A stretch of 64,000 bases of DNA from an uncultured virus (IMG/VR IMGVR_UViG_3300002835_000029). Taxonomy: Duplodnaviria > Heunggongvirae > Uroviricota > Caudoviricetes. Within the stretch, counting starts at the first letter, position 1. Every line of letters starts with the position of its first letter. Positions 1-64,000 of the stretch are shown piece by piece. The stretch is taken from IMG/VR virus record IMGVR_UViG_3300002835_000029, positions 62,001-126,000 of that record, one strand, 5' to 3'. A program made the translations under genes and the position numbers. The notes beneath the pieces are model-generated. The model was given only the letters and a program-made list of their open reading frames with translations, was not told where the DNA came from and did no database searches.

Positions 1-453
1 GATAAAGAACAACTACATTATATAAGCTCTCTAGTTAATAACAATATAAACAATAAATCAATACATGATATAAGTATCTTTTATGATGATGTAGATTTTA
101 ATGAAAATCATACTCTGTGCGGAATGTTTAATTCAACAGACTTATGGAGTTTCAATGGAAATTTGATAGTCACATCATTAGAGGCTTTAGCAACGTCCTT
201 AAAGGTAGTGAATAATATTAATATCTTTTACTATCATGGATGGAATGAAGAGAAGAATACTCTGAGATTGGTGACATCTGTACAAAATGTGCAAATTATA
301 TCTAGATCAGAAAAAGACTCAAAAGAAATATATAGAATCACAGGTAAATGTCCAATAGGAATATCAGAAAATTTTAATGACATTATCAACTTAATAGCAA
401 GGTGCGAAGATGAATACAAATCAAATAATAACGATGTATACCAAACAGCATAA
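1..453 (+). CDS. hypothetical protein, 5'-partial
   Basis: Frame 1 is open from base 1 (DKEQLHYISSLVNN...) into the tracked ORF 124..453, so the true start lies outside the window. Confidence 0.75.
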   Translation, partial: DKEQLHYISSLVNNNINNKSIHDISIFYDDVDFNENHTLCGMFNSTDLWSFNGNLIVTSLEALATSLKVVNNINIFYYHGWNEEKNTLRLVTSVQNVQIISRSEKDSKEIYRITGKCPIGISENFNDIINLIARCEDEYKSNNNDVYQTA

Positions 454-1177
454 GAGTACTTATGAGATTGCGGAAGAGTTAAATACTTATCCCAATCGCA
501 TAAGACGTATTCTTATCAAGAGTGGCGTTAATCTAAAGACTAAAAGTGAGGCGCAGAAGAATGCAATAGAGAGTGGAACTGCCACTCACCCAACTAGCGG
601 CAAGATAAGAACACAAGAAGAAAAGCTAAAGATTAGTTCTGGTCTTAAAAAGTATTGGGATGATATGTCAGACGAAATATATGAATCTCGCGTAGCACAA
701 TCAAAGAAAAGGTGGGAAGAATTATCCGACGTAGAAAAGGATAAAATGATGACTGCTGCTATTAAGAGTATTCAAATTGCTGGCAAAGAAGGATCTAAAT
801 TAGAGAAATTTTTATACGAAGAAATAACTAGGGCAGGATATAGTGTTGAATATCACAAAAAGCACCTTATCCAAAATCACGACATGGAACTTGATATGTA
901 CGTACCCTCCATCAAGACTATAATAGAGGTAGACGGCCCATCCCACTTTCTTCCGATATGGGGAGAAGAAAAGCTCCAGAAGCAAATTAAGGCCGATACG
1001 CAAAAGAGTGGTCTTATCTTAAGCAAAGGGATGGTTATTTTGAGAATAAAAAACTTATCTGACTCGGTTTGTTTAGCCGATAAGGAGAAGTTGAGACTTG
1101 ACATTTTAAAATGTTTGAGTAGAATAAAGGAGTCGTTCCCTCCAAAATCAGAAAGGTATATAGAGATTGAAATATGA
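410..1177 (+). CDS. HTH + DUF559/Vsr-like PD-(D/E)xK endonuclease
   Basis: N-terminal HTH (STYEIAEELNTYPNRIRRIL); NUMOD3-like RTQEEKLKIS; C-terminal ELDMYVP..IIEVDGPSH..D..K..GMVILRI. Confidence 0.75.
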   Translation: MNTNQIITMYTKQHKSTYEIAEELNTYPNRIRRILIKSGVNLKTKSEAQKNAIESGTATHPTSGKIRTQEEKLKISSGLKKYWDDMSDEIYESRVAQSKKRWEELSDVEKDKMMTAAIKSIQIAGKEGSKLEKFLYEEITRAGYSVEYHKKHLIQNHDMELDMYVPSIKTIIEVDGPSHFLPIWGEEKLQKQIKADTQKSGLILSKGMVILRIKNLSDSVCLADKEKLRLDILKCLSRIKESFPPKSERYIEIEI

Positions 1178-1929
1178 GTAATATTGAAAGTATTTTTGAA
1201 GAAGTGGTATTATCTTCACCTAGTAATACAAATACATCAGTTAAGGACGTTGTAGTGTCAGATGTTCCATCCATGCTTTCCCCAGAGTGGCATGACTACG
1301 CTATGACTCTATTCACTGAGTCAGAGATGGTTGATGGTCATCCTCTAGTTGCCGGTTTAAGGCGTGTAGCAGAGCTTGTGCTGGGTCCAATTATGTTTAG
1401 TGGCCCAACACAGGTCTTTCCAGTTCAAAGAGAAGATCATCATGGTAGAGCGACCGTCATATTTAGCGTAGAATTTGCTAATGGTATGAGGTATGCGGAA
1501 GTTGCAGACTCTTGGGAAGGCAACACTGATGACATGTTCTGTGCTTTTGCGGTTGCTATTGCTAGCACCAGAGCAGAAGCAAGGGCTTTGCGTAAGGCAC
1601 TAAAGATTAAGGGTGTTGCTGCCGAAGAACTAACTAAGAAGGATACAGCAAAGATCGTCAGGGATATTTCTAATACTAAGAATGCTAGCGAGGGCGAGTA
1701 TGACGATCAGAGTAGAATGAGTGATGCACAATACAACTTTATTGATGTAAAGTGTAAGCAACTCAATATTGATGGAGAGAAGCTATTTGCACGTTTTAGT
1801 GTTGATAGCGGAAAGAAAGTTTCTAAGAAGATCGCTAGTGAAATCATTGATTCACTAAACGATTACCAGCGTGATAAGAGTTCAATTCCACAAGATATTA
1901 TAGGCTATAAACAGGAGTGGCGTAAATGA
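1174..1929 (+). CDS. putative Rad52/Sak-like single-strand annealing protein
   Basis: Beta-rich core followed by the helix AIASTRAEARALRKAL; C-terminal MSDAQYNFI mini-domain; ATGA overlap with the upstream gene. Confidence 0.55.
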   Translation: MSNIESIFEEVVLSSPSNTNTSVKDVVVSDVPSMLSPEWHDYAMTLFTESEMVDGHPLVAGLRRVAELVLGPIMFSGPTQVFPVQREDHHGRATVIFSVEFANGMRYAEVADSWEGNTDDMFCAFAVAIASTRAEARALRKALKIKGVAAEELTKKDTAKIVRDISNTKNASEGEYDDQSRMSDAQYNFIDVKCKQLNIDGEKLFARFSVDSGKKVSKKIASEIIDSLNDYQRDKSSIPQDIIGYKQEWRK

Positions 1930-2261
1930 AGATTCTATATACAACAAAGAATGGCAGACTACAGGCAGAAATAGAGGGCGAATCACAGAAGGATCTATTT
2001 AATGAACTAAGTAGATTTCAAGAGGTATTTGAGGAAACCACATGTGGTAAGTGTGGATCTGATGATATCAGATTTGTGGTTCGTACCGTTGATGATAACC
2101 AGTACTACGAACTTCGCTGTATGAAGTGTGGTGCTAGACTATCATTCGGTGTCCACAAGAAGGGTGGCGGTCTATTTCCAAAGCGTAAGGACAATGAAGG
2201 TAACTGGCTTTCCGATAACGGTTGGGTCAAGTGGAATCCAAAGACGGAGAAGGCAGAATGA
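1926..2261 (+). CDS. zinc-ribbon protein
   Basis: CGKC...CMKC pairs; ATGA-coupled to the SSAP-like gene. Confidence 0.7.
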   Translation: MKILYTTKNGRLQAEIEGESQKDLFNELSRFQEVFEETTCGKCGSDDIRFVVRTVDDNQYYELRCMKCGARLSFGVHKKGGGLFPKRKDNEGNWLSDNGWVKWNPKTEKAE

Positions 2262-2539
2262 GATGTTTAGCAATACTATTTATGCTGATAGGGATATCAA
2301 ATGAGGGATTTGCTAATTATCCAGTTTACATTGTACCACAACCGGTTCCTATTGTTCAGCAACCGGTGGTTGTCCAAACTATGGTGTACCAAGCACCGCA
2401 GTTAATCGTTACGGTTCCTGTGCCAATAGTAGTTTATCCTCAACCAATTATTGATCAAAGAATTTATTGGGGGTATCCTTATTATACAACAACACCTATG
2501 CCGGTCGTAAGACACAGACATAGGTGCTGGAATTACTGA
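2258..2539 (+). CDS. small secreted Pro/Val/Tyr-rich protein (93 aa)
   Basis: Start at 2258 is preferred over 2222: ATGA overlap with the upstream stop, GGAGAAGG upstream, and a signal-peptide-like N-terminus (MRCLAILFMLIGISNEGFA). Confidence 0.65.
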   Translation: MRCLAILFMLIGISNEGFANYPVYIVPQPVPIVQQPVVVQTMVYQAPQLIVTVPVPIVVYPQPIIDQRIYWGYPYYTTTPMPVVRHRHRCWNY

Positions 2540-2546
2540 TGATCTG

Positions 2547-2570
2547 GGGGCGGGAAACCGCCCCTTTTTT
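2547..2570 (+). terminator. intrinsic terminator
   Basis: GGGGCGG-GAAA-CCGCCCC followed by TTTTTT, between convergent operons. Confidence 0.9.
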
Positions 2571-3289
2571 CATAGATATTCTACTGTATAATATAAAGCA
2601 TAATTAGTTTTACTTCCGATACTCTCTGGCTCTGAACTGAGAGCAATATACCAATCATGTCTAGAAGAACTATGAGATATACCATTTTGACTAGTATATC
2701 CTAAACTTGCATTAGCGTCCAGATTACTTGTATTTAATCCACTCATACCCGGAGATGGAGTAAGGGGCAATTCAGTCTGGGTCGATAATGGATCGAATTC
2801 TGCCCACACGAAATCTGAAACCCCCCTGAGATTTAAACTCCCTAACGCTGGATTAGTTGAAGATGTTGGTCTTCTAGCTTCATAAACCCAAGTTGTAACT
2901 CCGCTGGCTGGCTTACTAATTCCATCATTTCTAGCAAATATTCTTAATTTTCCATTTTGAACTTTTACTGGGGTTGAATGAGTGAATCTAATATTTAATG
3001 GGCATAAATAATTTGGTAGTAAATCTAAATCAATAGCATTAGTACCATTAATGCTGACAGTACCTTTACTGCTGCCAATACCACTGGCTACTTTGGCTGT
3101 ATTGTTCAATCTTGGGCCGGGAACAGTCCCATCAGAGTTGGTGATCCAAGTTGATGTTTGCTGTGAGCCGATTGGAACAGAAATTCCAAAGTCTAGACCA
3201 TAAAATCCTATTCCAGACCCTAAATCGTGCCTTATTAGATTCTCATCCAATGAAGCTACATAATTACCATAAAATTTGATTTCAGCCAT
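2570..3289 (-). CDS. putative virion structural protein (239 aa)
   Basis: Beta-rich; last gene of the late region; has its own promoter motif and a GGGAG RBS. Confidence 0.6.
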   Translation of the reverse strand: MAEIKFYGNYVASLDENLIRHDLGSGIGFYGLDFGISVPIGSQQTSTWITNSDGTVPGPRLNNTAKVASGIGSSKGTVSINGTNAIDLDLLPNYLCPLNIRFTHSTPVKVQNGKLRIFARNDGISKPASGVTTWVYEARRPTSSTNPALGSLNLRGVSDFVWAEFDPLSTQTELPLTPSPGMSGLNTSNLDANASLGYTSQNGISHSSSRHDWYIALSSEPESIGSKTNYALYYTVEYL

Positions 3290-3320
3290 AGAATTCTCCC
3301 TATTTTCGTGGGTTATACAG

Positions 3321-3330
3321 TAATATACAC
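3321..3330 (-). promoter_or_regulatory. putative late promoter motif GTGTATATTA
   Basis: One of five intergenic copies; 31 nt before the ATG at 3289. Confidence 0.6.
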
Positions 3331-3335
3331 TTTTA

Positions 3336-6300
3336 TTATATAGTTGTTATTTCTAGATTGACATATCTTCCCTGCGGTTCGCTAGCACCTTCCCAAAGGA
3401 CTCCTCCTTCTGGATAATTAGCAATATCGCTTACAAAGAAAAAGAATAAATCGTATTTTCCAGTACTATTTTTTGGTAATGAAAAAGTTGTAGTTTTATT
3501 ACCATAAACAAATCCTCCAGAATCACCCTTTCCATTTGCATCAGACGGGGTAACTTTTTTGTAGCCATGAAACTGTAACTTATCAACTAATAGTTTTTCT
3601 ATGACTTTACCAGAACTTAATTCTATTACAGCTTTTGCGTCGGGGTCGGGATCAACATTATTTGATGTTATAACTCCGTTTATGACTCCAGATTTAAATG
3701 GATTACTAGTTCCTCCATCAGCGGTTTCGCCATATGCGTCAACTCCAAGGTCTGGATCTGGAATTAAACCTCCTATGCCACCACCACCAGAAGTTTGTGA
3801 TACCAAAAATACTGCTTCTTTACCACCAATTTTAAAAACTACTTTATCCCCTTCACTGTAACCCCGTCCAGCCTTTTTAATATTTATTGAAGCTGGATTA
3901 GCCGATATGACTTTCTTAACATATGCAAATCCACCGTTTGATAATAACATGTTTCTTCTAATTTTATTTTTAATTGTTGGAATAGTTTTATTAGCTAAAC
4001 CAACAATTTGACCAACAGAAAGATTAACTTCATCAAAGTCTACAGATGCGCCAGAAGGATTAAATTGAAGTGGTGCAAAATATCTTCCATCATATATGGT
4101 ATTTGGACAGTGATCATATACGGCACACCAGAGTGCAGTTGTTCCTAAATCTTGTACTTTTTCATCCCCAAGACTTCCTCCCCACTGAACATTATCAGAT
4201 GTTTTAGAAAGACCACTATTATCTTGAATAAAAAGACCAGCTATACCACCGAACACAGTTGAAAAACTACTATTTGCCATAGTGGACTGTTTATATGCAA
4301 GCATTCCGAATTTATTATTAGTCTTTAACTCTATTGCTCCACCGGCAGTAAGTGAAAATGTAGCTTTGGCAGCAATAATTCCTACTACATTAGAACTTTC
4401 CATGCTGTTTCCCTGTGTTGGTATTAGATCTGGTCCACCGTCTGGTCTATCTCCACGGAATGGCTTACCTATATTCTCAAGTTTACCGTAGTTCTCTTTT
4501 CCCCATCCCAAATTTGTTAACCTGTCTCCAAATGATATTTTTGCAAGTACTGAACCGTCTGATTCTAGATTAACATCAGAAATTTGAAGACGATCCCAAG
4601 CTTTACCAAAAAATGAATCATCTGTAGCATATATTCCATATGCTTTAATATTGTTTAAATTAGTTTTTAATTTTTTATATCCTCCATTATTTGGATATAT
4701 TACAGCACCAAGTCCGTTATCCAAGATTTTGGTAGAAGATAATGCTAATTCTAATGATAGCGGTGTAAATTGAACAGATGTAGAATTTATGGGGGTCAAT
4801 CCATATAAATTTTTACCAGTTGAAGTTTTTAACCAATCTCCCTTAACTGGATTTTGTATATATCTTATCATCTTATCACAAAAACCATCATTTGTAAAAG
4901 AAGAGGTCATTGGAAAAAATTGGTAATCTATACTTTGATTTCCAGAACCATTCAGTGCCATTTGTGCTGGCATATGATAAAAATACATATCTTTTAGATT
5001 GAATTGATCTGTTTGTACAGTATTTCTATATTTTGCAAAATTAAGACTTGAGGAAGTATAAATGTTTAAGCTGCTATAATGAGAAACGCTAGTGGTATTA
5101 GTTATTGTTCTTCCCACACTAGCTGTTGAGTATCCATCTGGAAAATACAAGCCCCAACTAGTCGGCACACTTGCAGATGAAACTCCATCTGAGCTAGTTG
5201 GTTCTGTTTTTGCTATCACCGTATTCTTTAATTTAGTTCCAAGATTGTTTCCACCCAAGTCTTTACCAATAATATCAGCATCAAAAAATTGCATGTAATT
5301 ATAACTAACTCTGTTATTTAGTAAGGTTTGTAATCCAAGAGAGTTCAAAGATGCGTCATCTATTCCATTCATATTTATACTGCCACCACTTGTTATTTCA
5401 TATTTATCAGATTCTGCTTTAGCAAGGTTAAGAAGTCTTAAATTACTCAAATTATTATATTGGGCATTATCGGTAAAAGATGTACTTGGAAGAGTATTAT
5501 AAAATCTTGCTCTCATAGTATCGGTATATACTTCTCTGTCCATAAACTGGCCGGCATCATTAATATTCCTAAAAAATCCTTTTGCATTTACTATATATTT
5601 TTGTATTTGTGACCATTCAAAAACTAATTTTTTCGCTACCGATACACCATTAGTCAATGGTACTGGAACCCAATCTCCATTAATTTGACTAGCTAATATA
5701 ACTTCGCCTTTCACAAAAGCTCTGGGGGTTCTGTTCACTACAGTTATTTTGTGTTTTTCAGATACGCTACACCCCATAGAACATGGCACACAAAGATGAG
5801 GATTGCCCTTTTCTGTTTCCATTACCATAGCAATACCACTTGTAAATGGTAACTTTAAAGTTTCATTGTCTATATTATCTACATTACTAGGCAAGTCTGA
5901 CAATGGAACTCCCGGCACATCATCTAATATCTGACAATATGTTTGGGTAGTTCCAGATTCCCACTTGCCGGTTCCACGATTAAGATGTAAATTTAACGGG
6001 CCAGCAACTGTATTATTTGGATTTTTAGCACCGCCAACATCTGGGGCAGAAAAAGCTCCCGGCGGTAATGTTTCGCTTATACCAAAAGCGTGTTGTATAC
6101 CACCAGCCGTTGATGCAACTCCAGCAATAACTGGTGTTTGAAAAGCTACCCCTCTGTTACTTCCATCTCCCTTAGACTGTAGAAACATATTTACAATACC
6201 GCTAGATGCTTGGGATAAAATACTATATCCATTTGCTTGAAAACTAATGCATCCAGACAAGCTTGTATTTATTTTTGACCAAATATATGAAATATTAAAA

Positions 6301-6713
6301 GCTTCTGTATCATTTGTGATCCAACCCTTTTGATATAAATCAAATTTTTCTTGAAATGTTTTTAGGTTTGTATATACTATATCTCCACTAGGGGTCCAAA
6401 AAATATTGTCTTCACCAGTAGCACTATTGGTTGTATACAAATATCTTTTTGTATCTTTGTCAAATCTATAAACAATTAGTGTTCTACCATCACCGCGAAG
6501 TATTGGCTTGATGCTATCAACACCGCCGGTTAAATATTCACTAATATCTGGATCATTTTGTTCTACTCCGTTTTTTTTCCTTTTACCAAACTTTTCTAAA
6601 CTATTTCTAGTATAAGATGCTAATCCTATATCATGCAACTTTTTATCAGAAGTAACATAATAGTGATAAGTCTTTACAATAGATCCAGATCTTGAATTAA
6701 AAAAATTAGTCAT
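3336..6713 (-). CDS. putative tail-tip protein (1125 aa)
   Basis: Large G/S/N/T-rich ORF after the hub-like gene; C-terminal INIKKAGRGYSEGD beta-sandwich motif; AAGGA RBS. Confidence 0.55.
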   Translation of the reverse strand: MTNFFNSRSGSIVKTYHYYVTSDKKLHDIGLASYTRNSLEKFGKRKKNGVEQNDPDISEYLTGGVDSIKPILRGDGRTLIVYRFDKDTKRYLYTTNSATGEDNIFWTPSGDIVYTNLKTFQEKFDLYQKGWITNDTEAFNISYIWSKINTSLSGCISFQANGYSILSQASSGIVNMFLQSKGDGSNRGVAFQTPVIAGVASTAGGIQHAFGISETLPPGAFSAPDVGGAKNPNNTVAGPLNLHLNRGTGKWESGTTQTYCQILDDVPGVPLSDLPSNVDNIDNETLKLPFTSGIAMVMETEKGNPHLCVPCSMGCSVSEKHKITVVNRTPRAFVKGEVILASQINGDWVPVPLTNGVSVAKKLVFEWSQIQKYIVNAKGFFRNINDAGQFMDREVYTDTMRARFYNTLPSTSFTDNAQYNNLSNLRLLNLAKAESDKYEITSGGSINMNGIDDASLNSLGLQTLLNNRVSYNYMQFFDADIIGKDLGGNNLGTKLKNTVIAKTEPTSSDGVSSASVPTSWGLYFPDGYSTASVGRTITNTTSVSHYSSLNIYTSSSLNFAKYRNTVQTDQFNLKDMYFYHMPAQMALNGSGNQSIDYQFFPMTSSFTNDGFCDKMIRYIQNPVKGDWLKTSTGKNLYGLTPINSTSVQFTPLSLELALSSTKILDNGLGAVIYPNNGGYKKLKTNLNNIKAYGIYATDDSFFGKAWDRLQISDVNLESDGSVLAKISFGDRLTNLGWGKENYGKLENIGKPFRGDRPDGGPDLIPTQGNSMESSNVVGIIAAKATFSLTAGGAIELKTNNKFGMLAYKQSTMANSSFSTVFGGIAGLFIQDNSGLSKTSDNVQWGGSLGDEKVQDLGTTALWCAVYDHCPNTIYDGRYFAPLQFNPSGASVDFDEVNLSVGQIVGLANKTIPTIKNKIRRNMLLSNGGFAYVKKVISANPASINIKKAGRGYSEGDKVVFKIGGKEAVFLVSQTSGGGGIGGLIPDPDLGVDAYGETADGGTSNPFKSGVINGVITSNNVDPDPDAKAVIELSSGKVIEKLLVDKLQFHGYKKVTPSDANGKGDSGGFVYGNKTTTFSLPKNSTGKYDLFFFFVSDIANYPEGGVLWEGASEPQGRYVNLEITTI

Positions 6714-6728
6714 ATATTTTCCTTTGTT

Positions 6729-9700
6729 TCAACTCTCGTAAAATCCTCTTCTTGTATTTGGATTAATATTTAAAAAGTTTGGCATGTTTGGATTGTATTC
6801 TTCAGAATATGGACTAAATATTTGATCGTAAGAAGCCCCGCCGGTTTTGTAAGAGCGATTGTTATATAATAAATTCCCTTTTTCTCCAGCAAAATAATTC
6901 ATTGAATCTAATAAGTCTGTTTCGGATGTATTTCCAACTGCAAATCCATGATCTACAACCCCCTCGCCTTGAGATGAAGGGCCATCACCAAAATTGCTAT
7001 AGTTTTGTAATAGTGGAGCATATACTTGACTCTCATATTCATTTACAGATGCTACTATGTAATTATTCATTTGGGGAGTTCTCATTGGGGTTCCATTATT
7101 ACCAAATAAATTTGCAGCTCCGACAGTATTAATGCTAGATTGTGATTTTCCGATTCCTTTTCTAATTAATGCATTTCTCTCATCTCTAAGCTTTTGGCGT
7201 TCTCTACTAATTTTAGAAATCATATCTTGTTTTTGTTTTTGTAATTTACCAAAACTAGATGTGTAAAGATCTAATTTATAAGTTGTTTTTAATCCAGCAC
7301 TAGATACATCAACAGATATATTTGTAACTAATGGTCCACCATTTTCCAGTGCTTGACAAAGTGATCTATTTGGAATGCCGGGAAAAGTAAATCCTCCACG
7401 TTCTGAAAATAATAATAAGCTATTAGCAAATTGAGCTTGTAATATTCCTGCACCATTCATCAATTCGTATCCAGAGTAATTCCAAGGTGCTAAATTTTCA
7501 TCTTTAATGAACTCTACTCTACCACCAACATTTACATATGCATTTGACTGTGGATCTACTTGAGATGAAATCCAAGGACCATAACATCTTTCATGAGACA
7601 TTAGCGGCAAAACAACTAAATCTGGATAAACTGGCGACGGTGCTGACATTTGGATTTGATATGGAAAACCAAATTGCATAGCATACTTTGCTTTTTTAGC
7701 AGCTAACCACGCCCTGCTAGCAATTTCAGATGGGAATGCTGTGATATTGTTTGCACCCTGCGTTGCTTCGTTGGCATATGCTATATCACCGAATTCTGGC
7801 AAACCTTTAACAACGTCCATAGTTAAATAATGTTTGACGCTTTTAGTATCACCCTCTTGACCCACAGCATCCCTATATCTTGAATCTTTTGTAGGTAACA
7901 CTTTATTTGGTAATGTAATCAGAGCATAAACAAATCTAGTGTCTAATGATTCTAGAGAAGTATTTACTATATGACTATTTAATTCTGTTGAATATGGCCT
8001 ATCATAATCCAATCTATTAATAGTATCTCCACCGGCAATTGTTGGAGAATAATTATATTCAATAAAATTGTAACTGTCTATATAACATCCAGTACCGGGA
8101 ATTAAATCTGAGCGAGTTCTAGTTTGTGGCGAAGATCCAGCCTTCCAGCCAGAGCATGGTATGAAAATTTTTCTTGGACGAGATACTTTTGATTTTTGTG
8201 TTGTGCTACCTCCGAATATTTGTATTGGGCGAAATCCTAACTTTGGTGCTAAATAAAACTTTTCATCAACATTGCACTTTACAAACAAGCACTGCTTTGA
8301 AGCTGATGGGTTATTGTCTCTGCGGCTAGCATCTGCGTCGTTAAAAGATGTCCATACATCTTCGCCAACATTATCTAAAAATTCACATAGATCTGGAATC
8401 ATACCTCTAGCAGTAATAAGCTGTTGAGTAAAATCTTCTGCGTTCATAGAATTGAGTGTCAAATGTTGACTGTGATCAAACCTTACATATGCTGAAAGCC
8501 TACCATTTTCATCTATGAAATTACTAGCATCCTGTGGAATCAATTGTTGAAAAACAGCCTTTGGTTGAACACTCGGTGGTAATTTCTGTATATCTTTATA
8601 GCTTAAAGTATTAGTATATAAATCAAATGGAAAGTATCCACCTAAATTACTAGGAGAATAATTGAATTCATATTTATCAGCTATGGGATTAAAATTGACT
8701 TTCAAAGCCCCTACATAATCATCTTGTTTTGTATCGATGCCGCTGGTCAAAAATGAATTAATAGAATTTTTTGAATTATCTCTTTTTGCAATATATCCAT
8801 TTTTAAAATCTGCGGAGAACTCTTCATATATTCCAGATGTAACCGGCCTAGGCTTGAAACCAAATGGGCCGGTCAAATATTCACCGCCATTTGAACTACT
8901 ATTCCAAGTTATATTTTCATCATAAAAAAAGTTAACCTTGCTAGGAATTTTTATTAAGAATTTTTTACCTAAATTTTCATCAGCTATTTTTTTCAAAAAC
9001 TCATATACTTTTAATGCATTTTCTGTCCCCTTCTTTGCTAATCTTGGTAAAACCGCGCCAATTTTATGCAATCCTTCATCTATGCCATTCAACATTTCTA
9101 AATTTGGAGGATTTTTTTGTAACTCGTTTTTAATGGTAGTATAAAAAGTTTGTTCTTGCTGAGTCAACTCACCATAATTAATCTGTTCTAATTCTGCTAA
9201 TACAGAATTTCTAATATCTTCCCAACTATCTGCATCTGCACCTCTAATAGTCGCGGCGGCAGTAATAAATCCAGTTAACCGGGATTGTAATTTTGTTAAT
9301 CCTCCTTCTGGTATTCCTAACTTAGTCATTCTTTTATAATATAGTGGATATCCATATGGAGGATTGCATGGACTAGCAGGCAAATTATCTTGACCAAACC
9401 GTGAGCCAGAAGCAGTGTAAGTATCAAATACGGAACGTGGAACTGTAACGGCATAATTTGTAGCTATTGAGCGCGCTGGAACTCCACCAAAATTAGGGGT
9501 CTGATTAAGGGCGGCTCCCTCAAATGTATCATCGTCTTCTATAGATTCTAAATATGTATCATTATATTGTTGTAAAAAATTCTTCCAGCATTCATACGAT
9601 ACTGAAGCACATCGTAGCTCCATTTCTGTTGTTACATAGTATGCTCCAACACCTTTAGCATTTAATGTTGTAGCATCTAATAATACTTGTTGATAAGCAC

Positions 9701-11483
9701 CCCAACCTTTGGGAATAGTCACAGCACTTTGACCTAAAGTTCCATAATAGGGTAAAATCTGTTGTTCAACTTGTTTTTCAAGTGTCCATTGTTGCCAATC
9801 AGCATCGTTACCCTCACCACCGCTACGTCTACTCCTAGCGTTCACTATTCCTCTATCAGAATTAGTAGAAAAACAATACATATCAACTTCTTGTGCGCCA
9901 GTAACAAACTTATCAGTTGTAACGTTAGAAAGCTCATAACCAATATCTTGATTTTCTACATATATTCCAGCATTAGATAAGTTATCTATGTATCGTTTAA
10001 TTGCACCATAATTTGGGGGCGAGGATCTATCAATACTATCTAGTCTTATAATTCCAGCTATTAAACCACTGGGTATAGCATTTAGACCAGTAAATGAACC
10101 ACCTTGTTGGCTATTATATAAATGTTGACACGCAGGATGATTTATTACTGGCAGCAAAGAAACAAACAAGTCTCTGCTAGCGACCTCACAAACCTCAAGT
10201 GCTAAGTCTAGTAGATTTATTTGATCAAAATCTAAATAGTATAAAGGTGGTAAATTAGGGAGTCCACTAAAATCAACAACATAATTATATCCACGAAAAT
10301 TTATAGTACCACCAAATCCTTTTTTAATATATTCTTGCGGTAAAGGATATTGAATAGACATTAATGCATTCATCGCTTGAGCAAGGCGATAATATGGAAT
10401 ACCCTGAGATCCTCTTCTAGACATGCCAGTGCCAGTAAAAGGAAATGCTGACTTGGTAGCACCAAAGGCTGGGAATGGTGCATTACCAACCCAACAATCA
10501 ACAAAATCTTTTGGATATTGTTCGCCACTATAACTAACAAATCCATTTGTCGGATTTACAAACTTTTTTAACAGATTAAATCCACCAAAATATCCCATTA
10601 ATTGTCCAGAAAGTGTAGTCGAAACATTATGTTCTAAAAATCCATAGACATTAAAGATATTTTTTGTATTGAATGTACTTCCGGCATAGTTGTTCAAAAT
10701 TACTGTTACATTTGATAGTATCTCTCTTGGGTCTGTGACTTGCACAGAATATGTTGGACTCCCACCGGGGCCACGGTTTTGTATATAGGATTGCAGGATA
10801 CCACCAAATACTATGTGGCCAGATCCTCTTACATATTGATTAGTAACAGCCTGAGTAAAATTATAGATACCATTATTAGACAAATTAACATATTGATTTG
10901 CTCCCAAAGATGTAAAGTTATCTTTGTTGAAAGTTCCGCCCTGAGTTATAGATGCTGGTTGAATGGTGTTAGTTCTGTATATAGTATCAAAGGTATATCT
11001 ATAAGCTTCTTCTACCGTAGCAAAGTTTTGCCCAAATTTAAAAAATACTGGACTGCCAGCCATAGGTGGTACAAATCTATCACCAAGTCCACTATGATAA
11101 ACATCATCTCCCGCCCCCTGCGCGGTATTATCAGAGTTATTATATTCATCAGCAACTAGATCTAACGACAATGTTGAGCTACTATCACCAAAGCCACCAT
11201 TCATACTAAAATTACATATAGAAGCTCCAAGAAATGTTTGTTGAGGATATCCCCTATCATATGTATCCTTAGTCGTAGGGTCTAAAACCCAACCTCCAGT
11301 TGAAATACCTTGTGGTATAACACTACCACTATATCGGGGCCAATTAACTCCGTACCATCCACTAGATGGAATGATAGAAGAAACTTTAGAAGTGTCAGTA
11401 GGATTTAAAATTCCAGCCTGTACCCTTGGCACTGGATTTGGATTCCCGTAAATCCCCGATGTTAATTCTGATCTAGTAGTCAT
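6729..11483 (-). CDS. putative tail hub / central tail protein (1584 aa)
   Basis: Hub-like N-terminus (STLSLDLV..FGGILQSY..TYSVQVTDPREIL) and C-terminal VTNISVDVSSAGLKTTY plus coiled coil; downstream of the tape measure. Confidence 0.55.
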   Translation of the reverse strand: MTTRSELTSGIYGNPNPVPRVQAGILNPTDTSKVSSIIPSSGWYGVNWPRYSGSVIPQGISTGGWVLDPTTKDTYDRGYPQQTFLGASICNFSMNGGFGDSSSTLSLDLVADEYNNSDNTAQGAGDDVYHSGLGDRFVPPMAGSPVFFKFGQNFATVEEAYRYTFDTIYRTNTIQPASITQGGTFNKDNFTSLGANQYVNLSNNGIYNFTQAVTNQYVRGSGHIVFGGILQSYIQNRGPGGSPTYSVQVTDPREILSNVTVILNNYAGSTFNTKNIFNVYGFLEHNVSTTLSGQLMGYFGGFNLLKKFVNPTNGFVSYSGEQYPKDFVDCWVGNAPFPAFGATKSAFPFTGTGMSRRGSQGIPYYRLAQAMNALMSIQYPLPQEYIKKGFGGTINFRGYNYVVDFSGLPNLPPLYYLDFDQINLLDLALEVCEVASRDLFVSLLPVINHPACQHLYNSQQGGSFTGLNAIPSGLIAGIIRLDSIDRSSPPNYGAIKRYIDNLSNAGIYVENQDIGYELSNVTTDKFVTGAQEVDMYCFSTNSDRGIVNARSRRSGGEGNDADWQQWTLEKQVEQQILPYYGTLGQSAVTIPKGWGAYQQVLLDATTLNAKGVGAYYVTTEMELRCASVSYECWKNFLQQYNDTYLESIEDDDTFEGAALNQTPNFGGVPARSIATNYAVTVPRSVFDTYTASGSRFGQDNLPASPCNPPYGYPLYYKRMTKLGIPEGGLTKLQSRLTGFITAAATIRGADADSWEDIRNSVLAELEQINYGELTQQEQTFYTTIKNELQKNPPNLEMLNGIDEGLHKIGAVLPRLAKKGTENALKVYEFLKKIADENLGKKFLIKIPSKVNFFYDENITWNSSSNGGEYLTGPFGFKPRPVTSGIYEEFSADFKNGYIAKRDNSKNSINSFLTSGIDTKQDDYVGALKVNFNPIADKYEFNYSPSNLGGYFPFDLYTNTLSYKDIQKLPPSVQPKAVFQQLIPQDASNFIDENGRLSAYVRFDHSQHLTLNSMNAEDFTQQLITARGMIPDLCEFLDNVGEDVWTSFNDADASRRDNNPSASKQCLFVKCNVDEKFYLAPKLGFRPIQIFGGSTTQKSKVSRPRKIFIPCSGWKAGSSPQTRTRSDLIPGTGCYIDSYNFIEYNYSPTIAGGDTINRLDYDRPYSTELNSHIVNTSLESLDTRFVYALITLPNKVLPTKDSRYRDAVGQEGDTKSVKHYLTMDVVKGLPEFGDIAYANEATQGANNITAFPSEIASRAWLAAKKAKYAMQFGFPYQIQMSAPSPVYPDLVVLPLMSHERCYGPWISSQVDPQSNAYVNVGGRVEFIKDENLAPWNYSGYELMNGAGILQAQFANSLLLFSERGGFTFPGIPNRSLCQALENGGPLVTNISVDVSSAGLKTTYKLDLYTSSFGKLQKQKQDMISKISRERQKLRDERNALIRKGIGKSQSSINTVGAANLFGNNGTPMRTPQMNNYIVASVNEYESQVYAPLLQNYSNFGDGPSSQGEGVVDHGFAVGNTSETDLLDSMNYFAGEKGNLLYNNRSYKTGGASYDQIFSPYSEEYNPNMPNFLNINPNTRRGFYES

Positions 11484-11893
11484 GTTCTATATTGCCTAGT
11501 ATAAATTTCAAATCTAAAATTTGCTTTGACTAAATTGTTAAATACATTAAATCTAGCTGGTGGTGATACAACATTAGTTATACCCGCCCCAGTTAAAGCT
11601 CCACCAAGGCTACCACCAGCACCAACAGGAGCATAATGTATATAGTCATTGTAAGCAGTAAAATTAGTTATACCGCTAACAGTAGAAGCATAGCCATTTG
11701 ATACTCCAGTAGTAGCAAAAATTAATCCGTTTGGAGTTAGAGGGCTTGGAGGTCTAGTTACTGATACACTATCATATGTATATCCATGAGTCACACCAGA
11801 TATATTATCCATCAATTGCCGAGATATTTTTCTATCTCCTGCGGGTACAAGTTCAGATGGATTTATATTAGTATTTTCAGATCTTGTTGGCAT
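11480..11893 (-). CDS. hypothetical tail-region protein
   Basis: ATGA overlap with the hub-like gene; AGGTAGG upstream. Confidence 0.6.
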   Translation of the reverse strand: MPTRSENTNINPSELVPAGDRKISRQLMDNISGVTHGYTYDSVSVTRPPSPLTPNGLIFATTGVSNGYASTVSGITNFTAYNDYIHYAPVGAGGSLGGALTGAGITNVVSPPARFNVFNNLVKANFRFEIYTRQYRT

Positions 11894-11897
11894 TTTA

Positions 11898-13748
11898 TTA
11901 CCTACCTACCTCATAAGTCCAATTGATTTGTAATGAATATCTTCCGGTGCTTGGATCCCAAGTTTCTGATGGCGGGCTAACGAAATATTTTCTTATATTA
12001 GCTTCTTGTACTGGACTATACGCATGAATGATAGAATTAATTTGACCCTTAAAAGGTTCGTTTAAACTTGGTTTTGATAAAACGGATTGTTGTCTTATCC
12101 TATTAACTAAAGAGCCATTTCCAGAAGTATAATATTTGTCCATCACCAATTCTATACTTAAATTTCTTTGATACTCTGTTCTTCCGCCGACATATTGTAA
12201 TACTGGCCCGTGTTGTCTTCCAATAACTGGTATAACAGCAAAAACATCACCCGGATATGTGTCGCTGCAAGTTATACTTTCTGATAAAGTGCCACTTACT
12301 ACATTTTGAAGTCTTGTGTCATATTCAACATTGTAATCTATTTCACCCGTGAATTCATTAGAAGATAATGATATTGATAAAGGTATATAATTCAGCGGCA
12401 AGTGCATTAAGGCTTGTGCGCGTCTAAATAAATAACAGTTTGGCCCATAAACTCCAGTATTACTCACTTGATTCCATTTGTATCTTGCATTTTCGTGAGC
12501 GGTGTTTAGTGGAGCGTTTCCATATTGAGTTGCTGTGCTTGTATTAGAGCCGCCGTATTGTGTTGATCCAGCATGTACGCTAGACAAGCCCTTTATTTTT
12601 CCGTCTATGCTAACTTTATGTAATGCGTTATCATAACTTTTTGATACTGATAGATTATAGTTTTCATAAGCATTGCCACTTGACATTAACCAAGTATCAT
12701 TTATGGTAACAGTTCCAGCCGTGGTATCTATAGATTCAGTTCTTAAATGATTATATCCTCCCCAAATATCTTTAGCAATATTAAGATATCCACTTCCAAA
12801 ATATGGGCCTAAAGTATATTCTGGAAATTGTTCATATCCAGTAGAGTTGTTTGTTGAAATATTATCTTGATCTTTTAAAACTGTATTATATATGTATTGC
12901 TTTGCTTGCTCCCAAGCCTCTCTTCTTTTAATTACCTTTGAACCATTTTCTGAATAATACATTGTGCGGCCAGTTGCGGTTATATTACGAGTCACTCTAT
13001 ATGTTCTGAGTGATCCTATATGATTAGTTGGTAAAGCTGTCGTAATTGGGGCGGCGGTATTAGTTGTTCCGTTGCCTTCCTCTACTTCTATAGACCAACT
13101 TTCGCTATAGTCTTCAACAAAACCGCTGGCATTTAACGCATTTACAATTTTCAAATTTCTATCATTGGCTCTTATTGGAATTCTATCCGAACCCGTTGGC
13201 CATATTGTAGAATTGGTAATACCGTCTGATATTATATTGTTAGAGTTGTCTAATAATACTTCTGCACGTAAATTAATAGTATATTTGCAATTGGTAACAT
13301 AAATACCTTCTTCAAAAGAAATAGACTGTACTGTGGGGTGAAACTTCAAAACGGGATTATCCGTCATTGCACTGTCTGATTCGGTTCTTACACTAACTGG
13401 TAATAATTCAACAAGTTGACCGTCACGCTTAAACAACTCTCTAAGTAAATTCTGCTTATGAATAATAGAACTCATATAATTATCAAAATGTACTGCTTCT
13501 TTTGGCGGCGTTGAGTAGAGTGAAGAAAACGCCGACTGTACTGTAGCTGGAGAGTTGTGGTTTGCAGAACCGCCGCCAGTTACATAAAACGGGGAACCTT
13601 CGTCTGGGAGAATAGTGCCATTTAAAGTGATATCGTAATAACTACCAAGCATACCAGCCTTATTCCTAATAACATTTTGAGTTATAGAAATAAGCGGAGT
13701 GGGCCTAAGAATGCAGGCTGTAGCTTCATCATAATAAATAGCTAGCAT
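11898..13748 (-). CDS. putative distal-tail/baseplate protein (616 aa)
   Basis: Repeated tube-like beta segments (YDITLNGTI, VQSISFEEG..KYTINL, YSESWSIE..YRVTRNITATG); position before the hub-like gene. Confidence 0.45.
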   Translation of the reverse strand: MLAIYYDEATACILRPTPLISITQNVIRNKAGMLGSYYDITLNGTILPDEGSPFYVTGGGSANHNSPATVQSAFSSLYSTPPKEAVHFDNYMSSIIHKQNLLRELFKRDGQLVELLPVSVRTESDSAMTDNPVLKFHPTVQSISFEEGIYVTNCKYTINLRAEVLLDNSNNIISDGITNSTIWPTGSDRIPIRANDRNLKIVNALNASGFVEDYSESWSIEVEEGNGTTNTAAPITTALPTNHIGSLRTYRVTRNITATGRTMYYSENGSKVIKRREAWEQAKQYIYNTVLKDQDNISTNNSTGYEQFPEYTLGPYFGSGYLNIAKDIWGGYNHLRTESIDTTAGTVTINDTWLMSSGNAYENYNLSVSKSYDNALHKVSIDGKIKGLSSVHAGSTQYGGSNTSTATQYGNAPLNTAHENARYKWNQVSNTGVYGPNCYLFRRAQALMHLPLNYIPLSISLSSNEFTGEIDYNVEYDTRLQNVVSGTLSESITCSDTYPGDVFAVIPVIGRQHGPVLQYVGGRTEYQRNLSIELVMDKYYTSGNGSLVNRIRQQSVLSKPSLNEPFKGQINSIIHAYSPVQEANIRKYFVSPPSETWDPSTGRYSLQINWTYEVGR

Positions 13749-16700
13749 TATTTACCTCTTATACTTAAGTTAAGATTGTCGTTTTGACTTCCTGTCCCGC
13801 TAGAATACAAATTCAAGTACTCAAGAGATACCCCGGATGGGGGTTCTATAAATAGAGGCAATCCAGATGGATATGTAGAAATATCACCAGATTTTACCTC
13901 ACTATACAATCCTACAGTATTATACACATATGCAGAATTTTCCACATTTATAGTTAATGGCATTTGAGAGCTTGGGGATATATATCCGCCGCTAACATAC
14001 AGAGGTGTAGCAACCTCCATAAGCTTGCCGTATTGGTAATACCCATAAACAGATTCAATATATGGTCTATGAGATATGAAGCCTTTTGTTGACGGGTCTT
14101 GACCAGAAACTTCTATAAATAAAGTTCCATTTTCATTTGCAATAACAATGCCACTTGCATAATATTTTTTACTATCTCCAATATTATTAAAATCTAATGT
14201 GACTGTTGGATCTCCATTAGCATCCCTATTACCAAACACTTTGGCAGATATCCAAGCAGAACTACTTGGTATAGAAGGCTTTTGTGATCTAAGCATGATA
14301 TCTTTTGCATACGATGCCCCTACATTAATTTTGGAAACTCCAGATGCAAATCCACATCCAGCAAATATACAATAATCAGCATCAGTTCTGTATGGCCTAG
14401 TAATATATACATTATTTCCAAATCTCTCTCCACTTCCATTAAAGTATTTTGCTACGTTTGGATTAGATGGATTAGATACAAGTTTTTCTACAAGAGTCCA
14501 AGATTGTTTTTTATTTTCCCAATCTGTAATCTTATTCTCATAAACGTAAACTGCTCCAGCGTTTTTATTATAAGCATTATTTACATTCAAGCTATTTCTA
14601 ACTCCAGAATATCCAAGATCATAAACTTTCAAGTCTGGAATATCAAATTGTGGATTAAAGTTCTTTCTAGAAAATGATCCATTGTTATAAATAAAATCAT
14701 AGTAATTTCCATAACTGTGATTAGGTGAGCCAACCACTATAACATCATTCTGTATATCTACCGAATGGCCAAACTGGTCAGAATAAATTCCTACTCCACT
14801 TAACTGTCCCATGAGTGATTGTGGTCTAAATTTATTAGAATTAACCCATTTACTATCAGAAGACTTTTCAAACATATAAACAGCACCAGCACCACCATCT
14901 GATCCTAAACGTAATGAAACATTATTACTCCACGGTGTTATTGTTTCTGAATTAAATGCAGAAAATGGGGAGCCAACTAAAATCTTTTTTCCTTTTACGG
15001 CAATGGAATATCCAAATAAATCTCCGGGGTATCCAGATGGAAATTTATCAAGATCAAGATAATCATAACCTTTGTCTTTCAAGATTTGAGGAACTCCACC
15101 TATTACAGTAGCATCAGAGTAAGAAACCCCATCTATAATACCACTTATTCTTGATACAGCAGAGTGTTGAAATTGTTGTGGTAAAAATCCACTTATAAAT
15201 TGATTTTTAATTTCTTCTACTTTCTTAGGATCTATTTCATCTTCCCAAGGAAGTTTGGGTCTAGTAACATATTTAGGAATATATTTTGATTCATTACCAT
15301 TTATAGGCGCAGAAGGAGCATTAATAAAATTACCAAAATTCTTATTTAATCCAAGATTTGTTGCTCGGGAATGATATTTAGTTGGGCTTCCGCGTTCTGG
15401 AGATATAAGTTTATTATAGACATCAACTTGTCTTCCAGATCTTTCTGAGAAAAAATAAGTCTCTGGATACAAACTTCTAATAAAATCGTAAGTACTCTTT
15501 ACTATTGTTTCATTTTCATCAATTAAATATCTACCCTGCACAATACTAGAATCTGTTATTACAGTGACTCTTGATCTTGCAAATCCGGCTTCAAAAGATG
15601 AAAATATTTCTAGCTCTTGGGCCGCTACTACTGGACCATCTTCTATTAATTGATTACCTAAAAACTCACATCCAGATTTACAGTATTTTGTATTATCTGT
15701 ACTTATTGTTCTAACAACATCTATTATCTCTCTACTTTCATCTATTGGGTCAGATATTCTATAAAGAAATCCTCCAACTGGTATTTGAACAGTGGATGTA
15801 GTAATTTTTTCATATACTGGAATTGGTACGCCAGATATACCTAATAATCTTACGCTCTTTGGAACATAATCACTTTTCAGTCTAGGTGACACACATGAAA
15901 TATAAATGTTAATATTATTAGTATCACCAACTTGAATATCTTTAAAAATTGGAGAGTTACATTTCAAACTATAAAATGAGGTAGTAATATTTTTGGAGTC
16001 GAATGTTTCTCTATTACTATCTAGCTCTGGTATAAATGCGGATGATAAATCTGGATACGGCATCTTTGGGAACAAAGAAGCATTTTCTACATCTATTGTT
16101 AAATTTACTGTTTCTGAAGTATCTAGAGCTTCAGAGTTGATAAATAATCTATATCCCGATCCCGGTAAAACTGGAACATTTAATTTTACTATACCGGCAT
16201 TAACATCCCAATTATTATTGTTATATTCTTTAGGAATGTAATCATAAATTGGACTGTCAAGATATGCTAAAGGGATAGCATTTTCATTAAGCTTAAATGC
16301 ATAAAACGAAAGACCGCCACAATTAAATGATGATAAACTCGTAATTAATTTGGGGTTTGGATCTTCGATATTTCTAAAAATCGTTCTTACATTTGTAAAA
16401 TTATTACCACCAATTCTGTGATTTTGATTTATGGTTAAAGATCCAAAACCGACAGAAATATTATCGTTGTAATAATTGGTAAGTAACTCTAAATTTATTT
16501 CTAAAGTTTCACATAGCTTTTGGGCTTCTTTTATGCTAGACAGAGTATTTTCACACGTTATAATCAAGCGTTTATTCCCAAATGATAACCATTCAGTTAA
16601 ATTTTGCATATTGTCACTTGATGGTTGCCCATTGATGCCCGGAAGAAAAGCTACATTGTATGTGCTATTTAATACAGATACATTTTGTTCAAGATTATTT

Positions 16701-19700
16701 CCAATTTGTAAAGCACCTTTTGCCTGAGAATATGGGTATGCATCAGAGAAAAATTGCCTACCATTCCAATTCAATTGAGCTATCTTAGATTCTTTGAACC
16801 TAGTCTCAGAAGATGATGCTAAATTTTGATAAAACAAAATATTGGCATCTCCAGCACCCTCTGCAAACTTAGATTCAATTTCAAAATTTGCTATAATATC
16901 TATCTTAGAAGATGTTTGTTTCTTGTAAGAATATTCTACAGCAAAATAGCCCCTATCTGAGATTTGCTCTTTGTATAAATATGGAACTACATCTATCTTT
17001 GCAATACCTTTAGCTTGCAATAATCCACCAAGATCATCTAATGGTTTATAGAATAATTCAGTATTTTGCCTATTAGTTATATTGTACTCTATAGAATTAT
17101 AGTCAATCCCTTCTTGACTATTTAGACCATAAGAAAAACTAGTTTCAGCACCATCATCTGGACTACCAAATTCATGTATGATAGAGTTAGAAGAAATATC
17201 TTCATATATAATTTCATATCCCGAAGATGCCGGTACTGCTGGATATATAATTTCTTGTCTTACTTTTTCTGCGGCGACTAGTATTGGAATTGGCTCTTGA
17301 TTTTTTGTTGGTTTAGATTCAAAAGCTACGTCATCACAGTCTGGCGTATAAGAACCAAAAATAAGAGGCCAATTATGAGAATATATAACTGGAACCAATG
17401 TACCATTTGGTGTTGATTTACAGCACAACTCATTCCAAGATGCTCTTAAATCTCCATAATTTCTTAGTGGCATTTCGCATCGTGTTTGAATTTGCTGCGA
17501 CTCCAATTCTAAACTACAACCCGGAACTGGTTTGCAAGACATTTGCTCATCATAACTAAAAAATACTTTTATATCTGCAACGCCGCTCGCCCTTGCTGGT
17601 GATCTATTAACATAAGTATATGTAGATCCCTGTGGAATAACTGATGGAACAATATTGTTGAATGATGTATATCCACTTGGCAGCGATTCATAGTGATTTC
17701 TTGCTGGAACTATCCTCATCCTAGACTGAAGCCTGTCCAACAAATTATTTAAAATTTCATTAGACTTACCGTAAATCCCACTTGCTTCCCATATAGGATC
17801 ATTTGCCACAAGAACTAAATTTCTATCACCAAGTGCTAACCAATTCTTGATATTATTTACAACTTCATCACTCAACGCATTTACTGCTGGGGTAATAATA
17901 AAAACTAAACCCGCATCATTCGGAATTTCAGAGTTATCAAAATCAGTCTTAGTAAAGTTTTTATCAGAAAAAATTTGTGATATATAATGAAAATGTCCAG
18001 AGTCGGCTGTGTTATTGCTAATATTTTCATGTAGGTTTCCAAATCTACCGTACTCAATAGCGCGATTATGTGGATAATATTTTCTAGATTCAAATACATG
18101 AGCAGATCCAGCATATAAACTAGAAGACCACGATGAGTTTACTGGACCAGTTATAAGTCCACTTGGATCAACATATCCAGTTCCATAATATTTACCTTTG
18201 AAGCTAGAGTTATATGCATAATATACATCTGCATCGTTGTAAAAATTTAAACTATCGGTTGGCGCACCAGCTACAATAACACTACCATCCTCATTAGTAG
18301 CCACACTATAACCAAGTCTGGGTGTTGGAGCATGTTCAGCGGCTATGAATGACCATGATCCTACCGGTTGCATTGAGCTATGTTCATATGTATATATATT
18401 TTGATATTCTTCTATCCCCATATCTAGTCTAGATTGAAATTTATCATCTTGATCTATAGATAAATAAAGAGCTTTTATATCATCTAATCTGGAAGGTGAT
18501 TTGTAATATTTTTCTAATGGTATTGCATATTTTTCTGAACGATTGGATTGTATCCACGCTGGAAGCCCATAATAGAACATATCTCTAGCCGCATAATTTC
18601 TTTCATAGGCCATAACAGCTTGATTGATATAAGGTGATCCTATAACAATAACTTCGCCATTATCACTAATTGCAACATCATGACCAAATCTATCATTATA
18701 TTCACGGGTTACATTTGGTGAATTTATGGCTTGTATTAAATTCCAGCATCCACTCTCTTTTTCAAAGATGAATACTTTACCGCCACTATCTGGAGGAATG
18801 TTGAAATCTTTATCATTTCCATTGAATGTTCCAACACTGTTGGAAAAAAATCTTACTTGATCATTTTTGAATAAATTGCCAGTATCTAATACCTCATTTA
18901 AGATAGACTTAGACATATTAATCCAGTTGCTATCAGAGTTTTCGGATATTATTTCATAAACAAAGCCAGATGATGGAACATTATAAAAATCCTTAAGGCC
19001 ACTGGCAAAACTATAACTTTTGTAAAAATCAATAAATCTATCAATCGCTGGCTCTAAAGCTTCTCTACCGCCCATGGAAAGACTGCCATCAATACACATT
19101 CCTATCATCGGAGGAATACCACTGTTCAAATTGTTCGAATATGGAAAAGCCTCTAAAAAAGCTGATCTTATACCATCTAAAGTACCAGAAATAGATTCTT
19201 CTGATACCGGATAACCATAGTTTTTACTTATACGTTTTAAAGTTATGAAATCTGGTTTGTCGGGGAATACTGGATCGTCTGCATCTAATCCTAGCGTTGG
19301 CACACAAATCATTATTTTAACATCAAATTTCACCCTTGGGTCAGAAAAATAATAAAATACCTCATCTTTACCATATATATGTAATAGTATATCTTGATAT
19401 GTTATTTTTCTTAATGGATTATCAGGCACTGGTGCTGGAATAACACTTTCAAATTCATCAGTAAAAATAAATAATCCAACGGACACTCCAGATATTGGTA
19501 TTTCCTCAAAGGTTCTATCCCATTTAGCACCAACGCCGCCAACAACAAGAATTTCTTGCTTATTTTCGCCAAGTGATTTTCTGCTATTATTTACTGATAG
19601 ATCTAAAGAATGTCCGAATTGCCTTCCGTTTTGTCCAACAAACCATGAAGTTCTGATACCTTTAAAATCTGATGATAATCCACCAATCCCCACTTCTTCT

Positions 19701-20389
19701 TTTTTGTAATAATCTCCAATGAATCCAGACGGAAGAGTAAGCTGTGTTTCTAAAACCCAATCAGATTTATAATTGTTTATTGGCCAATCAATAGTAAAAG
19801 GTCTAGGATTTCTTCTATATAAGAAAACAGAACCAGCGTCTTTGTAAGTTATATTTTGCGATGTTATAGATAACTTGGGACACCCAATGGCTAGTAAATC
19901 ACTTTTAGAAGCTATTGATTTACCAAACTGTCCACTACTCTCAATATTATCAGCTAATCTAAAACCGGCATAGTCATTAGTAATTCCATAATTTTCATTT
20001 TTGTTATATTCCATCTCTATAATTTCTGTTGGAATATTTATTGCGCTAGATGATCCAGACTTGCCCGTTATGTTAATTGTATATGGCAAATTTGGGGCTA
20101 GTCCTGTATATTTTCTAATCCCATAGAAATGACCACTATATGGCATGGGGTTGTAACTTACATCAAGTAATTCAGTACGAATAGGATTGTTATCTTCTGT
20201 AGAAACAGATAATCCATCTTCTGTACTTATATAATTGACAGAAGTGAGAGTATGCTTAAATGAACCGCTTGGAAATGTCAAGTTGGTATATGTATTTTTA
20301 GCTCTAAATACGCCACCGTCTACACAAATTTCTGGATAATACCACCTAATGCCGTGAATATCCACTATAGCTTCTGTACAACGATTCAT
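13748..20389 (-). CDS. giant tail protein with FG-GAP beta-propeller blades and inserted domains (2213 aa)
   Basis: Blades QFGKSIA..LAIGCP, QFGHSLD, RFGHDVAIS..IVIGSP, RLGYSVA..IVAGAP, LFGYSIA..ILVGSP, QFGHSVD..IVVGSP, with AG(S/A)V(F/Y) partner strands. Confidence 0.75.
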   Translation of the reverse strand: MNRCTEAIVDIHGIRWYYPEICVDGGVFRAKNTYTNLTFPSGSFKHTLTSVNYISTEDGLSVSTEDNNPIRTELLDVSYNPMPYSGHFYGIRKYTGLAPNLPYTINITGKSGSSSAINIPTEIIEMEYNKNENYGITNDYAGFRLADNIESSGQFGKSIASKSDLLAIGCPKLSITSQNITYKDAGSVFLYRRNPRPFTIDWPINNYKSDWVLETQLTLPSGFIGDYYKKEEVGIGGLSSDFKGIRTSWFVGQNGRQFGHSLDLSVNNSRKSLGENKQEILVVGGVGAKWDRTFEEIPISGVSVGLFIFTDEFESVIPAPVPDNPLRKITYQDILLHIYGKDEVFYYFSDPRVKFDVKIMICVPTLGLDADDPVFPDKPDFITLKRISKNYGYPVSEESISGTLDGIRSAFLEAFPYSNNLNSGIPPMIGMCIDGSLSMGGREALEPAIDRFIDFYKSYSFASGLKDFYNVPSSGFVYEIISENSDSNWINMSKSILNEVLDTGNLFKNDQVRFFSNSVGTFNGNDKDFNIPPDSGGKVFIFEKESGCWNLIQAINSPNVTREYNDRFGHDVAISDNGEVIVIGSPYINQAVMAYERNYAARDMFYYGLPAWIQSNRSEKYAIPLEKYYKSPSRLDDIKALYLSIDQDDKFQSRLDMGIEEYQNIYTYEHSSMQPVGSWSFIAAEHAPTPRLGYSVATNEDGSVIVAGAPTDSLNFYNDADVYYAYNSSFKGKYYGTGYVDPSGLITGPVNSSWSSSLYAGSAHVFESRKYYPHNRAIEYGRFGNLHENISNNTADSGHFHYISQIFSDKNFTKTDFDNSEIPNDAGLVFIITPAVNALSDEVVNNIKNWLALGDRNLVLVANDPIWEASGIYGKSNEILNNLLDRLQSRMRIVPARNHYESLPSGYTSFNNIVPSVIPQGSTYTYVNRSPARASGVADIKVFFSYDEQMSCKPVPGCSLELESQQIQTRCEMPLRNYGDLRASWNELCCKSTPNGTLVPVIYSHNWPLIFGSYTPDCDDVAFESKPTKNQEPIPILVAAEKVRQEIIYPAVPASSGYEIIYEDISSNSIIHEFGSPDDGAETSFSYGLNSQEGIDYNSIEYNITNRQNTELFYKPLDDLGGLLQAKGIAKIDVVPYLYKEQISDRGYFAVEYSYKKQTSSKIDIIANFEIESKFAEGAGDANILFYQNLASSSETRFKESKIAQLNWNGRQFFSDAYPYSQAKGALQIGNNLEQNVSVLNSTYNVAFLPGINGQPSSDNMQNLTEWLSFGNKRLIITCENTLSSIKEAQKLCETLEINLELLTNYYNDNISVGFGSLTINQNHRIGGNNFTNVRTIFRNIEDPNPKLITSLSSFNCGGLSFYAFKLNENAIPLAYLDSPIYDYIPKEYNNNNWDVNAGIVKLNVPVLPGSGYRLFINSEALDTSETVNLTIDVENASLFPKMPYPDLSSAFIPELDSNRETFDSKNITTSFYSLKCNSPIFKDIQVGDTNNINIYISCVSPRLKSDYVPKSVRLLGISGVPIPVYEKITTSTVQIPVGGFLYRISDPIDESREIIDVVRTISTDNTKYCKSGCEFLGNQLIEDGPVVAAQELEIFSSFEAGFARSRVTVITDSSIVQGRYLIDENETIVKSTYDFIRSLYPETYFFSERSGRQVDVYNKLISPERGSPTKYHSRATNLGLNKNFGNFINAPSAPINGNESKYIPKYVTRPKLPWEDEIDPKKVEEIKNQFISGFLPQQFQHSAVSRISGIIDGVSYSDATVIGGVPQILKDKGYDYLDLDKFPSGYPGDLFGYSIAVKGKKILVGSPFSAFNSETITPWSNNVSLRLGSDGGAGAVYMFEKSSDSKWVNSNKFRPQSLMGQLSGVGIYSDQFGHSVDIQNDVIVVGSPNHSYGNYYDFIYNNGSFSRKNFNPQFDIPDLKVYDLGYSGVRNSLNVNNAYNKNAGAVYVYENKITDWENKKQSWTLVEKLVSNPSNPNVAKYFNGSGERFGNNVYITRPYRTDADYCIFAGCGFASGVSKINVGASYAKDIMLRSQKPSIPSSSAWISAKVFGNRDANGDPTVTLDFNNIGDSKKYYASGIVIANENGTLFIEVSGQDPSTKGFISHRPYIESVYGYYQYGKLMEVATPLYVSGGYISPSSQMPLTINVENSAYVYNTVGLYSEVKSGDISTYPSGLPLFIEPPSGVSLEYLNLYSSGTGSQNDNLNLSIRGK

Positions 20390-23300
20390 GTGTTGCAGTC
20401 TCCGTAACAGGCCAAATTGACTCCTCTTATGTTATCATCCGCATCAACATAAGCATAGACATTATCTACAGATGTTATACCCTGACCGACATTATTACTG
20501 TCCCATGTGATTGTGGCACTTTTAGATGCTAATGAGTCCGATATTGGATAATTTAGAGTAATTAGCGGTAAATTGCCGGAAGTATCAAATATTGTAGCAT
20601 TAAAAGCTGATAAAAACAGATTAAAAGATGAACTAGAATTATTAATAATCTGTTGATCATTAAATGTATGGAGTGACATTACTGAAGAGGGGTAGGCATT
20701 AAAAGACTGACTTATTCCACGCACCCTCATTGGTAGTTGTTCATTTATAAATTCTGATCCCACCGGTCCAAATGTCATACAATTTAATGAATTGTCTGCA
20801 TAATAGCCGCTTCCTATTGCATGAAGCGGCATCACATCTTCTCTAATGAATTTTCCACTAACAAATAAATTTAAGCCATTAATTGGACTTGATCCAAACA
20901 TGCTAGAAAATGTTTGTTGGGATGTATCAAGAGATCCATTTGCTATAGTATACAAGTTGCAGATTTCTGGATTAACAAAATATCCACTACTATCAACAAA
21001 AAGTTTTAGTCCGCTCTCATGTATTTGTACTGGTGGGTTTGAATTGGCATACAAATTAAAATATCCACCATTAATAGATGTACCATTTTCTGGGGCAAAA
21101 AGGTTTAAAAATGCAAACTGGTATGGTGATCCACTTACATATAAAGGCATTGTGTCATCTTTTGTTGCGCTTAAATATATTGCATTATCTGATCTTATGT
21201 TAGAACTATGAATTTTAATTTTAGATGAGAATTGTTCACCAGAAGGATAAACCAAATCATATTGTAAAAACATCTGATTTATATCATTAAGAAAATATTT
21301 TTCTTTAAATTCTTTTGAATAAGACTCAACATCAAAAGAAGCCCAAGGTTCAGACGTATCTAAAATGTCATCGAATGTAAATTTACTAGTAATTTTCCTT
21401 ACACACCCAGAAGGTTCTAAGTGATGTATTGATCTATTTACTAGTCCAAATTGTTTACTTGGTCTTTCAAGTGAGTCTTGAGTTTTAGCATATAAACTGA
21501 CGATGAATTTGGGGCCAACTTTTCCATTTGACCACATGATATTATTGTATGTATCATGCTCTAAGATAGTATCAACACATAGTGCTTGATCATAAAAATT
21601 ATATCCCTTGGGCAAATTTTTAGATATTCTAGGAGAAATAGCAAAGAATCTATCTTGATCAACTTGTGGTATATCTGATAGATCAAATCTCAAAAAGTCA
21701 TTTTCAATTTGAGTGTGATAAGCTACCCCGGATAGATTTATATTGTTTGGTAAAGTAAGATTTGTTGTTTGATAATATCCAGATCCGTTATGACTCAAGT
21801 TGAATGTTATAAAGTCCTTACCAATTCTTTTAGTAAAAAAATCGAAATCTGGTGAGAATTGACAAACCTTAAAAGCTCCTAATTTCCACTGAGATATATC
21901 ATCATCAATATAGGAGGCGGGAACATTATATGAATCAAAAAATTCAGATACAGAAATTTGATTTTTAGATCTATCTGGATTAGACTCTACTATATTGCAA
22001 CTATCTTTTGAAATTCCAAATTCATGCAAGAAAATAGGAAGATCAAGGAAGGTACTAGGCATAGAATTTCCTACAGTAATTATTTCATCGCCAGCAAAAA
22101 GGTTATTTACTTGTGTCGATATATATACATCTGATGAATTATTAATATACATCTTTAATCTATTTGTTCCATCGTCATTATATGTAATTAATAAAGACAA
22201 TGGAAACTTTTGATTAAAAAATGATGTTGCATTTATAATAGCACTATTAGTAGCAAGTCTCAAATCAGATCCACTATTATATGATAGTACTAGCTTGGGG
22301 GAGGCTAAATTTGATGGAGAAACTACTTCTAGTAAGTTCTTTGTTTGAAAACTTGTTGCATAATCTGGAGTAAATCTTAAAAAGATACAAAATGAATTGT
22401 TGGATGGAGTAGAAAAAACTTTTAAATATCTTGAAGATCCAGATAATCTTAAGGCTTTATCAAAGGTGTCATCGATATTGTTAGCCCATTTGATTGATTT
22501 ATATGGAGTACTTACGCTACCAAATAGCTGCTCTGAAGAATATCTCCAGCCAACATTAGACAGTAAATGGCTTGATACATTGCCATTAGATAGTTGAGCT
22601 ACCAAAGCACCATCGTCAGAGTATATATTACTATCGGTAACCTTGTTATTAAAATCAATATAAGTGTTCAAGAAGGGACTATTTGCTTGCTTATGATTAA
22701 ACGAGAAATCAAATTCCATCTTCTTAAAATCACCACCTATTATTATTTCTCCAGTGTTTCCCCTCCATCTTCTTGAATAATTTGTGTTTAAATTAGATGG
22801 ATTAGTAAATCCAACTATAGAACCACCAGAAAGATTAGGATTACTAATAGTTCCACTTAAAGATGGTAATAGTGTTATATTTTTTCTAGTAGCATTTTTA
22901 TCAGATGGACTACCAAGAGTATGCATTGAAAGAGCATTGGCGGGCTTATAGTACAAAATCAAACTAACATGCGCAATGGAAGCCCCGCTTGGTATTGGGC
23001 AAATGTCTACATATAAATTTTCAAAATATGGACTAAGAGAATATCTGGTATTTCCTAGCTTTCTTGGATCAGAATAAATCTCTAGTGGTACTATATACTC
23101 TTTAAAGCTTGTGCTGTTTACAACAACCGAGTTGTTAATTATATAGTGATCACCAAGTGGGGATATGTCATTGCTAAAGTATTCGGATTGATCAGATAGG
23201 GAGCTATTAGACATACCAAAGTTAAAGGTATTATATCCAGATACATTTGGCACATTGTTTTCATTAAATCCTAGTGTACCACCATTCTGTAAAAATCCAC

Positions 23301-24876
23301 CAATTGGGGAAGTGCCATACAATAATTTATCATCACTATAGCCTACAACGTCTATTGGGTAATCGGGACTATTTGCATTTTTCTTAGCTATTACTTTAAG
23401 TTCAACGTAGTCTACATCAAAATAATCTTCATATTGATATTCTGAAAGTATAGCATCATTAAAACTTTTATTCCCGCCAAAGTTGAATGCTCCATCAGTA
23501 TAGGTATTCATCCTATCCCGATTGGTTCCAAATCTCAAAACTAGTCTTCCACTATCGATACTAGGGGTAGAATAAATAAGATTAATATAATCTCCATAAT
23601 CTACATTAGTGCTTTGTACTTTTTGAAGCAATGCATTAGATTGTAAATCGGTGGTATTTGTATAAATGCCATCTGGGGTTCTCCACACGCTGCTGGCTTC
23701 TGGATATATCTTATTATTGAAGTCAGTAAGTAATAATTGGTTAGGCAATACTATTTTTTTAGTACGCTCAGACTTTGATCTTACTTGGGTGAAAAAGTTT
23801 AGATAATTATCTTTCTGTATACCAACCCCGCCACTATTGCCAATTTCTAAGGCAGAGATATTTAAACCAATAAATGGATTTGGATTTAAAACATTTGAAT
23901 TAATTATACATGTTTGTTCATATCCAGAATCAAAATTGACATTAAATGGAGAAGAACTACAATCATATGCAAAACTAGTTCTTAGTGTATATGGTCCAGA
24001 AATATCCATTGATGGATAATTTGCGTCCCAAGTTGGTAATAACAAATTATTTATTAGAGGTTTAGATATATAAGTGGTAAATTGTGACTCACCCTCTCCG
24101 CGAATAAGAATGTCTTCATATTGAATTATCAATTTTCCATTTGGGTCTTCAAACTTTATATCATATAGCCTATACTGTTCTGGCTTTTTGTTGATATAGC
24201 TACTGAAAGGTGCTGAAGCCCTAACTGCTAAATAACTTAACTTTGCGACAGAAAGAGGTGTTGTAACAGCAAATTTATATTCTATATCCCCGCTAGCAAA
24301 AACTCTATAAGTAAAGCCAAAAGATTGTGAATCATCTGATATAATAGAGCCAACTTTTCCATTGTCCACATAGTCTTGAGTGAAAACCCCGTCATCTATA
24401 CTAGAGTAAATCGCAGTAGATCTTATAATATTATTCTCAATTTTATATACAGTTATATTTTGATTTGATGGTTTGCTTTTGAAAGATATATCTTGAATTG
24501 GATATAGTTTTTCAGAAGCCCTAAAGCTGGGTTTATATCCAGCGAACTTGTCTGGTTTCTTTGTCTTAAGACTTCCAGATCCAAATAGTTTTTGATTAAT
24601 AGCTAGAAGTGCTGAAGTGTAAGATGATATATTTCCAACAGCTGATTGAGATAGATCTTTTTTTAGAGAAAAATCTACATTTTCTTTCGGAGCGATAGAA
24701 CATACAGATGATAGTCTCGCTGAAAAATTTCGGTATACACTAACATTTTCTCTTAATGCAGATGTGGATGAAATTCTTGATGACGCACCATTGCTAACAG
24801 AGGAAATCTTAGCAGATAATTTACTATCTGAAAGCAATACAGTATTAGTATTTATAACGCATGAAGAACAAGTCAT
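20386..24876 (-). CDS. large tail protein with ConA/LamG-like domain (1496 aa)
   Basis: LamG-like segment FCIFLRFTP..LLITYN..LKMYIN; C-terminal (L/M)(N/P)L(F/Y) repeats; TAATG-coupled to the tape measure. Confidence 0.6.
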   Translation of the reverse strand: MTCSSCVINTNTVLLSDSKLSAKISSVSNGASSRISSTSALRENVSVYRNFSARLSSVCSIAPKENVDFSLKKDLSQSAVGNISSYTSALLAINQKLFGSGSLKTKKPDKFAGYKPSFRASEKLYPIQDISFKSKPSNQNITVYKIENNIIRSTAIYSSIDDGVFTQDYVDNGKVGSIISDDSQSFGFTYRVFASGDIEYKFAVTTPLSVAKLSYLAVRASAPFSSYINKKPEQYRLYDIKFEDPNGKLIIQYEDILIRGEGESQFTTYISKPLINNLLLPTWDANYPSMDISGPYTLRTSFAYDCSSSPFNVNFDSGYEQTCIINSNVLNPNPFIGLNISALEIGNSGGVGIQKDNYLNFFTQVRSKSERTKKIVLPNQLLLTDFNNKIYPEASSVWRTPDGIYTNTTDLQSNALLQKVQSTNVDYGDYINLIYSTPSIDSGRLVLRFGTNRDRMNTYTDGAFNFGGNKSFNDAILSEYQYEDYFDVDYVELKVIAKKNANSPDYPIDVVGYSDDKLLYGTSPIGGFLQNGGTLGFNENNVPNVSGYNTFNFGMSNSSLSDQSEYFSNDISPLGDHYIINNSVVVNSTSFKEYIVPLEIYSDPRKLGNTRYSLSPYFENLYVDICPIPSGASIAHVSLILYYKPANALSMHTLGSPSDKNATRKNITLLPSLSGTISNPNLSGGSIVGFTNPSNLNTNYSRRWRGNTGEIIIGGDFKKMEFDFSFNHKQANSPFLNTYIDFNNKVTDSNIYSDDGALVAQLSNGNVSSHLLSNVGWRYSSEQLFGSVSTPYKSIKWANNIDDTFDKALRLSGSSRYLKVFSTPSNNSFCIFLRFTPDYATSFQTKNLLEVVSPSNLASPKLVLSYNSGSDLRLATNSAIINATSFFNQKFPLSLLITYNDDGTNRLKMYINNSSDVYISTQVNNLFAGDEIITVGNSMPSTFLDLPIFLHEFGISKDSCNIVESNPDRSKNQISVSEFFDSYNVPASYIDDDISQWKLGAFKVCQFSPDFDFFTKRIGKDFITFNLSHNGSGYYQTTNLTLPNNINLSGVAYHTQIENDFLRFDLSDIPQVDQDRFFAISPRISKNLPKGYNFYDQALCVDTILEHDTYNNIMWSNGKVGPKFIVSLYAKTQDSLERPSKQFGLVNRSIHHLEPSGCVRKITSKFTFDDILDTSEPWASFDVESYSKEFKEKYFLNDINQMFLQYDLVYPSGEQFSSKIKIHSSNIRSDNAIYLSATKDDTMPLYVSGSPYQFAFLNLFAPENGTSINGGYFNLYANSNPPVQIHESGLKLFVDSSGYFVNPEICNLYTIANGSLDTSQQTFSSMFGSSPINGLNLFVSGKFIREDVMPLHAIGSGYYADNSLNCMTFGPVGSEFINEQLPMRVRGISQSFNAYPSSVMSLHTFNDQQIINNSSSSFNLFLSAFNATIFDTSGNLPLITLNYPISDSLASKSATITWDSNNVGQGITSVDNVYAYVDADDNIRGVNLACYGDCNT

Positions 24877-27800
24877 TATCTATTTCCTAAGACCTTACTA
24901 TCTCTTTTTAGTTTTCCACCCTCTACTACTCTAAACTGTGACTCTATAGACTCAAATATCTTTGTTTGAACTTCGCCAGTAAGGGCTTTTAATAACCCTC
25001 CATCATTTAAGTTAACATTGACATTTGTAGAGTCTAATTTAATACTTATATTAATTCCTTTAAGTTTTTCTACGGCTGAAGATATTTCAGCACCAAACGT
25101 GGTAGCGAACTTTGATAATCCATCAAACATTCCAGAGAAGAATCCGCCACCGCCAGCTTGTCCACCTTCAGAAAAGTATTGAACCCTACCACCTCTTGCC
25201 ATACCAACGGCACTACCATCTGAGCTAACAGCCCCTACGCTGTTATTGTTATTCATTGCGTGTAGCAGTTGTAAATTATTACCACGTTGGACTGCGCCTC
25301 TATTAACTACAAATTCACCCGGTGTTAACATGGCTGGAACAGTGTCAGTCCCTCTGGGTACAAATATACCACGACTTGCATATACAACGCCACCCCTAGA
25401 CATTGCTCGTTGATTTTCTATTGCTTGAGCTTCTTTAGCTTTTTCATTGCCCCTTTCCATAGTTTTGTCAAATGTAACTTGTGCTGCTGTTAAATTAACA
25501 ACGGATGTTTTTACTTGCATTTCTGCTATTTCTGTTCCAACTTGTCCAGTTTCTCCTAACATTCCGCCTAGCTCACGAAGCCTTGATTTACTAGCTTCTT
25601 CTTCGGCTGTTGTTCCAGCCATTACTTGTGCTGCTCTCATATCAGTTACACCTCTTGCTGATAGAGCAGAACCAGCGGCAGCTTCTGTTAAACCGCCGGG
25701 GCCAGCGAGTTGTTGACCATATAATTCTTGGACGCCAGCATCTTGTTGACGTTGAATATCTTGATATGCCATCCCAAGAGCATCAGCACCATAAAAGTTT
25801 TGTAATCTACTATCTCCGCTTGCTATAGCGGCAGTAGCACCAACAGCAGATTGTTTCTTAAAGAAATCTTCAACATCTCCCTTGATTAAAGACTCCATAG
25901 AATCTTTTTCAAGCTTGTTTTTCTCTTGAGTAATTTTAAGCTGCTCTTCTTCTAGTTTGATTAATCCTCTTATTGTATCAATTTGTGTCTTATAGGCTTT
26001 CTGTAAGTCTTTTTGAGTTTCATCAGCTTCTACGCCAGATTTTCCTGACATTCCACCCTTTTGACTTCTTTTGGCTTCTATAGCGGCAAAACTATTCTTA
26101 ATTTCAGTATTTCTTTGTCTTAACTCTCCTATGCTGCCAGTTCTCATATTTGTTAGACCTAGCCTACCGCTTTCGGCATTAGACTTGGCTAATAAGTTGT
26201 TTCTTCTTTCTTGTCCGGTAACGGCTTTGCCACCATATTTACCTTGAATTTCACGACCCTCCATAGTCAAGTCAAGAGCTTCTTGCTGTGCTTGAACTAG
26301 ATTTCTTTCAGCATCAATTCTCTTCTTAGTAAAGTCAATTAATACTTGTTCAGCTTTTGCTCTTTCGGCAGCAATTTTCTGAACATCTTCAAGCATTTTC
26401 TTTTGAGATTCAGATAGTTTATCTCCAAATACGCTTAAATCTCCAGCAAGTATTTTATCTACTTCTCCGGTATCTAATTCCATTCCTTCAATAACTGATT
26501 TTAGATTCTTTTTGGCATCTTCGGAAACATCTGGACCCATACCCTTAGTTAATTCTTCTGCAAATTTCTTTTTTAGATCGTCTGGACTTAAATTCTTAAA
26601 ATCGGCATCAGACATTGACTTCTTAATATTATTGAAAGCTGTGTTATAACCGGCTTGAGCTTGAGTAAATGCGGCAACATTACCTTCAAATTTCTTAATA
26701 TACTGCTCAGAAGATCCAAACTGTCTAAGATTATCTGATACACCCTTAACAGCATTCTGAATTTCTGCGGGGTCCATAGCTTGAGCAGAACTACTCATAG
26801 CTTGCTGTAAAAATTCAACATCATTTACGAATGCTGATCCACCAACCTCTAGACCGGCAGAAAAATTATTCATGTTAGCTGATAATGCGGTAGCAGTCGC
26901 AACCGCAGAACGCAAACCAAGATTCATAGCATTATACAATTCTTTTTGACGCTTAACCTCTTTCTCAATATTCTCTATTTCTTTATCTACTTGCTCCATT
27001 TGATCAGCTATTTGCTTGGCTTGAGCTATAGCAGCATCATAAGTTGTATCATCTCCAGATTTTGCAGCAGATTGAGCGGTTTTTAAAGCTTCTTCTCGCT
27101 GACTTCGAAGACTACCCATCGCTTGTGTTCTGATATCTTTTGCATTGCCACCCCTCGCTAAGCCAGATCTAATAGCAGCTTGCCTAGCAGGACTTTCAAC
27201 ATTAAAAGCTTCTTGTTGTTGTTTGGATGCATTATTAATTTGTTCTACATTTTGAGTGCTTAACTTATCATTTCTTTCTTTTGCCGAGTCAACATAACCT
27301 AAACTTAAATAGGCCATAGTTTCTCGACCATAGCTCAATGCCCCAGTAGATCTATTTTTACTATTTTCTTTTGCAAGTGAAGCTGCTCTTCCCACTTGAG
27401 ATGCCGCTTCACCACTTTTAGCTCTAATCTTTGCTAGAGCATCAGAAGCAGATATGGTTCCATTTTTAAAATCATCCATAGCTTTAGCAGCTATTTTTTG
27501 AGCTTCATCTAAGGATTTTTGAGTCTTAACTGCTCCAGCTTGGGCTGCGGCTAATGCAACAGCACTAGCTCTAGTATTTCCACCAAATAAAACATTGATA
27601 CCTTCTGTAAAATCGGGTGCAATATAAGCCAGTAACGTTCCTCCAAGATTTCCTATAGCTGCACCAATTAATGCTCCAAATGGACCACCAAAAAATGCAC
27701 CAATACCAGCACCCATTGTACCATATAAAGCTCTAGTGCTATTAGCAGCTTCTAAATCATATTGTTGTCCAGCTAATTTAGAAGCTTCTTGTACTTTACC

Positions 27801-30800
27801 TTCTTCTGTCGCTTTCTTTAATTCTTTAGACTTATCATAAAAAGCACCAATCATAAAATTAAACGCTTTAGTTACAGCGTATGCAATGCCAACTATTAAC
27901 AATAATGGTCCAGCAACAGCAACGGCGGCAGCTATAAATGGTGCCATCGCCGTCAATAATCCTGCCGCAGCCGTAAATGCTGCCGCAGCAAATCCAGTAG
28001 TTCCAGCAGCAGCTAATGTAGCAGAACCAGCTAATGTTAATGTTGCTGTGCTAGCAGCGGCACCGGCAGTACCCATCAAAAAACTAGCCGCTGTGGATGC
28101 CATAGAAGCAACTGTAGAAGCATTCAAAGTAATACCAAATGCAGATGCAGCAAAAGCTAAACCAGTTATAGTTGTTATAACTCCAAGAACACCATGAGAC
28201 ATTTGTGTAAGTAAGCTAGCATTTTCATCTAATGGTGGCAGCATAGACTGAATTGTTCCACTAACCATAGAAAGTCCCATTGCTACATTGCCAAAATCCA
28301 TACCAGAAGCTTTAGAACTACTTACAGCTTCTGCTGCATCAGCTTTTGCTGCTTTATCTGAAGCGGCAGCTTCTGTCATATTAGACTGAGCAGCTTTTTG
28401 AGATGCTATTGCTTGGGCATTTGTTGCGGCAATTGCTTTTGCTTGAGATTGACTTAAACCATCACCTAGACCTTTGCCAAGGTCTTCTGCCGTTACTTGT
28501 CCTTTTTTAGCTTTATTTTCAAGAAGTGCTACATTTTTTTCCTGTTCAGTAGCAAAAGTTCTACCTAACGGTCCTGTTTCGCTTTTATATTGTCCAACCT
28601 TTGTTCTTGCCTTTGCATCCTCTGCTTCTGCCGTCATTGATGCTTCTCTTAAAACGCCGCTACTACTAGCTGGTATTCCTGTTCCACCTTTGCCAGCATT
28701 TAATTGCGCATCAGCGGCAGCTAATGCTTGACGATGAGCTTCTTCTGCTGATACTCCAGATTTTAAAGCTCTAGCTAATGCTTTATATGCAGCTGTTACT
28801 TCTTCTTCCATAAAGAGTAAGTCCTGCATCTCTTTAGTAAGTTTATCAAATGTGTCAGAATTCTTTTTCATCGAATCTTTGACTAAAGCTGCATCTTTAG
28901 GACTTAATTTGCCCATTATTGCATCTGTAACTCTTGCTCCACTAGCGGCTAAGTCGCCGGGGGCTTTAACTCCAGAACCAGAAGATCCAGCCGCAAAGTG
29001 TTGAACAACTCCACCATTCGCATATTTTCCAACCTTGTTCATCCTATTTAACGAACCATAACCAATACGCTGTGCAGACTTACGATTAACAACAAACTCA
29101 CCGGGAGTTAATAGGGCGGGAACGGTATCAGTACCAACTCCACCGCCGGTAGCAAATTCACGGCGAGTTTCATAATCTCGCATAGATTTGCCCTGCCTTC
29201 TCATTGCATCAGATATTCTATTTTGTTTATCGGCTTGGGCTTTCTGAAATGCCCCATAAGCTGCCGATTGTGGCCTATAAGTTCCCATCCACTTTGGTAG
29301 TTTTACACTTCCCGGTCCACCAAAGTTAGTATAAATAAAATCTCCACGGGCATCTTTGGAGTTAAATAAAGCAATAGCGTCTTTCTCGCTTAATGCTGAA
29401 TTGCCCTGTAATTCTCTCATCCCCTTAACAACGTCGGAGATTAAATATTTTTGTGTTCCTCTTTCTAATACTTCACCACCTTCTGCAAACTTTTGGATAA
29501 GTCCACCAAAATATCTTTTTTTAGCAGATCCAATAATAGATTGAATGAATGGCAAACTTTCTAGGGCAAGTTGACCAGAGACTTTAGATTTTAAAGCGTC
29601 CTCACCGGGACTAGTCAATAAACCTGTTGTTCCTAAACCAGCTGATGATTTTGTAATTTTAGCATCTATATAATCCATGCCAAGATTACCATAGATACTT
29701 CTAAACTTGCCAATACCTCTTGTGAAGTCAAATGGTCTTCTTGAATCTTGTCCAGATAGGGGTTTGCCAGCTAATGCTGAAATAGTATTTTCAAATAATT
29801 GACCACGAAAACCTTGGTCTAAAGTATTATAAAAAGATGATAATTTTTTCACCGATCCGGGTGGTGATGTTTTCATTACCTCTGTAGCGAATCTATTTGC
29901 AGATGTGTCAATAGCTGTTGAAATAGATTGATTAATTATATTAGCAAATTGAGATTCTTCATCTCTGCCAACACCCTCTATGGTAGCTCCAAATGCAAAA
30001 TTTTTCTTACCCTTGAATAAACTTTGTATTGCCTCTAAAGAATTTTTTGGACCAAATTTAGAAGATAAACTATATCCAACGCCTCCTATAACTTGATTAA
30101 TAACATCAGAATCTCTATCGATAGAAATATTAGAAGAAGCAGGTTGCGGTAGATAAGAAGTAGTGGCTATACCAACAGAAGATTCTCTTGAAAATCTAGG
30201 AGATTTAATGGAAGCGCGAGAGGATGATAAAACATCAGCCGTAGACATGCCCATTTGTTTTGCTTTTGTGATTCCACCAGCCGCATATCGATTTTCATTC
30301 ATCGCTGCTAGTCTTCCAGCACCCATCTTGTTGACGCTACTTTTGCGTATAACAAATTCACCGGGAGCTAACATCGCAGGAACAGTATCTCCGTTCCCAG
30401 TACCGGGAACTAAACCACCTCTAGCAAACCCAAGAACTTTACCACCTTTATTATAAGTTCGTCCAGAAGCAGCACCACTCATCATGCCACCAAAAAAACC
30501 ACCCAATCCTTTAGCTAATCTAAAAGTTGCTAAAGCAGCAAGCATTGGTAGTAGTGGTTTAATAGAATCTCCAATTTTGATTAAAGCTGAAGCTAATGAT
30601 AGCGCAGTATTTGCCATTATCTGAAAAGTAGAAGTTTCAGTAATACTACGAATTAATGCCAAAAATTCTTCTTTGACTTTCATAATTCTAACAGCAAGTG
30701 CCGCCTGTGCCGATGCAGCATCTTGAGTTAAAGAATCGCCCGCTTTCATTGCGACATTAAGCGCAGACTGAGCAGTAGAGAATTGCTGTAATAGTGGAAG

Positions 30801-31799
30801 AACTTTACCAATTTGTCGGAATCCACCAAGCTCTTCAGCAATTCTAATAAATGTAACATCACCATCGCCAAGTCCAGCTAATGCCTCACTTAGCCTTTTA
30901 ATGGCTTCGTATGGGCCAACAAACTTACCATCTAAGTCTGTTAGTTCAACACCAAACTGTTTTAAGTATTCAATGGTCTTTGGTCGCTGGATACGTGTGA
31001 AGATTGTACGTAAGCCAGTACCAATACTTTCAGCACTCTCTCGGGTTGTGGCTCTTACGCTAGTAAATAGTGCTAAAAGTTCATTAAGATTACCACCAGA
31101 AGATTTGAATACACCACCCGTTCTACGAACAACGTCAATTAAGTCACTGGCTTCTACGGCGAATGCACCGGCTACAGCGTTAATAGAACCAAGCTGCTTT
31201 TCTAATGCTCCAACGCCTTGACCAAATTGTGCTAAGATAGCAATAGCACCTTCTGCCGTTTCTGTTATGCTATCAAAGTTAGGGGCAAGAGCAGCTTTTG
31301 CTAACGTTCTTAATGCTGCCGATGTGTCTTCAGCACTTAAACCGGCTTGTGCTAAAATTGTAGAAACATTAAGTAAATCAGAAGATGCAACACCAAATCC
31401 AGTAGACAAATCAGTAATTTGCTTAGTTAGTCCACGAAGCTGACCTATGCTTTTTCCAGTGACCTGAGAGACTTTAATCAATTGCCTCTCAAAGTCAATG
31501 GATGCTTGAACAGCATCACCAAGAGTACTGGTGAATAAGCCAACCGCCCGCGTGGCAATAGAAAAGGCAGCAAAACGCCTAATAGATAGAGCAAATGCTT
31601 TACCCATGCGTTCTGCTGCTGTTGTTGCTTGATTAGTTGCTTGAGCTACTTGCTGAATTTGTTTTTGAGCTTGTCCAGCATTCTGGACTTGTATGTTAAC
31701 ACTAACGCCATTTAACTGGGTTTGTATTTGTTGTACAACTTGCTTAACATTATTCGGGGCTTGTAGCTGTAATTGTGCGGTCAGTACGAATTTGGACAT
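24876..31799 (-). CDS. tail tape measure protein (2307 aa)
   Basis: TP901-type core (SIDFERQLIKVSQVTG..LAQAG..), Ala/Gln-rich helices, hydrophobic stretch near 27600-28300, three DTVPA(M/L)L(A/T)PGEFV motifs; AAGGAG RBS. Confidence 0.92.
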   Translation of the reverse strand: MSKFVLTAQLQLQAPNNVKQVVQQIQTQLNGVSVNIQVQNAGQAQKQIQQVAQATNQATTAAERMGKAFALSIRRFAAFSIATRAVGLFTSTLGDAVQASIDFERQLIKVSQVTGKSIGQLRGLTKQITDLSTGFGVASSDLLNVSTILAQAGLSAEDTSAALRTLAKAALAPNFDSITETAEGAIAILAQFGQGVGALEKQLGSINAVAGAFAVEASDLIDVVRRTGGVFKSSGGNLNELLALFTSVRATTRESAESIGTGLRTIFTRIQRPKTIEYLKQFGVELTDLDGKFVGPYEAIKRLSEALAGLGDGDVTFIRIAEELGGFRQIGKVLPLLQQFSTAQSALNVAMKAGDSLTQDAASAQAALAVRIMKVKEEFLALIRSITETSTFQIMANTALSLASALIKIGDSIKPLLPMLAALATFRLAKGLGGFFGGMMSGAASGRTYNKGGKVLGFARGGLVPGTGNGDTVPAMLAPGEFVIRKSSVNKMGAGRLAAMNENRYAAGGITKAKQMGMSTADVLSSSRASIKSPRFSRESSVGIATTSYLPQPASSNISIDRDSDVINQVIGGVGYSLSSKFGPKNSLEAIQSLFKGKKNFAFGATIEGVGRDEESQFANIINQSISTAIDTSANRFATEVMKTSPPGSVKKLSSFYNTLDQGFRGQLFENTISALAGKPLSGQDSRRPFDFTRGIGKFRSIYGNLGMDYIDAKITKSSAGLGTTGLLTSPGEDALKSKVSGQLALESLPFIQSIIGSAKKRYFGGLIQKFAEGGEVLERGTQKYLISDVVKGMRELQGNSALSEKDAIALFNSKDARGDFIYTNFGGPGSVKLPKWMGTYRPQSAAYGAFQKAQADKQNRISDAMRRQGKSMRDYETRREFATGGGVGTDTVPALLTPGEFVVNRKSAQRIGYGSLNRMNKVGKYANGGVVQHFAAGSSGSGVKAPGDLAASGARVTDAIMGKLSPKDAALVKDSMKKNSDTFDKLTKEMQDLLFMEEEVTAAYKALARALKSGVSAEEAHRQALAAADAQLNAGKGGTGIPASSSGVLREASMTAEAEDAKARTKVGQYKSETGPLGRTFATEQEKNVALLENKAKKGQVTAEDLGKGLGDGLSQSQAKAIAATNAQAIASQKAAQSNMTEAAASDKAAKADAAEAVSSSKASGMDFGNVAMGLSMVSGTIQSMLPPLDENASLLTQMSHGVLGVITTITGLAFAASAFGITLNASTVASMASTAASFLMGTAGAAASTATLTLAGSATLAAAGTTGFAAAAFTAAAGLLTAMAPFIAAAVAVAGPLLLIVGIAYAVTKAFNFMIGAFYDKSKELKKATEEGKVQEASKLAGQQYDLEAANSTRALYGTMGAGIGAFFGGPFGALIGAAIGNLGGTLLAYIAPDFTEGINVLFGGNTRASAVALAAAQAGAVKTQKSLDEAQKIAAKAMDDFKNGTISASDALAKIRAKSGEAASQVGRAASLAKENSKNRSTGALSYGRETMAYLSLGYVDSAKERNDKLSTQNVEQINNASKQQQEAFNVESPARQAAIRSGLARGGNAKDIRTQAMGSLRSQREEALKTAQSAAKSGDDTTYDAAIAQAKQIADQMEQVDKEIENIEKEVKRQKELYNAMNLGLRSAVATATALSANMNNFSAGLEVGGSAFVNDVEFLQQAMSSSAQAMDPAEIQNAVKGVSDNLRQFGSSEQYIKKFEGNVAAFTQAQAGYNTAFNNIKKSMSDADFKNLSPDDLKKKFAEELTKGMGPDVSEDAKKNLKSVIEGMELDTGEVDKILAGDLSVFGDKLSESQKKMLEDVQKIAAERAKAEQVLIDFTKKRIDAERNLVQAQQEALDLTMEGREIQGKYGGKAVTGQERRNNLLAKSNAESGRLGLTNMRTGSIGELRQRNTEIKNSFAAIEAKRSQKGGMSGKSGVEADETQKDLQKAYKTQIDTIRGLIKLEEEQLKITQEKNKLEKDSMESLIKGDVEDFFKKQSAVGATAAIASGDSRLQNFYGADALGMAYQDIQRQQDAGVQELYGQQLAGPGGLTEAAAGSALSARGVTDMRAAQVMAGTTAEEEASKSRLRELGGMLGETGQVGTEIAEMQVKTSVVNLTAAQVTFDKTMERGNEKAKEAQAIENQRAMSRGGVVYASRGIFVPRGTDTVPAMLTPGEFVVNRGAVQRGNNLQLLHAMNNNNSVGAVSSDGSAVGMARGGRVQYFSEGGQAGGGGFFSGMFDGLSKFATTFGAEISSAVEKLKGINISIKLDSTNVNVNLNDGGLLKALTGEVQTKIFESIESQFRVVEGGKLKRDSKVLGNR

Positions 31800-31832
31800 A
31801 ATTCTCCTTTACTGATGCCACACAACTCTATC

Positions 31833-32711
31833 TCATTCACTATCCGTTGCTGTTGACTTCTTTTTCTTAGCGGGTTTTTCTGTTTCTTCTACTTTTACTT
31901 CTTTATCCTCGTCGTCTACATATGTTACGGTAGGGACATAATTGCCATTTTCATCAAGAACATTGCCATCTTTATCTACTCTCTTGCCTTCATCATTAAG
32001 CCAATATCCTTGCTTATCTATTCTCTTACCGTCTGTATCTACTGTTTCGCCCTTATCATTTACCAAGCTTAGATTATCATCCACAAAATGGAACATTTTA
32101 AGGAATTTGTTTTCTGGCAGTTTGGCCTCAAAATCCTTATCTACAGAATACATCATGGATGCTAGACTAGAAGCTGCGCTAAAAGCGATCTGATCATCAG
32201 ATCTTTCCTTATAGTCATCTAGATCATTATACACTTTCTGACCATTTTCATAATAAGTGCAACTAGCAACAAGGTAGTCAAATCTTACGTTATCAGAAAT
32301 GGATTCTGCGGTATTTTGCTCAAGGCTCATTTTCTCAGCAATTAAGTCTCTAAGCTCATTTCTCTTAATTCTCATCTGAATAGCAATGTTTTTGCCTTCA
32401 GAAGCCTTAAGCTTTTTCCCTGCATTTCCACTCACATATAGACTTCTTTCAAGATTTGCAATCTCTTGAATTACCTTCTTTTGTTCTTCGTCTTTGCCTT
32501 CGTCCCAAATACCTTGTTCTTTCATAAACTTTTCTAGTTCCTTTTTAGTCATAATCCCATCACGAACGCAATCAGTCCAAGCTTTGGCTCCGACTCTTTG
32601 CGCCTGAGAAATTACTGAACTACTTGGGCGTTTTACAACTATTTTAGTTGTTTCTTCTTTACCATCTCTTGTAGTTTTAACATCAACGATCTTTTCCTTA
32701 TCCTGCGACAT
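31833..32711 (-). CDS. putative tail assembly chaperone (292 aa)
   Basis: Immediately upstream of the tape measure; charged; paralogous to 33070..34101; C-terminal (V/I/L)(D/N)xxG repeats. Confidence 0.6.
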   Translation of the reverse strand: MSQDKEKIVDVKTTRDGKEETTKIVVKRPSSSVISQAQRVGAKAWTDCVRDGIMTKKELEKFMKEQGIWDEGKDEEQKKVIQEIANLERSLYVSGNAGKKLKASEGKNIAIQMRIKRNELRDLIAEKMSLEQNTAESISDNVRFDYLVASCTYYENGQKVYNDLDDYKERSDDQIAFSAASSLASMMYSVDKDFEAKLPENKFLKMFHFVDDNLSLVNDKGETVDTDGKRIDKQGYWLNDEGKRVDKDGNVLDENGNYVPTVTYVDDEDKEVKVEETEKPAKKKKSTATDSE

Positions 32712-32726
32712 GGTTTCCTCCAGTTA

Positions 32727-33059
32727 TTAGTTATTAGGATTGATTACGGGTATTTTCATTTGATATCTTGTCCACTCAACTTCATATTGAGCCAATTCTG
32801 CGTCAATATTTCTTGCTTGATTATTTCCTCGGTCAAGTATTTCTGACCTTACTTTATTGTATAAGCTCTTCATGACTTCTTGATCTTTTGATAAGGGTTC
32901 TCCAGATTCATTAGTCCACAAAAAACTAAAATTTTCTTCTAAAGTACTCAAAGCACCAATCATAGTAGTCTGTATTTTCTTTTTAAGAATTTTGGACAAC
33001 CTATCTTTTGAGTCGGCTTTGTATTTTGATTCTCTAACCTTTTTATAGTCTGGTTCCAT
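32727..33059 (-). CDS. hypothetical helical protein in the chaperone cluster
   Basis: GGAGG RBS; lies between the two chaperone-like paralogs. Confidence 0.7.
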   Translation of the reverse strand: MEPDYKKVRESKYKADSKDRLSKILKKKIQTTMIGALSTLEENFSFLWTNESGEPLSKDQEVMKSLYNKVRSEILDRGNNQARNIDAELAQYEVEWTRYQMKIPVINPNN

Positions 33060-33069
33060 ATTTATCCTC

Positions 33070-34101
33070 CTATTTTCCTCTGTTTTGATTATTAGCCATG
33101 GCCTGTATGTTTCTTCTTTGATCCGGTAGATTTTGCTCGTCTAAAGATCCATAACGATCAAGGGCGAGTTTTCTTTGGTGCTTTATCATCTTAGCATTCA
33201 TGTCATTCATATCATTAATTTTTTCTGCTTTTTCTTTGCTGGCAACAACAAATACCTCTGGTGCATTCTTAATTTTTTCGTTTTTAGTGCTATTTTCGAA
33301 TTCTTTTTCTACCCTGTCCTTCTCTCTCTTCTTATGCTGAATAATAAACCAACCGTCTAGCATATCGTCATCTTCTATAACTTCTTTGTTTGGACATTCC
33401 ATAGACTCTTGAATATTATCATACATTTGTGACCAAATTAAAATATTCTTTTGGTTATAAGTTAATTCGGTATTTGGCGGATTTGCAAAAAGTGTAAAGC
33501 CAGAACTTTCTCTAGTGACCCATAACGATTTCCAAGGGTCATTTCTAGCTAATTCTCTAGATTTACTTTCTGAAATAAAGTGCGACTGCCATTCATCTAC
33601 AACGTATTGCAACGACAATTCTTCAAAATTATAGAGCTTACCATTGAAGTATGTCGTATTTTTTATTATCCAAGCTAACCTTTCAGAAGAAGCAATGCCT
33701 TCGCAAGTATTTTGATGATATATATACTTTTTATTTAGGTGAGATGTTATTTGAGCTTCGCCCGCCCGTATATATTTTCTTAAATTACTAGCTAGCATAG
33801 CATTATCTCTAGCGTTGTAGATTTCTACTTTTAGTCTTTCAATGTCTTTTTTGAGTCCTTCCTCCTTCTTATCATCGTGCAGTGTCCAAAGTTCATTTTC
33901 CATCATCCATTGATCCATATCCTCTTCTGTCATTATTTCTTCAGAATATGCTTTATCGTAGGCTTTCTGATATACTTGGCAAGATTTGAAAGATTGATCA
34001 AGTGTTAGTGGGTATATTTCTAAATCTATATCCTTATGACTTATGAATACTTTGCCAGACCTTATCATAGAAACGAAAAACTCCCGCTCATGATGCTTCA
34101 T
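33070..34101 (-). CDS. putative tail assembly chaperone with C-terminal extension (343 aa)
   Basis: Follows the tail tube gene; N-terminal half aligns by eye with the 292-aa protein. Confidence 0.55.
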   Translation of the reverse strand: MKHHEREFFVSMIRSGKVFISHKDIDLEIYPLTLDQSFKSCQVYQKAYDKAYSEEIMTEEDMDQWMMENELWTLHDDKKEEGLKKDIERLKVEIYNARDNAMLASNLRKYIRAGEAQITSHLNKKYIYHQNTCEGIASSERLAWIIKNTTYFNGKLYNFEELSLQYVVDEWQSHFISESKSRELARNDPWKSLWVTRESSGFTLFANPPNTELTYNQKNILIWSQMYDNIQESMECPNKEVIEDDDMLDGWFIIQHKKREKDRVEKEFENSTKNEKIKNAPEVFVVASKEKAEKINDMNDMNAKMIKHQRKLALDRYGSLDEQNLPDQRRNIQAMANNQNRGK

Positions 34102-34126
34102 ACAGCTTTCTCACAAGCGGGAGTTT
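34073..34126 (-). terminator. terminator-like hairpin overlapping the start of the 343-aa gene
   Basis: Perfect 11-bp inverted repeat (AAACTCCCGCT 34078-34088 / AGCGGGAGTTT 34116-34126), extendable to 16 bp with G-U pairs; mRNA continues UUUUUCGUUU. Confidence 0.6.
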
Positions 34127-34129
34127 CAT
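34088..34129 (-). CDS. putative 13-aa leader peptide MKLPLVRKLYEAS
   Basis: AAGGA-AACAAA-ATG; spans the 5' arm and loop of the hairpin; overlaps the next start codon out of frame. Confidence 0.45.
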   Translation of the reverse strand: MKLPLVRKLYEAS

Positions 34130-34167
34130 TTTGTTTCCTTAAAAATCCTAAAAATAAATACTATTGA

Positions 34168-35451
34168 TTATTGACCATTATAGAAAAATCCACCAAAATC
34201 AGTTGCTGCAACATTTGCTGGATCATTTGGATGAAGAACACTTAGGGAGTTATATGTACTATAACTATAAGTTACAGTAGCATTACCACCGCCAGCGTCA
34301 CCGCCAGTATAATTAATAGATGATAGTCTATTTTTACTACCAAGGTCTATTATGGTTCCATCATGTAAAACAATTCTAATTCTTTCATTCTTAGTATTGT
34401 TGCCATAATTTGCTTGACCAACATTAAATTGACCATTAGGATCTCCCGGCGGATTGGCCTTTAGACCTTCTTCTAAAGCTTGAACAAAGTCTCCAGAAGT
34501 TGTTATTGCTTCAATTTCACAAGTAACTTCTACTGGGAAGTTGGCATAACGAGTATATGGAGCTTTTCTTCCAAGTTCTTGAACACTTTCTCTATTAAGA
34601 GAGCAACTGATATTAACATTCTGAAGATGCACAAGTGGTACGCCTGTGACATTTAGTGTAGTTGACCAAGCGTTACCGGGACTAGTATTCTGCCTAACAC
34701 CGTTGATTGACTGTGGTAGAATAGACTTATTTAACGCAACGTTTTCTCTTCTTTGTACACCGCCTCTAAAAGCTGTACTATTAAAATTACCCGGCCCATC
34801 TTCAAACGGAGCCGCAGGAGCATTGCCAGAAGTTAACTGTCGAGCTAAAGTTGGATTAAACTTACTTGGAGTCAAATTCCACTGCTTGTGATTACCAACA
34901 AGTGTGAGAGATTCGGTCGCATTGCCATCTACAGGGATTGTATATCCAATACTACTAATATACATACCACTCATCAAAACTTCTACTGTGTCATTAGTGG
35001 CTGTATTACCATCCCCAATATGAGAAACTGTATCAGAATAAATACCTAAAATAGCATTGCAACGCTGTTTGGTTCTTGCTACAAGAGCTGCTTTAGCGGC
35101 TGGAGTTGTTAACGAGTTGTCAGCTTGAACAGCAGTAGATGCCACATGATACATTAAGGGGTAACCATCAAGAACCTTTTCTAAGGTGACTTCAATATCG
35201 GGTACGCCTTCAATATTTTCATAAATGTGGATTTGACCGAGTTCAAAGACTTGTTCTAGATTGAATGTTGTGTTGATGCCAACGCTCTGAACGCCGTGTA
35301 ATATCTGTACACCTTGACTATGTTTTGCATTCGAATTAGTTGGATTTACAGTTGAAAGTGTTGTCACGCCAGTAGCAGTGACAGAATTTAGTGGCTCAAG
35401 TGCTACAGCCTGACAAGCGTAGAAAATTCTAGCATTATTTGAAAGTGGCAT
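34168..35451 (-). CDS. major tail tube protein (427 aa)
   Basis: GVQSVGINTTFNLEQVFELGQ..PDIEVTLEK and second-repeat LQNVNISCSLNRESVQELG..FPVEVTCEI; own promoter and AGGAGAG RBS; position between neck genes and chaperones. Confidence 0.75.
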   Translation of the reverse strand: MPLSNNARIFYACQAVALEPLNSVTATGVTTLSTVNPTNSNAKHSQGVQILHGVQSVGINTTFNLEQVFELGQIHIYENIEGVPDIEVTLEKVLDGYPLMYHVASTAVQADNSLTTPAAKAALVARTKQRCNAILGIYSDTVSHIGDGNTATNDTVEVLMSGMYISSIGYTIPVDGNATESLTLVGNHKQWNLTPSKFNPTLARQLTSGNAPAAPFEDGPGNFNSTAFRGGVQRRENVALNKSILPQSINGVRQNTSPGNAWSTTLNVTGVPLVHLQNVNISCSLNRESVQELGRKAPYTRYANFPVEVTCEIEAITTSGDFVQALEEGLKANPPGDPNGQFNVGQANYGNNTKNERIRIVLHDGTIIDLGSKNRLSSINYTGGDAGGGNATVTYSYSTYNSLSVLHPNDPANVAATDFGGFFYNGQ

Positions 35452-35486
35452 AATTCTCTCCTATTTTAAGATGGTAAGCTCTAGTT

Positions 35487-35496
35487 AGTTATACAC
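35487..35496 (-). promoter_or_regulatory. putative late promoter motif GTGTATAACT
   Basis: Intergenic copy 35 nt before the tube-gene ATG, preceded by TTTTA. Confidence 0.6.
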
Positions 35497-35501
35497 TAAA
35501 A

Positions 35502-36473
35502 TTATACTGATGTTTCGATTGTTTCAAGGGTCATCCTAACAATGCCAGCGTAAAAATTACTATTTATTAACTTCATGTTCTGAACGTTAGAATTTTTCAA
35601 TCTTAAGTTTCCACGATAGTAGTTTTCTATTAAATCTGGATATCGTAAAGCTCCAGACACTGGAAAACCGTTATAATCTAGGGGAAATGCTCCACTTCTG
35701 GCAATAGAGTTACTATCAAACATATATATGGTTTTATCGTTTTGTAATGAGATAATATCTACTAATTTATTACGAGTATATTCATCTTCAGCTAAACAGT
35801 GGAATAAAACGTCAGTATCTACCCATTGACCGCCTCCTAATTGATAACCCTTCATTGTGCGTCTTGGAACAATTTCAATAGCTATGGATGGTAATTGGAT
35901 TCTAGCTTCTGTTGGTAGATCATATTTACCCTTATTGAGATTATTGAAGTCTTCGCCCAAGTTTAGGGATGAATACTGAATTTCTGCCAACCAAGGTAAA
36001 CTATTAGCATATACCACATTGATATATCTATAACTATATTCCGCTTTTACTATGCTATTTGTAGGAATAGAATTATTAAATATAATACGCCCATTGAAAT
36101 AATCAACCTTATGAGCATATGTTCCACTAGTACTGGATGGATAAAAAGTATTATTTACGTATACTCCAGAAATTCCCGGTTTAGCATTATTAGTACCAAT
36201 AATTGGCGGTGGTGAATATGAAACTCCGCTTTGCCAAATCCAGTTTTTCCTAAATCCCTCCCAAGCTTTGCCACTTGGAAAAGACGGGTTGGAAGATAAT
36301 CTTAATTTACTATAGTCTATACCCTCTGGAGATAATTCTCCTAAAGAGACATTCATGTAGTTGCCTTTTTCTAAAAGCGACCACTCCAAGAATTCAACTA
36401 TGTTGTCTTGTAATTCATTATTTAGCGTAGTATCAAATACGCTATCAAATCCTTTTAGGTTTAAATAGTTCAT
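35502..36473 (-). CDS. putative tail terminator/completion protein (323 aa)
   Basis: IQLPSIAIE..GYQLGG..DVLFHCLAEDEYTRNKLVDII pattern; immediately upstream of the tube gene. Confidence 0.6.
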   Translation of the reverse strand: MNYLNLKGFDSVFDTTLNNELQDNIVEFLEWSLLEKGNYMNVSLGELSPEGIDYSKLRLSSNPSFPSGKAWEGFRKNWIWQSGVSYSPPPIIGTNNAKPGISGVYVNNTFYPSSTSGTYAHKVDYFNGRIIFNNSIPTNSIVKAEYSYRYINVVYANSLPWLAEIQYSSLNLGEDFNNLNKGKYDLPTEARIQLPSIAIEIVPRRTMKGYQLGGGQWVDTDVLFHCLAEDEYTRNKLVDIISLQNDKTIYMFDSNSIARSGAFPLDYNGFPVSGALRYPDLIENYYRGNLRLKNSNVQNMKLINSNFYAGIVRMTLETIETSV

Positions 36474-37111
36474 TATGTACCTAATATTTTTTGAAGAATG
36501 TTAGCTATTTCTTTTTCTTGAGATGAGCCAACTAAAGAGCGAGTAACAAAATTATTATCTGAAGTTCCAGAAAACTCAGGTGGAACTCTGAATGATCCTC
36601 CAGATTTCATGTTGCCAAGTTTTGATCTGCCTAAACCAGTTTGGGGATTGTATTCATATCCAACTATTATAACTTGATCACCTTTGTTGAGTAACCAATC
36701 TAGCCAATGTAAATCTCCATCTCTATATACGGAATGACCTTGTGGCAAACTCAATAAATTAGAGAAATCATCGGGCTGAATATTTATTTCAATACCGCCA
36801 TTTTTGAGTTTGTTATTATATGGAACTATTGATACGGAGCATGAATTTACAATAGATGTTATTATAGTATTAACTATAGTAGATGGTGAGATTGTTATAC
36901 CAAACTGGCCTACTAATGACTGAGTATTACCAGACAATAAGGATTGCATTTCGGGTTGATTTGATATCCAAGATGGAATTAGTAGTTTAATACTATTTAG
37001 AATTTTTGAAGCATTTGATTTCATTGAAGAATTAAATTGAGTAGCCAAAGCAGATAGTATATTATTTTCTATCTGATCAACTGGCTCAAGTAATTTCAAT
37101 GTTATCGTCAT
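36473..37111 (-). CDS. putative neck/tail completion protein (212 aa)
   Basis: LHWLDWLL..G and C-terminal GTSDNNFVTRSL, recalling HK97 gp10-like proteins; synteny. Confidence 0.5.
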   Translation of the reverse strand: MTITLKLLEPVDQIENNILSALATQFNSSMKSNASKILNSIKLLIPSWISNQPEMQSLLSGNTQSLVGQFGITISPSTIVNTIITSIVNSCSVSIVPYNNKLKNGGIEINIQPDDFSNLLSLPQGHSVYRDGDLHWLDWLLNKGDQVIIVGYEYNPQTGLGRSKLGNMKSGGSFRVPPEFSGTSDNNFVTRSLVGSSQEKEIANILQKILGT

Positions 37112-37590
37112 ACTCTATTCCAAAGGCAAGAAAAATACCTATTTTGCCTAAGTCCCATTGGTATATGCTCCCCCATTCTCTCAAATCTCATTTCTTTATA
37201 GTCCTGTATATCCTTGTGAACTATGAGTGCTTTGGCTTTTAGTATTTGTGGTAAGTCTTTCATAAAACCAATAGTCTGTATAACATTATTTGGAACTTGT
37301 ATATCACCAGCAACGTTAATCCACTCTTTTGGATTCCAATAAACTTTTAATTTGATTTCTGTAAGTACTTCTACTTCTCTTATAATTTTATTGCCTCGCT
37401 CATAATCTGGATTATTCAGACGATGAACATTTATAGAATTTTTTTCTGGAATATTATTGTTTGGATTATATACAGTTTCTTCTATTCTATTAGTAGACAC
37501 AAGTTTGCACATTACGCCAAAAATATCGAAGGTAGAATCTATTACGTCATAATATTTGGCAAAAACGCTCTCTGGCACATTTACTGGCAT
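37108..37590 (-). CDS. putative head-closure (stopper) protein (160 aa)
   Basis: Size, beta-rich pattern (FGVMCKLV..IKLKVYW..YFSCLW) and synteny. Confidence 0.5.
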   Translation of the reverse strand: MPVNVPESVFAKYYDVIDSTFDIFGVMCKLVSTNRIEETVYNPNNNIPEKNSINVHRLNNPDYERGNKIIREVEVLTEIKLKVYWNPKEWINVAGDIQVPNNVIQTIGFMKDLPQILKAKALIVHKDIQDYKEMRFERMGEHIPMGLRQNRYFSCLWNRV

Positions 37591-37597
37591 AAGTCAC

Positions 37598-38104
37598 CTA
37601 TATTGTTAAATTGATAGCGTTTAGTTCTTCTGGTGTCGTAGACTCATTAATAGATTGTTTTAGTGTAGCGTATGAATTGCTTAAGGTTGCTCTGGCTTGA
37701 CCATATTGTAACATTAATTGAGTAAATTCTGGTAATGATAATCCATGAGAATTACCTTCGGTATCAACTATATATGATGGATCAGTAAGCCCAATATTGT
37801 TGGCTTCTTTAGCTAATGTGAATGCACCGGTTAATAATGTAATATCTTGAATATCTATTCCAAGTTTATATCCAGCTTGGGTTGTCCAGCCAGCTTTGAC
37901 AGTTTCGGCCCAAACTATATCTAATTGTTTAAGTTTTTCTGATTTAAGTTTTTTTAAAGGCCAATTGTTTAGTATTTCATTTATTGCTTCCAGTTGCAAT
38001 TCTGTTGGCTGATCAACATACATGACGGAGGTAGAACCATTTGATTCTGATACCCCAGCTATTGGAAGCACGTTATTTATCTCTTGAACTAATTTATATA
38101 ACAT
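37598..38104 (-). CDS. DUF4376-like fibre-associated protein
   Basis: LKSEKLKQLD..IVDTEGNSHGLSLPEF..INESTTPEELNAI pattern; directly follows a fibre gene. Confidence 0.55.
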   Translation of the reverse strand: MLYKLVQEINNVLPIAGVSESNGSTSVMYVDQPTELQLEAINEILNNWPLKKLKSEKLKQLDIVWAETVKAGWTTQAGYKLGIDIQDITLLTGAFTLAKEANNIGLTDPSYIVDTEGNSHGLSLPEFTQLMLQYGQARATLSNSYATLKQSINESTTPEELNAINLTI

Positions 38105-38113
38105 GTTTATAAC

Positions 38114-39802
38114 CTATTGATATGAAGTGGCATTGTATCCAACTGCTCCGACATACGCATTAGTGCCTATTGTTGGAGAAACTCCGATTGTAACTCGCTC
38201 TACCGCTAATAATTCTAAATAGCCAGTTAATTCCGTTGTCATGCCAGCATGAGCTACAGTCTTAATAAAATCAGTATAGTCACCGTCTATATAAAAGCCT
38301 TGACCAATGGCATTAATTTTAGAATTAGAATCATAAAATATTTCTGCACCATCAAAAATATTGTTGTTTCCTATAGTATATTCAGAATAAGGCTGGTCTA
38401 ATAAAATTAATTGATATGATGATCTAGCTCCCGGCAATTCAACAAGTAAATTAATATTAGCATCGATCATTTCTGGCAATCCATGTAAAAATCTTATAGT
38501 AGGCACTAGGCCGGTGTTAACAATGGTATAGTCGTATGAAGGGGTGAGTGACCAGTTATGACCATGTGTTACTGTCATACTTAATCTTTTAACTCTATTA
38601 TAAGCATTAAATACTAATCTACGACTATAATCATTATAAAAGTTGGAACTAATCTTTCGTACACTTCCTAGATATCTTCTAGTTTTATCATTGATTTTAC
38701 AATAAACCCCATCTTGTAATGATATTTCAGTACCTCTAGATGTATTGTTACTCCACGCAATGCTTTCAAATGAAAGTGTGCTTCCATTTAGATAAGCAAA
38801 AATATCATAGTTTGTGTTAGCATTAACAGAGGTCGCATTCAACGCCAATGTACTAGAGAATTGTTTTTCTTCCCAAGTAGATCCATTGAAAAGAGAGATT
38901 ATATTGCCAAGATATGGATGTAAATATATAGTTGTAGAAACTCCTTCAGCGAGTGGGTCAGTTGTGGATGTTGATATTCTAAACTGAGATAATAGAGTAA
39001 AATTTATTGTATTATAATCACCATACAGACTAGATAAATCTGGTATATCTTCTACTGTTAGTGGTCTAAAATTTGGATAGGCTGGATCACAGGGTGGAGA
39101 ACAACCGCTAGGAGGGCCAGCAAAAAAAGTGCCAGCATTTTGTTTTTTTAACAATATATTTTGATTAACAATACCACTCAACTGTATTACAGAGGCAGAG
39201 TAAGTATCTGTTTGGTTCATTTCAAAATGAGTAAGTTGTAAACCACCAGAATAAGATGACAATCCATTATTACCAGATGGAAAGTATATGCCAGAATTAC
39301 CAACAATAAAGCCAGATGCTTTTATGTTTGAAGCGGAACTTGAACCACCAATATCAATTGATGCTGTAGGATTATTTTTATTTATACCGATACGCCCATT
39401 GCCAGAATCTACTACAAACTTATTGCTGTAAGATAGAGAATTAGAAGAAGTCCAAAATGGTAATCCGCTATTTTGAGGAACCGCAGACAAACCGGATGTA
39501 TTAAATACAGCATTGGTAGCTGGATAATTTACATAAATTTCTTTTAATCCTTCTGGAAAATTTACTAAGTTATTACTATTTGTACTTTTGACAGGAAATC
39601 TTTTAATTTGATTGCTAGAAGATATGTAAAGCCCAGAGCCTATTTCATAATTAGTACCGTCAGTTATAGCATAAAATAATTCATCATTGTTAGAATATAC
39701 AGATGAGAATGTAGAAAAACCCTTAACAGCACCGCCAAGAGCGATGTTGTTAGTACCTATAGTGTAGGATATTTCTTTTATTCTATCGTATATATTTATC
39801 AT
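38114..39802 (-). CDS. putative neck/whisker fibre (562 aa)
   Basis: N-terminal DRIKE..TIGTNNIALGGAVKGF..YAITDGTNYEIGSG fibre anchor; GRIGINK..P repeat; FAGP..PNFRPLTVEDIP; TRRYLGS. Confidence 0.6.
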   Translation of the reverse strand: MINIYDRIKEISYTIGTNNIALGGAVKGFSTFSSVYSNNDELFYAITDGTNYEIGSGLYISSSNQIKRFPVKSTNSNNLVNFPEGLKEIYVNYPATNAVFNTSGLSAVPQNSGLPFWTSSNSLSYSNKFVVDSGNGRIGINKNNPTASIDIGGSSSASNIKASGFIVGNSGIYFPSGNNGLSSYSGGLQLTHFEMNQTDTYSASVIQLSGIVNQNILLKKQNAGTFFAGPPSGCSPPCDPAYPNFRPLTVEDIPDLSSLYGDYNTINFTLLSQFRISTSTTDPLAEGVSTTIYLHPYLGNIISLFNGSTWEEKQFSSTLALNATSVNANTNYDIFAYLNGSTLSFESIAWSNNTSRGTEISLQDGVYCKINDKTRRYLGSVRKISSNFYNDYSRRLVFNAYNRVKRLSMTVTHGHNWSLTPSYDYTIVNTGLVPTIRFLHGLPEMIDANINLLVELPGARSSYQLILLDQPYSEYTIGNNNIFDGAEIFYDSNSKINAIGQGFYIDGDYTDFIKTVAHAGMTTELTGYLELLAVERVTIGVSPTIGTNAYVGAVGYNATSYQ

Positions 39803-40728
39803 TATAGTACTGTTACTGTAACTGGCGGATTGCCGGAACCAAGCGGCTCTGTACCATAGATAACTAAGTCATTTACCTTGGCATTGCAGAACTGACCACC
39901 ATCATCCATAACATAAAATGTAATTGACTGAGTTCCATCTGCTCTAGTTAGTCTCTTAGATAAGCCTACAGTATTTTTCTGGAAGAATGCATTATCATTA
40001 GTACTACTGGCATTGCTGTTACCGACAGCAACATAATTATTATCCTTTAAAACACCAGAGTGAATAATAACAAGAAAGTGTCCAGCACTCTCTTTTATTA
40101 ATCCAGAAACATTATAAGCATCATTAACAACTGGTATTGCTCCGCTTGCATCAAAATTTATCCAAGCTTTGGCAACACCTCTAGCAGAATTAAGAACTGA
40201 TTTATCTTTTAGGAAAGTAAATTGTGTGCCACTTCCAACATTAATTGTTTCTTTAGTGGGATCTGTAGAATAGGCAAACTGTAAGCCTTTACCATTAGTA
40301 GATTGAATAATAGAATTACCGCTAGAATTTATCCAATTATTTCCAATTCCTAGATTGCCTCTCAATGCTCTTATGCCACTAACTGGAATATATTGAAAAT
40401 GTGGATCTCCAATGTCTCTACCAATTAAATCATTGTGGCTTATGGACTGAGGGCCGGGATATGGAACAAGTTGTAAACCACCCGGAAATTTAACACCAGA
40501 CTCAACAATTAATTGTCCGGTATTATCATTACCGTCTGTTTTCTTTATTGTTACGTTCTTTACAAATGGAGTTTGAGTCAAATCTCCACTTGCTACTATA
40601 GAAACAATAGAATCAACTGTGTCAATAATACTGTTTCTCACATCGGCGGCAGATATTTGTCCAGCATTGTTGTCTGGAATTGCGAGATTTATACGACTAA
40701 CTAATTCACCACTATTTCTAACTGGCAT
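39802..40728 (-). CDS. putative fibre/virion protein (308 aa)
   Basis: N-terminal DNNAGQISAADVR anchor; H..L.G...DPH.QY knot; C-terminal AKAWINFD..YNVSG domain common at fibre tips. Confidence 0.6.
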   Translation of the reverse strand: MPVRNSGELVSRINLAIPDNNAGQISAADVRNSIIDTVDSIVSIVASGDLTQTPFVKNVTIKKTDGNDNTGQLIVESGVKFPGGLQLVPYPGPQSISHNDLIGRDIGDPHFQYIPVSGIRALRGNLGIGNNWINSSGNSIIQSTNGKGLQFAYSTDPTKETINVGSGTQFTFLKDKSVLNSARGVAKAWINFDASGAIPVVNDAYNVSGLIKESAGHFLVIIHSGVLKDNNYVAVGNSNASSTNDNAFFQKNTVGLSKRLTRADGTQSITFYVMDDGGQFCNAKVNDLVIYGTEPLGSGNPPVTVTVL

Positions 40729-40740
40729 TGTAATCCTCCA

Positions 40741-41262
40741 TTAATATCTAAAATAGCCGCCTCTAGAGTCATAATCACCGTGGGTTCTAACAACGTAGTC
40801 ACTAGCTGGACTATAGGGACCAAGAATAGCATGTCCAACTATGCTACCACCAGCACGGTAATCTAGTAGTAGTTTAGCATATTTATCAGAGAGATCTCTG
40901 TATAGAACTGACAGGGTAGAGGCTACTCCCCTTAAGTCTATAGCAGAGGGTCCGTCTTTGATAGAGATTGCATTTGAAGCTTCGGTCTTTAACTCACTTC
41001 CGACTATAATACAGGCTGTTTTTAAAGCAGTTAAATTAATAAATGCGTTATCTTTTATATCACCAATAGTGGGATCTGGAGATAGTTGACCATTAGCAAT
41101 GTCTATAGAATAGGAATTAGGAAAATCTGTTTCTATAGTTAGCATTTGTGCGCTAACAAGAACGGATGTTTCTATCCTGTCATCAGAATATTTGTAATTA
41201 GATGGTTCTAGGTCATTGATTAAATGCCTGACCATTAACGGTATCTGGCTTCTCCAAGACAT
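40741..41262 (-). CDS. putative head-tail adaptor (173 aa)
   Basis: Helical VRHLIND..YSDDRI..ISIKDGPSAID pattern; first gene after a promoter motif. Confidence 0.55.
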   Translation of the reverse strand: MSWRSQIPLMVRHLINDLEPSNYKYSDDRIETSVLVSAQMLTIETDFPNSYSIDIANGQLSPDPTIGDIKDNAFINLTALKTACIIVGSELKTEASNAISIKDGPSAIDLRGVASTLSVLYRDLSDKYAKLLLDYRAGGSIVGHAILGPYSPASDYVVRTHGDYDSRGGYFRY

Positions 41263-41298
41263 AAAAAGTCCCCGTTTTTGTTTTTAGGCTTCTCTATG

Positions 41299-41308
41299 TA
41301 ATATACAC
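41299..41308 (-). promoter_or_regulatory. putative late promoter motif GTGTATATTA
   Basis: Intergenic copy 36 nt before the ATG at 41262, preceded by TTTTA. Confidence 0.6.
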
Positions 41309-41313
41309 TAAAA

Positions 41314-41913
41314 CTAGATAGTATCTAGATCTTCGTCATTATCTGGGACCGGCTCATTTGCTAGTAATTTGCGAGACTTTTTAATGGCTCGACCCACTAA
41401 TAACTTACCTAAAGCATCCATAAATGGAAGACCCCTTCTACTAGCTTCTTCACGAAGCCATCCAACAATAGTGTCTATATTTTGCTCACACCAATCATTG
41501 TTCTTTTCATTCATTTCTAGGGCATGGGCCTTACATGAACAACTATCAGTCATCTGAATTCCAACACTTTTAATCATTTTAGACAAAATAGTGCCGGGGT
41601 GATTGGGGTACTCTTCCAGAGTTTTTGCGTACAAAGATCGTATGTATGAAGCCGGGTTATCTCCAAGCAAAGTCAATATTTTTTGCTCCGCTTGAGATTT
41701 AGTCCAATCGCCTATTAAGTCATAATCTGAACCGCTCCATATAGTTATATTTACCGGTAGAGATATGATTTGTGCAGAAATTCTTTTATAAAGTGGATTA
41801 TCAGTAAAAACAAAATTTAGTTCATTTAAATGAACTTCTGGGGGATGAATCACCCTGCCAGAATTGTCTGAGTATGGGGGTGGTTGTATAGTAATTGTAT
41901 TTGGTAGTATCAT
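41314..41913 (-). CDS. hypothetical two-domain protein (199 aa)
   Basis: N-terminal IWSGSDYDLIGDWT domain; C-terminal PGT.L..CSC..MN..DWC..NIDTIVGWLREEA domain; AGGAAAGGA RBS. Confidence 0.75.
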   Translation of the reverse strand: MILPNTITIQPPPYSDNSGRVIHPPEVHLNELNFVFTDNPLYKRISAQIISLPVNITIWSGSDYDLIGDWTKSQAEQKILTLLGDNPASYIRSLYAKTLEEYPNHPGTILSKMIKSVGIQMTDSCSCKAHALEMNEKNNDWCEQNIDTIVGWLREEASRRGLPFMDALGKLLVGRAIKKSRKLLANEPVPDNDEDLDTI

Positions 41914-41934
41914 GTTTAGTCCTTTCCTAATTTA

Positions 41935-44900
41935 TTATTGATCTTCATCTGAGGGATAAATAAATACATCTAAGTTATTACCATTTGCTTGTAAATATAT
42001 ATCTATATTTATGGGATCTGGGTAAGTAGAGCCATATTGAAAATTATTTTGTATTGTTTGAGATATTGCATTTATGACTCTATTATCTGTACTACTATTA
42101 GAAGAATTAACACTATATACTAAAACTTTAGATGTTTCTGATATTGGTGGAATAGATATTCTATTTAAAGAAAATCGATAGTATTGATAGCCAGCATTAG
42201 AATTAAATATTGCATATACATTGATATTGTCATAAATAGTGTCGCTATCAACATTACCGTTGCAATCAACAAAGTTACTAATTGTACACCCGCATAATGG
42301 GTTATCACTAAATACTGCTGAAGAGTATGTAGCATCTGGAAGACTTACATAACTTGAACAATTATTGGGTCGGCAAGAATATACAAACTCTACATCTGCT
42401 AGCATTGGTATCTTTGGTTCATAAAACGGAGCTTCTGGATATGTTGGATCTGTATAGTATCCTTCATATCCTATAAATATGTCAGGACCGATAAATCTAG
42501 ATACATTATTCCATCCCAACCCTAGAGCAGAAACCCTATAACCAAAACCAAACTCTGGTATGCCACTACAGACTTCATCACCAATAAGTTCTATATCATT
42601 TCCGGCAGTATTTATATAGCCATAATTTTTATCATTTCCATAAATTCCATGTGATACTCTATCTACAACAACCCAATCTTGATATGGTTTTCTATAGCGT
42701 ATGGGTAGTGTGAATCCAACAGCAGCCCTATGTCCAGTTCCAACTACGCTATCATTTACTGGAGATAGGTGAAGTGTCATAAGAAATTTGGCGGGAAAAG
42801 CATATGTCGAAGAAAGATTTGATCCATCAGCATAGAAGTATTCTCTATATTTACTATCACCAAGCGTAAATTCTTGAAAACTTATAGTATATGGATTTGT
42901 AGTACTATCCGTAGTATTTAATCTCCAATCTAGATTACTACCAAATTTATCAAATACGTATACACCGCTAAATACTGGGTCGTTAGGTATTGTAATTTTT
43001 ATTCTATTGGAAAGATTGACGGGCTGATAGTCACTATCGTAAGGGCATATTTTTCCAGATGCTGATGGGGGTGCATAATTGATTACATTTGGATATATAT
43101 ATGGATTATGAGGAACATCAACAGAATTTGTTCTTGAAAGATTGTATGGTGGATAATAAGTTTTACCGCAATCACTACTTGAGTTTGAAAAATAATTATT
43201 ACTAGGATTGTCCCAACAGCATAGAAATGGATCTTGAGAAGAACACTTTAAATAAAGTACTCCAGAATTAGTATTGTCAGTAGATAATTTATTTGTCCAT
43301 GAAGACAGTGTGCTTTCGCTTATACCGGGAAGCACATTCCCAACCACTTTGGATATTGTATAGTAATTTGGTTTAGTAATATTTCCAAAATAGCCATCAC
43401 TTGGTGGTAATTTTAAACCATAAACATCGCTTTGCGTCTTTAATAATAATGCTGCCGCGATACTATCAGTGGGTTTGAACAGAGATATATCATAATTTTG
43501 ACTATTTATTTGGGGTGCGATAAAATTGTTTGGAATTTCAAATATGCCTCCAGAAACTTTGATTAAATATTGATAATTAACTTGTTCTTGACCCACTGGT
43601 AGTGTTAATACTTGAGGGGAGCTAAACATAGTGATATGTAGGGGATGGTTTGTATCGCCTCTTAATATTGGTCTTAAACTAACTTGCCACTTACCAGTAG
43701 TTGTATCATAATATCTATTTCCTACATTACTGCACGGCTGCAATATTGTACTATTTACATAGTTTATATTATCAAGATAGTTTGTTCCACCAAGATATAT
43801 ATCAAATAATAATGCTCCACTTGAAGTAGTAAACTCTACGGCGTTGGTAAATGGATACTTTCCAACTAAATAGTTATCTGTGCATGTAGATGGATCTACG
43901 GTAGTAGTAGTGCTAGTTGAGGTTGAAGTACTAGTAGAGGTACTTGTACTGGTAGAAGTTGAAGTCGAAGTGCTAGTTGTGGTTGTAGTGGGACATACAT
44001 AGTCGCTAGTTCTAGCACTCCCATCTCCAGTAGAATTTGCTGTTACACAAGTTGGAGCAATATCGCTCTGAGTGGCGTAAGAATAATATCCGGGGGAATT
44101 AACTCCTCCTTTTATCGGGCTGTAGTATGCCGCCTTATACCATTCATTTTCTGTGGGAATATGGTATTTGGCGTTTATATTTTTTGCTACAGAATCTCCG
44201 TTAACTCTCCCGTTAAGGGGATATGCTCCATTTTCTGTTGTGGTACTATCTTGAGGTCCAGATAACTTACCATTATGAAGCCAATTGCAATATCTTGCAC
44301 AATTAAACCATGTAACATGAACAGCAGGCTTATTGCCCATATCAGTTTTAAAACTATACCTCCAACTACCAGCAATACCATTTCTATATATACCACCTCT
44401 AGGATCATCTGACATATCTGAGTTGTAGATATCATAAGTATCATTAGTGCCTACAGCATTCAAAAACTCAACATATTCACAATTGGTTACAGTATATTTT
44501 CCTATACTATAAATATAGTTTACAGCTCCATAACCTGTAATATCATTATTATTATCAGTATTTGCTATAGTAACAAAATTAGGTAAATTTAAAGGGTTAG
44601 GAGTAGAGAAGGAGCTTGCAATGCGAAAACCGATGTCGCTTTGCTTGAAATAAGGATCGTCCACGTTCCTACTGGATGATGTCAAGTAGAACGCATTAAG
44701 ATTCCAGCTGCCGCCGCGAAGATAAATATTAATATTTCCGTAACGACCTGTCGTATTACCAAGTGTATCGGTCCACTGCCACACATTACCACCTTGGTCG
44801 AATGTACCATAATAACTAGAACGACCATTACTTCCAACAGTAGTAACATTACCATTAAGAATATTCCAATCAGCACAACTATTAAAATTTGCAGAATTTA

Positions 44901-45564
44901 AATTGGGTACAGCAGTGGTGCTAGTCGAGGTGCTAGTACTAGTAGAAGTAGAAGTGCTAGTCGAGGTACTGGTGCTAGTCGAGGTACTGGTGCTAGTCGA
45001 GGTACTGGTGCTAGTGGATGTACTGGTGCTAGTGGATGTGCTGGTGCTAGTAGTAGTTGGTACTGGAGTAGGAAATACAAGTCCTCGCTCAGTTATACAT
45101 GGAACAGTAATAGTGTTAATTGATGGATTTAAAGTTATTATTGGATTTGAACAACATTCTGGAGTTTCAATGTTGCACAAACTTTTAACAGATACTGCAA
45201 ACTTTTTATCAGATCCAGATGTAATTAATACTGGTATGAATATAACATTTTCATTTAATGATGCAATATTTATAAATCCAAAATTTTCATTTGTAATATA
45301 ATCATATATAGAAAGTTGTACATTATCTTGAATGAGTGGTAATGATCCATCACCCCAATATATCTCAAATCCAATAATATTGTTACTAAAGTTTTGCTTT
45401 TTAGAGGTGGTTACAAATCTCTTTCCATTATTTACTACACAATCAATACTATGAACTAACTCTAAGTCCGTAAAGCCGCTGTTATGCAAAGCTCTTAGTC
45501 CAAATCCATTTTTATTGTATTTGGTTCCAACCGGAATAGATATTGATCCGCATATACAGCTCAT
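41935..45564 (-). CDS. Cys-rich virion surface protein with circularly permuted FGE/SUMF1 (C-type lectin fold) domain between Ser/Thr stalks (1209 aa)
   Basis: Motifs YGTFDQGGNVWQW, RGGSW, IGFRIA, YTVTNCEY, PAVHVTWFNCARYCNWL, IPTENEWYKAA. Confidence 0.8.
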   Translation of the reverse strand: MSCICGSISIPVGTKYNKNGFGLRALHNSGFTDLELVHSIDCVVNNGKRFVTTSKKQNFSNNIIGFEIYWGDGSLPLIQDNVQLSIYDYITNENFGFINIASLNENVIFIPVLITSGSDKKFAVSVKSLCNIETPECCSNPIITLNPSINTITVPCITERGLVFPTPVPTTTSTSTSTSTSTSTSTSTSTSTSTSTSTSTSTSTSTSTSTSTSTSTTAVPNLNSANFNSCADWNILNGNVTTVGSNGRSSYYGTFDQGGNVWQWTDTLGNTTGRYGNINIYLRGGSWNLNAFYLTSSSRNVDDPYFKQSDIGFRIASSFSTPNPLNLPNFVTIANTDNNNDITGYGAVNYIYSIGKYTVTNCEYVEFLNAVGTNDTYDIYNSDMSDDPRGGIYRNGIAGSWRYSFKTDMGNKPAVHVTWFNCARYCNWLHNGKLSGPQDSTTTENGAYPLNGRVNGDSVAKNINAKYHIPTENEWYKAAYYSPIKGGVNSPGYYSYATQSDIAPTCVTANSTGDGSARTSDYVCPTTTTTSTSTSTSTSTSTSTSTSTSTSTTTTVDPSTCTDNYLVGKYPFTNAVEFTTSSGALLFDIYLGGTNYLDNINYVNSTILQPCSNVGNRYYDTTTGKWQVSLRPILRGDTNHPLHITMFSSPQVLTLPVGQEQVNYQYLIKVSGGIFEIPNNFIAPQINSQNYDISLFKPTDSIAAALLLKTQSDVYGLKLPPSDGYFGNITKPNYYTISKVVGNVLPGISESTLSSWTNKLSTDNTNSGVLYLKCSSQDPFLCCWDNPSNNYFSNSSSDCGKTYYPPYNLSRTNSVDVPHNPYIYPNVINYAPPSASGKICPYDSDYQPVNLSNRIKITIPNDPVFSGVYVFDKFGSNLDWRLNTTDSTTNPYTISFQEFTLGDSKYREYFYADGSNLSSTYAFPAKFLMTLHLSPVNDSVVGTGHRAAVGFTLPIRYRKPYQDWVVVDRVSHGIYGNDKNYGYINTAGNDIELIGDEVCSGIPEFGFGYRVSALGLGWNNVSRFIGPDIFIGYEGYYTDPTYPEAPFYEPKIPMLADVEFVYSCRPNNCSSYVSLPDATYSSAVFSDNPLCGCTISNFVDCNGNVDSDTIYDNINVYAIFNSNAGYQYYRFSLNRISIPPISETSKVLVYSVNSSNSSTDNRVINAISQTIQNNFQYGSTYPDPINIDIYLQANGNNLDVFIYPSDEDQ
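43898..43990 (-). repeat. Thr/Ser low-complexity linker
   Basis: Encodes PTTTTTSTSTS...STTTTV. Confidence 0.85.
44912..45062 (-). repeat. (Thr-Ser)n linker with ~18-bp tandem units
   Basis: Units such as gtgctagtcgaggtactg and gtgctagtggatgtactg on the + strand. Confidence 0.85.
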
Positions 45565-46832
45565 TTTAACAAATCTTTCAAGATTGTAATTAATTTTTGA
45601 TACTTATGTGGTCTATACTTGGAGGCAACTTCAAATGCATTCAACAAGTCATTTTTGCTTATAAGATTTACATTAATATCATCTAATATATTGCACTTGA
45701 CTGTCCCGTTTATTAATGAATAATAATCAATTTCGTTAAGAATGTTAGATATAAAGTCAATACTCATATCATTGCCCACAATAACTTTCAGTCTAAAGCT
45801 TGAATCTTTATATTTGTACATCTTTTGAAGATTTTCTTCTTCGTATCCAAAGTTAACAAGAATGTCTATTATTTTACTTATGTTTTCATCAGATGCTTCA
45901 TAAACAAAATCTAAATCTCTAGGATTATCATTTATATGATACATCTTCAGTGCATATCCACCAACTAATACCATGTTAACACCGCTATTAATCATTTCTT
46001 CTATTATTTTTTTTGTAGTTATCTCTTGGGTAGCACCGAATAGTTCATTTTGTGGCAAAGTTACAGATGCAAAATTAGAAATAATATATGGAGGCTCACA
46101 TAGTCCTTCGGATGGGCAACAACCATTTTGTGGGTCGTAACTCCATCCTATTGCACAGCATATGGGTTTGCCGTCTGGCGTAACTCCAACCTGCGCCATT
46201 TTGGCTATTGCGCACGGATCAATTGGTGGCTCAGTAGTAGTAGCAACTGGAGTTGTGGTAGCTTGAGGGGTAGTTGTAATATTGGGAGTAGTGGTAGTTG
46301 GTGCTACCGTGGTGGTAGTTGGTGCTACAGTAGTGGTAGTTGGTGCTACAGTAGTGGTAGTTGGTGCTACAGTAGTGGTAGTTGGTGCTACCGTGGTGGT
46401 AGTTGGTGCTACCGTGGTGGTAGTTGGTGCTACAGTTGTGGTAGTTGGTGCTACAGTAGTGGTAGTTGGTGCTACAGTAGTGGTAGTTGGTGCTACAGTA
46501 GTGGTAGTTGGTGCTACCGTGGTGGTAGTTGGTGCTACCGTGGTGGTAGTTGGTGCTACAGTTGTGGTAGTTGGTGCTACAGTAGTGGTAGTTGGTGCTA
46601 CAGTAGTGGTAGTTGGTGCTACAGTAGTGGTAGTTGGTGCTACCGTGGTGGTAGTTGGTGCTACCGTGGTGGTAGTTGGTGCTACAGTTGTGGTTGGCGG
46701 TATAGTGGTGTTAGTGGTTGTGGGAGGCTCATAGCACAAACCACCACAAGGTGGCTCATCATATGGCCCGCTCACTATCTCATGTAAAGATAGGTTAATC
46801 TGAGAAGATTTTAAACAAACATAACTAGGCAT
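45561..46832 (-). CDS. Cys-rich, mucin-like repeat protein fused to a nucleotidyltransferase-like domain (423 aa)
   Basis: N-terminal C..SGPY..CxxxC; (VAPTTTT) repeats; CC..CC knot; C-terminal LVGGYA..RDLDF. Confidence 0.7.
   Translation of the reverse strand: MPSYVCLKSSQINLSLHEIVSGPYDEPPCGGLCYEPPTTTNTTIPPTTTVAPTTTTVAPTTTTVAPTTTTVAPTTTTVAPTTTTVAPTTTTVAPTTTTVAPTTTTVAPTTTTVAPTTTTVAPTTTTVAPTTTTVAPTTTTVAPTTTTVAPTTTTVAPTTTTVAPTTTTVAPTTTTVAPTTTTPNITTTPQATTTPVATTTEPPIDPCAIAKMAQVGVTPDGKPICCAIGWSYDPQNGCCPSEGLCEPPYIISNFASVTLPQNELFGATQEITTKKIIEEMINSGVNMVLVGGYALKMYHINDNPRDLDFVYEASDENISKIIDILVNFGYEEENLQKMYKYKDSSFRLKVIVGNDMSIDFISNILNEIDYYSLINGTVKCNILDDINVNLISKNDLLNAFEVASKYRPHKYQKLITILKDLLK
46288..46692. 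repeat. 21-bp tandem repeat, 19 units, with 126-bp higher-order period
   Basis: ggtgctac recurs every 21 bp from 46300 to 46678; variant order is B(AAABBC)x3. Confidence 0.95.
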
Positions 46833-47655
46833 AATTGTTACCGTAGCTACTCACAGACGTATTAGTAAGGTCATTTCTCACAAATCTGGCACGTAATGGT
46901 TTGGAAACTATACTGACATTATTACTGAGTGTAGTTATGTCATTTGAAAATGAATTTGCCCCAATAACTACTGGAGACAAACGATAATTTGTCCAATTTC
47001 TTTCCTGTGTCAATAAATTAGGAGTTGAATAATAATACGCATATTCAATAAGAGCAATAACAGTAAAGTAATTTGGATTATATATCTTTTTATTGCTAAA
47101 AATAGGGGATAGTATATTATCAGTATTTGAGTAAGTTGGATATACAGGAGTATTAGTAATAGTACCAGCGTAAGAAGTAAGAGAATAAGCACTGATTTGA
47201 CTAGAATTAGACCCAACATAAATAAATCTAGCTTTAATTATTCCACCCCGGTCAATCACAAAAGTTTGTGAATTCACACTAAAAGGCTTTATTTGAGATG
47301 GGGTTAGTAGAGTTGGGTCAGTATCTGCAAACAAAGACATTAAATCATAATTACTTTTAGCATCCATCGTAAAGCTTGGAAAATCAGTATATGAACCTAA
47401 AGTTTGATTATCTGGAGCATATTGTGTAAATACCCTAACTGGAACATTGTTAATGTTAAATAAATTACTTCCATTCATAAAAGGAACTATTGGAGGTAAT
47501 AATGTAAAGTTTGGATTGGGTGTTGTTGTAATAGGGGGTAATGTAGTAGACGGTGAACTACACACAGATTCACACTGACTTGTGGATGAATATGGACCAC
47601 CAAGTATAGTGTGTACAGATGGATTATATGCTGAACTATGTATGCAAGTTCTCAT
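46825..47655 (-). CDS. Cys-rich-leader virion accessory protein (276 aa)
   Basis: N-terminal CIHSS..GGPY..CESVC followed by a P/T linker; AGGAGA RBS. Confidence 0.7.
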   Translation of the reverse strand: MRTCIHSSAYNPSVHTILGGPYSSTSQCESVCSSPSTTLPPITTTPNPNFTLLPPIVPFMNGSNLFNINNVPVRVFTQYAPDNQTLGSYTDFPSFTMDAKSNYDLMSLFADTDPTLLTPSQIKPFSVNSQTFVIDRGGIIKARFIYVGSNSSQISAYSLTSYAGTITNTPVYPTYSNTDNILSPIFSNKKIYNPNYFTVIALIEYAYYYSTPNLLTQERNWTNYRLSPVVIGANSFSNDITTLSNNVSIVSKPLRARFVRNDLTNTSVSSYGNNYA

Positions 47656-47664
47656 GTTTTCTCC

Positions 47665-48222
47665 TTAAGAATCTTTGATTCTTACACAGTAGTAAGGATC
47701 TGGGTTGGGGGTTTCTACGCAGTAATAACCATCATCTATTTCTACACAGTAGTATCCATCTACATCAACACAATAATAACCATCGTATAAATCTACACAA
47801 TAATAACAGGGGGGTTCTACATTCAGAGTAAATAAAGTTGAATTTAAGAGTTCTCCATTTATATTGACAGTATTTACATAAGCTTCATATTTATTTTTTG
47901 TTGAATAAAGATAGTCAAAATATAACTTATTGTTATTTATTTTGAAAAAGTCATTATTTACACCAGACACAGACAAATAGAAATCATCACATCCAAAATC
48001 ATTAATACTTATATCAGAAACTTTTATTGATGTAGAAGTTAAAGTATCAGATTTTTCGTGAAAATTTCTAATTTTGCTGTCTGAAACTTGAACACATTCA
48101 TGATAAGAATCTGACAGTGCAAAAAAATCTTCTGCTTGTGGCGGTAGAGTTGTTAATCCCGGCTGAGTATATACAATATATGGAGATGGATTCTTGAAGC
48201 ATGGGTTAAATGGTTTTCCCAT
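47665..48222 (-). CDS. cadherin/Ig-like protein with five YYCV repeats (185 aa)
   Basis: KVSDISIND..LSVSG..DFFKINNNKLYF..KYEAYV resembles a cadherin-like domain; C-terminal YYCV x5. Confidence 0.6.
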   Translation of the reverse strand: MGKPFNPCFKNPSPYIVYTQPGLTTLPPQAEDFFALSDSYHECVQVSDSKIRNFHEKSDTLTSTSIKVSDISINDFGCDDFYLSVSGVNNDFFKINNNKLYFDYLYSTKNKYEAYVNTVNINGELLNSTLFTLNVEPPCYYCVDLYDGYYCVDVDGYYCVEIDDGYYCVETPNPDPYYCVRIKDS

Positions 48223-48233
48223 ATGGAAGCCCT

Positions 48234-51200
48234 TTAATTGTTACAGCATGTGCATGGCGTACTACTTGCACTAATCCAAATGGGTTTATATTCATTATTT
48301 ATCCTAGCAGCTATCACATAAGCTCCAGAATGTATTACTGATGTAGTGTCTCTATTAATAACAAAAATGTCTCCAGAATTTGCCCAATTACTGTCTTTTA
48401 GTATTAAGATGCCGCTAGTCTTAGTAGAGGCATTGGCTGGAGCTTGTAAGCCATCGGGCATGAATCCTTCAATAATAGCACTATTTATTCTTGATATTCC
48501 GCTATTGGCAAGAGATATGCCACTATTTCCAAGTGCTATGCCGCTATTTGCAAGTAAAGTATTTTTGATTATGGGCTTGGAGCTACCAAGATATGTGCCA
48601 TCGCCAAATTGTATATTGCCTTTTAGCTTAAAATTTCCATTTAGCTGTGAATAAGGTTTTGGCTCTTTATTGCTAATGGCATTAGGAGTAACTTCTCCAG
48701 AAAGACCAACGGTTGGAAACCAATATTCATCATTATAATAATTAAGATTATTGAATGTCTTTGGGTAGCCCCAAGTAGCAATATAATCTGATGGTCCAAG
48801 TGAGTCGTGACTTAGAATTAAAAGGTCTGCTGAATTATTTCCAATAAATCTAAAAGTTAAAGTATTATCTGGATAGTTATTGCCGCCACTATCAATAATT
48901 TCTATAACATTAGATTTTAAGCACAAACTATCAGTATCATTAGCATTATTAATGTATAATCTTCCGCCGCTAGGAAGAGTTAATCTTTTATCAGAATTAG
49001 TTGGGCCAAGCTTACCATCTAATAGAACTAAGCCATTATTCCCAACCAAGAAGTTGTGTGAACCACTGTTACTAGCACCAATATTATGACCAATTACTAT
49101 ATTACCACTAGTGTTGGCTAGATCAGAAGTCTTGTTGAATGATTGATTACCAATTATGATATTGCTGGATGTATTAACTAATCCACTGGCAGATGAATCG
49201 CCAATTACAATATTGTTATTTCCTAAGACTAAATCATAAAGGGGGCTGTATCCTATTGCTAGGTTGCCAGAGCCAGATGAAATACTATAAAGTGCTTTGT
49301 AGCCATAGGAAATATTGTTTTTAGCTGCCCCAGTTATAGTTTTTCTGCCAGATGGAGATAAATATCCAGCAAAAGTATTTCCACTTCCATCTGTATAAAT
49401 AGCTCTAGCGTCTACGTTATCAAGTTTATTTACTACTAAATCAGTAGAATTGCCAGAACCATCCATAAAATATAGTGAATTATACTGATCAGCAAATCCT
49501 TTTTCAGCTCTAAAGTTGTATAATTTTCCATACCCAACTGAAGGAGCTACTATAGAATTTCCAACCCATAGATTATCTTTTATGCTTATAACCGGAAGCT
49601 TGGCTGTTCCGCTGTTTCCAATTGTAATAGTTGCATTGATAATTCCACTAGAAAGTATTCCAATCTCTTTGGTGTCTTTCATTCTAATGAAGTTGATAGG
49701 ATTAGAGTCCCTATAAACTGTTACATCGGCAACACCGCTATTGTTTAGATAAGAAATTTCTAAACCGCTAGCCTCACAGTTAGCAGATCCAAGAAGCTGA
49801 ATGGCTGATTTATAATATGCGTTATTTTCAGAAGTAAATCTAGCAATACAATCATTCTTAGATCTGACATTGAAAATAGTGTTTGGTAACACATTTTCTG
49901 TAACTTCTGGTATATTGGTAATAGACATAACAGACCCGCCGGTAGACTCTTTCATAAGAATCATACCGTTAACAAAATTGGGGGTTTTATTATAAGAACC
50001 AATGACTAAACGATCATCAAGATCATTGTTATTAGTGTCATTGATATATTTAAGCTCAAATCCAGAAAGTTTATCTTTGTTAGTCACAACGTCTTTTTGT
50101 CTTGACTTTGTTCCAGATAAGAATCTTTGACTAACGCTCACGCCAGACTCTAACGAAGATATTGAAACACTATAGTTTTGTACTTCCCCAGAGTTGGATA
50201 TAAAATTTACATTTCCTATACCAGCAATATGACCATTTGGCAAGCCGGGATTAACATTTAAAACATTTTTTCTTGATATATATGTTATACCACTATTGAA
50301 GAATAGGCCATAACAGTCACTATCATTAAATGCATCTGAACTATACGAAATTATACTATTAGTTTTTATGTAAGATGAACTTGGAACTTGGAAGCTAATG
50401 TTACTTCTAAATGTAGATTTATCATAACTATCAGTAAAGCATGGCATACCAGAGCTTGGCGGAAAGTAACTTAAAGAATATTCTCTATTGTCAGAAGACT
50501 TTATAAATAATCCGCCACCTAATAAGTTTGCATCAGAATATTGTGGTTGTAAATTAGAGTCTGTTGCTAAATAGATTTTAATACCATTATACACTTGAGT
50601 ATCATTGTATGTTACAGTTCCTATGTTAGCCGTACCGTCAACTGTAAGATTTTGAAAATAACCACGTTTCCATTTATTTGTAGAAGATCCAAGCTCATAG
50701 TGATTATTAATGGGTACAAATAATGATCCACTAACTAGAATTCCGGTTGGACTATATGCACTTATTGAAGAATTATTAGCAAAATTTAAAGAGCTTGAAA
50801 GATATAAACTCTTCCAATTATATAATTGGTGTCCAATGTTTAATACATTATTACCAGAAGGCGTTAAATCGCCACCAACTTGGAGTGCGCCAAATGCGTG
50901 AAGGGTTTTTACTCCAACTCCTAATTGCAAACTAGAAAAATCGCCTTGTAACAATGGTGTCAAGCCGGTTCCATTGGGATTATTGCAGATATAATCTCCG
51001 TCAACAGCGTGATGAGCAATAAATAATTTGTTGCTAGTATTTTTACCAATGTAGTATCCAGCACCATGCCCAATTGCTACATTACCATTTCCAGATTTAT
51101 TGTTATGAAGAGTGTAGCTACCAAGCCCAATATTCAAATTACCAACAGTATTGCCCGCTAACGCATTATAACCTAAAGCAACATTACCCTCTCCATATAT

Positions 51201-51530
51201 ATTGCAAGATAAAGAGTAAGAGCCAACGGCTGTATTTCTAATGCCTTGATAGTTAGATTTTAATACAGAATATCCAATTGCTGTATTGTCTTGACTATTA
51301 TAACCATCTAAATTAATATTCTCTAGAGTTAACTGGCCAAGCTTTGTATTTCCAGATGGAAATGTAGCTAAATTAAGAGATTTTAATTCTTGAGAAAAGG
51401 TAAGGTTATGTACAGAATCTATTATATCTAATAAATTATGTCTAATGTCATAGGGCGATATTTGACCATATGATTGATCAGATATATCACTATTAATATT
51501 ATTTACAAGTTGAGACTTGCTTAATATCAT
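48234..51530 (-). CDS. putative head fibre with YadA-like NxA(I/V/L)G repeats (1098 aa)
   Basis: NTAIGY, NTAVGS, NVALGY, NVAIGH, NLAIGY, NIVIG repeats; N-terminal DQSYGQISPYDIR anchor. Confidence 0.65.
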   Translation of the reverse strand: MILSKSQLVNNINSDISDQSYGQISPYDIRHNLLDIIDSVHNLTFSQELKSLNLATFPSGNTKLGQLTLENINLDGYNSQDNTAIGYSVLKSNYQGIRNTAVGSYSLSCNIYGEGNVALGYNALAGNTVGNLNIGLGSYTLHNNKSGNGNVAIGHGAGYYIGKNTSNKLFIAHHAVDGDYICNNPNGTGLTPLLQGDFSSLQLGVGVKTLHAFGALQVGGDLTPSGNNVLNIGHQLYNWKSLYLSSSLNFANNSSISAYSPTGILVSGSLFVPINNHYELGSSTNKWKRGYFQNLTVDGTANIGTVTYNDTQVYNGIKIYLATDSNLQPQYSDANLLGGGLFIKSSDNREYSLSYFPPSSGMPCFTDSYDKSTFRSNISFQVPSSSYIKTNSIISYSSDAFNDSDCYGLFFNSGITYISRKNVLNVNPGLPNGHIAGIGNVNFISNSGEVQNYSVSISSLESGVSVSQRFLSGTKSRQKDVVTNKDKLSGFELKYINDTNNNDLDDRLVIGSYNKTPNFVNGMILMKESTGGSVMSITNIPEVTENVLPNTIFNVRSKNDCIARFTSENNAYYKSAIQLLGSANCEASGLEISYLNNSGVADVTVYRDSNPINFIRMKDTKEIGILSSGIINATITIGNSGTAKLPVISIKDNLWVGNSIVAPSVGYGKLYNFRAEKGFADQYNSLYFMDGSGNSTDLVVNKLDNVDARAIYTDGSGNTFAGYLSPSGRKTITGAAKNNISYGYKALYSISSGSGNLAIGYSPLYDLVLGNNNIVIGDSSASGLVNTSSNIIIGNQSFNKTSDLANTSGNIVIGHNIGASNSGSHNFLVGNNGLVLLDGKLGPTNSDKRLTLPSGGRLYINNANDTDSLCLKSNVIEIIDSGGNNYPDNTLTFRFIGNNSADLLILSHDSLGPSDYIATWGYPKTFNNLNYYNDEYWFPTVGLSGEVTPNAISNKEPKPYSQLNGNFKLKGNIQFGDGTYLGSSKPIIKNTLLANSGIALGNSGISLANSGISRINSAIIEGFMPDGLQAPANASTKTSGILILKDSNWANSGDIFVINRDTTSVIHSGAYVIAARINNEYKPIWISASSTPCTCCNN

Positions 51531-51545
51531 ATTAAGCTCCAGTTA

Positions 51546-52247
51546 CTATTTTAGGCTTATTTCTAATGAATTAGCATCAAATCTTATATTATCTCCAAGG
51601 TAAACGTATCGCGGATTATTTAACTTAGCATACATTAGAAGATTACCAGAACCAACGGACTCATGATCTAAAATAGCTATGCCAGAAACCCAACCCCACT
51701 CAGTGATAGCAGTATTAAATATCATTTGATTTTTATTTTTAATAAATCCATTACCTTCATATGACTGATAACTTGACTGCACTGAAACACCAGACTGAAA
51801 TATGTTTCCTCCAACTGGAGCAAAGAACATCACAGATGGAAATTCTTTAAATATTATAGACAGACTACTGCCATTACCGCCACCGGCTGTACTATTACTA
51901 TTTGCCGCAGTAGATGTTAAATATAGTGGATAAAAATATCCCGGTGTATTGTCATGTCTGGTTCCAGAGACAGTATAGGCAGTTAGAGTATCTAATCCAA
52001 CAGAATTCCATGCCCTATCACCACTAGTAGCTGGTGGGCCTAAAACAATTCGACTATAATTTGTTGGAACAAAGTTTAAGCCACTCCTTACTCCAGACGG
52101 TAGTTCTGGGATTGTTAACCCAGTGTCGGAATCAAGTGGAACACCGCTAGTTAAGGCAATTGCTATGGTAGAAGGTCTGGGGAAAGCTGTATCTCTAAAT
52201 ATGTGACTCAATAATCCAGACTCAAGATAATCCGATAGTGCGGCCAT
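51546..52247 (-). CDS. conserved virion/fibre-base protein (233 aa)
   Basis: MAALSDYLE..IAL..WGWVSGIAILD..SGNLL..GDNIRF pattern of a widespread phage virion family. Confidence 0.6.
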   Translation of the reverse strand: MAALSDYLESGLLSHIFRDTAFPRPSTIAIALTSGVPLDSDTGLTIPELPSGVRSGLNFVPTNYSRIVLGPPATSGDRAWNSVGLDTLTAYTVSGTRHDNTPGYFYPLYLTSTAANSNSTAGGGNGSSLSIIFKEFPSVMFFAPVGGNIFQSGVSVQSSYQSYEGNGFIKNKNQMIFNTAITEWGWVSGIAILDHESVGSGNLLMYAKLNNPRYVYLGDNIRFDANSLEISLK

Positions 52248-52288
52248 ATTTTTCTCCTATTCATATCCTTGGATAACGTTATCTAAGT

Positions 52289-52298
52289 TATTATACAC
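52289..52298 (-). promoter_or_regulatory. putative late promoter motif GTGTATAATA
   Basis: Abuts the T-tract of the capsid terminator; 41 nt before the ATG at 52247. Confidence 0.6.
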
Positions 52299-52332
52299 AA
52301 AAAAGCCACCCCCAATCGCTTGAGGATGGCTT
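52299..52332 (-). terminator. intrinsic terminator after the major capsid gene
   Basis: AAGCCATCCTCAA-GCGA-TTGGGGGTGGCTT followed by TTTT: 13-bp stem with 2 G-U pairs and a GNRA loop. Confidence 0.85.
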
Positions 52333-52362
52333 GATTGCGACCGATATCTTTAGATATCTAGA

Positions 52363-53373
52363 TTAGAATGAGCCAAGGATCACTCTACGATTATCTAGAA
52401 CACCAAAGCCGAGTTCAGCCCAGCCGTAATAGCCAGCGCGTTGCTGACGATGTAGGGTTGGATCTTCGAATACCTGTAGCTGCTGCTTAACGGGCATTAC
52501 AAAGCTATCATTACTCGACTGATCAAGACCAACTACGAGTTCAACGTCACCGCCTGTTGCTAATGCACCGCCGAGGTCAGTTGAAAAGAAGCTCTGGTAC
52601 TGTTGACCTTCGCCTAGTTCGTCTAGGTCATGTAGGTTAACGCCAAAGATTCTGGTGATAACAGCCGCAGCTGGATCAGCATTATAGATTTCACGACGAG
52701 TAACATCATCAACTTGATCTAGACCCCAGTTACGAATGTCTTCTAAAGCTTCTGGCGATAGATACATATCGGTTAGACGGCCACGACCAACTGATGCCGA
52801 GTTACCACCCGAGTTTCTACGCATAACTGTCTGCATAAGTGATACTAATCTCTTTGAGAATAGACCAGCTGTTGCATCAGCATCATAGACGAGGATGTTA
52901 CGATCAACGCCAGCGGCGAGAAGAGTGTGCCAGCCGTCATCGTTCATCTTCTTGGTGAAACCGGCTTCCATCACCTGCATTGCACGACCAACGATATCCC
53001 ATCTGGCTTCGCGGGCAAAGCGAAGAAGATAGTCAACCGATGAAGCGATTGTGTAGGTGGGAATCATCACGTAGTCGCCTTCGACCGAACGCTCTGGAAT
53101 TCTACCGTGACCGGGATTGGTGTAAGCAACATGCTCACCTTCAAGGCCGGGGGAGATAAGATCAAGAGGGAATTCGGTTGTTGAACCGGCTTCTACATTG
53201 ATGGTTTCGAAAATATTACCGAGTACATTACCGACTAAAACGCCCTTACGGAGTGGGAGTTCTAGTGCTTTGGCAAACTCACGTTGAGCGGCCATAGCCA
53301 CATTGATATCGGCATCCCCTGACTTACGTAGGAGAGCGATAAAATCATCGCTGGGTCTTTCTGTTATTGGCAT
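52363..53373 (-). CDS. major capsid protein (probably HK97 fold, 336 aa)
   Basis: Protease-decoration-capsid synteny; AAGGAG RBS; downstream terminator; C-terminal GYYGWAELGFGVLD strand pattern. Confidence 0.85.
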   Translation of the reverse strand: MPITERPSDDFIALLRKSGDADINVAMAAQREFAKALELPLRKGVLVGNVLGNIFETINVEAGSTTEFPLDLISPGLEGEHVAYTNPGHGRIPERSVEGDYVMIPTYTIASSVDYLLRFAREARWDIVGRAMQVMEAGFTKKMNDDGWHTLLAAGVDRNILVYDADATAGLFSKRLVSLMQTVMRRNSGGNSASVGRGRLTDMYLSPEALEDIRNWGLDQVDDVTRREIYNADPAAAVITRIFGVNLHDLDELGEGQQYQSFFSTDLGGALATGGDVELVVGLDQSSNDSFVMPVKQQLQVFEDPTLHRQQRAGYYGWAELGFGVLDNRRVILGSF

Positions 53374-53398
53374 GTTTAATTCTCCTTGTTTATATTAG

Positions 53399-53845
53399 TC
53401 AGGGAAGGTTTACTTCGACTTTGGCATAACCGTCAGCATCTTTGCTGGTCATGAATCCACCAACAGCATTGCCGCTAGCAACTGTGCTGAAATTTCCAGC
53501 AGTTACTGTGCAGCGATAAGCTGTTGCACCGGCACTAGGTGTTCCAGTGACGCTGTTAGTTACAACATAACCCTTGCGGAGTACTGTAACCTTACCACCC
53601 TTCTGAACTTCATCCTTATACTGATTAAGATGAGTACGGGTTAGATCCTTATTTACTACATCATTTAATAAAACGCCAACTGGAACGCCTGATGTAGCAT
53701 ACTTAACAAGGTTAACACCTTGATCCATAGCTGCACCCGAACCAGCTGTATCATGACATACTACACCGCCGCGAGTTGCTGTCCCGGCATTGTAGAAGAA
53801 ACTGATATCAGTTTGAAGCTCATATCTATCTGCTTTTAGGGCCAT
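53399..53845 (-). CDS. capsid decoration/cement protein (148 aa)
   Basis: Small and G/A/T-rich, PVGVLL..GGKVTVL..G; lies between protease and capsid genes. Confidence 0.7.
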   Translation of the reverse strand: MALKADRYELQTDISFFYNAGTATRGGVVCHDTAGSGAAMDQGVNLVKYATSGVPVGVLLNDVVNKDLTRTHLNQYKDEVQKGGKVTVLRKGYVVTNSVTGTPSAGATAYRCTVTAGNFSTVASGNAVGGFMTSKDADGYAKVEVNLP

Positions 53846-53861
53846 AGTTTTTCTCCTTTTA

Positions 53862-55277
53862 TCACTTATTACGTAAAACGTTGTTTGTTAGCCACTCTGC
53901 CACACTAGCTCTTGTGGCCTCTATTTCTTCACCTTCATCAGAAGCATCTACGAGAGTGGCTTCTGTTGATTTAACTTCTTCAAAAAGTTGAGCAGTTGAC
54001 TCTTCTGCTACTTCAGTCTTTTCTTCTGTAGCAGCGACTTCTGAAGCCATTTCCTTCTTTTCTTCTTTATCTTCTTTCATCATCTTGTCCTTCATTGCTC
54101 CCCACTTCTTCTTCATTGCAGCAACAACAGCTTCAAAAGCTTCGTCACTTAATGCGTCATATAGCGAGAGCGATTCGTCGGCTTCTGCATCTTCAAAACC
54201 GGCCATAACTAATTTTTCTTTACGGCTACGATCTTTTTCCTTTTTCTTCATTTCTTCCATATCCTTGTTCACTGCTGCTAAATCTTTTTGTAAGTTAGCA
54301 ATAGTCTCTTCTAATGTTGTTACCTTTGAAGCATAAGCTTGAATTTCAGTATCTTTAGCAGCTAAAGCGGCCTCTAATTCTGAAGTATTATTTTCAACCT
54401 TGACTTCTTCGGCTACAGCTACAACTTGTACAGCTTCTTCTACCACTGGGGCAGTATCTAGCTGCTTCTCTTCGATGTTTTCTGACATATTAACTTCTCC
54501 TTCTGAAACATTGGAAATAGTTTGTTCTTCATTAACAGAGAAAGCCTTGCTAGAATCAAGAATTATACTTCTAGGATTTGCTGGTCTGGATACTAAACCC
54601 TTACCAGAAAAAGAAATATCTCTCAATAATCTACCAATTTGATAGCCTTCGTATTCTCCGGTTCCACCGTATGCTCTAAGATGTTTTGTTAAAAATGCCG
54701 AGTCTTCACTTCGTGCTATAACCTTGGTTTGACCAGAGGTGTCTTTAACGGAGTAATCAAAACCGGCGAATAAACATTCCATCGAAACGAACCACTTGCC
54801 TTGCTCTATCTCTGATATAATCTTACTCATCCTCTCTCTGTTCTCTGGATTAGTCCAGCTGTTATAAATTACAGCTTCGGTTACGATATCGAACTGAGAT
54901 GGGGCGTCATCATTTTCAGTTGCGCCGATTTTATTGCCATCTTGATCAACAACATAACTTCCAGTGATATGTCCTATGATGTCATTTTCATTATGCATTA
55001 AGTTGAATTGTTTATCTTCTGGGGTACTACGAGCCGCCCAAGTTTGCTGCGGATCGAAAACATCGTCGTTTTTATTCCACCCAGTAGAAACAAGAATTGA
55101 TTTGATATAGTAAAGATCAATTTGATTAGGATTGCTAGAAGCCTTTACTTTATCAATCAATCGCTTAATTGAATTTGTTTCGGTTGTTAACACAGCTTGC
55201 GAACAATAAGCTACAGTCGTATCACTTTTGATACGTTCTGATACTCCGTCAGCTATTTCTTGTGCATATATCTTCAT
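53862..55277 (-). CDS. prohead protease-scaffold fusion (471 aa)
   Basis: NKNDD..FNLMH..IIGHI, VSMEC nucleophile motif and LVSRPANP, followed by a long E/K/A coiled coil. Confidence 0.8.
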   Translation of the reverse strand: MKIYAQEIADGVSERIKSDTTVAYCSQAVLTTETNSIKRLIDKVKASSNPNQIDLYYIKSILVSTGWNKNDDVFDPQQTWAARSTPEDKQFNLMHNENDIIGHITGSYVVDQDGNKIGATENDDAPSQFDIVTEAVIYNSWTNPENRERMSKIISEIEQGKWFVSMECLFAGFDYSVKDTSGQTKVIARSEDSAFLTKHLRAYGGTGEYEGYQIGRLLRDISFSGKGLVSRPANPRSIILDSSKAFSVNEEQTISNVSEGEVNMSENIEEKQLDTAPVVEEAVQVVAVAEEVKVENNTSELEAALAAKDTEIQAYASKVTTLEETIANLQKDLAAVNKDMEEMKKKEKDRSRKEKLVMAGFEDAEADESLSLYDALSDEAFEAVVAAMKKKWGAMKDKMMKEDKEEKKEMASEVAATEEKTEVAEESTAQLFEEVKSTEATLVDASDEGEEIEATRASVAEWLTNNVLRNK

Positions 55278-55302
55278 ATTTTTTCCTTGGTGTCTCTCAA
55301 GA

Positions 55303-55312
55303 TAATATACAC
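55303..55312 (-). promoter_or_regulatory. putative late promoter motif GTGTATATTA
   Basis: Intergenic copy 25 nt before the protease ATG, preceded by TTTTT. Confidence 0.6.
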
Positions 55313-55343
55313 AAAAATCGTATAAACATATTAAATTGATTAC

Positions 55344-55724
55344 TTAACGATCACCAGTTAGTGAGGCATTAAAATCTTGAGGAGTAACCGGCGGGAGGTT
55401 ATCATTATCGATAACTGTTACAGTTCCATCTTCATTCATAGTAAATTGACCAACTAAAGATAATGAATTATATATTGCTTCGGGCTTTATACTAGCAATA
55501 AATTGGCCTAAAGCATAGTGTAATTTAAATACTTCCACGGCGTTTGGTCCAAGGGCTTCAGCAATTTCTGATGGTTTTAATCCATAAGGATTGCTCCAAA
55601 ATAAGACCGTACCATCATTAAAAGAGTCAGTTATTTGATGAAAAGTCTGACGGGCTTGATTAATGATTTGTTTAGCGGACTGTTCTGCTAGGTTTGGCTG
55701 AACGTTACCATCTAAAATACTCAT
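55344..55724 (-). CDS. hypothetical protein, possibly fibre assembly (126 aa)
   Basis: GGAGA RBS; last gene of the fibre cluster. Confidence 0.7.
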   Translation of the reverse strand: MSILDGNVQPNLAEQSAKQIINQARQTFHQITDSFNDGTVLFWSNPYGLKPSEIAEALGPNAVEVFKLHYALGQFIASIKPEAIYNSLSLVGQFTMNEDGTVTVIDNDNLPPVTPQDFNASLTGDR

Positions 55725-55897
55725 ATTATTTCTCCATTATTTATGCTTGATATGTAGTTTATAACAACTTCGTTAACTTCTTCTTGAGTTGGATAATGAT
55801 CAAATTTGAAAAATTGAGTTGAATTTTCATCAATAGCAACTCTCGCCCTATATTTATTCGCGGGATCAAGAAAGACTTCGGTAATAGTATAATTCAT
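55721..55897 (-). CDS. small hypothetical protein (58 aa), absent from the ORF track
   Basis: AGGTG RBS; MNYTITEVFLDPANKYRARVAID...NGEII*; fills the gap exactly and ends in an ATGA overlap. Confidence 0.75.
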   Translation of the reverse strand: MNYTITEVFLDPANKYRARVAIDENSTQFFKFDHYPTQEEVNEVVINYISSINNGEII

Positions 55898-55904
55898 ATT
55901 TCAC

Positions 55905-58900
55905 CTATGCTTGTATTATAGTGAGATCGTCTACGTATCCAGTATAAGATGAACCACCCCAACATTCTGCTGATATGTCTACTACTCCAACTTCGGTAGG
56001 AGTAAAAGTTAGAGTAACTTGCTGCCAAGTGTCCAAAGTTGATGTCACATAACTTGTAATATCATTAGGAACGCCAGCTATTTGTCCACCCTTAATTCTT
56101 AGTCCCAAGTTTAGCAAATCATTATTTCTTCTCATCCATGCTTTTATTGTAACCAAAGCGTTTGCATTAACTGCTACTGTAGCTATCTTAAAATCTAATG
56201 GATAAAAAGATCCTCTAAAAGTAGTGCTTGTTGGGGCCAAACTCCATGAGTATCCAGAATTAGTTTTTCTAACATTTGTTTGTGCGCGTATAATTCCGGC
56301 ATCTGTTGTTATTAAATAATTGCCGCTAGTATTATCATGATTAGAACTATATATTCTACTATTTCCCCAAGTATAACAACCGAATTCTAAACTGTCATTT
56401 ATAGTGCAATTTTTTAAGAATATTTCGCCATTAAATAAATACATTCCATAGGTACTTCCATTGTTAGTGGTTGTACAGTTAACATAATTTTCATTATCTG
56501 CAACATAGTATCTTACTGCGTCACCAGCATTTTGAATAAAGTTACCATTTATGAAAGTATTATTAGAACCACCATCTATAAAAATACTATAATTATTATG
56601 TGCTGACAATATATAATTAAATCTATTATATCCACAACCCTGAGTCATAAATATTGAATTATTAGCATGATTAGTACCTATAAATTTGTTAAATATATTT
56701 CCATTACAACCAAAACTCAATGCAAGTCCCTGCGAAGACGAGCTAGAACTCTTTAAAACGTCAAATATATTTTCACTAGTACCGCCAGTAATATCAAAAG
56801 AATATTCAGAAGAACCAACGGATTCTATTGTTCCATGATTGCCAAAAGCACATCCGGCTAGTCTCAGTGGTCTTTGATATCTTACCATTCCTAATTTGTT
56901 TATTCGTATATAATTGAAATTACTGGAAGCAAAACAATATCCAAAACCGTTAAGACCATCATAGAATGTATCAAGATTTTGAACACTCATGTTGGTTCTA
57001 TCCCATCCAAATTCATAATTAATATAATTTCCGACAAATCCACCTTCGGCAAAACTTTGATTAACAGTTGAAACGGTATTTAATATTGGAGTTTTTATAC
57101 TTTCTCGTTTATATGTAGTAACATTTTCTGTAACTCCATAATAACCTCCTCTATGTGTGGTACTTGAAGTATTGATACCAAGATTGGCCCCTTGACCAAT
57201 CATTACTCTAGTTCCGTTAATGCTCATAATAGGATACCATAACTCATCAGTAGTATTTTTGCTAATCAAAGATTGAAGATTTAAACTATCTGGTAAGGAT
57301 GGAGCTTTGCAAGCAATTATATTACTAAGTAAAAATGTCTGTGCGCCACGATCAGTGTCAACATATAAAGCAATACTATTAATGGTACTACTCATCGATG
57401 ATCCAAGATCAATTGTAAAAGGAATCCAGTTATTGTTAACAACTATTGCTGGAATATTAAATGTATGTACTGTAGTATCTCCAGTTGCATCAGAGCATAA
57501 TCGTAGACTAATATCGCCATTTACAGTTGAAGTACCAGCAGTTTGTTTAATATAAAAACTAAGCTGTTGATAGCCGCTTAGATTAAGGGTTCCCGTTGAT
57601 TTGTATGCGGCCTTACCGGTGACAAATGCTGCCCCAATAGCAATACTATCAGAACAGTCTCCTTCTTTAGAATCTCCAGCAGCAACATCTATAGTAGATA
57701 ACGAAGTTGTGACATTAGTAGCAGCTGTCCATACTGTTCTTGGATTAGATGCTGTTCCTCTATTGCCACAACTAGCTATATTTGCTGTAACAGCACTATT
57801 TAATGTAACAACCCTATGAGTCATCTTTCTTAAGATACCATTACTAGCTGTTTGATTAAAATTACCACTAGATCCCACAAGATCGCAACTGCTGCCACTG
57901 ACATTTGAAACTGTCCACACTCCATTAGCATTAGTATTTCCACCAGTTGAAGTAACGAGATTAACTAAAACTGTATCTCCGTCACCTATACCCAAAGAAG
58001 CCATTGTGCTAGCACAAGTTACTCTTATGGGGCTAGCATTTGTGGCAGTAACCACATTGCTAGTTCCTGCTCCAACTCTACCGCTAAGGGTTGACCATGT
58101 TCCACTTCCAACTATAGTTGGTGCTGGACTTCCCATAATTCTAACTGTGTCACCGGGTATTAATTTTGCTGGCGCAATACCATTAGCATTAGTAACAGTT
58201 GTGAATGTTTTGCATCTTCCTCCAATATAATATTGTCTATTAGTTTGAGTAGAAACGTTAAGACCCGCACCATTTACTATTACTACTCTTAAATTAGTAG
58301 AATCTATTCTTTGTGTTATATTAAGTGGAGTATAATTAGTACCATTGAATATATTTAAAAGTTGTTCTGGAGGTTTTTCGTATGACGTAGCAGATGATCC
58401 TGCTTCTATCTGAAGGCCACAGATATAAACACCATCAACATCATTTCCTTCATAGCCAGCCAAATTTAAAGCGGTAGATGAACTTGGAAGTAGAGCTATT
58501 TCTAAAGTATCTGCGGCCAAAGAACCAATACTTCCGCTAGTATTTGCTGTTAATAATAATCTATACCATCCATTGCCAGCATTTACTATGTTAGAAGACA
58601 CAGAAGGATCAGCACCTGTGGCTTCAACAACTCCTGTGCTAAGATTATATCTAGCGGTTTTAGAATCACTAGCAAGTCTCAATAATACCTTAATTTTTTC
58701 CGCAGCTTTAACATAAACAGAGATAGTATACTGACTTCCAGTATTCCATGGAGTATACAAACTTGTTGCTTGCCAAAATCTCATATTATTTGTGAGTGGA
58801 GCGGCTTCTGACAATTTATAAACGGTAGCATCAATTCCACTTGGACCAGCTATGGATTCTTTACCAATTTTTGCTGCTGTTAATCCGCCGTTAAGATACA

Positions 58901-59102
58901 AACAATTACTATACCAAGCAAGATTTTTGGTAGGAGCTATAGTATTATTATTTGGAAAATTTGCGCTTGCTGATGTTAATATGCCAAAAACGTTACTAGA
59001 TCCAGCAGCTAAAGCTCCGTCTGTACCACTAGCCAAAAGAGCAAAGCTAGTTCCACTAAAGTTATCATCACCATTTTCACTGTCTAAAAAGAATGTTGGC
59101 AT
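55905..59102 (-). CDS. spike/fibre with carbohydrate-binding modules and pectin-lyase-like beta-helix (1065 aa)
   Basis: FFLDSENGDDNFSG start; jelly-roll SVYVKA..GNGWYRL; Asn-ladder repeats (ENIF, GNIF, YNRF, NNTF); C-terminal TWQQVTLTFTP..YVDDL. Confidence 0.65.
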   Translation of the reverse strand: MPTFFLDSENGDDNFSGTSFALLASGTDGALAAGSSNVFGILTSASANFPNNNTIAPTKNLAWYSNCLYLNGGLTAAKIGKESIAGPSGIDATVYKLSEAAPLTNNMRFWQATSLYTPWNTGSQYTISVYVKAAEKIKVLLRLASDSKTARYNLSTGVVEATGADPSVSSNIVNAGNGWYRLLLTANTSGSIGSLAADTLEIALLPSSSTALNLAGYEGNDVDGVYICGLQIEAGSSATSYEKPPEQLLNIFNGTNYTPLNITQRIDSTNLRVVIVNGAGLNVSTQTNRQYYIGGRCKTFTTVTNANGIAPAKLIPGDTVRIMGSPAPTIVGSGTWSTLSGRVGAGTSNVVTATNASPIRVTCASTMASLGIGDGDTVLVNLVTSTGGNTNANGVWTVSNVSGSSCDLVGSSGNFNQTASNGILRKMTHRVVTLNSAVTANIASCGNRGTASNPRTVWTAATNVTTSLSTIDVAAGDSKEGDCSDSIAIGAAFVTGKAAYKSTGTLNLSGYQQLSFYIKQTAGTSTVNGDISLRLCSDATGDTTVHTFNIPAIVVNNNWIPFTIDLGSSMSSTINSIALYVDTDRGAQTFLLSNIIACKAPSLPDSLNLQSLISKNTTDELWYPIMSINGTRVMIGQGANLGINTSSTTHRGGYYGVTENVTTYKRESIKTPILNTVSTVNQSFAEGGFVGNYINYEFGWDRTNMSVQNLDTFYDGLNGFGYCFASSNFNYIRINKLGMVRYQRPLRLAGCAFGNHGTIESVGSSEYSFDITGGTSENIFDVLKSSSSSSQGLALSFGCNGNIFNKFIGTNHANNSIFMTQGCGYNRFNYILSAHNNYSIFIDGGSNNTFINGNFIQNAGDAVRYYVADNENYVNCTTTNNGSTYGMYLFNGEIFLKNCTINDSLEFGCYTWGNSRIYSSNHDNTSGNYLITTDAGIIRAQTNVRKTNSGYSWSLAPTSTTFRGSFYPLDFKIATVAVNANALVTIKAWMRRNNDLLNLGLRIKGGQIAGVPNDITSYVTSTLDTWQQVTLTFTPTEVGVVDISAECWGGSSYTGYVDDLTIIQA

Positions 59103-59103
59103 A

Positions 59104-60180
59104 TCAAGTCCTATTTAATGAATTTTTAAATGTTTGTAATATACTGTTGTATGATGAAGCTTCTGATATTGTCAATCCTTGTCCCAATGAATAGTCACTT
59201 AATCGTAGATTACTATAATATCCAGCACTTTGTCTAAATAGCAAAAATGTTGGAGTAAATCGCGTTAAGGTGGCAGTAACTGGTGTGGTGTTAGTACTTC
59301 CAATCTGTGATCCACCTTGATAGACTCTAGAATCTGTTGTTGTTAATCTAGAATTAATTAAATGAGTCGCTGGAGATACTAGACCTGTTGACAGTGGACT
59401 TAATTGAGCATTTATACCATTCTGGGTTATTGTGGATCTTACATTGGCATATCCGCTTAGTAATTGAATTGATAATATCCATACATCAACATATGAAGAT
59501 GTAGAATAAACTATAGTTTGTCCAGCCGCAGATATTGCTGTTGTGGAAACAGTAGCTGCTATATGTAAATTATCTATTAGTGAACCAATAGCTCCAACCA
59601 TAGAAGGAGAAAATCCAGTATCTAAATACTTAGTTCCAACATTTTGCTGGGTGGGATCAGCTCCACTAGAAGTTAATCCAGCATTACTGCCAGTTTCTGA
59701 ATAATCTCCACTAACAAAATTGTAGTTAATGTCTTTGCCAAAACCATAGGATGGAGATAACCAATTTGTAGATAAATATATTGGCACTAGTGCAGAATTT
59801 AAATTATCTCCACAAAATAAATTAAGTCTATAAAATTTGCTCCTCAACCCAGCACTATCTATGCTATTGCAAAAAGTGTTTAAAGCCGTAATTGTTCCAG
59901 CACTAGCACTTCCACCATTGGCTTGAACATTATTTAGCCATAGCTGAACATCTGGATGATTATTACCACTTAATATTAACTGAGATGATTTTTTGGTATT
60001 ATCGAATGCGGGAATGAAGGGTTGGGCCTGCTTTATAATATCAAGACTAAGTGCATCACTATTAGTTGCAACAACTTCTACAAACGGCTGACCTTTATAA
60101 ATAACATCCATAGTCAATAATTGACTTTTTTTAGGAAGTCGTGTTGATCTTTGGAATGTATTTTGTCTTATACTAAACAT
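59104..60180 (-). CDS. ConA/LamG-like virion protein (358 aa)
   Basis: HPDV..W..VQANGG helical N-terminus, then KYLDTGF..SRVYQGG..RLSDYSLGQGLT..YN. Confidence 0.55.
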   Translation of the reverse strand: MFSIRQNTFQRSTRLPKKSQLLTMDVIYKGQPFVEVVATNSDALSLDIIKQAQPFIPAFDNTKKSSQLILSGNNHPDVQLWLNNVQANGGSASAGTITALNTFCNSIDSAGLRSKFYRLNLFCGDNLNSALVPIYLSTNWLSPSYGFGKDINYNFVSGDYSETGSNAGLTSSGADPTQQNVGTKYLDTGFSPSMVGAIGSLIDNLHIAATVSTTAISAAGQTIVYSTSSYVDVWILSIQLLSGYANVRSTITQNGINAQLSPLSTGLVSPATHLINSRLTTTDSRVYQGGSQIGSTNTTPVTATLTRFTPTFLLFRQSAGYYSNLRLSDYSLGQGLTISEASSYNSILQTFKNSLNRT

Positions 60181-60183
60181 TTA

Positions 60184-63100
60184 TCACCCATAGTTTTGAG
60201 AGAAGCTGCCGTACCAATAGGTTCCATCACTAATAAAACTATATATATCAACTTTACTAGCGGTAATTGTTGCTGTTGGAATGGCACTATCGGCCCATCT
60301 TACTCCAGTAAAAGTGGCAGTATAATTTCCAGAGCCACTATTAAGAAACAAACTAAAACTCTTGCCAGCAGTTGCTGTTGGCATGGTAAATGTACAATTA
60401 CCAGTTAGTGTGCATGTTTGAACAGTTCCACTAGTTAAGCTTATTGTTTGAGATGTGCTACTATTTCCAATAGCCACAACGCTTTCTGTGAAACTATCAA
60501 AAGTAAGATTACCATTGACAATTAATCCACTACTAATTACTCCACTACCTATAACGTGTAGTTGAGCACTTGGAGTTTGAGTTCCAATGCCAACTTTACC
60601 ATCATCCATCACATTGAACAAACTATTAGAATTTCTAACTATATTGAAGTAGCCAGATGGTATTGCTATGCTAGATGTAGAATTAGTAAATAGTGTTTTT
60701 GATGAAGCAAATGCTAATCTATTAAAGTTATTTCCCACTAAAGATGTAAATATTGTATTACCAGCGGCTCGACCAACTTGAAAATATGTGGTTGCAACAG
60801 AGTCAGCCCATGTTCCTGTCCAGCCATCTAAACCTCTAAAAATATTTTGACCACCAACCTTAATGTTTATATCTGAATATGTGCTTGTGGCTTCTATTGA
60901 TGGAGATCCAGCGACATTTCCATCGGCATTCAAAATTAAAGAAGATCCAGTTCCTATAAATCTACCGCTACCAGTAACATCTAAGCGATAGGATGGATTA
61001 TTATTACCTATACCAACATTACCATCGTTTCTAACAAATAATAATGGGCTGTTTCCACTATTGACCACATTAAGTGCTGAACTAGCACTTGTTGATCCAG
61101 AACCAGCAATAGTTAATCTGCATGTGCCAAGTGGGCTTGTTGTTCCAATACCAATAGTACCAGAATTAGTCATCCTCATTAGTTCAACGCCGCCGGGAGT
61201 GAATCTTACATGCTGATTATTTGCTCCCGCATTAAGATATCCATGTCCTATATTAATATATTGAGATACCGTTCTTCCAAGATCAACATAGCCACCATCT
61301 GGAGAAAATACTACACTAGGACCATTAGCATTAATTTCTAGATTACCGTTAGTACCACTCCAAATAAAATTTCTAGTTTTTGATGTTCCGCTTCCTACAA
61401 TATAGAGTTTAGCACTATTATCAATATAAGTATCTCCAACAACATGCAAAGCTCCGCTTGGAGTGGTGGTTCCAATACCAACGTTTCCCTCTACAATCAA
61501 ACCATTAGTTGGAGAAGTTACATTATATGCTGATCCTATAGATACTCCACCACTAATTGCTACTAAACCGCTAGGTGCGGTAAAACCAACACCAAATCTT
61601 CCGCCTCCATTACAAACATAAGATACTTGATTAGTTGATGCTCCGCTATGTAACTGATACCTAGAATTTCCAAACTCTGTAATTGTAGCATTAGTGAGAA
61701 TACTACCTCTTATTACTGCTGATCCATTAACATCTAATTTGTATCCCGCTTGTGGTACACTTGTTCCAATACCAACATTAGTACCATTATCATAAATTAA
61801 ACTATTACCTAGTCCGCTACCACCAGTTCCAAACTTGCTTAAATAATTAGCAGTCCCTACCGGTAGTAGTCCACTTACGCTACTATTGAAATCAGTAATA
61901 TTTGATGATGTATGAGTATGGCCGCTAACGCTTACACTAGTACCATTAACGGTTAATCCATTAACGAAGTTATGAATTGCATTAACCGTTCGTGCATTAT
62001 CAACATGTAAATATTGAGAGTGATCATCATCACCTAATCCGAATAAGCTGCCGTGATCATTCTGAGAAACTCCAGCAATAGTACTAATCACAGATACTCG
62101 TATATCAAGAATACTATATAAATAGCATTTTGGAGTGTTAGTAAAATCACTATCACCAGCAAATATTAGTCGATAAAGAGGTTTAACTTCGCTTAATGGA
62201 AGATTAGTAAGATTAACATCACTCCAAGAGTTATTACTTTCAGCAGAGCCGGGATTGCTGTCTACTCTCTGACCCATAATACTAATTATAGGATCATCAA
62301 TCTGATTAGTTGCAAGAATCCATACTGCGAAATATCTTGTTGCTCCACCGGGACTAACATCTGGAGTTGTCCAAGTTCCACCGCTTAATAAGTTATACTG
62401 TGGACCATTAACTCCATACTTTACTGGATAATTTGTGGCGGTATTCTTAACCCACTGACCAGTGTTTCCTTGGTGATAATAAACTGGAATTTGAGCAATC
62501 GGACTTAACTCTTGACAGAACGGATCAGTGCTAGGACTATTAGTAATATTTATCTCAATATCTTCTTGATAAAGAGTACCATTACCAATCGCTATTGTAG
62601 CATCGCTATTGCTATTTCCATTTCCGCTAGTAGAGTAATTACCAATGCTCAAACCGCCAACATATTGTGAGCCAAAAGTATTATGAATCCACTTGTGAGT
62701 GCTAGTATCCATCACAATACCGTGACGTTCTTCAGCAAAAAAAGTCATTTGTCCACTAGGACCAACTCCACTGTTCCAAGCTACATATGCGATAGGAATA
62801 TCACTACTAAAATCAAAGCTTGTAGTTTTATTTGATATTTGATTATTAACAGTATCAAAATGAATATAATTAATTTGAGTAAGATTAGGTATAGTTAAAC
62901 TATCACCACTAGTTTTAACAACTTTGATGCCTTTATTGTAATAACTATATGAACTTCCTGTGGGTTCTATTCTAAATATGTTACCACTAACACTAATTCT
63001 ACTATCAGTTCTATTGACAAATCCTTGAGGCTGTTGACTGTCAACGTGAACTAAGTTTGTAGAAGCAACGGTATAAACGCCGCTATTATTAGTAATATTA

Positions 63101-63999
63101 ATATCATAACCAGCAAGAATATTTTTAACTGGTAATAAACCACTAACGGAAGAATTAAAATCTGTTATATTAGAGCTAGTATGAGTGTGGGAACTTGCTG
63201 CATAATTACCAGAGGGTTGCTTTCCATCAAGCGCGGTTTGGAGGTTAGTAATATCAGATATAGTGTGAGTATGACCATTAGCACTAACATCAACATTGTT
63301 AACTTTTAGTGAAGTAAAGTTTCCGCTGGGGCCACTAATACTTCCAGTAAATGTTGCACCACTTAGATTAGCTTTTCCAGCAAGATTATTTGTGACGGTG
63401 GTAGAGAAATTAGCATCATTACCTAAAGCAGTTGCTAATTCGTTGAGAGTATCTAGTGCAGTTGGAGCAGAAGCCACTAAATTACTTATTTCTGTGCGAA
63501 CAAATGCTGTACTAGCAATTTGAGTACTATTAGTTCCAGCAGTTGCTGTTGGAGTTAATGGAACTCCGCTGAACGATGGACTACTTAATGGGGCATATAT
63601 GCCATTCACTAGCCCACTTACACTACTATTGAAATCTGTAATATTGCTAGACGCATGAGTGTGAGAACTAAGTGCGTAATTTCCAGAAGGTTGTTTATTG
63701 TCAAGAGTTGTTTGAAGTGACGTAATATCAGCTATATTGTGAGTATGTCCACTAACAGAAACATCGACATTAGATACTTTTAAAGATGTAAAACTACCAC
63801 TTGGTCCACTAATGATACCAGTAAAAACAGCCCCAGTGAGAGGAGCATAAATTCCACTAGTTAAAGTATTTACTCTAGAATCTACTTGAGTTTGAGTTAA
63901 ACCAAATGTTCCAGTAGTAGATATTGTATAATTAGAACCAACGCCAGATATACCAATACCACTACCAGCGGTTAATAATGTTATTGGTAATAATCCACT
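60184..63999 (-). CDS. long fibre protein, 5'-partial
   Basis: The frame stays open from 63609 to the window end. Contains the P2 gpH-like repeat APLSSPSFSG..TQIASTAFV..LDTLNELATALGND, HTH (His-Thr-His) knots, GNVGIGT repeats and a C-terminal W..PT.T..DIYSF..DG..WYG tip. Confidence 0.85.
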   Translation of the reverse strand, partial: SGLLPITLLTAGSGIGISGVGSNYTISTTGTFGLTQTQVDSRVNTLTSGIYAPLTGAVFTGIISGPSGSFTSLKVSNVDVSVSGHTHNIADITSLQTTLDNKQPSGNYALSSHTHASSNITDFNSSVSGLVNGIYAPLSSPSFSGVPLTPTATAGTNSTQIASTAFVRTEISNLVASAPTALDTLNELATALGNDANFSTTVTNNLAGKANLSGATFTGSISGPSGNFTSLKVNNVDVSANGHTHTISDITNLQTALDGKQPSGNYAASSHTHTSSNITDFNSSVSGLLPVKNILAGYDINITNNSGVYTVASTNLVHVDSQQPQGFVNRTDSRISVSGNIFRIEPTGSSYSYYNKGIKVVKTSGDSLTIPNLTQINYIHFDTVNNQISNKTTSFDFSSDIPIAYVAWNSGVGPSGQMTFFAEERHGIVMDTSTHKWIHNTFGSQYVGGLSIGNYSTSGNGNSNSDATIAIGNGTLYQEDIEINITNSPSTDPFCQELSPIAQIPVYYHQGNTGQWVKNTATNYPVKYGVNGPQYNLLSGGTWTTPDVSPGGATRYFAVWILATNQIDDPIISIMGQRVDSNPGSAESNNSWSDVNLTNLPLSEVKPLYRLIFAGDSDFTNTPKCYLYSILDIRVSVISTIAGVSQNDHGSLFGLGDDDHSQYLHVDNARTVNAIHNFVNGLTVNGTSVSVSGHTHTSSNITDFNSSVSGLLPVGTANYLSKFGTGGSGLGNSLIYDNGTNVGIGTSVPQAGYKLDVNGSAVIRGSILTNATITEFGNSRYQLHSGASTNQVSYVCNGGGRFGVGFTAPSGLVAISGGVSIGSAYNVTSPTNGLIVEGNVGIGTTTPSGALHVVGDTYIDNSAKLYIVGSGTSKTRNFIWSGTNGNLEINANGPSVVFSPDGGYVDLGRTVSQYINIGHGYLNAGANNQHVRFTPGGVELMRMTNSGTIGIGTTSPLGTCRLTIAGSGSTSASSALNVVNSGNSPLLFVRNDGNVGIGNNNPSYRLDVTGSGRFIGTGSSLILNADGNVAGSPSIEATSTYSDINIKVGGQNIFRGLDGWTGTWADSVATTYFQVGRAAGNTIFTSLVGNNFNRLAFASSKTLFTNSTSSIAIPSGYFNIVRNSNSLFNVMDDGKVGIGTQTPSAQLHVIGSGVISSGLIVNGNLTFDSFTESVVAIGNSSTSQTISLTSGTVQTCTLTGNCTFTMPTATAGKSFSLFLNSGSGNYTATFTGVRWADSAIPTATITASKVDIYSFISDGTYWYGSFSQNYG
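63130..63846 (-). repeat. duplicated ~80-aa fibre module
   Basis: FTG.ISGPSG.FTSLKV.NVDVS..GHTH.I.DIT.LQT.LD.KQPSGNYA.SSHTH.SSNITDFNSSVSGL occurs twice; a partial third copy lies near 61860-61950. Confidence 0.8.
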
Positions 64000-64000
64000 A

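Follow-up and report, generated by a model that had tools for sequence, protein, structure and literature searches.

A conserved terminator-like hairpin enclosing the next start codon, with an upstream mini-ORF, at the tail tube gene of an uncultured phage

Introduction

Phage tails need hundreds of tube subunits and few copies of the tape measure protein and its helpers, and to our knowledge the means by which the ratio of tube to tape measure is set are known for only a few model phages. Leaky intrinsic terminators follow major phage structural genes, as does Tφ of T7 after the capsid gene. In pyrBI of Escherichia coli, the leader ORF extends through the terminator hairpin, and termination is prevented when a ribosome closely follows the polymerase. 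In the translational attenuation of cat and erm, a hairpin hides the main ribosome binding site (RBS) and a leader ORF lies over its 5' arm, and in MS2 the coat protein binds a hairpin at the start of the replicase gene, the operator. In addition, passages of published sources describe late gene clusters of SPP1 that are bounded by stem-loop terminators (PMC6316719), as well as coupling by RNA unfolding or by termination-reinitiation in genes VII–IX of f1 and in the coat–lysis pairs of MS2 and fr (PMC12548453).

Here, we analyzed the minus strand at the junction behind a tail tube gene in 64,000 nucleotides of DNA from an uncultured virus, positions 62,001 to 126,000 of the IMG/VR record IMGVR_UViG_3300002835_000029 (hereafter, the window). 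The junction carries a GC-rich hairpin, a U tract and a short upstream ORF (uORF), and each of the above systems resembles it in part. As in the Tφ kind, the hairpin and U tract come right after the gene of a very abundant virion protein and ahead of low-copy genes that appear to have no promoter of their own; unlike in that kind, the loop holds the next start codon, and the 3' arm and U tract are codons 3–11 of the next gene. The likeness to pyrBI is that a leader ORF with its own Shine-Dalgarno sequence (SD) extends over the 5' arm of a terminator-like hairpin and that no antiterminator helix is needed, whereas sensing logic, such as regulatory codons or a pause site, is not evident here and the main gene starts inside the hairpin. 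With cat and erm it shares a single hairpin with a leader ORF across the 5' arm, from which a leader ribosome would free the main start; it differs from them in that there is no conserved stalling peptide, both the peptide and the frame of the uORF being variable, in that the AUG stands in the loop rather than in the stem, and in the presence of a U tract. The f1 and MS2/fr pairs have in common with this locus an upstream stop near a structured start with a weak SD, seen in some relatives here as ATGA or TAATG, but the present locus has a dedicated mini-ORF upstream, and its inhibitory structure would double as a terminator. Finally, as in the replicase operator of MS2, a small conserved hairpin presents a gene's start codon; unlike in the operator, the stem is far longer and leads into a U tract, and nothing suggests a binding protein.

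Results

The original prediction, which was made from the letters of the window alone, had placed an attenuator-like leader at 34073..34142: a 13-aa uORF behind AAGGA, a 16-bp stem running into a T tract, and the AUG of a 343-aa gene in the loop, +1 to the uORF and without a clear RBS. Reading of the minus strand recovered all of these features, and their positions are listed in Table 1. The stem was GC-rich and 16–17 bp long, with its arms spanning 34126..34078. The main ATG of the 343-aa gene was at +1 relative to the codon boundary of the uORF, and only GAGA was present upstream of it, where most genes in the window have GGAG or GAGG. The stop codon of the tube gene was located 38 nt upstream of the uORF, and the stop codon of the uORF 11 nt past the main AUG (+11). 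The TAGGA-N6-AAGGA spacing had a single intergenic occurrence within the 64-kb window.

Table 1. Positions of the features at and around the junction in the window
Feature	Position	Strand	Basis
Promoter-like motif TTTTAGTGTATAAC upstream of the tube gene	35484..35500	minus	Recurrence; promoter function putative
427-aa major tail tube gene (T5 pb6 / P74-26 type)	34168..35451	minus	AlphaFold model and Foldseek
Stop codon (TAA) of the 427-aa tail tube gene	34170..34168	minus	Sequence reading
First AGGA of the conserved pair TAGGA-N6-AAGGA	34146..34149	minus	Conservation across leaders by eye
AAGGA, SD of the uORF, 6 nt 5' of the uORF ATG	34136..34140	minus	
uORF of 13 codons, MKLPLVRKLYEAS, ATG 34129..34127 to TGA 34090..34088, crossing the 5' arm, then the loop, and entering the 3' arm	34088..34129	minus	
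Hairpin 5' arm	34111..34126	minus	Sequence, folding and covariation
Loop of 17 nt enclosing the ATG of the 343-aa gene (34101..34099)	34094..34110	minus	Sequence and folding
Hairpin 3' arm, codons 3–8 of the 343-aa gene, including the rare-codon run GAG-CGG-GAG	34078..34093	minus	
T tract TTTTTCGTTT, codons Phe-Phe-Val-Ser	34071..34080	minus	Sequence reading
Whole element according to the match of covariance model R1	34066..34143	minus	84.4 bits, E 1e-17
343-aa all-helical protein, first of three genes between the tube and tape measure genes	33070..34101	minus	Model pLDDT 88

The identities of the neighbouring genes were investigated by structure and sequence searches. The AlphaFold model of the 427-aa protein (pTM 0.77) matched the tail tube proteins of SH-Ab15497, T5, P74-26, and DT57C in Foldseek, with E values of 1.8e-9 to 3e-4; these are duplicated-domain tube proteins, and the fold match bears out the assignment of the upstream gene as a tail tube, the protein itself having no Pfam or PHROG match. 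The tape measure gene that had been proposed downstream was likewise found, as a 2307-aa ORF with a match to PF10145 (E 6e-26). The name "chaperone" for the 343-aa protein was a positional guess only and found no support: Foldseek returned nothing at E ≤ 0.001 for its model, VIA-align wide returned only generic helical hairpins (Z ≤ 8.7 over ~60 residues), and the ESM Atlas returned only unnamed viral clusters. A PDB sequence search gave no significant match for either the 427-aa or the 343-aa protein, and searches of six neighbouring proteins against PHROGs and Pfam gave only sub-threshold Pfam matches.

Homologues of the 343-aa protein aligned from Met1 with the motif M-x3-[ED][RK]-E-[FYL]-[FL]-[VI], also where the hairpin is absent. 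Because this N-terminal motif is conserved as protein, the loop ATG is, as judged from the alignment, the true start of the 343-aa gene. A later in-frame ATG (Met12, 34068) was considered as the start and rejected, since the residue at this position is S, K, R, or T in relatives.

Relatives were collected in two ways. A search of viral contigs with the tube protein yielded 154 relatives, 80 of which were kept, and a search of metagenome contigs with the 343-aa protein added 33 loci. The baits of the latter search included the peptide pattern encoded by the 3' arm, and the conservation of this arm is therefore inflated in the 23 metagenome leaders. A homologue aligned from residue 1 was present behind 54 unique leaders, of which 42 bore the hairpin and 12, more distant, did not; among the 42, the identity of the 343-aa protein was 32–100%. 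Neither blastn nor tblastn gave a match among GenBank phage records. Fifteen relatives were found in genome bins, probably as mis-binned phage contigs; no host is proposed, because these bins span very different phyla.

The RNA of 34050..34175 was predicted to fold with 17 contiguous stem pairs and a minimum free energy (MFE) of −36.4 kcal/mol (z = −4.08), and none of 200 dinucleotide shuffles was as stable. The energy of the hairpin alone was −25.6 kcal/mol in the window and ranged from −19.4 to −29.2 kcal/mol in the 42 leaders. Its overall length was 46–61 nt across the leaders, and the 17-nt loop of the window was longer than usual, both of which are atypical for a terminator. In many relatives, the AUG was located at the apex of a nearly continuous helix; in the window, codons 3–8 were paired. 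A lower helix in the MFE structure of the window, in which the SD of the uORF pairs with GTTTCT, was dropped, as it was seen by eye in only some relatives.

The stem was next compared across the 42 leaders. The core 10 bp were paired in 96.6% of the cells of the alignment, compensatory changes on both sides were detected at six of the ten core pairs, and three of the ten were invariant. No shuffle out of 500 matched any of five covariation measures, and in a control in which the partner was slid by 1–3 columns, pairing was only 31–58%. The 18 leaders obtained via the tube protein alone form an unbiased set; here, 96.0% of cells were paired, six of ten pairs covaried, and again none of 500 shuffles reached the observed values. 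The structure for these counts was supplied by hand because RNAalifold, when run unaided, called only seven core pairs, four of them with compensatory changes. Thus, the folding and covariation checks that had been proposed along with the original prediction revealed a stable fold and compensatory changes, as expected of a stem under selection.

The codons of the 3' arm were also investigated. Glu-Arg-Glu (codons 5–7) is written as GAG-CGG-GAG, a run of rare codons: in the window, CGG accounts for 8 of 656 Arg codons (1.2%) and GAG for 170 of 820 Glu codons (20.7%). CGG was present at the Arg codon in 22 of 24 hairpin-bearing rows, and a row with CGA instead (L033) had the matching T in its 5' arm. 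On this comparative evidence, the stem is selected as RNA inside coding sequence.

Covariance model R1 recognized a single site both in the window and in the 128,858-base record, except for a mirror match on the opposite strand (30.4 bits). It matched 23 of the 80 tube-derived loci, all of which were sources of the model or identical to sources, and 3 of 15 further genome-bin loci outside the model-building set (49–67 bits). The covariance models of Rfam gave no match at E ≤ 1 on either strand of 31000..37000.

A standard terminator scan did not list the site, because the scan permits loops of 3–8 nt only. When the loop limit was removed, the minus strand of the window yielded 15 hairpin-plus-T-tract sites, among which this one was the most stable (−28.3 kcal/mol). 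The sole other strong intergenic terminator-like site in the window, at 52304 (−20.5 kcal/mol), is located 3' of a putative major head gene (weak match to phrog_2522, E 3.9e-4) and is itself followed by the promoter-like motif GTGTATA. At least six T were present in the 8 nt after the stem in 38 of the 42 leaders, and five in the remaining four; a run of at least five T was found in 36. The tract was weaker in leaders L012, L016, L018, L022, and L116–L118, the last three of which read TAT TT.

Codons 8–10 contained 5–8 T in hairpin-bearing genes versus 3–6 in nine hairpin-less homologues, which use Leu, Ile, Tyr, or Arg at these positions. The T tract is in part accounted for by codon usage, TTT making up 80% of the Phe codons in the window. 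Furthermore, a textbook terminator with a short GC stem and 7–9 T was found no more than ~75 nt after the tube stop in 25 of 48 unique hairpin-less relatives; therefore, the junction appears to be a termination site across the wider group.

The motif GTGTATA, or TTTT[AT]GTGTATA, was identified in five intergenic regions of the window (at 55312, 52298, 41308, 35496, and 3330). Of 20 unique hairpin-bearing loci, 12 had it at most 160 nt upstream of the tube gene, as did 28 of 49 others; in the stretch from the tube gene to the next gene, it occurred in none of the 20 versus 6 of the 49. In the hairpin-bearing loci, no other terminator separates the tube gene from the low-copy genes. Taken together, the T tract, the terminators of the relatives and the placement of the motif suggest a unit of promoter, tube gene and terminator, with the downstream genes probably fed by read-through. 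An antiterminator pairing of the trp kind was not found: the only other minus-strand copy of the core hexamer of the 3' arm in the neighbourhood of the 5' arm was ~320 nt upstream (34448), and both the MFE and the centroid structures contained the terminator hairpin only.

A uORF with its ATG 5' of the 5' arm and reading through the arm core was present in 31 of the 42 leaders, and in 30 of the 42 it started within 30 nt of the arm with GGA 5–11 nt before the ATG. When these 30 nt were shuffled, 14.2 ± 3.0 leaders were uORF-like (maximum 25 in 2000). A uORF-like ATG thus arises in about a third of leaders by shuffling, and the leaders are related; on both counts, the raw numbers overstate the enrichment. 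All three model hits that were independent of the model had a uORF of 15–17 codons with its stop at +11. All 31 uORF leaders had the stop in the range −18 to +11 relative to the main AUG. In 15 of them, among which are all 11 of the subclade of the window, it was at +11; in some it overlapped the main AUG as ATGA or TAATG, and in others it came directly after the 5' arm.

The uORF peptides varied (MKLPLVRKLYEAS, MTPACENFLHEIS, MKLP, MNNSRK, and others), and relative to the main gene they occupied each of the three frames. No regulatory codons or conserved leader peptide were found among the leader uORFs compared. Because the peptide is not conserved and every frame occurs, it would be translation rather than the peptide that matters. 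Within the subclade of the window, the uORF frame survived compensating indels (L012 and L090 compared with L001). Eleven of the 42 leaders, which form one subclade, had no ATG uORF and still kept the AAGGA motif; the uORF is therefore accessory to the hairpin and not part of its core. Conservation of the leader held in part: where present, the uORF is enriched and always lies over the 5' arm (31 of 42 leaders and 3 of 3 new ones), but 11 of the 42 lack it.

GAGG, the SD of the main gene, was found 5–7 nt before the AUG in 27 of the 42 leaders. It was lost in all 11 leaders of the subclade of the window, all of which have a long uORF. This loss would fit a dependence of the main gene on the leader; the link is suggestive only, because it is effectively one evolutionary event in one clade.

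Discussion

Here, we proposed a model in which the element is a leaky intrinsic terminator that doubles as a gate on the next gene's translation and is opened by translation of the uORF, a reading that we consider rather probable. As a structure the element is well supported, and as a mechanism it is moderately supported; partial termination, the block of initiation by the hairpin and the relief of this block by uORF translation are what we infer from the comparison of sequences. In this model, the hairpin and T tract would end most transcripts begun at the tube gene's own putative promoter, and what lies downstream, namely the 343-aa gene, two small genes and the tape measure gene, would be reached by read-through RNA only. 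On the read-through RNA, the hairpin would keep the AUG in the loop and codons 3–8 paired, and would block unaided loading of the 30S subunit; in the lineage of the window, the 343-aa gene in addition has no usable SD. The 13-codon uORF, which has a good SD, begins directly ahead of the 5' arm and ends 11 nt beyond the main AUG, and a ribosome translating it would unwind the stem and, at the stop, either re-initiate at the nearby AUG or expose it. We base this unwinding and hand-over step on the RNA-unfolding and scanning/re-initiation models of coupling, which are presented as established in passages of a published source that also describe translating ribosomes as able to prevent the formation of terminator hairpins (PMC12548453). 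Read-through that depends on ribosomes, as at pyrBI, is possible, yet the kinetics make it doubtful: only ~50 nt separate the start of the uORF from the T tract, and a fresh ribosome would rarely be in time. Such read-through would need ribosomes moving on from the tube gene's stop codon.

Several other readings of the same element were weighed. It could be a terminator only, with the loop AUG and the uORF as by-products of squeezing it into a short intergenic space. Its position, the T tract and the terminators of relatives agree with this, as do the 11 of 42 leaders without a uORF and the variable frame and unconserved peptide of the others. However, loading of the 30S subunit on read-through RNA must be influenced by a stem of 16–20 bp over codons 3–8 whose apex holds the AUG; that structure pairing the start region has such an effect is an established principle. 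Moreover, the uORF is enriched over shuffles and always crosses the 5' arm with its own GGA, and the SD of the main gene was lost exactly where the long uORF is fixed; we therefore judged this reading unlikely. It also seems improbable that the element is a translational gate without termination, with uORF coupling where a uORF is present and a T run that merely encodes Phe-Phe. Here, the codons in question carry fewer T and encode different residues in the hairpin-less homologues, canonical terminators stand at the same junction in relatives, and the hairpin-bearing loci have neither another terminator nor a promoter motif between the tube and low-copy genes. These points weigh against a gate alone even though 80% of the Phe codons are TTT, the loop is long for a terminator and the T tract is broken in some leaders.

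An operator for a protein, for example the 343-aa or the tube protein in an MS2-like feedback, or an RNase III site that separates and stabilizes the tube mRNA, would explain why the stem is more conserved than pairing requires, with three of ten core pairs invariant, and why the start codon is at the hairpin apex in many relatives. We give this only a small chance, since the invariance comes largely from the Glu-Arg-Glu coding and the need for GC pairs, and neither version has a role for the conserved T tract or the uORF; that no RNA-binding fold was recognized in the 343-aa protein is a weak negative. The original prediction had further offered a programmed +1 shift, by which the uORF would be joined to the 343-aa frame to give an N-terminally extended protein, and the frame relation in the window is the one that such a shift needs. 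Among relatives, however, the uORF is found in all three frames, including in-frame with a stop, and a conserved +1 frameshift is thereby ruled out. In addition, many uORFs stop short of the main AUG (at −18 to −2) and 11 of 42 leaders have none, the loop ATG is the conserved start, and no conserved slippery site was seen by eye across leaders; we rejected the frameshift as having a negligible chance of being correct.

Each ingredient of the proposed terminator and gate is known: leaky terminators, leader ORFs over hairpin arms, and coupling through structured starts. A limited search of the literature returned no terminator hairpin that encloses the next start together with a leader ORF in phage structural modules. 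What this search did not turn up is the combination, in which the loop serves as the initiation site of the next gene, the 3' arm and U tract are its first codons, and a mini-ORF is added. A single covarying RNA element would thus join a terminator, a masked start codon and a mini-ORF. Because the element is embedded in coding sequence, it would dictate rare codons and even the Phe-Phe at positions 8–9, which makes it a defined case in which overlapping constraints on RNA and protein can be tested. It may also be of use as a compact part for tuning expression steps in operons, and it marks a phage clade without a cultured or named relative among GenBank phage records.

More speculatively, the element might be a three-way switch through which the ratio of tube to tail-assembly and tape measure proteins is set: it would terminate most transcripts and silence the next gene on those that read through, and the mini-ORF, perhaps fed by ribosomes from the tube gene, would be the key. 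We regard this extension as possible yet doubtful. If it is true, read-through and/or downstream translation would scale with translation of the tube gene, and a regulatory RNA would be written into the first codons of a gene. It would then be a self-contained stoichiometry device in a large clade of uncultivated siphophages of the T5 tube type from lakes and oceans.

Relatives of the hairpin locus

Exceptional arrangements were found among the relatives of the covarying terminator-like hairpin whose loop holds the ATG of the 343-aa gene. In one related locus, L015 (L015:3600-3670), exactly the 36 nt of the 5' arm and the loop, present in the closely related L017 and L018, were missing, and as a result of this loss the homologue of the 343-aa gene had no in-frame ATG. 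The gap either arose naturally, through a deletion between the arms, or reflects misassembly at the hairpin. In the hairpin-less loci L035 and L039, a canonical terminator and a promoter-like motif took the place of the hairpin. Codons 5-6 of their 343-aa homologues were still GAG-CGG, although the complementary 5' arm was absent; these codons may have been left behind by the embedded hairpin or may have preceded it.

Upstream of the hairpin, a pair of GGA motifs was conserved in the window and its relatives, and was kept even in the 11 leaders lacking an upstream ORF (uORF) with an ATG start. Several of these leaders had ATA or ATT at the position expected for the ATG. The pair may serve as a 30S standby site, support weak initiation at a non-AUG codon, or be bound by a protein.

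Features of the window discussed in this section
Feature	Position	Strand	Remarks
TAGGA-N6-7-AAGGA (GGA motif pair)	34136..34149, and in relatives	minus	conserved 5' of the hairpin
Textbook terminator	52290..52350	minus	-20.5 kcal/mol, 7 T
TTTT[AT]GTGTATA[AT][AT] motif	55312, 52298, 41308, 35496, 3330	minus	recurrent, intergenic
Very large ORFs (2307, 1496, 2213, 616, 137, 1584, 1125 aa)	3336..31799	minus	the tape measure gene and the ORFs that follow it
343-aa gene	33070..34101	minus	shares a stretch with the 292-aa gene
292-aa gene	31833..32711	minus	shares a stretch with the 343-aa gene

Tail genes and their relatives

Residues 42-158 of the 343-aa protein were homologous to a stretch of the 292-aa protein (27% identity by tblastn in the related loci L001-L003, E 8e-6). 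Therefore, two paralogues lie on either side of a 110-aa gene in the interval that separates the tube gene from the tape measure gene. For the very large ORFs, a PHROG search gave no match to any member of the run, and the tape measure gene matched PF10145; in this phage group, annotation of the distal tail is essentially lacking.

Tube gene relatives at 15 loci (L116-L130) came from genome bins of very different phyla and even archaea, among them SAR202, Verrucomicrobiales and Heimdallarchaeota. Mis-binning of phage contigs most likely accounts for this, and the bins are therefore no guide to the host.

Terminator and promoter-like motif

The textbook terminator was located directly 3' of a 336-aa gene, the product of which weakly matched a major head protein family, and was immediately followed by the recurrent promoter-like motif. 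The recurrent motif resembles an extended -10 element and preceded the tube gene in 40 of the 69 unique related loci. In this phage group, the motif probably serves as the late promoter.

Follow-up and report, generated by a model that had tools for sequence, protein, structure and literature searches.

A probable fossil variable region of a diversity-generating retroelement in the binding loop of a circularly permuted lake-phage lectin

The usual view is that diversity-generating retroelements (DGRs) diversify genes within the genome in which they reside. The 64,000 nucleotides analysed here (the window: positions 62,001 to 126,000 of IMG/VR record IMGVR_UViG_3300002835_000029, from an uncultured Caudoviricetes virus) raise the question of how a patch resembling a DGR variable region (VR) came to lie in the middle of a virion lectin gene when neither a reverse transcriptase (RT) nor a template is found in the window, a point on which we agree with an earlier note on this DNA. 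That note had proposed past or ongoing rewriting of the loop from a distant template, in a phage DGR beyond the window or a host DGR acting in trans, or else a swap by recombination with GC-richer host FGE genes. Our analysis supports this interpretation, and we consider it quite likely that the patch is a fossil DGR VR in the ligand-binding loop of a permuted phage lectin, that it came from a donor outside the phage, and that it has since decayed.

The gene is surrounded by genes matching tail-fibre, virion-structural, and tape-measure PHROGs. Its product comprises an N-terminal region, a (Thr-Ser)n linker, a permuted FGE module, a second (Thr-Ser)n linker, and a 650-aa C-terminal region for which no family match was obtained (Table 1). 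FGE-sulfatase is the sole Pfam match of the protein in a profile search, and the PF03781 match lies above the cut-off (E 1.7e-19, 70.9 bits for a cut-off of 23.3). No relative of the gene (megablast) or of the protein (tblastn) was found among 50,697 phage records of GenBank.

Table 1. Features of the lectin gene and of its probable relic variable region (positions are those of the window).
Feature	Position	Strand	Description and basis
Virion/tail-module protein gene	41935..45564	minus	1209 aa; ORF and translation
(Thr-Ser)n linker 1	44917..45060	minus	18-bp-period array; translation and TRF 44916-45051
FGE/C-lectin fold, C-terminal half	44614..44901	minus	aa 222-317, placed first; Pfam profile positions 155-254
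AT-rich 5-codon insert NINIY	44722..44736	minus	directly upstream of the patch; codon alignment
Probable relic DGR variable region (patch)	44617..44721	minus	35 codons, aa 282-316, LRGGSW...GFRIA; synonymous identity to L102 TR
FGE/C-lectin fold, N-terminal half	44065..44613	minus	aa 318-500, placed second; Pfam profile positions 37-126 at aa 352-483
(Thr-Ser)n linker 2	43906..43992	minus	translation and TRF 43909-43965

The two halves of the FGE/C-type-lectin fold stand in a non-canonical order, with Pfam profile positions 155-254 before positions 37-126, and the same swap is obtained by BLASTP and by VIA-align. By BLASTP, the C-terminal half is 52% identical to residues 231-327 of a bacterial DGR target (contig L181) and the N-terminal half is 43% identical to residues 28-209 of the same protein. 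By VIA-align, the C-terminal parts of EgtB, PvdO, pFGE, Mtd, and TaqVP match residues 1-98 of the model, and the N-terminal parts of CarF (Z 6.2) and TvpA (Z 5.2) match residues 99/104-279. Among bacterial relatives, the N-then-C order is found in 44 of the 54 ORFs having both motifs. The whole module, modeled by AF2 from 38 aligned modules, is predicted to form one compact domain (pLDDT 87.4, pTM 0.91). No PDB entry reached E <= 0.001 in a Foldseek search, which returned partial FGE-fold rows only, as expected for a permuted domain. Furthermore, the phage module is related most closely to DGR variable proteins and to PEP-CTERM surface proteins, not to enzymes. The canonical C-type-lectin/FGE proteins diversified by DGRs (Mtd of BPP-1, TvpA of Treponema denticola, and TaqVP of Thermus) have the same RGG-to-GFR VR at the end of the fold, and they align with the two halves of the predicted phage model with Z values of 3.5-5.2. 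Because the FGE domain is circularly permuted, the VR lies in the middle of the gene and still closes the C-terminal half of the fold. The permutation thus accounts for a feature that the earlier note had found unusual, namely the some 890 codons that follow the patch (about 893 by our count), and DGR-finding programs that expect a C-terminal VR beside an RT would overlook such a VR.

The composition of the patch is atypical of the phage. The codon string RGGSW...IGFRIA is exactly as the earlier note had quoted it, on the minus strand of this ORF, as are the GC contents of positions 44611-44720 (54/110, 0.491) and 44461-44580 (29/120, 0.242), and C or T is the last base in 23 of the 32 quoted codons. 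A GC content of at least 0.49 occurs in just 1.7% of the 110-bp windows across the 128,858-bp record, and a comparable excess within the gene is found in the first (Thr-Ser)n linker only. The residues themselves do not account for it. Indeed, in 37-codon windows covering aa 265-325, the observed GC content is 0.41-0.44, versus the 0.31-0.34 expected from the residues and the phage codon usage. In the 35-codon patch, 20 third positions are G or C versus 8.2±2.4 in simulations, a value reached in none of the 20,000 simulations, and 14 third positions are C versus 5.0±2.0. These simulations and the 37-codon-window comparison rule out an origin of the GC excess in amino-acid composition only.

A copy resembling a template beside an RT and Avd gene, which the earlier note had suggested looking for, was found next to bAvd and RT genes in GC-rich bacterial contigs. 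The cassettes are those of lake Planctomycetota and Verrucomicrobiota (loci L102, L181, L177, L130, and L206), and the templates (TRs) on the five contigs differ at just one or two positions. In L102, the order is bAvd (E 2.6e-21), RT (RVT_1, E 1.4e-21), and TR; in L181, a target with FGE-sulfatase and PEP-CTERM domains precedes bAvd, RT, and TR, and its VR differs from its own TR at 19 of 32 adenines and at 4 of 93 other positions. The L102-type TR is a genuine DGR template, and the proteins it rewrites are PEP-CTERM FGE-domain proteins sharing 43-52% identity with the phage module. For phage VRs that lack a cassette, the matching template, accompanied by RT and bAvd, lies in bacterial contigs. 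This TR and the phage VRs use identical scaffold codons; those of two other DGRs of the same bacteria (L120 and L127) are different, so the phage match is specific to the L102-type TR. In the bacterial targets, the domains follow the canonical order and come with a signal peptide and a PEP-CTERM motif, and the genes adjoin the RT in Planctomycetota-type contigs of 0.60-0.69 GC, whereas the phage copies are permuted and lie within giant fibre proteins encoded by genomes of 0.32-0.40 GC.

In the window, the patch equals the L102 TR at 57 of 75 non-adenine positions and at 22 of 35 third codon positions. For sequences drawn from the patch's own residues and the phage codon usage, the expected values are 39.2±2.7 (maximum 50) and 7.5±2.1 (maximum 17), respectively, over 20,000 draws. 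The adenine bias typical of DGRs is not significant in this copy (mismatches at 12 of 30 adenines and 18 of 75 other positions, Fisher P 0.15), so the assignment as a VR rests on the synonymous identity to the TR and on the relatives. Among 52 distinct phage modules, seven are fresh, seven (the window included) are intermediate, and 38 are at baseline. The seven fresh modules together mismatch the TR at 110 of 210 adenines and at 37 of 525 other positions (pooled Fisher P 3e-40), a concentration at TR adenines that they share with canonical DGRs. Codons that are AAC in the TR appear as NNC in related phage VRs, and at non-adenine sites the fresh ones (named examples are L011, L016, L006, L009, L048, L005, L049, and L111) are 88-96% identical to the GC-rich bacterial TR. 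Phage module L009_0 and the bacterial VRs L101 and L106 have a Ser-Asn-Lys-Gly-Ile form in common, which may come from a second TR variant that would extend about 27 nt further 5'. By these sequence criteria, the same stretch in the seven modules is a clean variable region, and the comparison of homologs that the earlier note had called for indicates that the patch of the window descends from one. At non-adenine positions, the match to the template is close in the seven relatives; in the window, with its 18 mismatches there, it is far above expectation but short of near-identity. Over the seven fresh and four intermediate modules, amino-acid identity is 0.44 inside the patch versus 0.70 outside, whereas codon identity at shared residues is 0.78 inside versus 0.52 outside. 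In the intermediate modules, GC>AT changes predominate. A flank-bracketing pattern designed to gather alleles of a single phage clade returned one locus, and a search for close relatives of the L011 module gave only L011 itself at 100%, with no same-species pair having different VRs.

Taken as a mechanism, these data would fit the following sequence of events. The phage module shares ancestry with PEP-CTERM FGE-domain surface proteins found in Planctomycetota and Verrucomicrobiota, and these are the natural targets of the target-bAvd-RT-TR cassette in those bacteria. In the past, a phage stretch of 105 nt would have been overwritten by adenine-mutagenised cDNA from an L102-type TR. The donor would most likely have been the DGR of the infected cell, a host element thus writing the patch in trans. 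The copy would then have drifted toward the AT-rich composition of the phage, with a 5-codon insert now directly upstream, and at present it would encode one fixed binding-loop allele of a tail/virion lectin, with no sign of current diversification. Some of the non-adenine mismatches could instead reflect an unsampled, more AT-rich TR variant. More broadly, the related modules suggest that these phages have binding proteins rewritten by machinery absent from their own genomes. We give even chances to the wider proposal that a clade of large, AT-rich, RT-less lake phages captured and permuted a host target domain, kept its homing end, and has its lectin loops rewritten by DGRs of the infected Planctomycetota/Verrucomicrobiota, the window being a decayed example; this would be mutagenic retrohoming across genomes, with a cellular TR as source and a phage receptor-binding gene as target.

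The main alternative is that the phage lineage formerly owned a DGR cassette with the same TR, now lost or lying in unsampled DNA, the VRs being its leftovers. DGRs do move between phages and bacteria, according to Wu et al. 2018 (PMC5758913), and the record G000 is just 84% complete. However, G001, which is the same phage as the window in a complete 158.8-kb genome (100% complete), is without RT, bAvd, or a second copy of the stretch, so the phage DGR outside the window that the earlier note had offered as one source is rejected. Furthermore, a search for RVT_1 in 48 phage records was negative; nine of these have a completeness of 90% or more, and the set includes the records of six of the seven fresh VRs (all except that of L048). 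bAvd was found in none of five records, and a second copy of the patch stretch in none of six. Three pattern scans of IMG/VR (2.9 million viral contigs) gave no copy of the L102 type; an exact TR-type 21-mer had no match in viral contigs, and the 37 matches of an 18-mer with NN were 33 chance occurrences in GC-rich contigs and four VRs. A TR residing in a phage of 35% GC would also be expected to drift, and the fresh VRs still keep their 88-96% identity to the bacterial TR. With RT, Avd, and TR all absent from the phage, the donor lay outside its genome; a template outside the phage is favoured, and we regard a lost cassette as unlikely. Less probable still is an exchange by homologous recombination or gene conversion, the donor being a bacterial FGE gene that bears a VR, without any reverse transcription into phage DNA. 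Homology between the phage module and the bacterial targets extends over their whole length (43-52% amino-acid identity), which provides some DNA homology upstream of the VR (0.47-0.77). Downstream, however, the PEP-CTERM and phage genes are non-homologous, with an identity near random (0.13-0.33), so a second crossover would be confined to the last ~18 nt. In six fresh modules, the bacterial-like tract is limited to the TR span, and identity to the bacterial gene falls to these flank levels outside it.

It is very improbable that the VR of the window is still an active target, diversified in trans now. In favor of it, the patch retains RGG and GFR as anchors together with most of its 3' end, and contigs cannot show rare variants. 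Against it, of the 18 mismatches at non-adenine positions, 15 are GC>AT, and three of the last nine positions of the TR span differ (CGC ATT versus CGT CTC), at the end where an IMH-like sequence would be shared with the TR. The NINIY insert directly upstream sits within a stretch that aligns to the 5' part of the TR in relatives, and it is absent from the other modules in the codon alignment. Over the module, neither G001 nor L004 differs from the window, and the covering contigs of four other lake runs carry the same patch except for one variant-strain contig; no hypervariation was seen at this contig level, where rare variants are invisible. Of the 15 differences in the variant strain, diverged by 6%, 5 fall within the patch part, so no enrichment is seen there. 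In twelve runs that were not marked as possible sources, 0.63-0.94 of the sampled words are present; runs date from 2016 to 2024. The window copy therefore looks like a decayed, frozen relic, and of the loop that "is or was" rewritten, the past tense stands, by the TR match and the relatives, and the present tense does not. Holes in contig cover near 44530-44640 in the lake runs carry no evidential value. BPP-1 has a hairpin/cruciform downstream of its VR; at this place, nine bacterial sequences, seven phage sequences, and the window showed none above shuffles (z -1.6 to +0.9).

Two observations count against writing by a host DGR, our preferred explanation: no result links the phages to PVC hosts, and a GC gap separates the TR contigs (0.60-0.69) from the phages (0.32-0.40). 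A 336-aa capsid-size protein had no match in 301 Planctomycetota genomes, an empty answer that is uninformative. The record G060, labelled "provirus," is nevertheless uniformly of 0.29-0.37 GC, with no integrase and no clear host gene at its ends.

Wu et al. (2018, NAR, PMC5758913) describe remote DGR targets, which lie away from the cassette in the same genome, as well as a plasmid that provides avd-TR-brt in trans. Like those targets, the phage VR would be rewritable by a non-adjacent cassette. The known remote targets, however, occupy the same genome as the RT; here, the target would be on an infecting phage and the cassette on the cell. Wu et al. do not expect remote targets for phage-associated DGRs, and the largest metagenome survey states that remote targets are invisible to its approach (PMC8144416). 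Our literature search, both papers included, found no description of a phage-borne target served by a cell-borne cassette. The window phage also departs from canonical DGRs in having no RT, Avd, or TR, in its mid-gene VR, and in the decay of its copy. If a cellular DGR does write phage VRs, host-range determinants would be diversified without the cost of the machinery, and "orphan" VRs would need a second explanation besides cassette loss. At non-adenine positions, a bacterial-type TR accounts for the VRs of at least eight modules in RT-less phages, with 88-96% agreement in the seven fresh ones.

The data support the loop as a decayed, frozen variable region (VR) of a diversity-generating retroelement (DGR), carried by a permuted lectin module of a virion protein. 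The codon string quoted for this loop in the earlier note matches the window exactly, as do its GC counts (54/110 for 44611-44720 and 29/120 for 44461-44580), and just 1.7% of the 110-bp windows in the 128,858-bp record (mean GC 0.351) reach a GC of at least 0.49. The GC excess of the patch is synonymous. Amino-acid composition as its full cause is contradicted by the GC over residues 265-325, which in 37-codon windows is 0.41-0.44 as compared to 0.31-0.34 expected from the protein's own residues and the phage codon usage. Over the 35 codons of the patch, GC3 is 20/35 and C3 14/35, as compared to 8.2 ± 2.4 and 5.0 ± 2.0 in 20,000 simulated draws. The sole other stretch of the gene with a comparable excess is the first (Thr-Ser)n linker, whose GC3 deviation is as strong as that of the patch (z of 5.7 vs 5.0) and has a different cause, namely the codon choice of the repeat unit.

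Features of the window around the patch and its giant open reading frames
Feature	Coordinates	Strand	Remarks
Patch, 35 codons	44617-44721	-	RGG-to-GFR loop
Gene for 1209-aa protein	41935..45564	-	ORF and translation; contains the patch
(Thr-Ser)n linker 1	44917-45060		18-bp repeat units; bounds the module on one side
(Thr-Ser)n linker 2	43906-43992		18-bp repeat units; bounds the module on the other side
Giant ORF, 2307 aa	24876-31799	-	tape-measure family match
Giant ORF, 2213 aa	13748-20389	-	FG-GAP repeats
Giant ORF, 1496 aa	20386-24876	-	no family match
Giant ORF, 1584 aa	6729-11483	-	no family match

The single Pfam family found in the 1209-residue protein is FGE-sulfatase, present as two stretches in swapped order, with profile positions 155-254 (residues ~233-316) ahead of positions 37-126 (residues 352-483). 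An AF2 model of the module, built with 38 aligned modules as input, is compact and confident (pLDDT 87.4, pTM 0.91). Its residues 1-98 align in VIA-align with C-terminal parts of EgtB-IV (Z 6.1), PvdO, pFGE, Mtd (Z 4.1) and TaqVP (Z 3.5), and its residues 99-279 with N-terminal parts of CarF (Z 6.2) and TvpA (Z 5.2), the Z values being modest because each match spans only half of the model; a Foldseek search with the model gave no match at E ≤ 0.001. Both the swapped Pfam halves and these half-matches indicate that the FGE domain is circularly permuted. The location of the patch ~890 codons before the gene end, deemed unusual in the earlier note, is real and is accounted for by the permutation, as the C-terminal half of the fold has the patch at its end here too. 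The genes adjoining that of the 1209-residue protein match tail-fibre, virion-structural and tape-measure families.

IMG/VR was searched with the 279-residue module, and of the 51 loci obtained, modules were kept if the query was covered from residue ≤20 to ≥270; removal of duplicates and partial matches left 52 distinct modules, that of the window included. They occur at any position of giant proteins, with one to four or more per protein, and the RGG-to-GFR loop is their most variable part. In loci L005, L023, L026, L029, L034 and L036 from related phages, a giant protein can carry four permuted FGE modules or even more. Roughly twelve of the closest modules have a GC3 of 0.55-0.83 in the patch vs 0.21-0.42 in the remaining module, and the codon alignment reveals scaffold codons that are DNA-identical across different phages with NNC codons in between. 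Among eleven such modules, amino-acid identity is lower within the patch than outside (0.44 vs 0.70), and residues in common are more often encoded by the same codon within it (0.78 vs 0.52), a combination that marks templated rewriting and that the comparison of homologs advised by the earlier note has brought out.

A search pattern combining two invariant scaffold pieces was run on species-representative genomes, then on a metagenome collection. Fourteen loci of the former match, every one with a GC of 0.61-0.68; eleven lie in MAGs labelled Planctomycetota-type (two as Kuenenia). Of the other three, one belongs to a Chthoniobacterales contig of 532 kb and two were found in actinobacterial bins, each on a small contig. 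Thirteen are VRs, and the fourteenth, L102, is a template repeat (TR) with AAC at the variable codons and an upstream flank that differs from the coding sequence preceding VRs; it is preceded by genes for the accessory protein bAvd (E 2.6e-21) and a reverse transcriptase (RT; RVT_1, E 1.4e-21). In the metagenome collection, 102 stretches matched, 80 loci were retrieved and 60 matches are distinct. Three of these are TR-like, another is followed by phage-type sequence on a contig of 0.44 GC, and the remaining ones are VRs in contigs of 0.53-0.69 GC. Contig L181 holds a complete cassette in the order target-bAvd-RT-TR, whose VR differs from its own TR at 19/32 adenines and 4/93 other positions, and five TR copies from five contigs vary at just 1-2 positions. 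Each of eight fully read VR-bearing ORFs from both collections encodes a protein of 350-430 residues that begins with a signal-peptide-like sequence, contains a single canonical FGE-sulfatase domain and ends in a PEP-CTERM. Two further DGR templates of the same MAGs (L120 and L127) code for a similar peptide but use other scaffold codons, so the phage VRs match the L102-type TR specifically at the DNA level. The TR-type pattern is absent from IMG/VR, where looser patterns found VRs and no TR.

The L102-type VR of the Chthoniobacterales contig (L097, G051:C1 ~273 kb) lies in an open frame of 131 codons, which encodes no more of the FGE domain than its C-terminal half, plus a PEP-CTERM. The sole RT found in this MAG is ~30 kb away, with a TR of different scaffold codons (L120, G051:C1 302849-303478), and L097 may be another VR without cognate template in its own assembled genome. 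Furthermore, a variant 5' part encoding Ser-Asn-Lys-Gly-Ile instead of Ser-Ser-Arg-Gly-Leu is found in a phage module (L009 module 0/L112) and in bacterial loci L101, L106, L144, L160 and L170. In the phage module, the bacterial-like GC-rich tract extends ~27 nt further upstream; variant and longer tract point to a putative second TR variant.

Based on the non-adenine mismatch to the TR over a 105-nt core, the 52 modules were classed as fresh (7 modules, ≤12%), intermediate (7 modules including that of the window, 13-27%) or baseline (38 modules, >30%, typically 50-60%). The pooled fresh modules mismatch the TR at 110/210 adenines vs 37/525 other positions (P 3e-40), and an eighth fresh VR, L111, at 16/31 vs 7/94 (125 nt); relatives of the window's phage demonstrably carry clean VRs of the L102-type TR. 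Most non-adenine changes of the intermediate group are GC>AT. Beyond the TR span, DNA identity between phage and bacterial genes is 0.47-0.77 upstream and 0.13-0.33 downstream. Modules of one protein can differ in state, as in L005, where one VR is fresh, another intermediate and a further module at baseline. The modules of L023 and L026, from a 151,782-bp record, belong to the baseline class.

The window patch equals the TR at 57/75 non-adenine positions (39.2 ± 2.7 expected, maximum 50) and at 22/35 third positions (7.5 ± 2.1 expected, maximum 17), values above expectation which argue that it descends from the L102-type TR family. Judged on its synonymous sites, it is demonstrably homologous to a TR linked with bAvd and RT. 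Together with the clean VRs of relatives, the non-adenine match supports the proposal of a DGR VR in a virion lectin gene. Of the two tenses in the earlier claim that the loop "is or was" rewritten, the past one is upheld. Indeed, 15 of its 18 changes at non-adenine positions run from GC to AT, its mismatches are not significantly more frequent at TR adenines (12/30) than elsewhere (18/75, P 0.15), 3 of the 9 last span positions differ from the TR, and an AT-rich 5-codon insert lies directly upstream. The stretch is present in twenty-four lake runs dated 2016-2024; twelve, as possible sources of the record, were excluded from the count, and in the remaining twelve 0.63-0.94 of the sampled words are present. 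In each of the four non-source runs compared, the patch is covered by contigs without a single difference from the window. An additional 240-nt contig comes from a strain diverged by 6%; 5 of its 15 differences fall in the patch part, which is no excess as this part accounts for 36% of the contig. The hypervariable positions that read mapping was meant to reveal were sought in contigs, and no excess variation of the loop was seen among those of the four runs, in which rare variants are invisible because contigs were compared.

The reported absence of RT and template from the window holds across the whole record (G000, 84% complete), with no RVT_1 match and no second copy of 44560-44860 even at 7-nt words. 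A 158,798-bp genome of the same phage rated 100% complete (G001, locus L003) equals the window over 12.8 kb, the sole difference being 3 units of a 21-bp tandem repeat (63 bases more in L003), and RVT_1, bAvd and a second copy were not found in it either. The BLASTN check for a non-coding copy in the phage was accordingly negative, and of the proposed templates elsewhere, a phage DGR outside the window is contradicted and a matching TR exists in bacterial contigs. RT was found in 0/44 records of related phages, 7 of them ≥90% complete (those of L017 and L048 left out), nor in phage genome G060, and overall in 0/48 phage records, nine ≥90% complete; a second copy was found in none of G009, G006, G004 and G060 (three of the four complete), and bAvd in 0/5 records. 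The phages searched demonstrably lack the DGR machinery.

During infection, cDNA from a cell-borne cassette would have become part of the phage gene; the target's 3' end, common to bacterial VRs, has probably been retained by the module. Indirect support for a cell-borne source comes from the identity of the module with the bacterial target of L181 (43% in the N half, 52% in the C half). Among the best 80 of at least 602 bacterial relatives of the module, titles are Planctomycetota-type (49), Verrucomicrobiota-type (23) or others (8), loci have a GC of 0.46-0.73, and 44 of 54 ORFs with both motifs have the canonical half order. Counting against this source are the GC gap between phages (0.32-0.40) and cassette contigs (0.60-0.69) and the one tRNA in each of two phage genomes scanned; large GC gaps are known between jumbo phages and their hosts, e.g. 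phiKZ. No direct host link was found with a capsid-size protein against 301 Planctomycetota genomes or at the ends of G060. Excerpts of Wu et al. 2018 (PMC5758913) report that non-adjacent DGR targets are known within one genome, that avd-TR-brt functions in trans from a plasmid and that remote targets are not expected for phage-associated DGRs, and an excerpt of Roux et al. 2021 (PMC8144416) that its survey approach was unable to detect remote targets. A full-text literature search, judged by listings and abstracts, found no description of a cellular DGR writing into an RT-less phage. The interest of the finding lies in the wider pattern, phages without RT whose VRs match a bacterial TR.

Upstream of the patch-bearing gene, the 21-bp tandem repeat (window 46287-46694, 19.4 copies, 95% matches) lies in gene 45561..46832 (-) and codes for a 7-residue repeat of a 423-residue protein; this appears to be a structural-gene repeat that varies in length. 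The sole tRNA detected by ARAGORN on the phage record is a tRNA-Ser with the unusual anticodon ACT (G000:C1:7011-7097), located outside the window.
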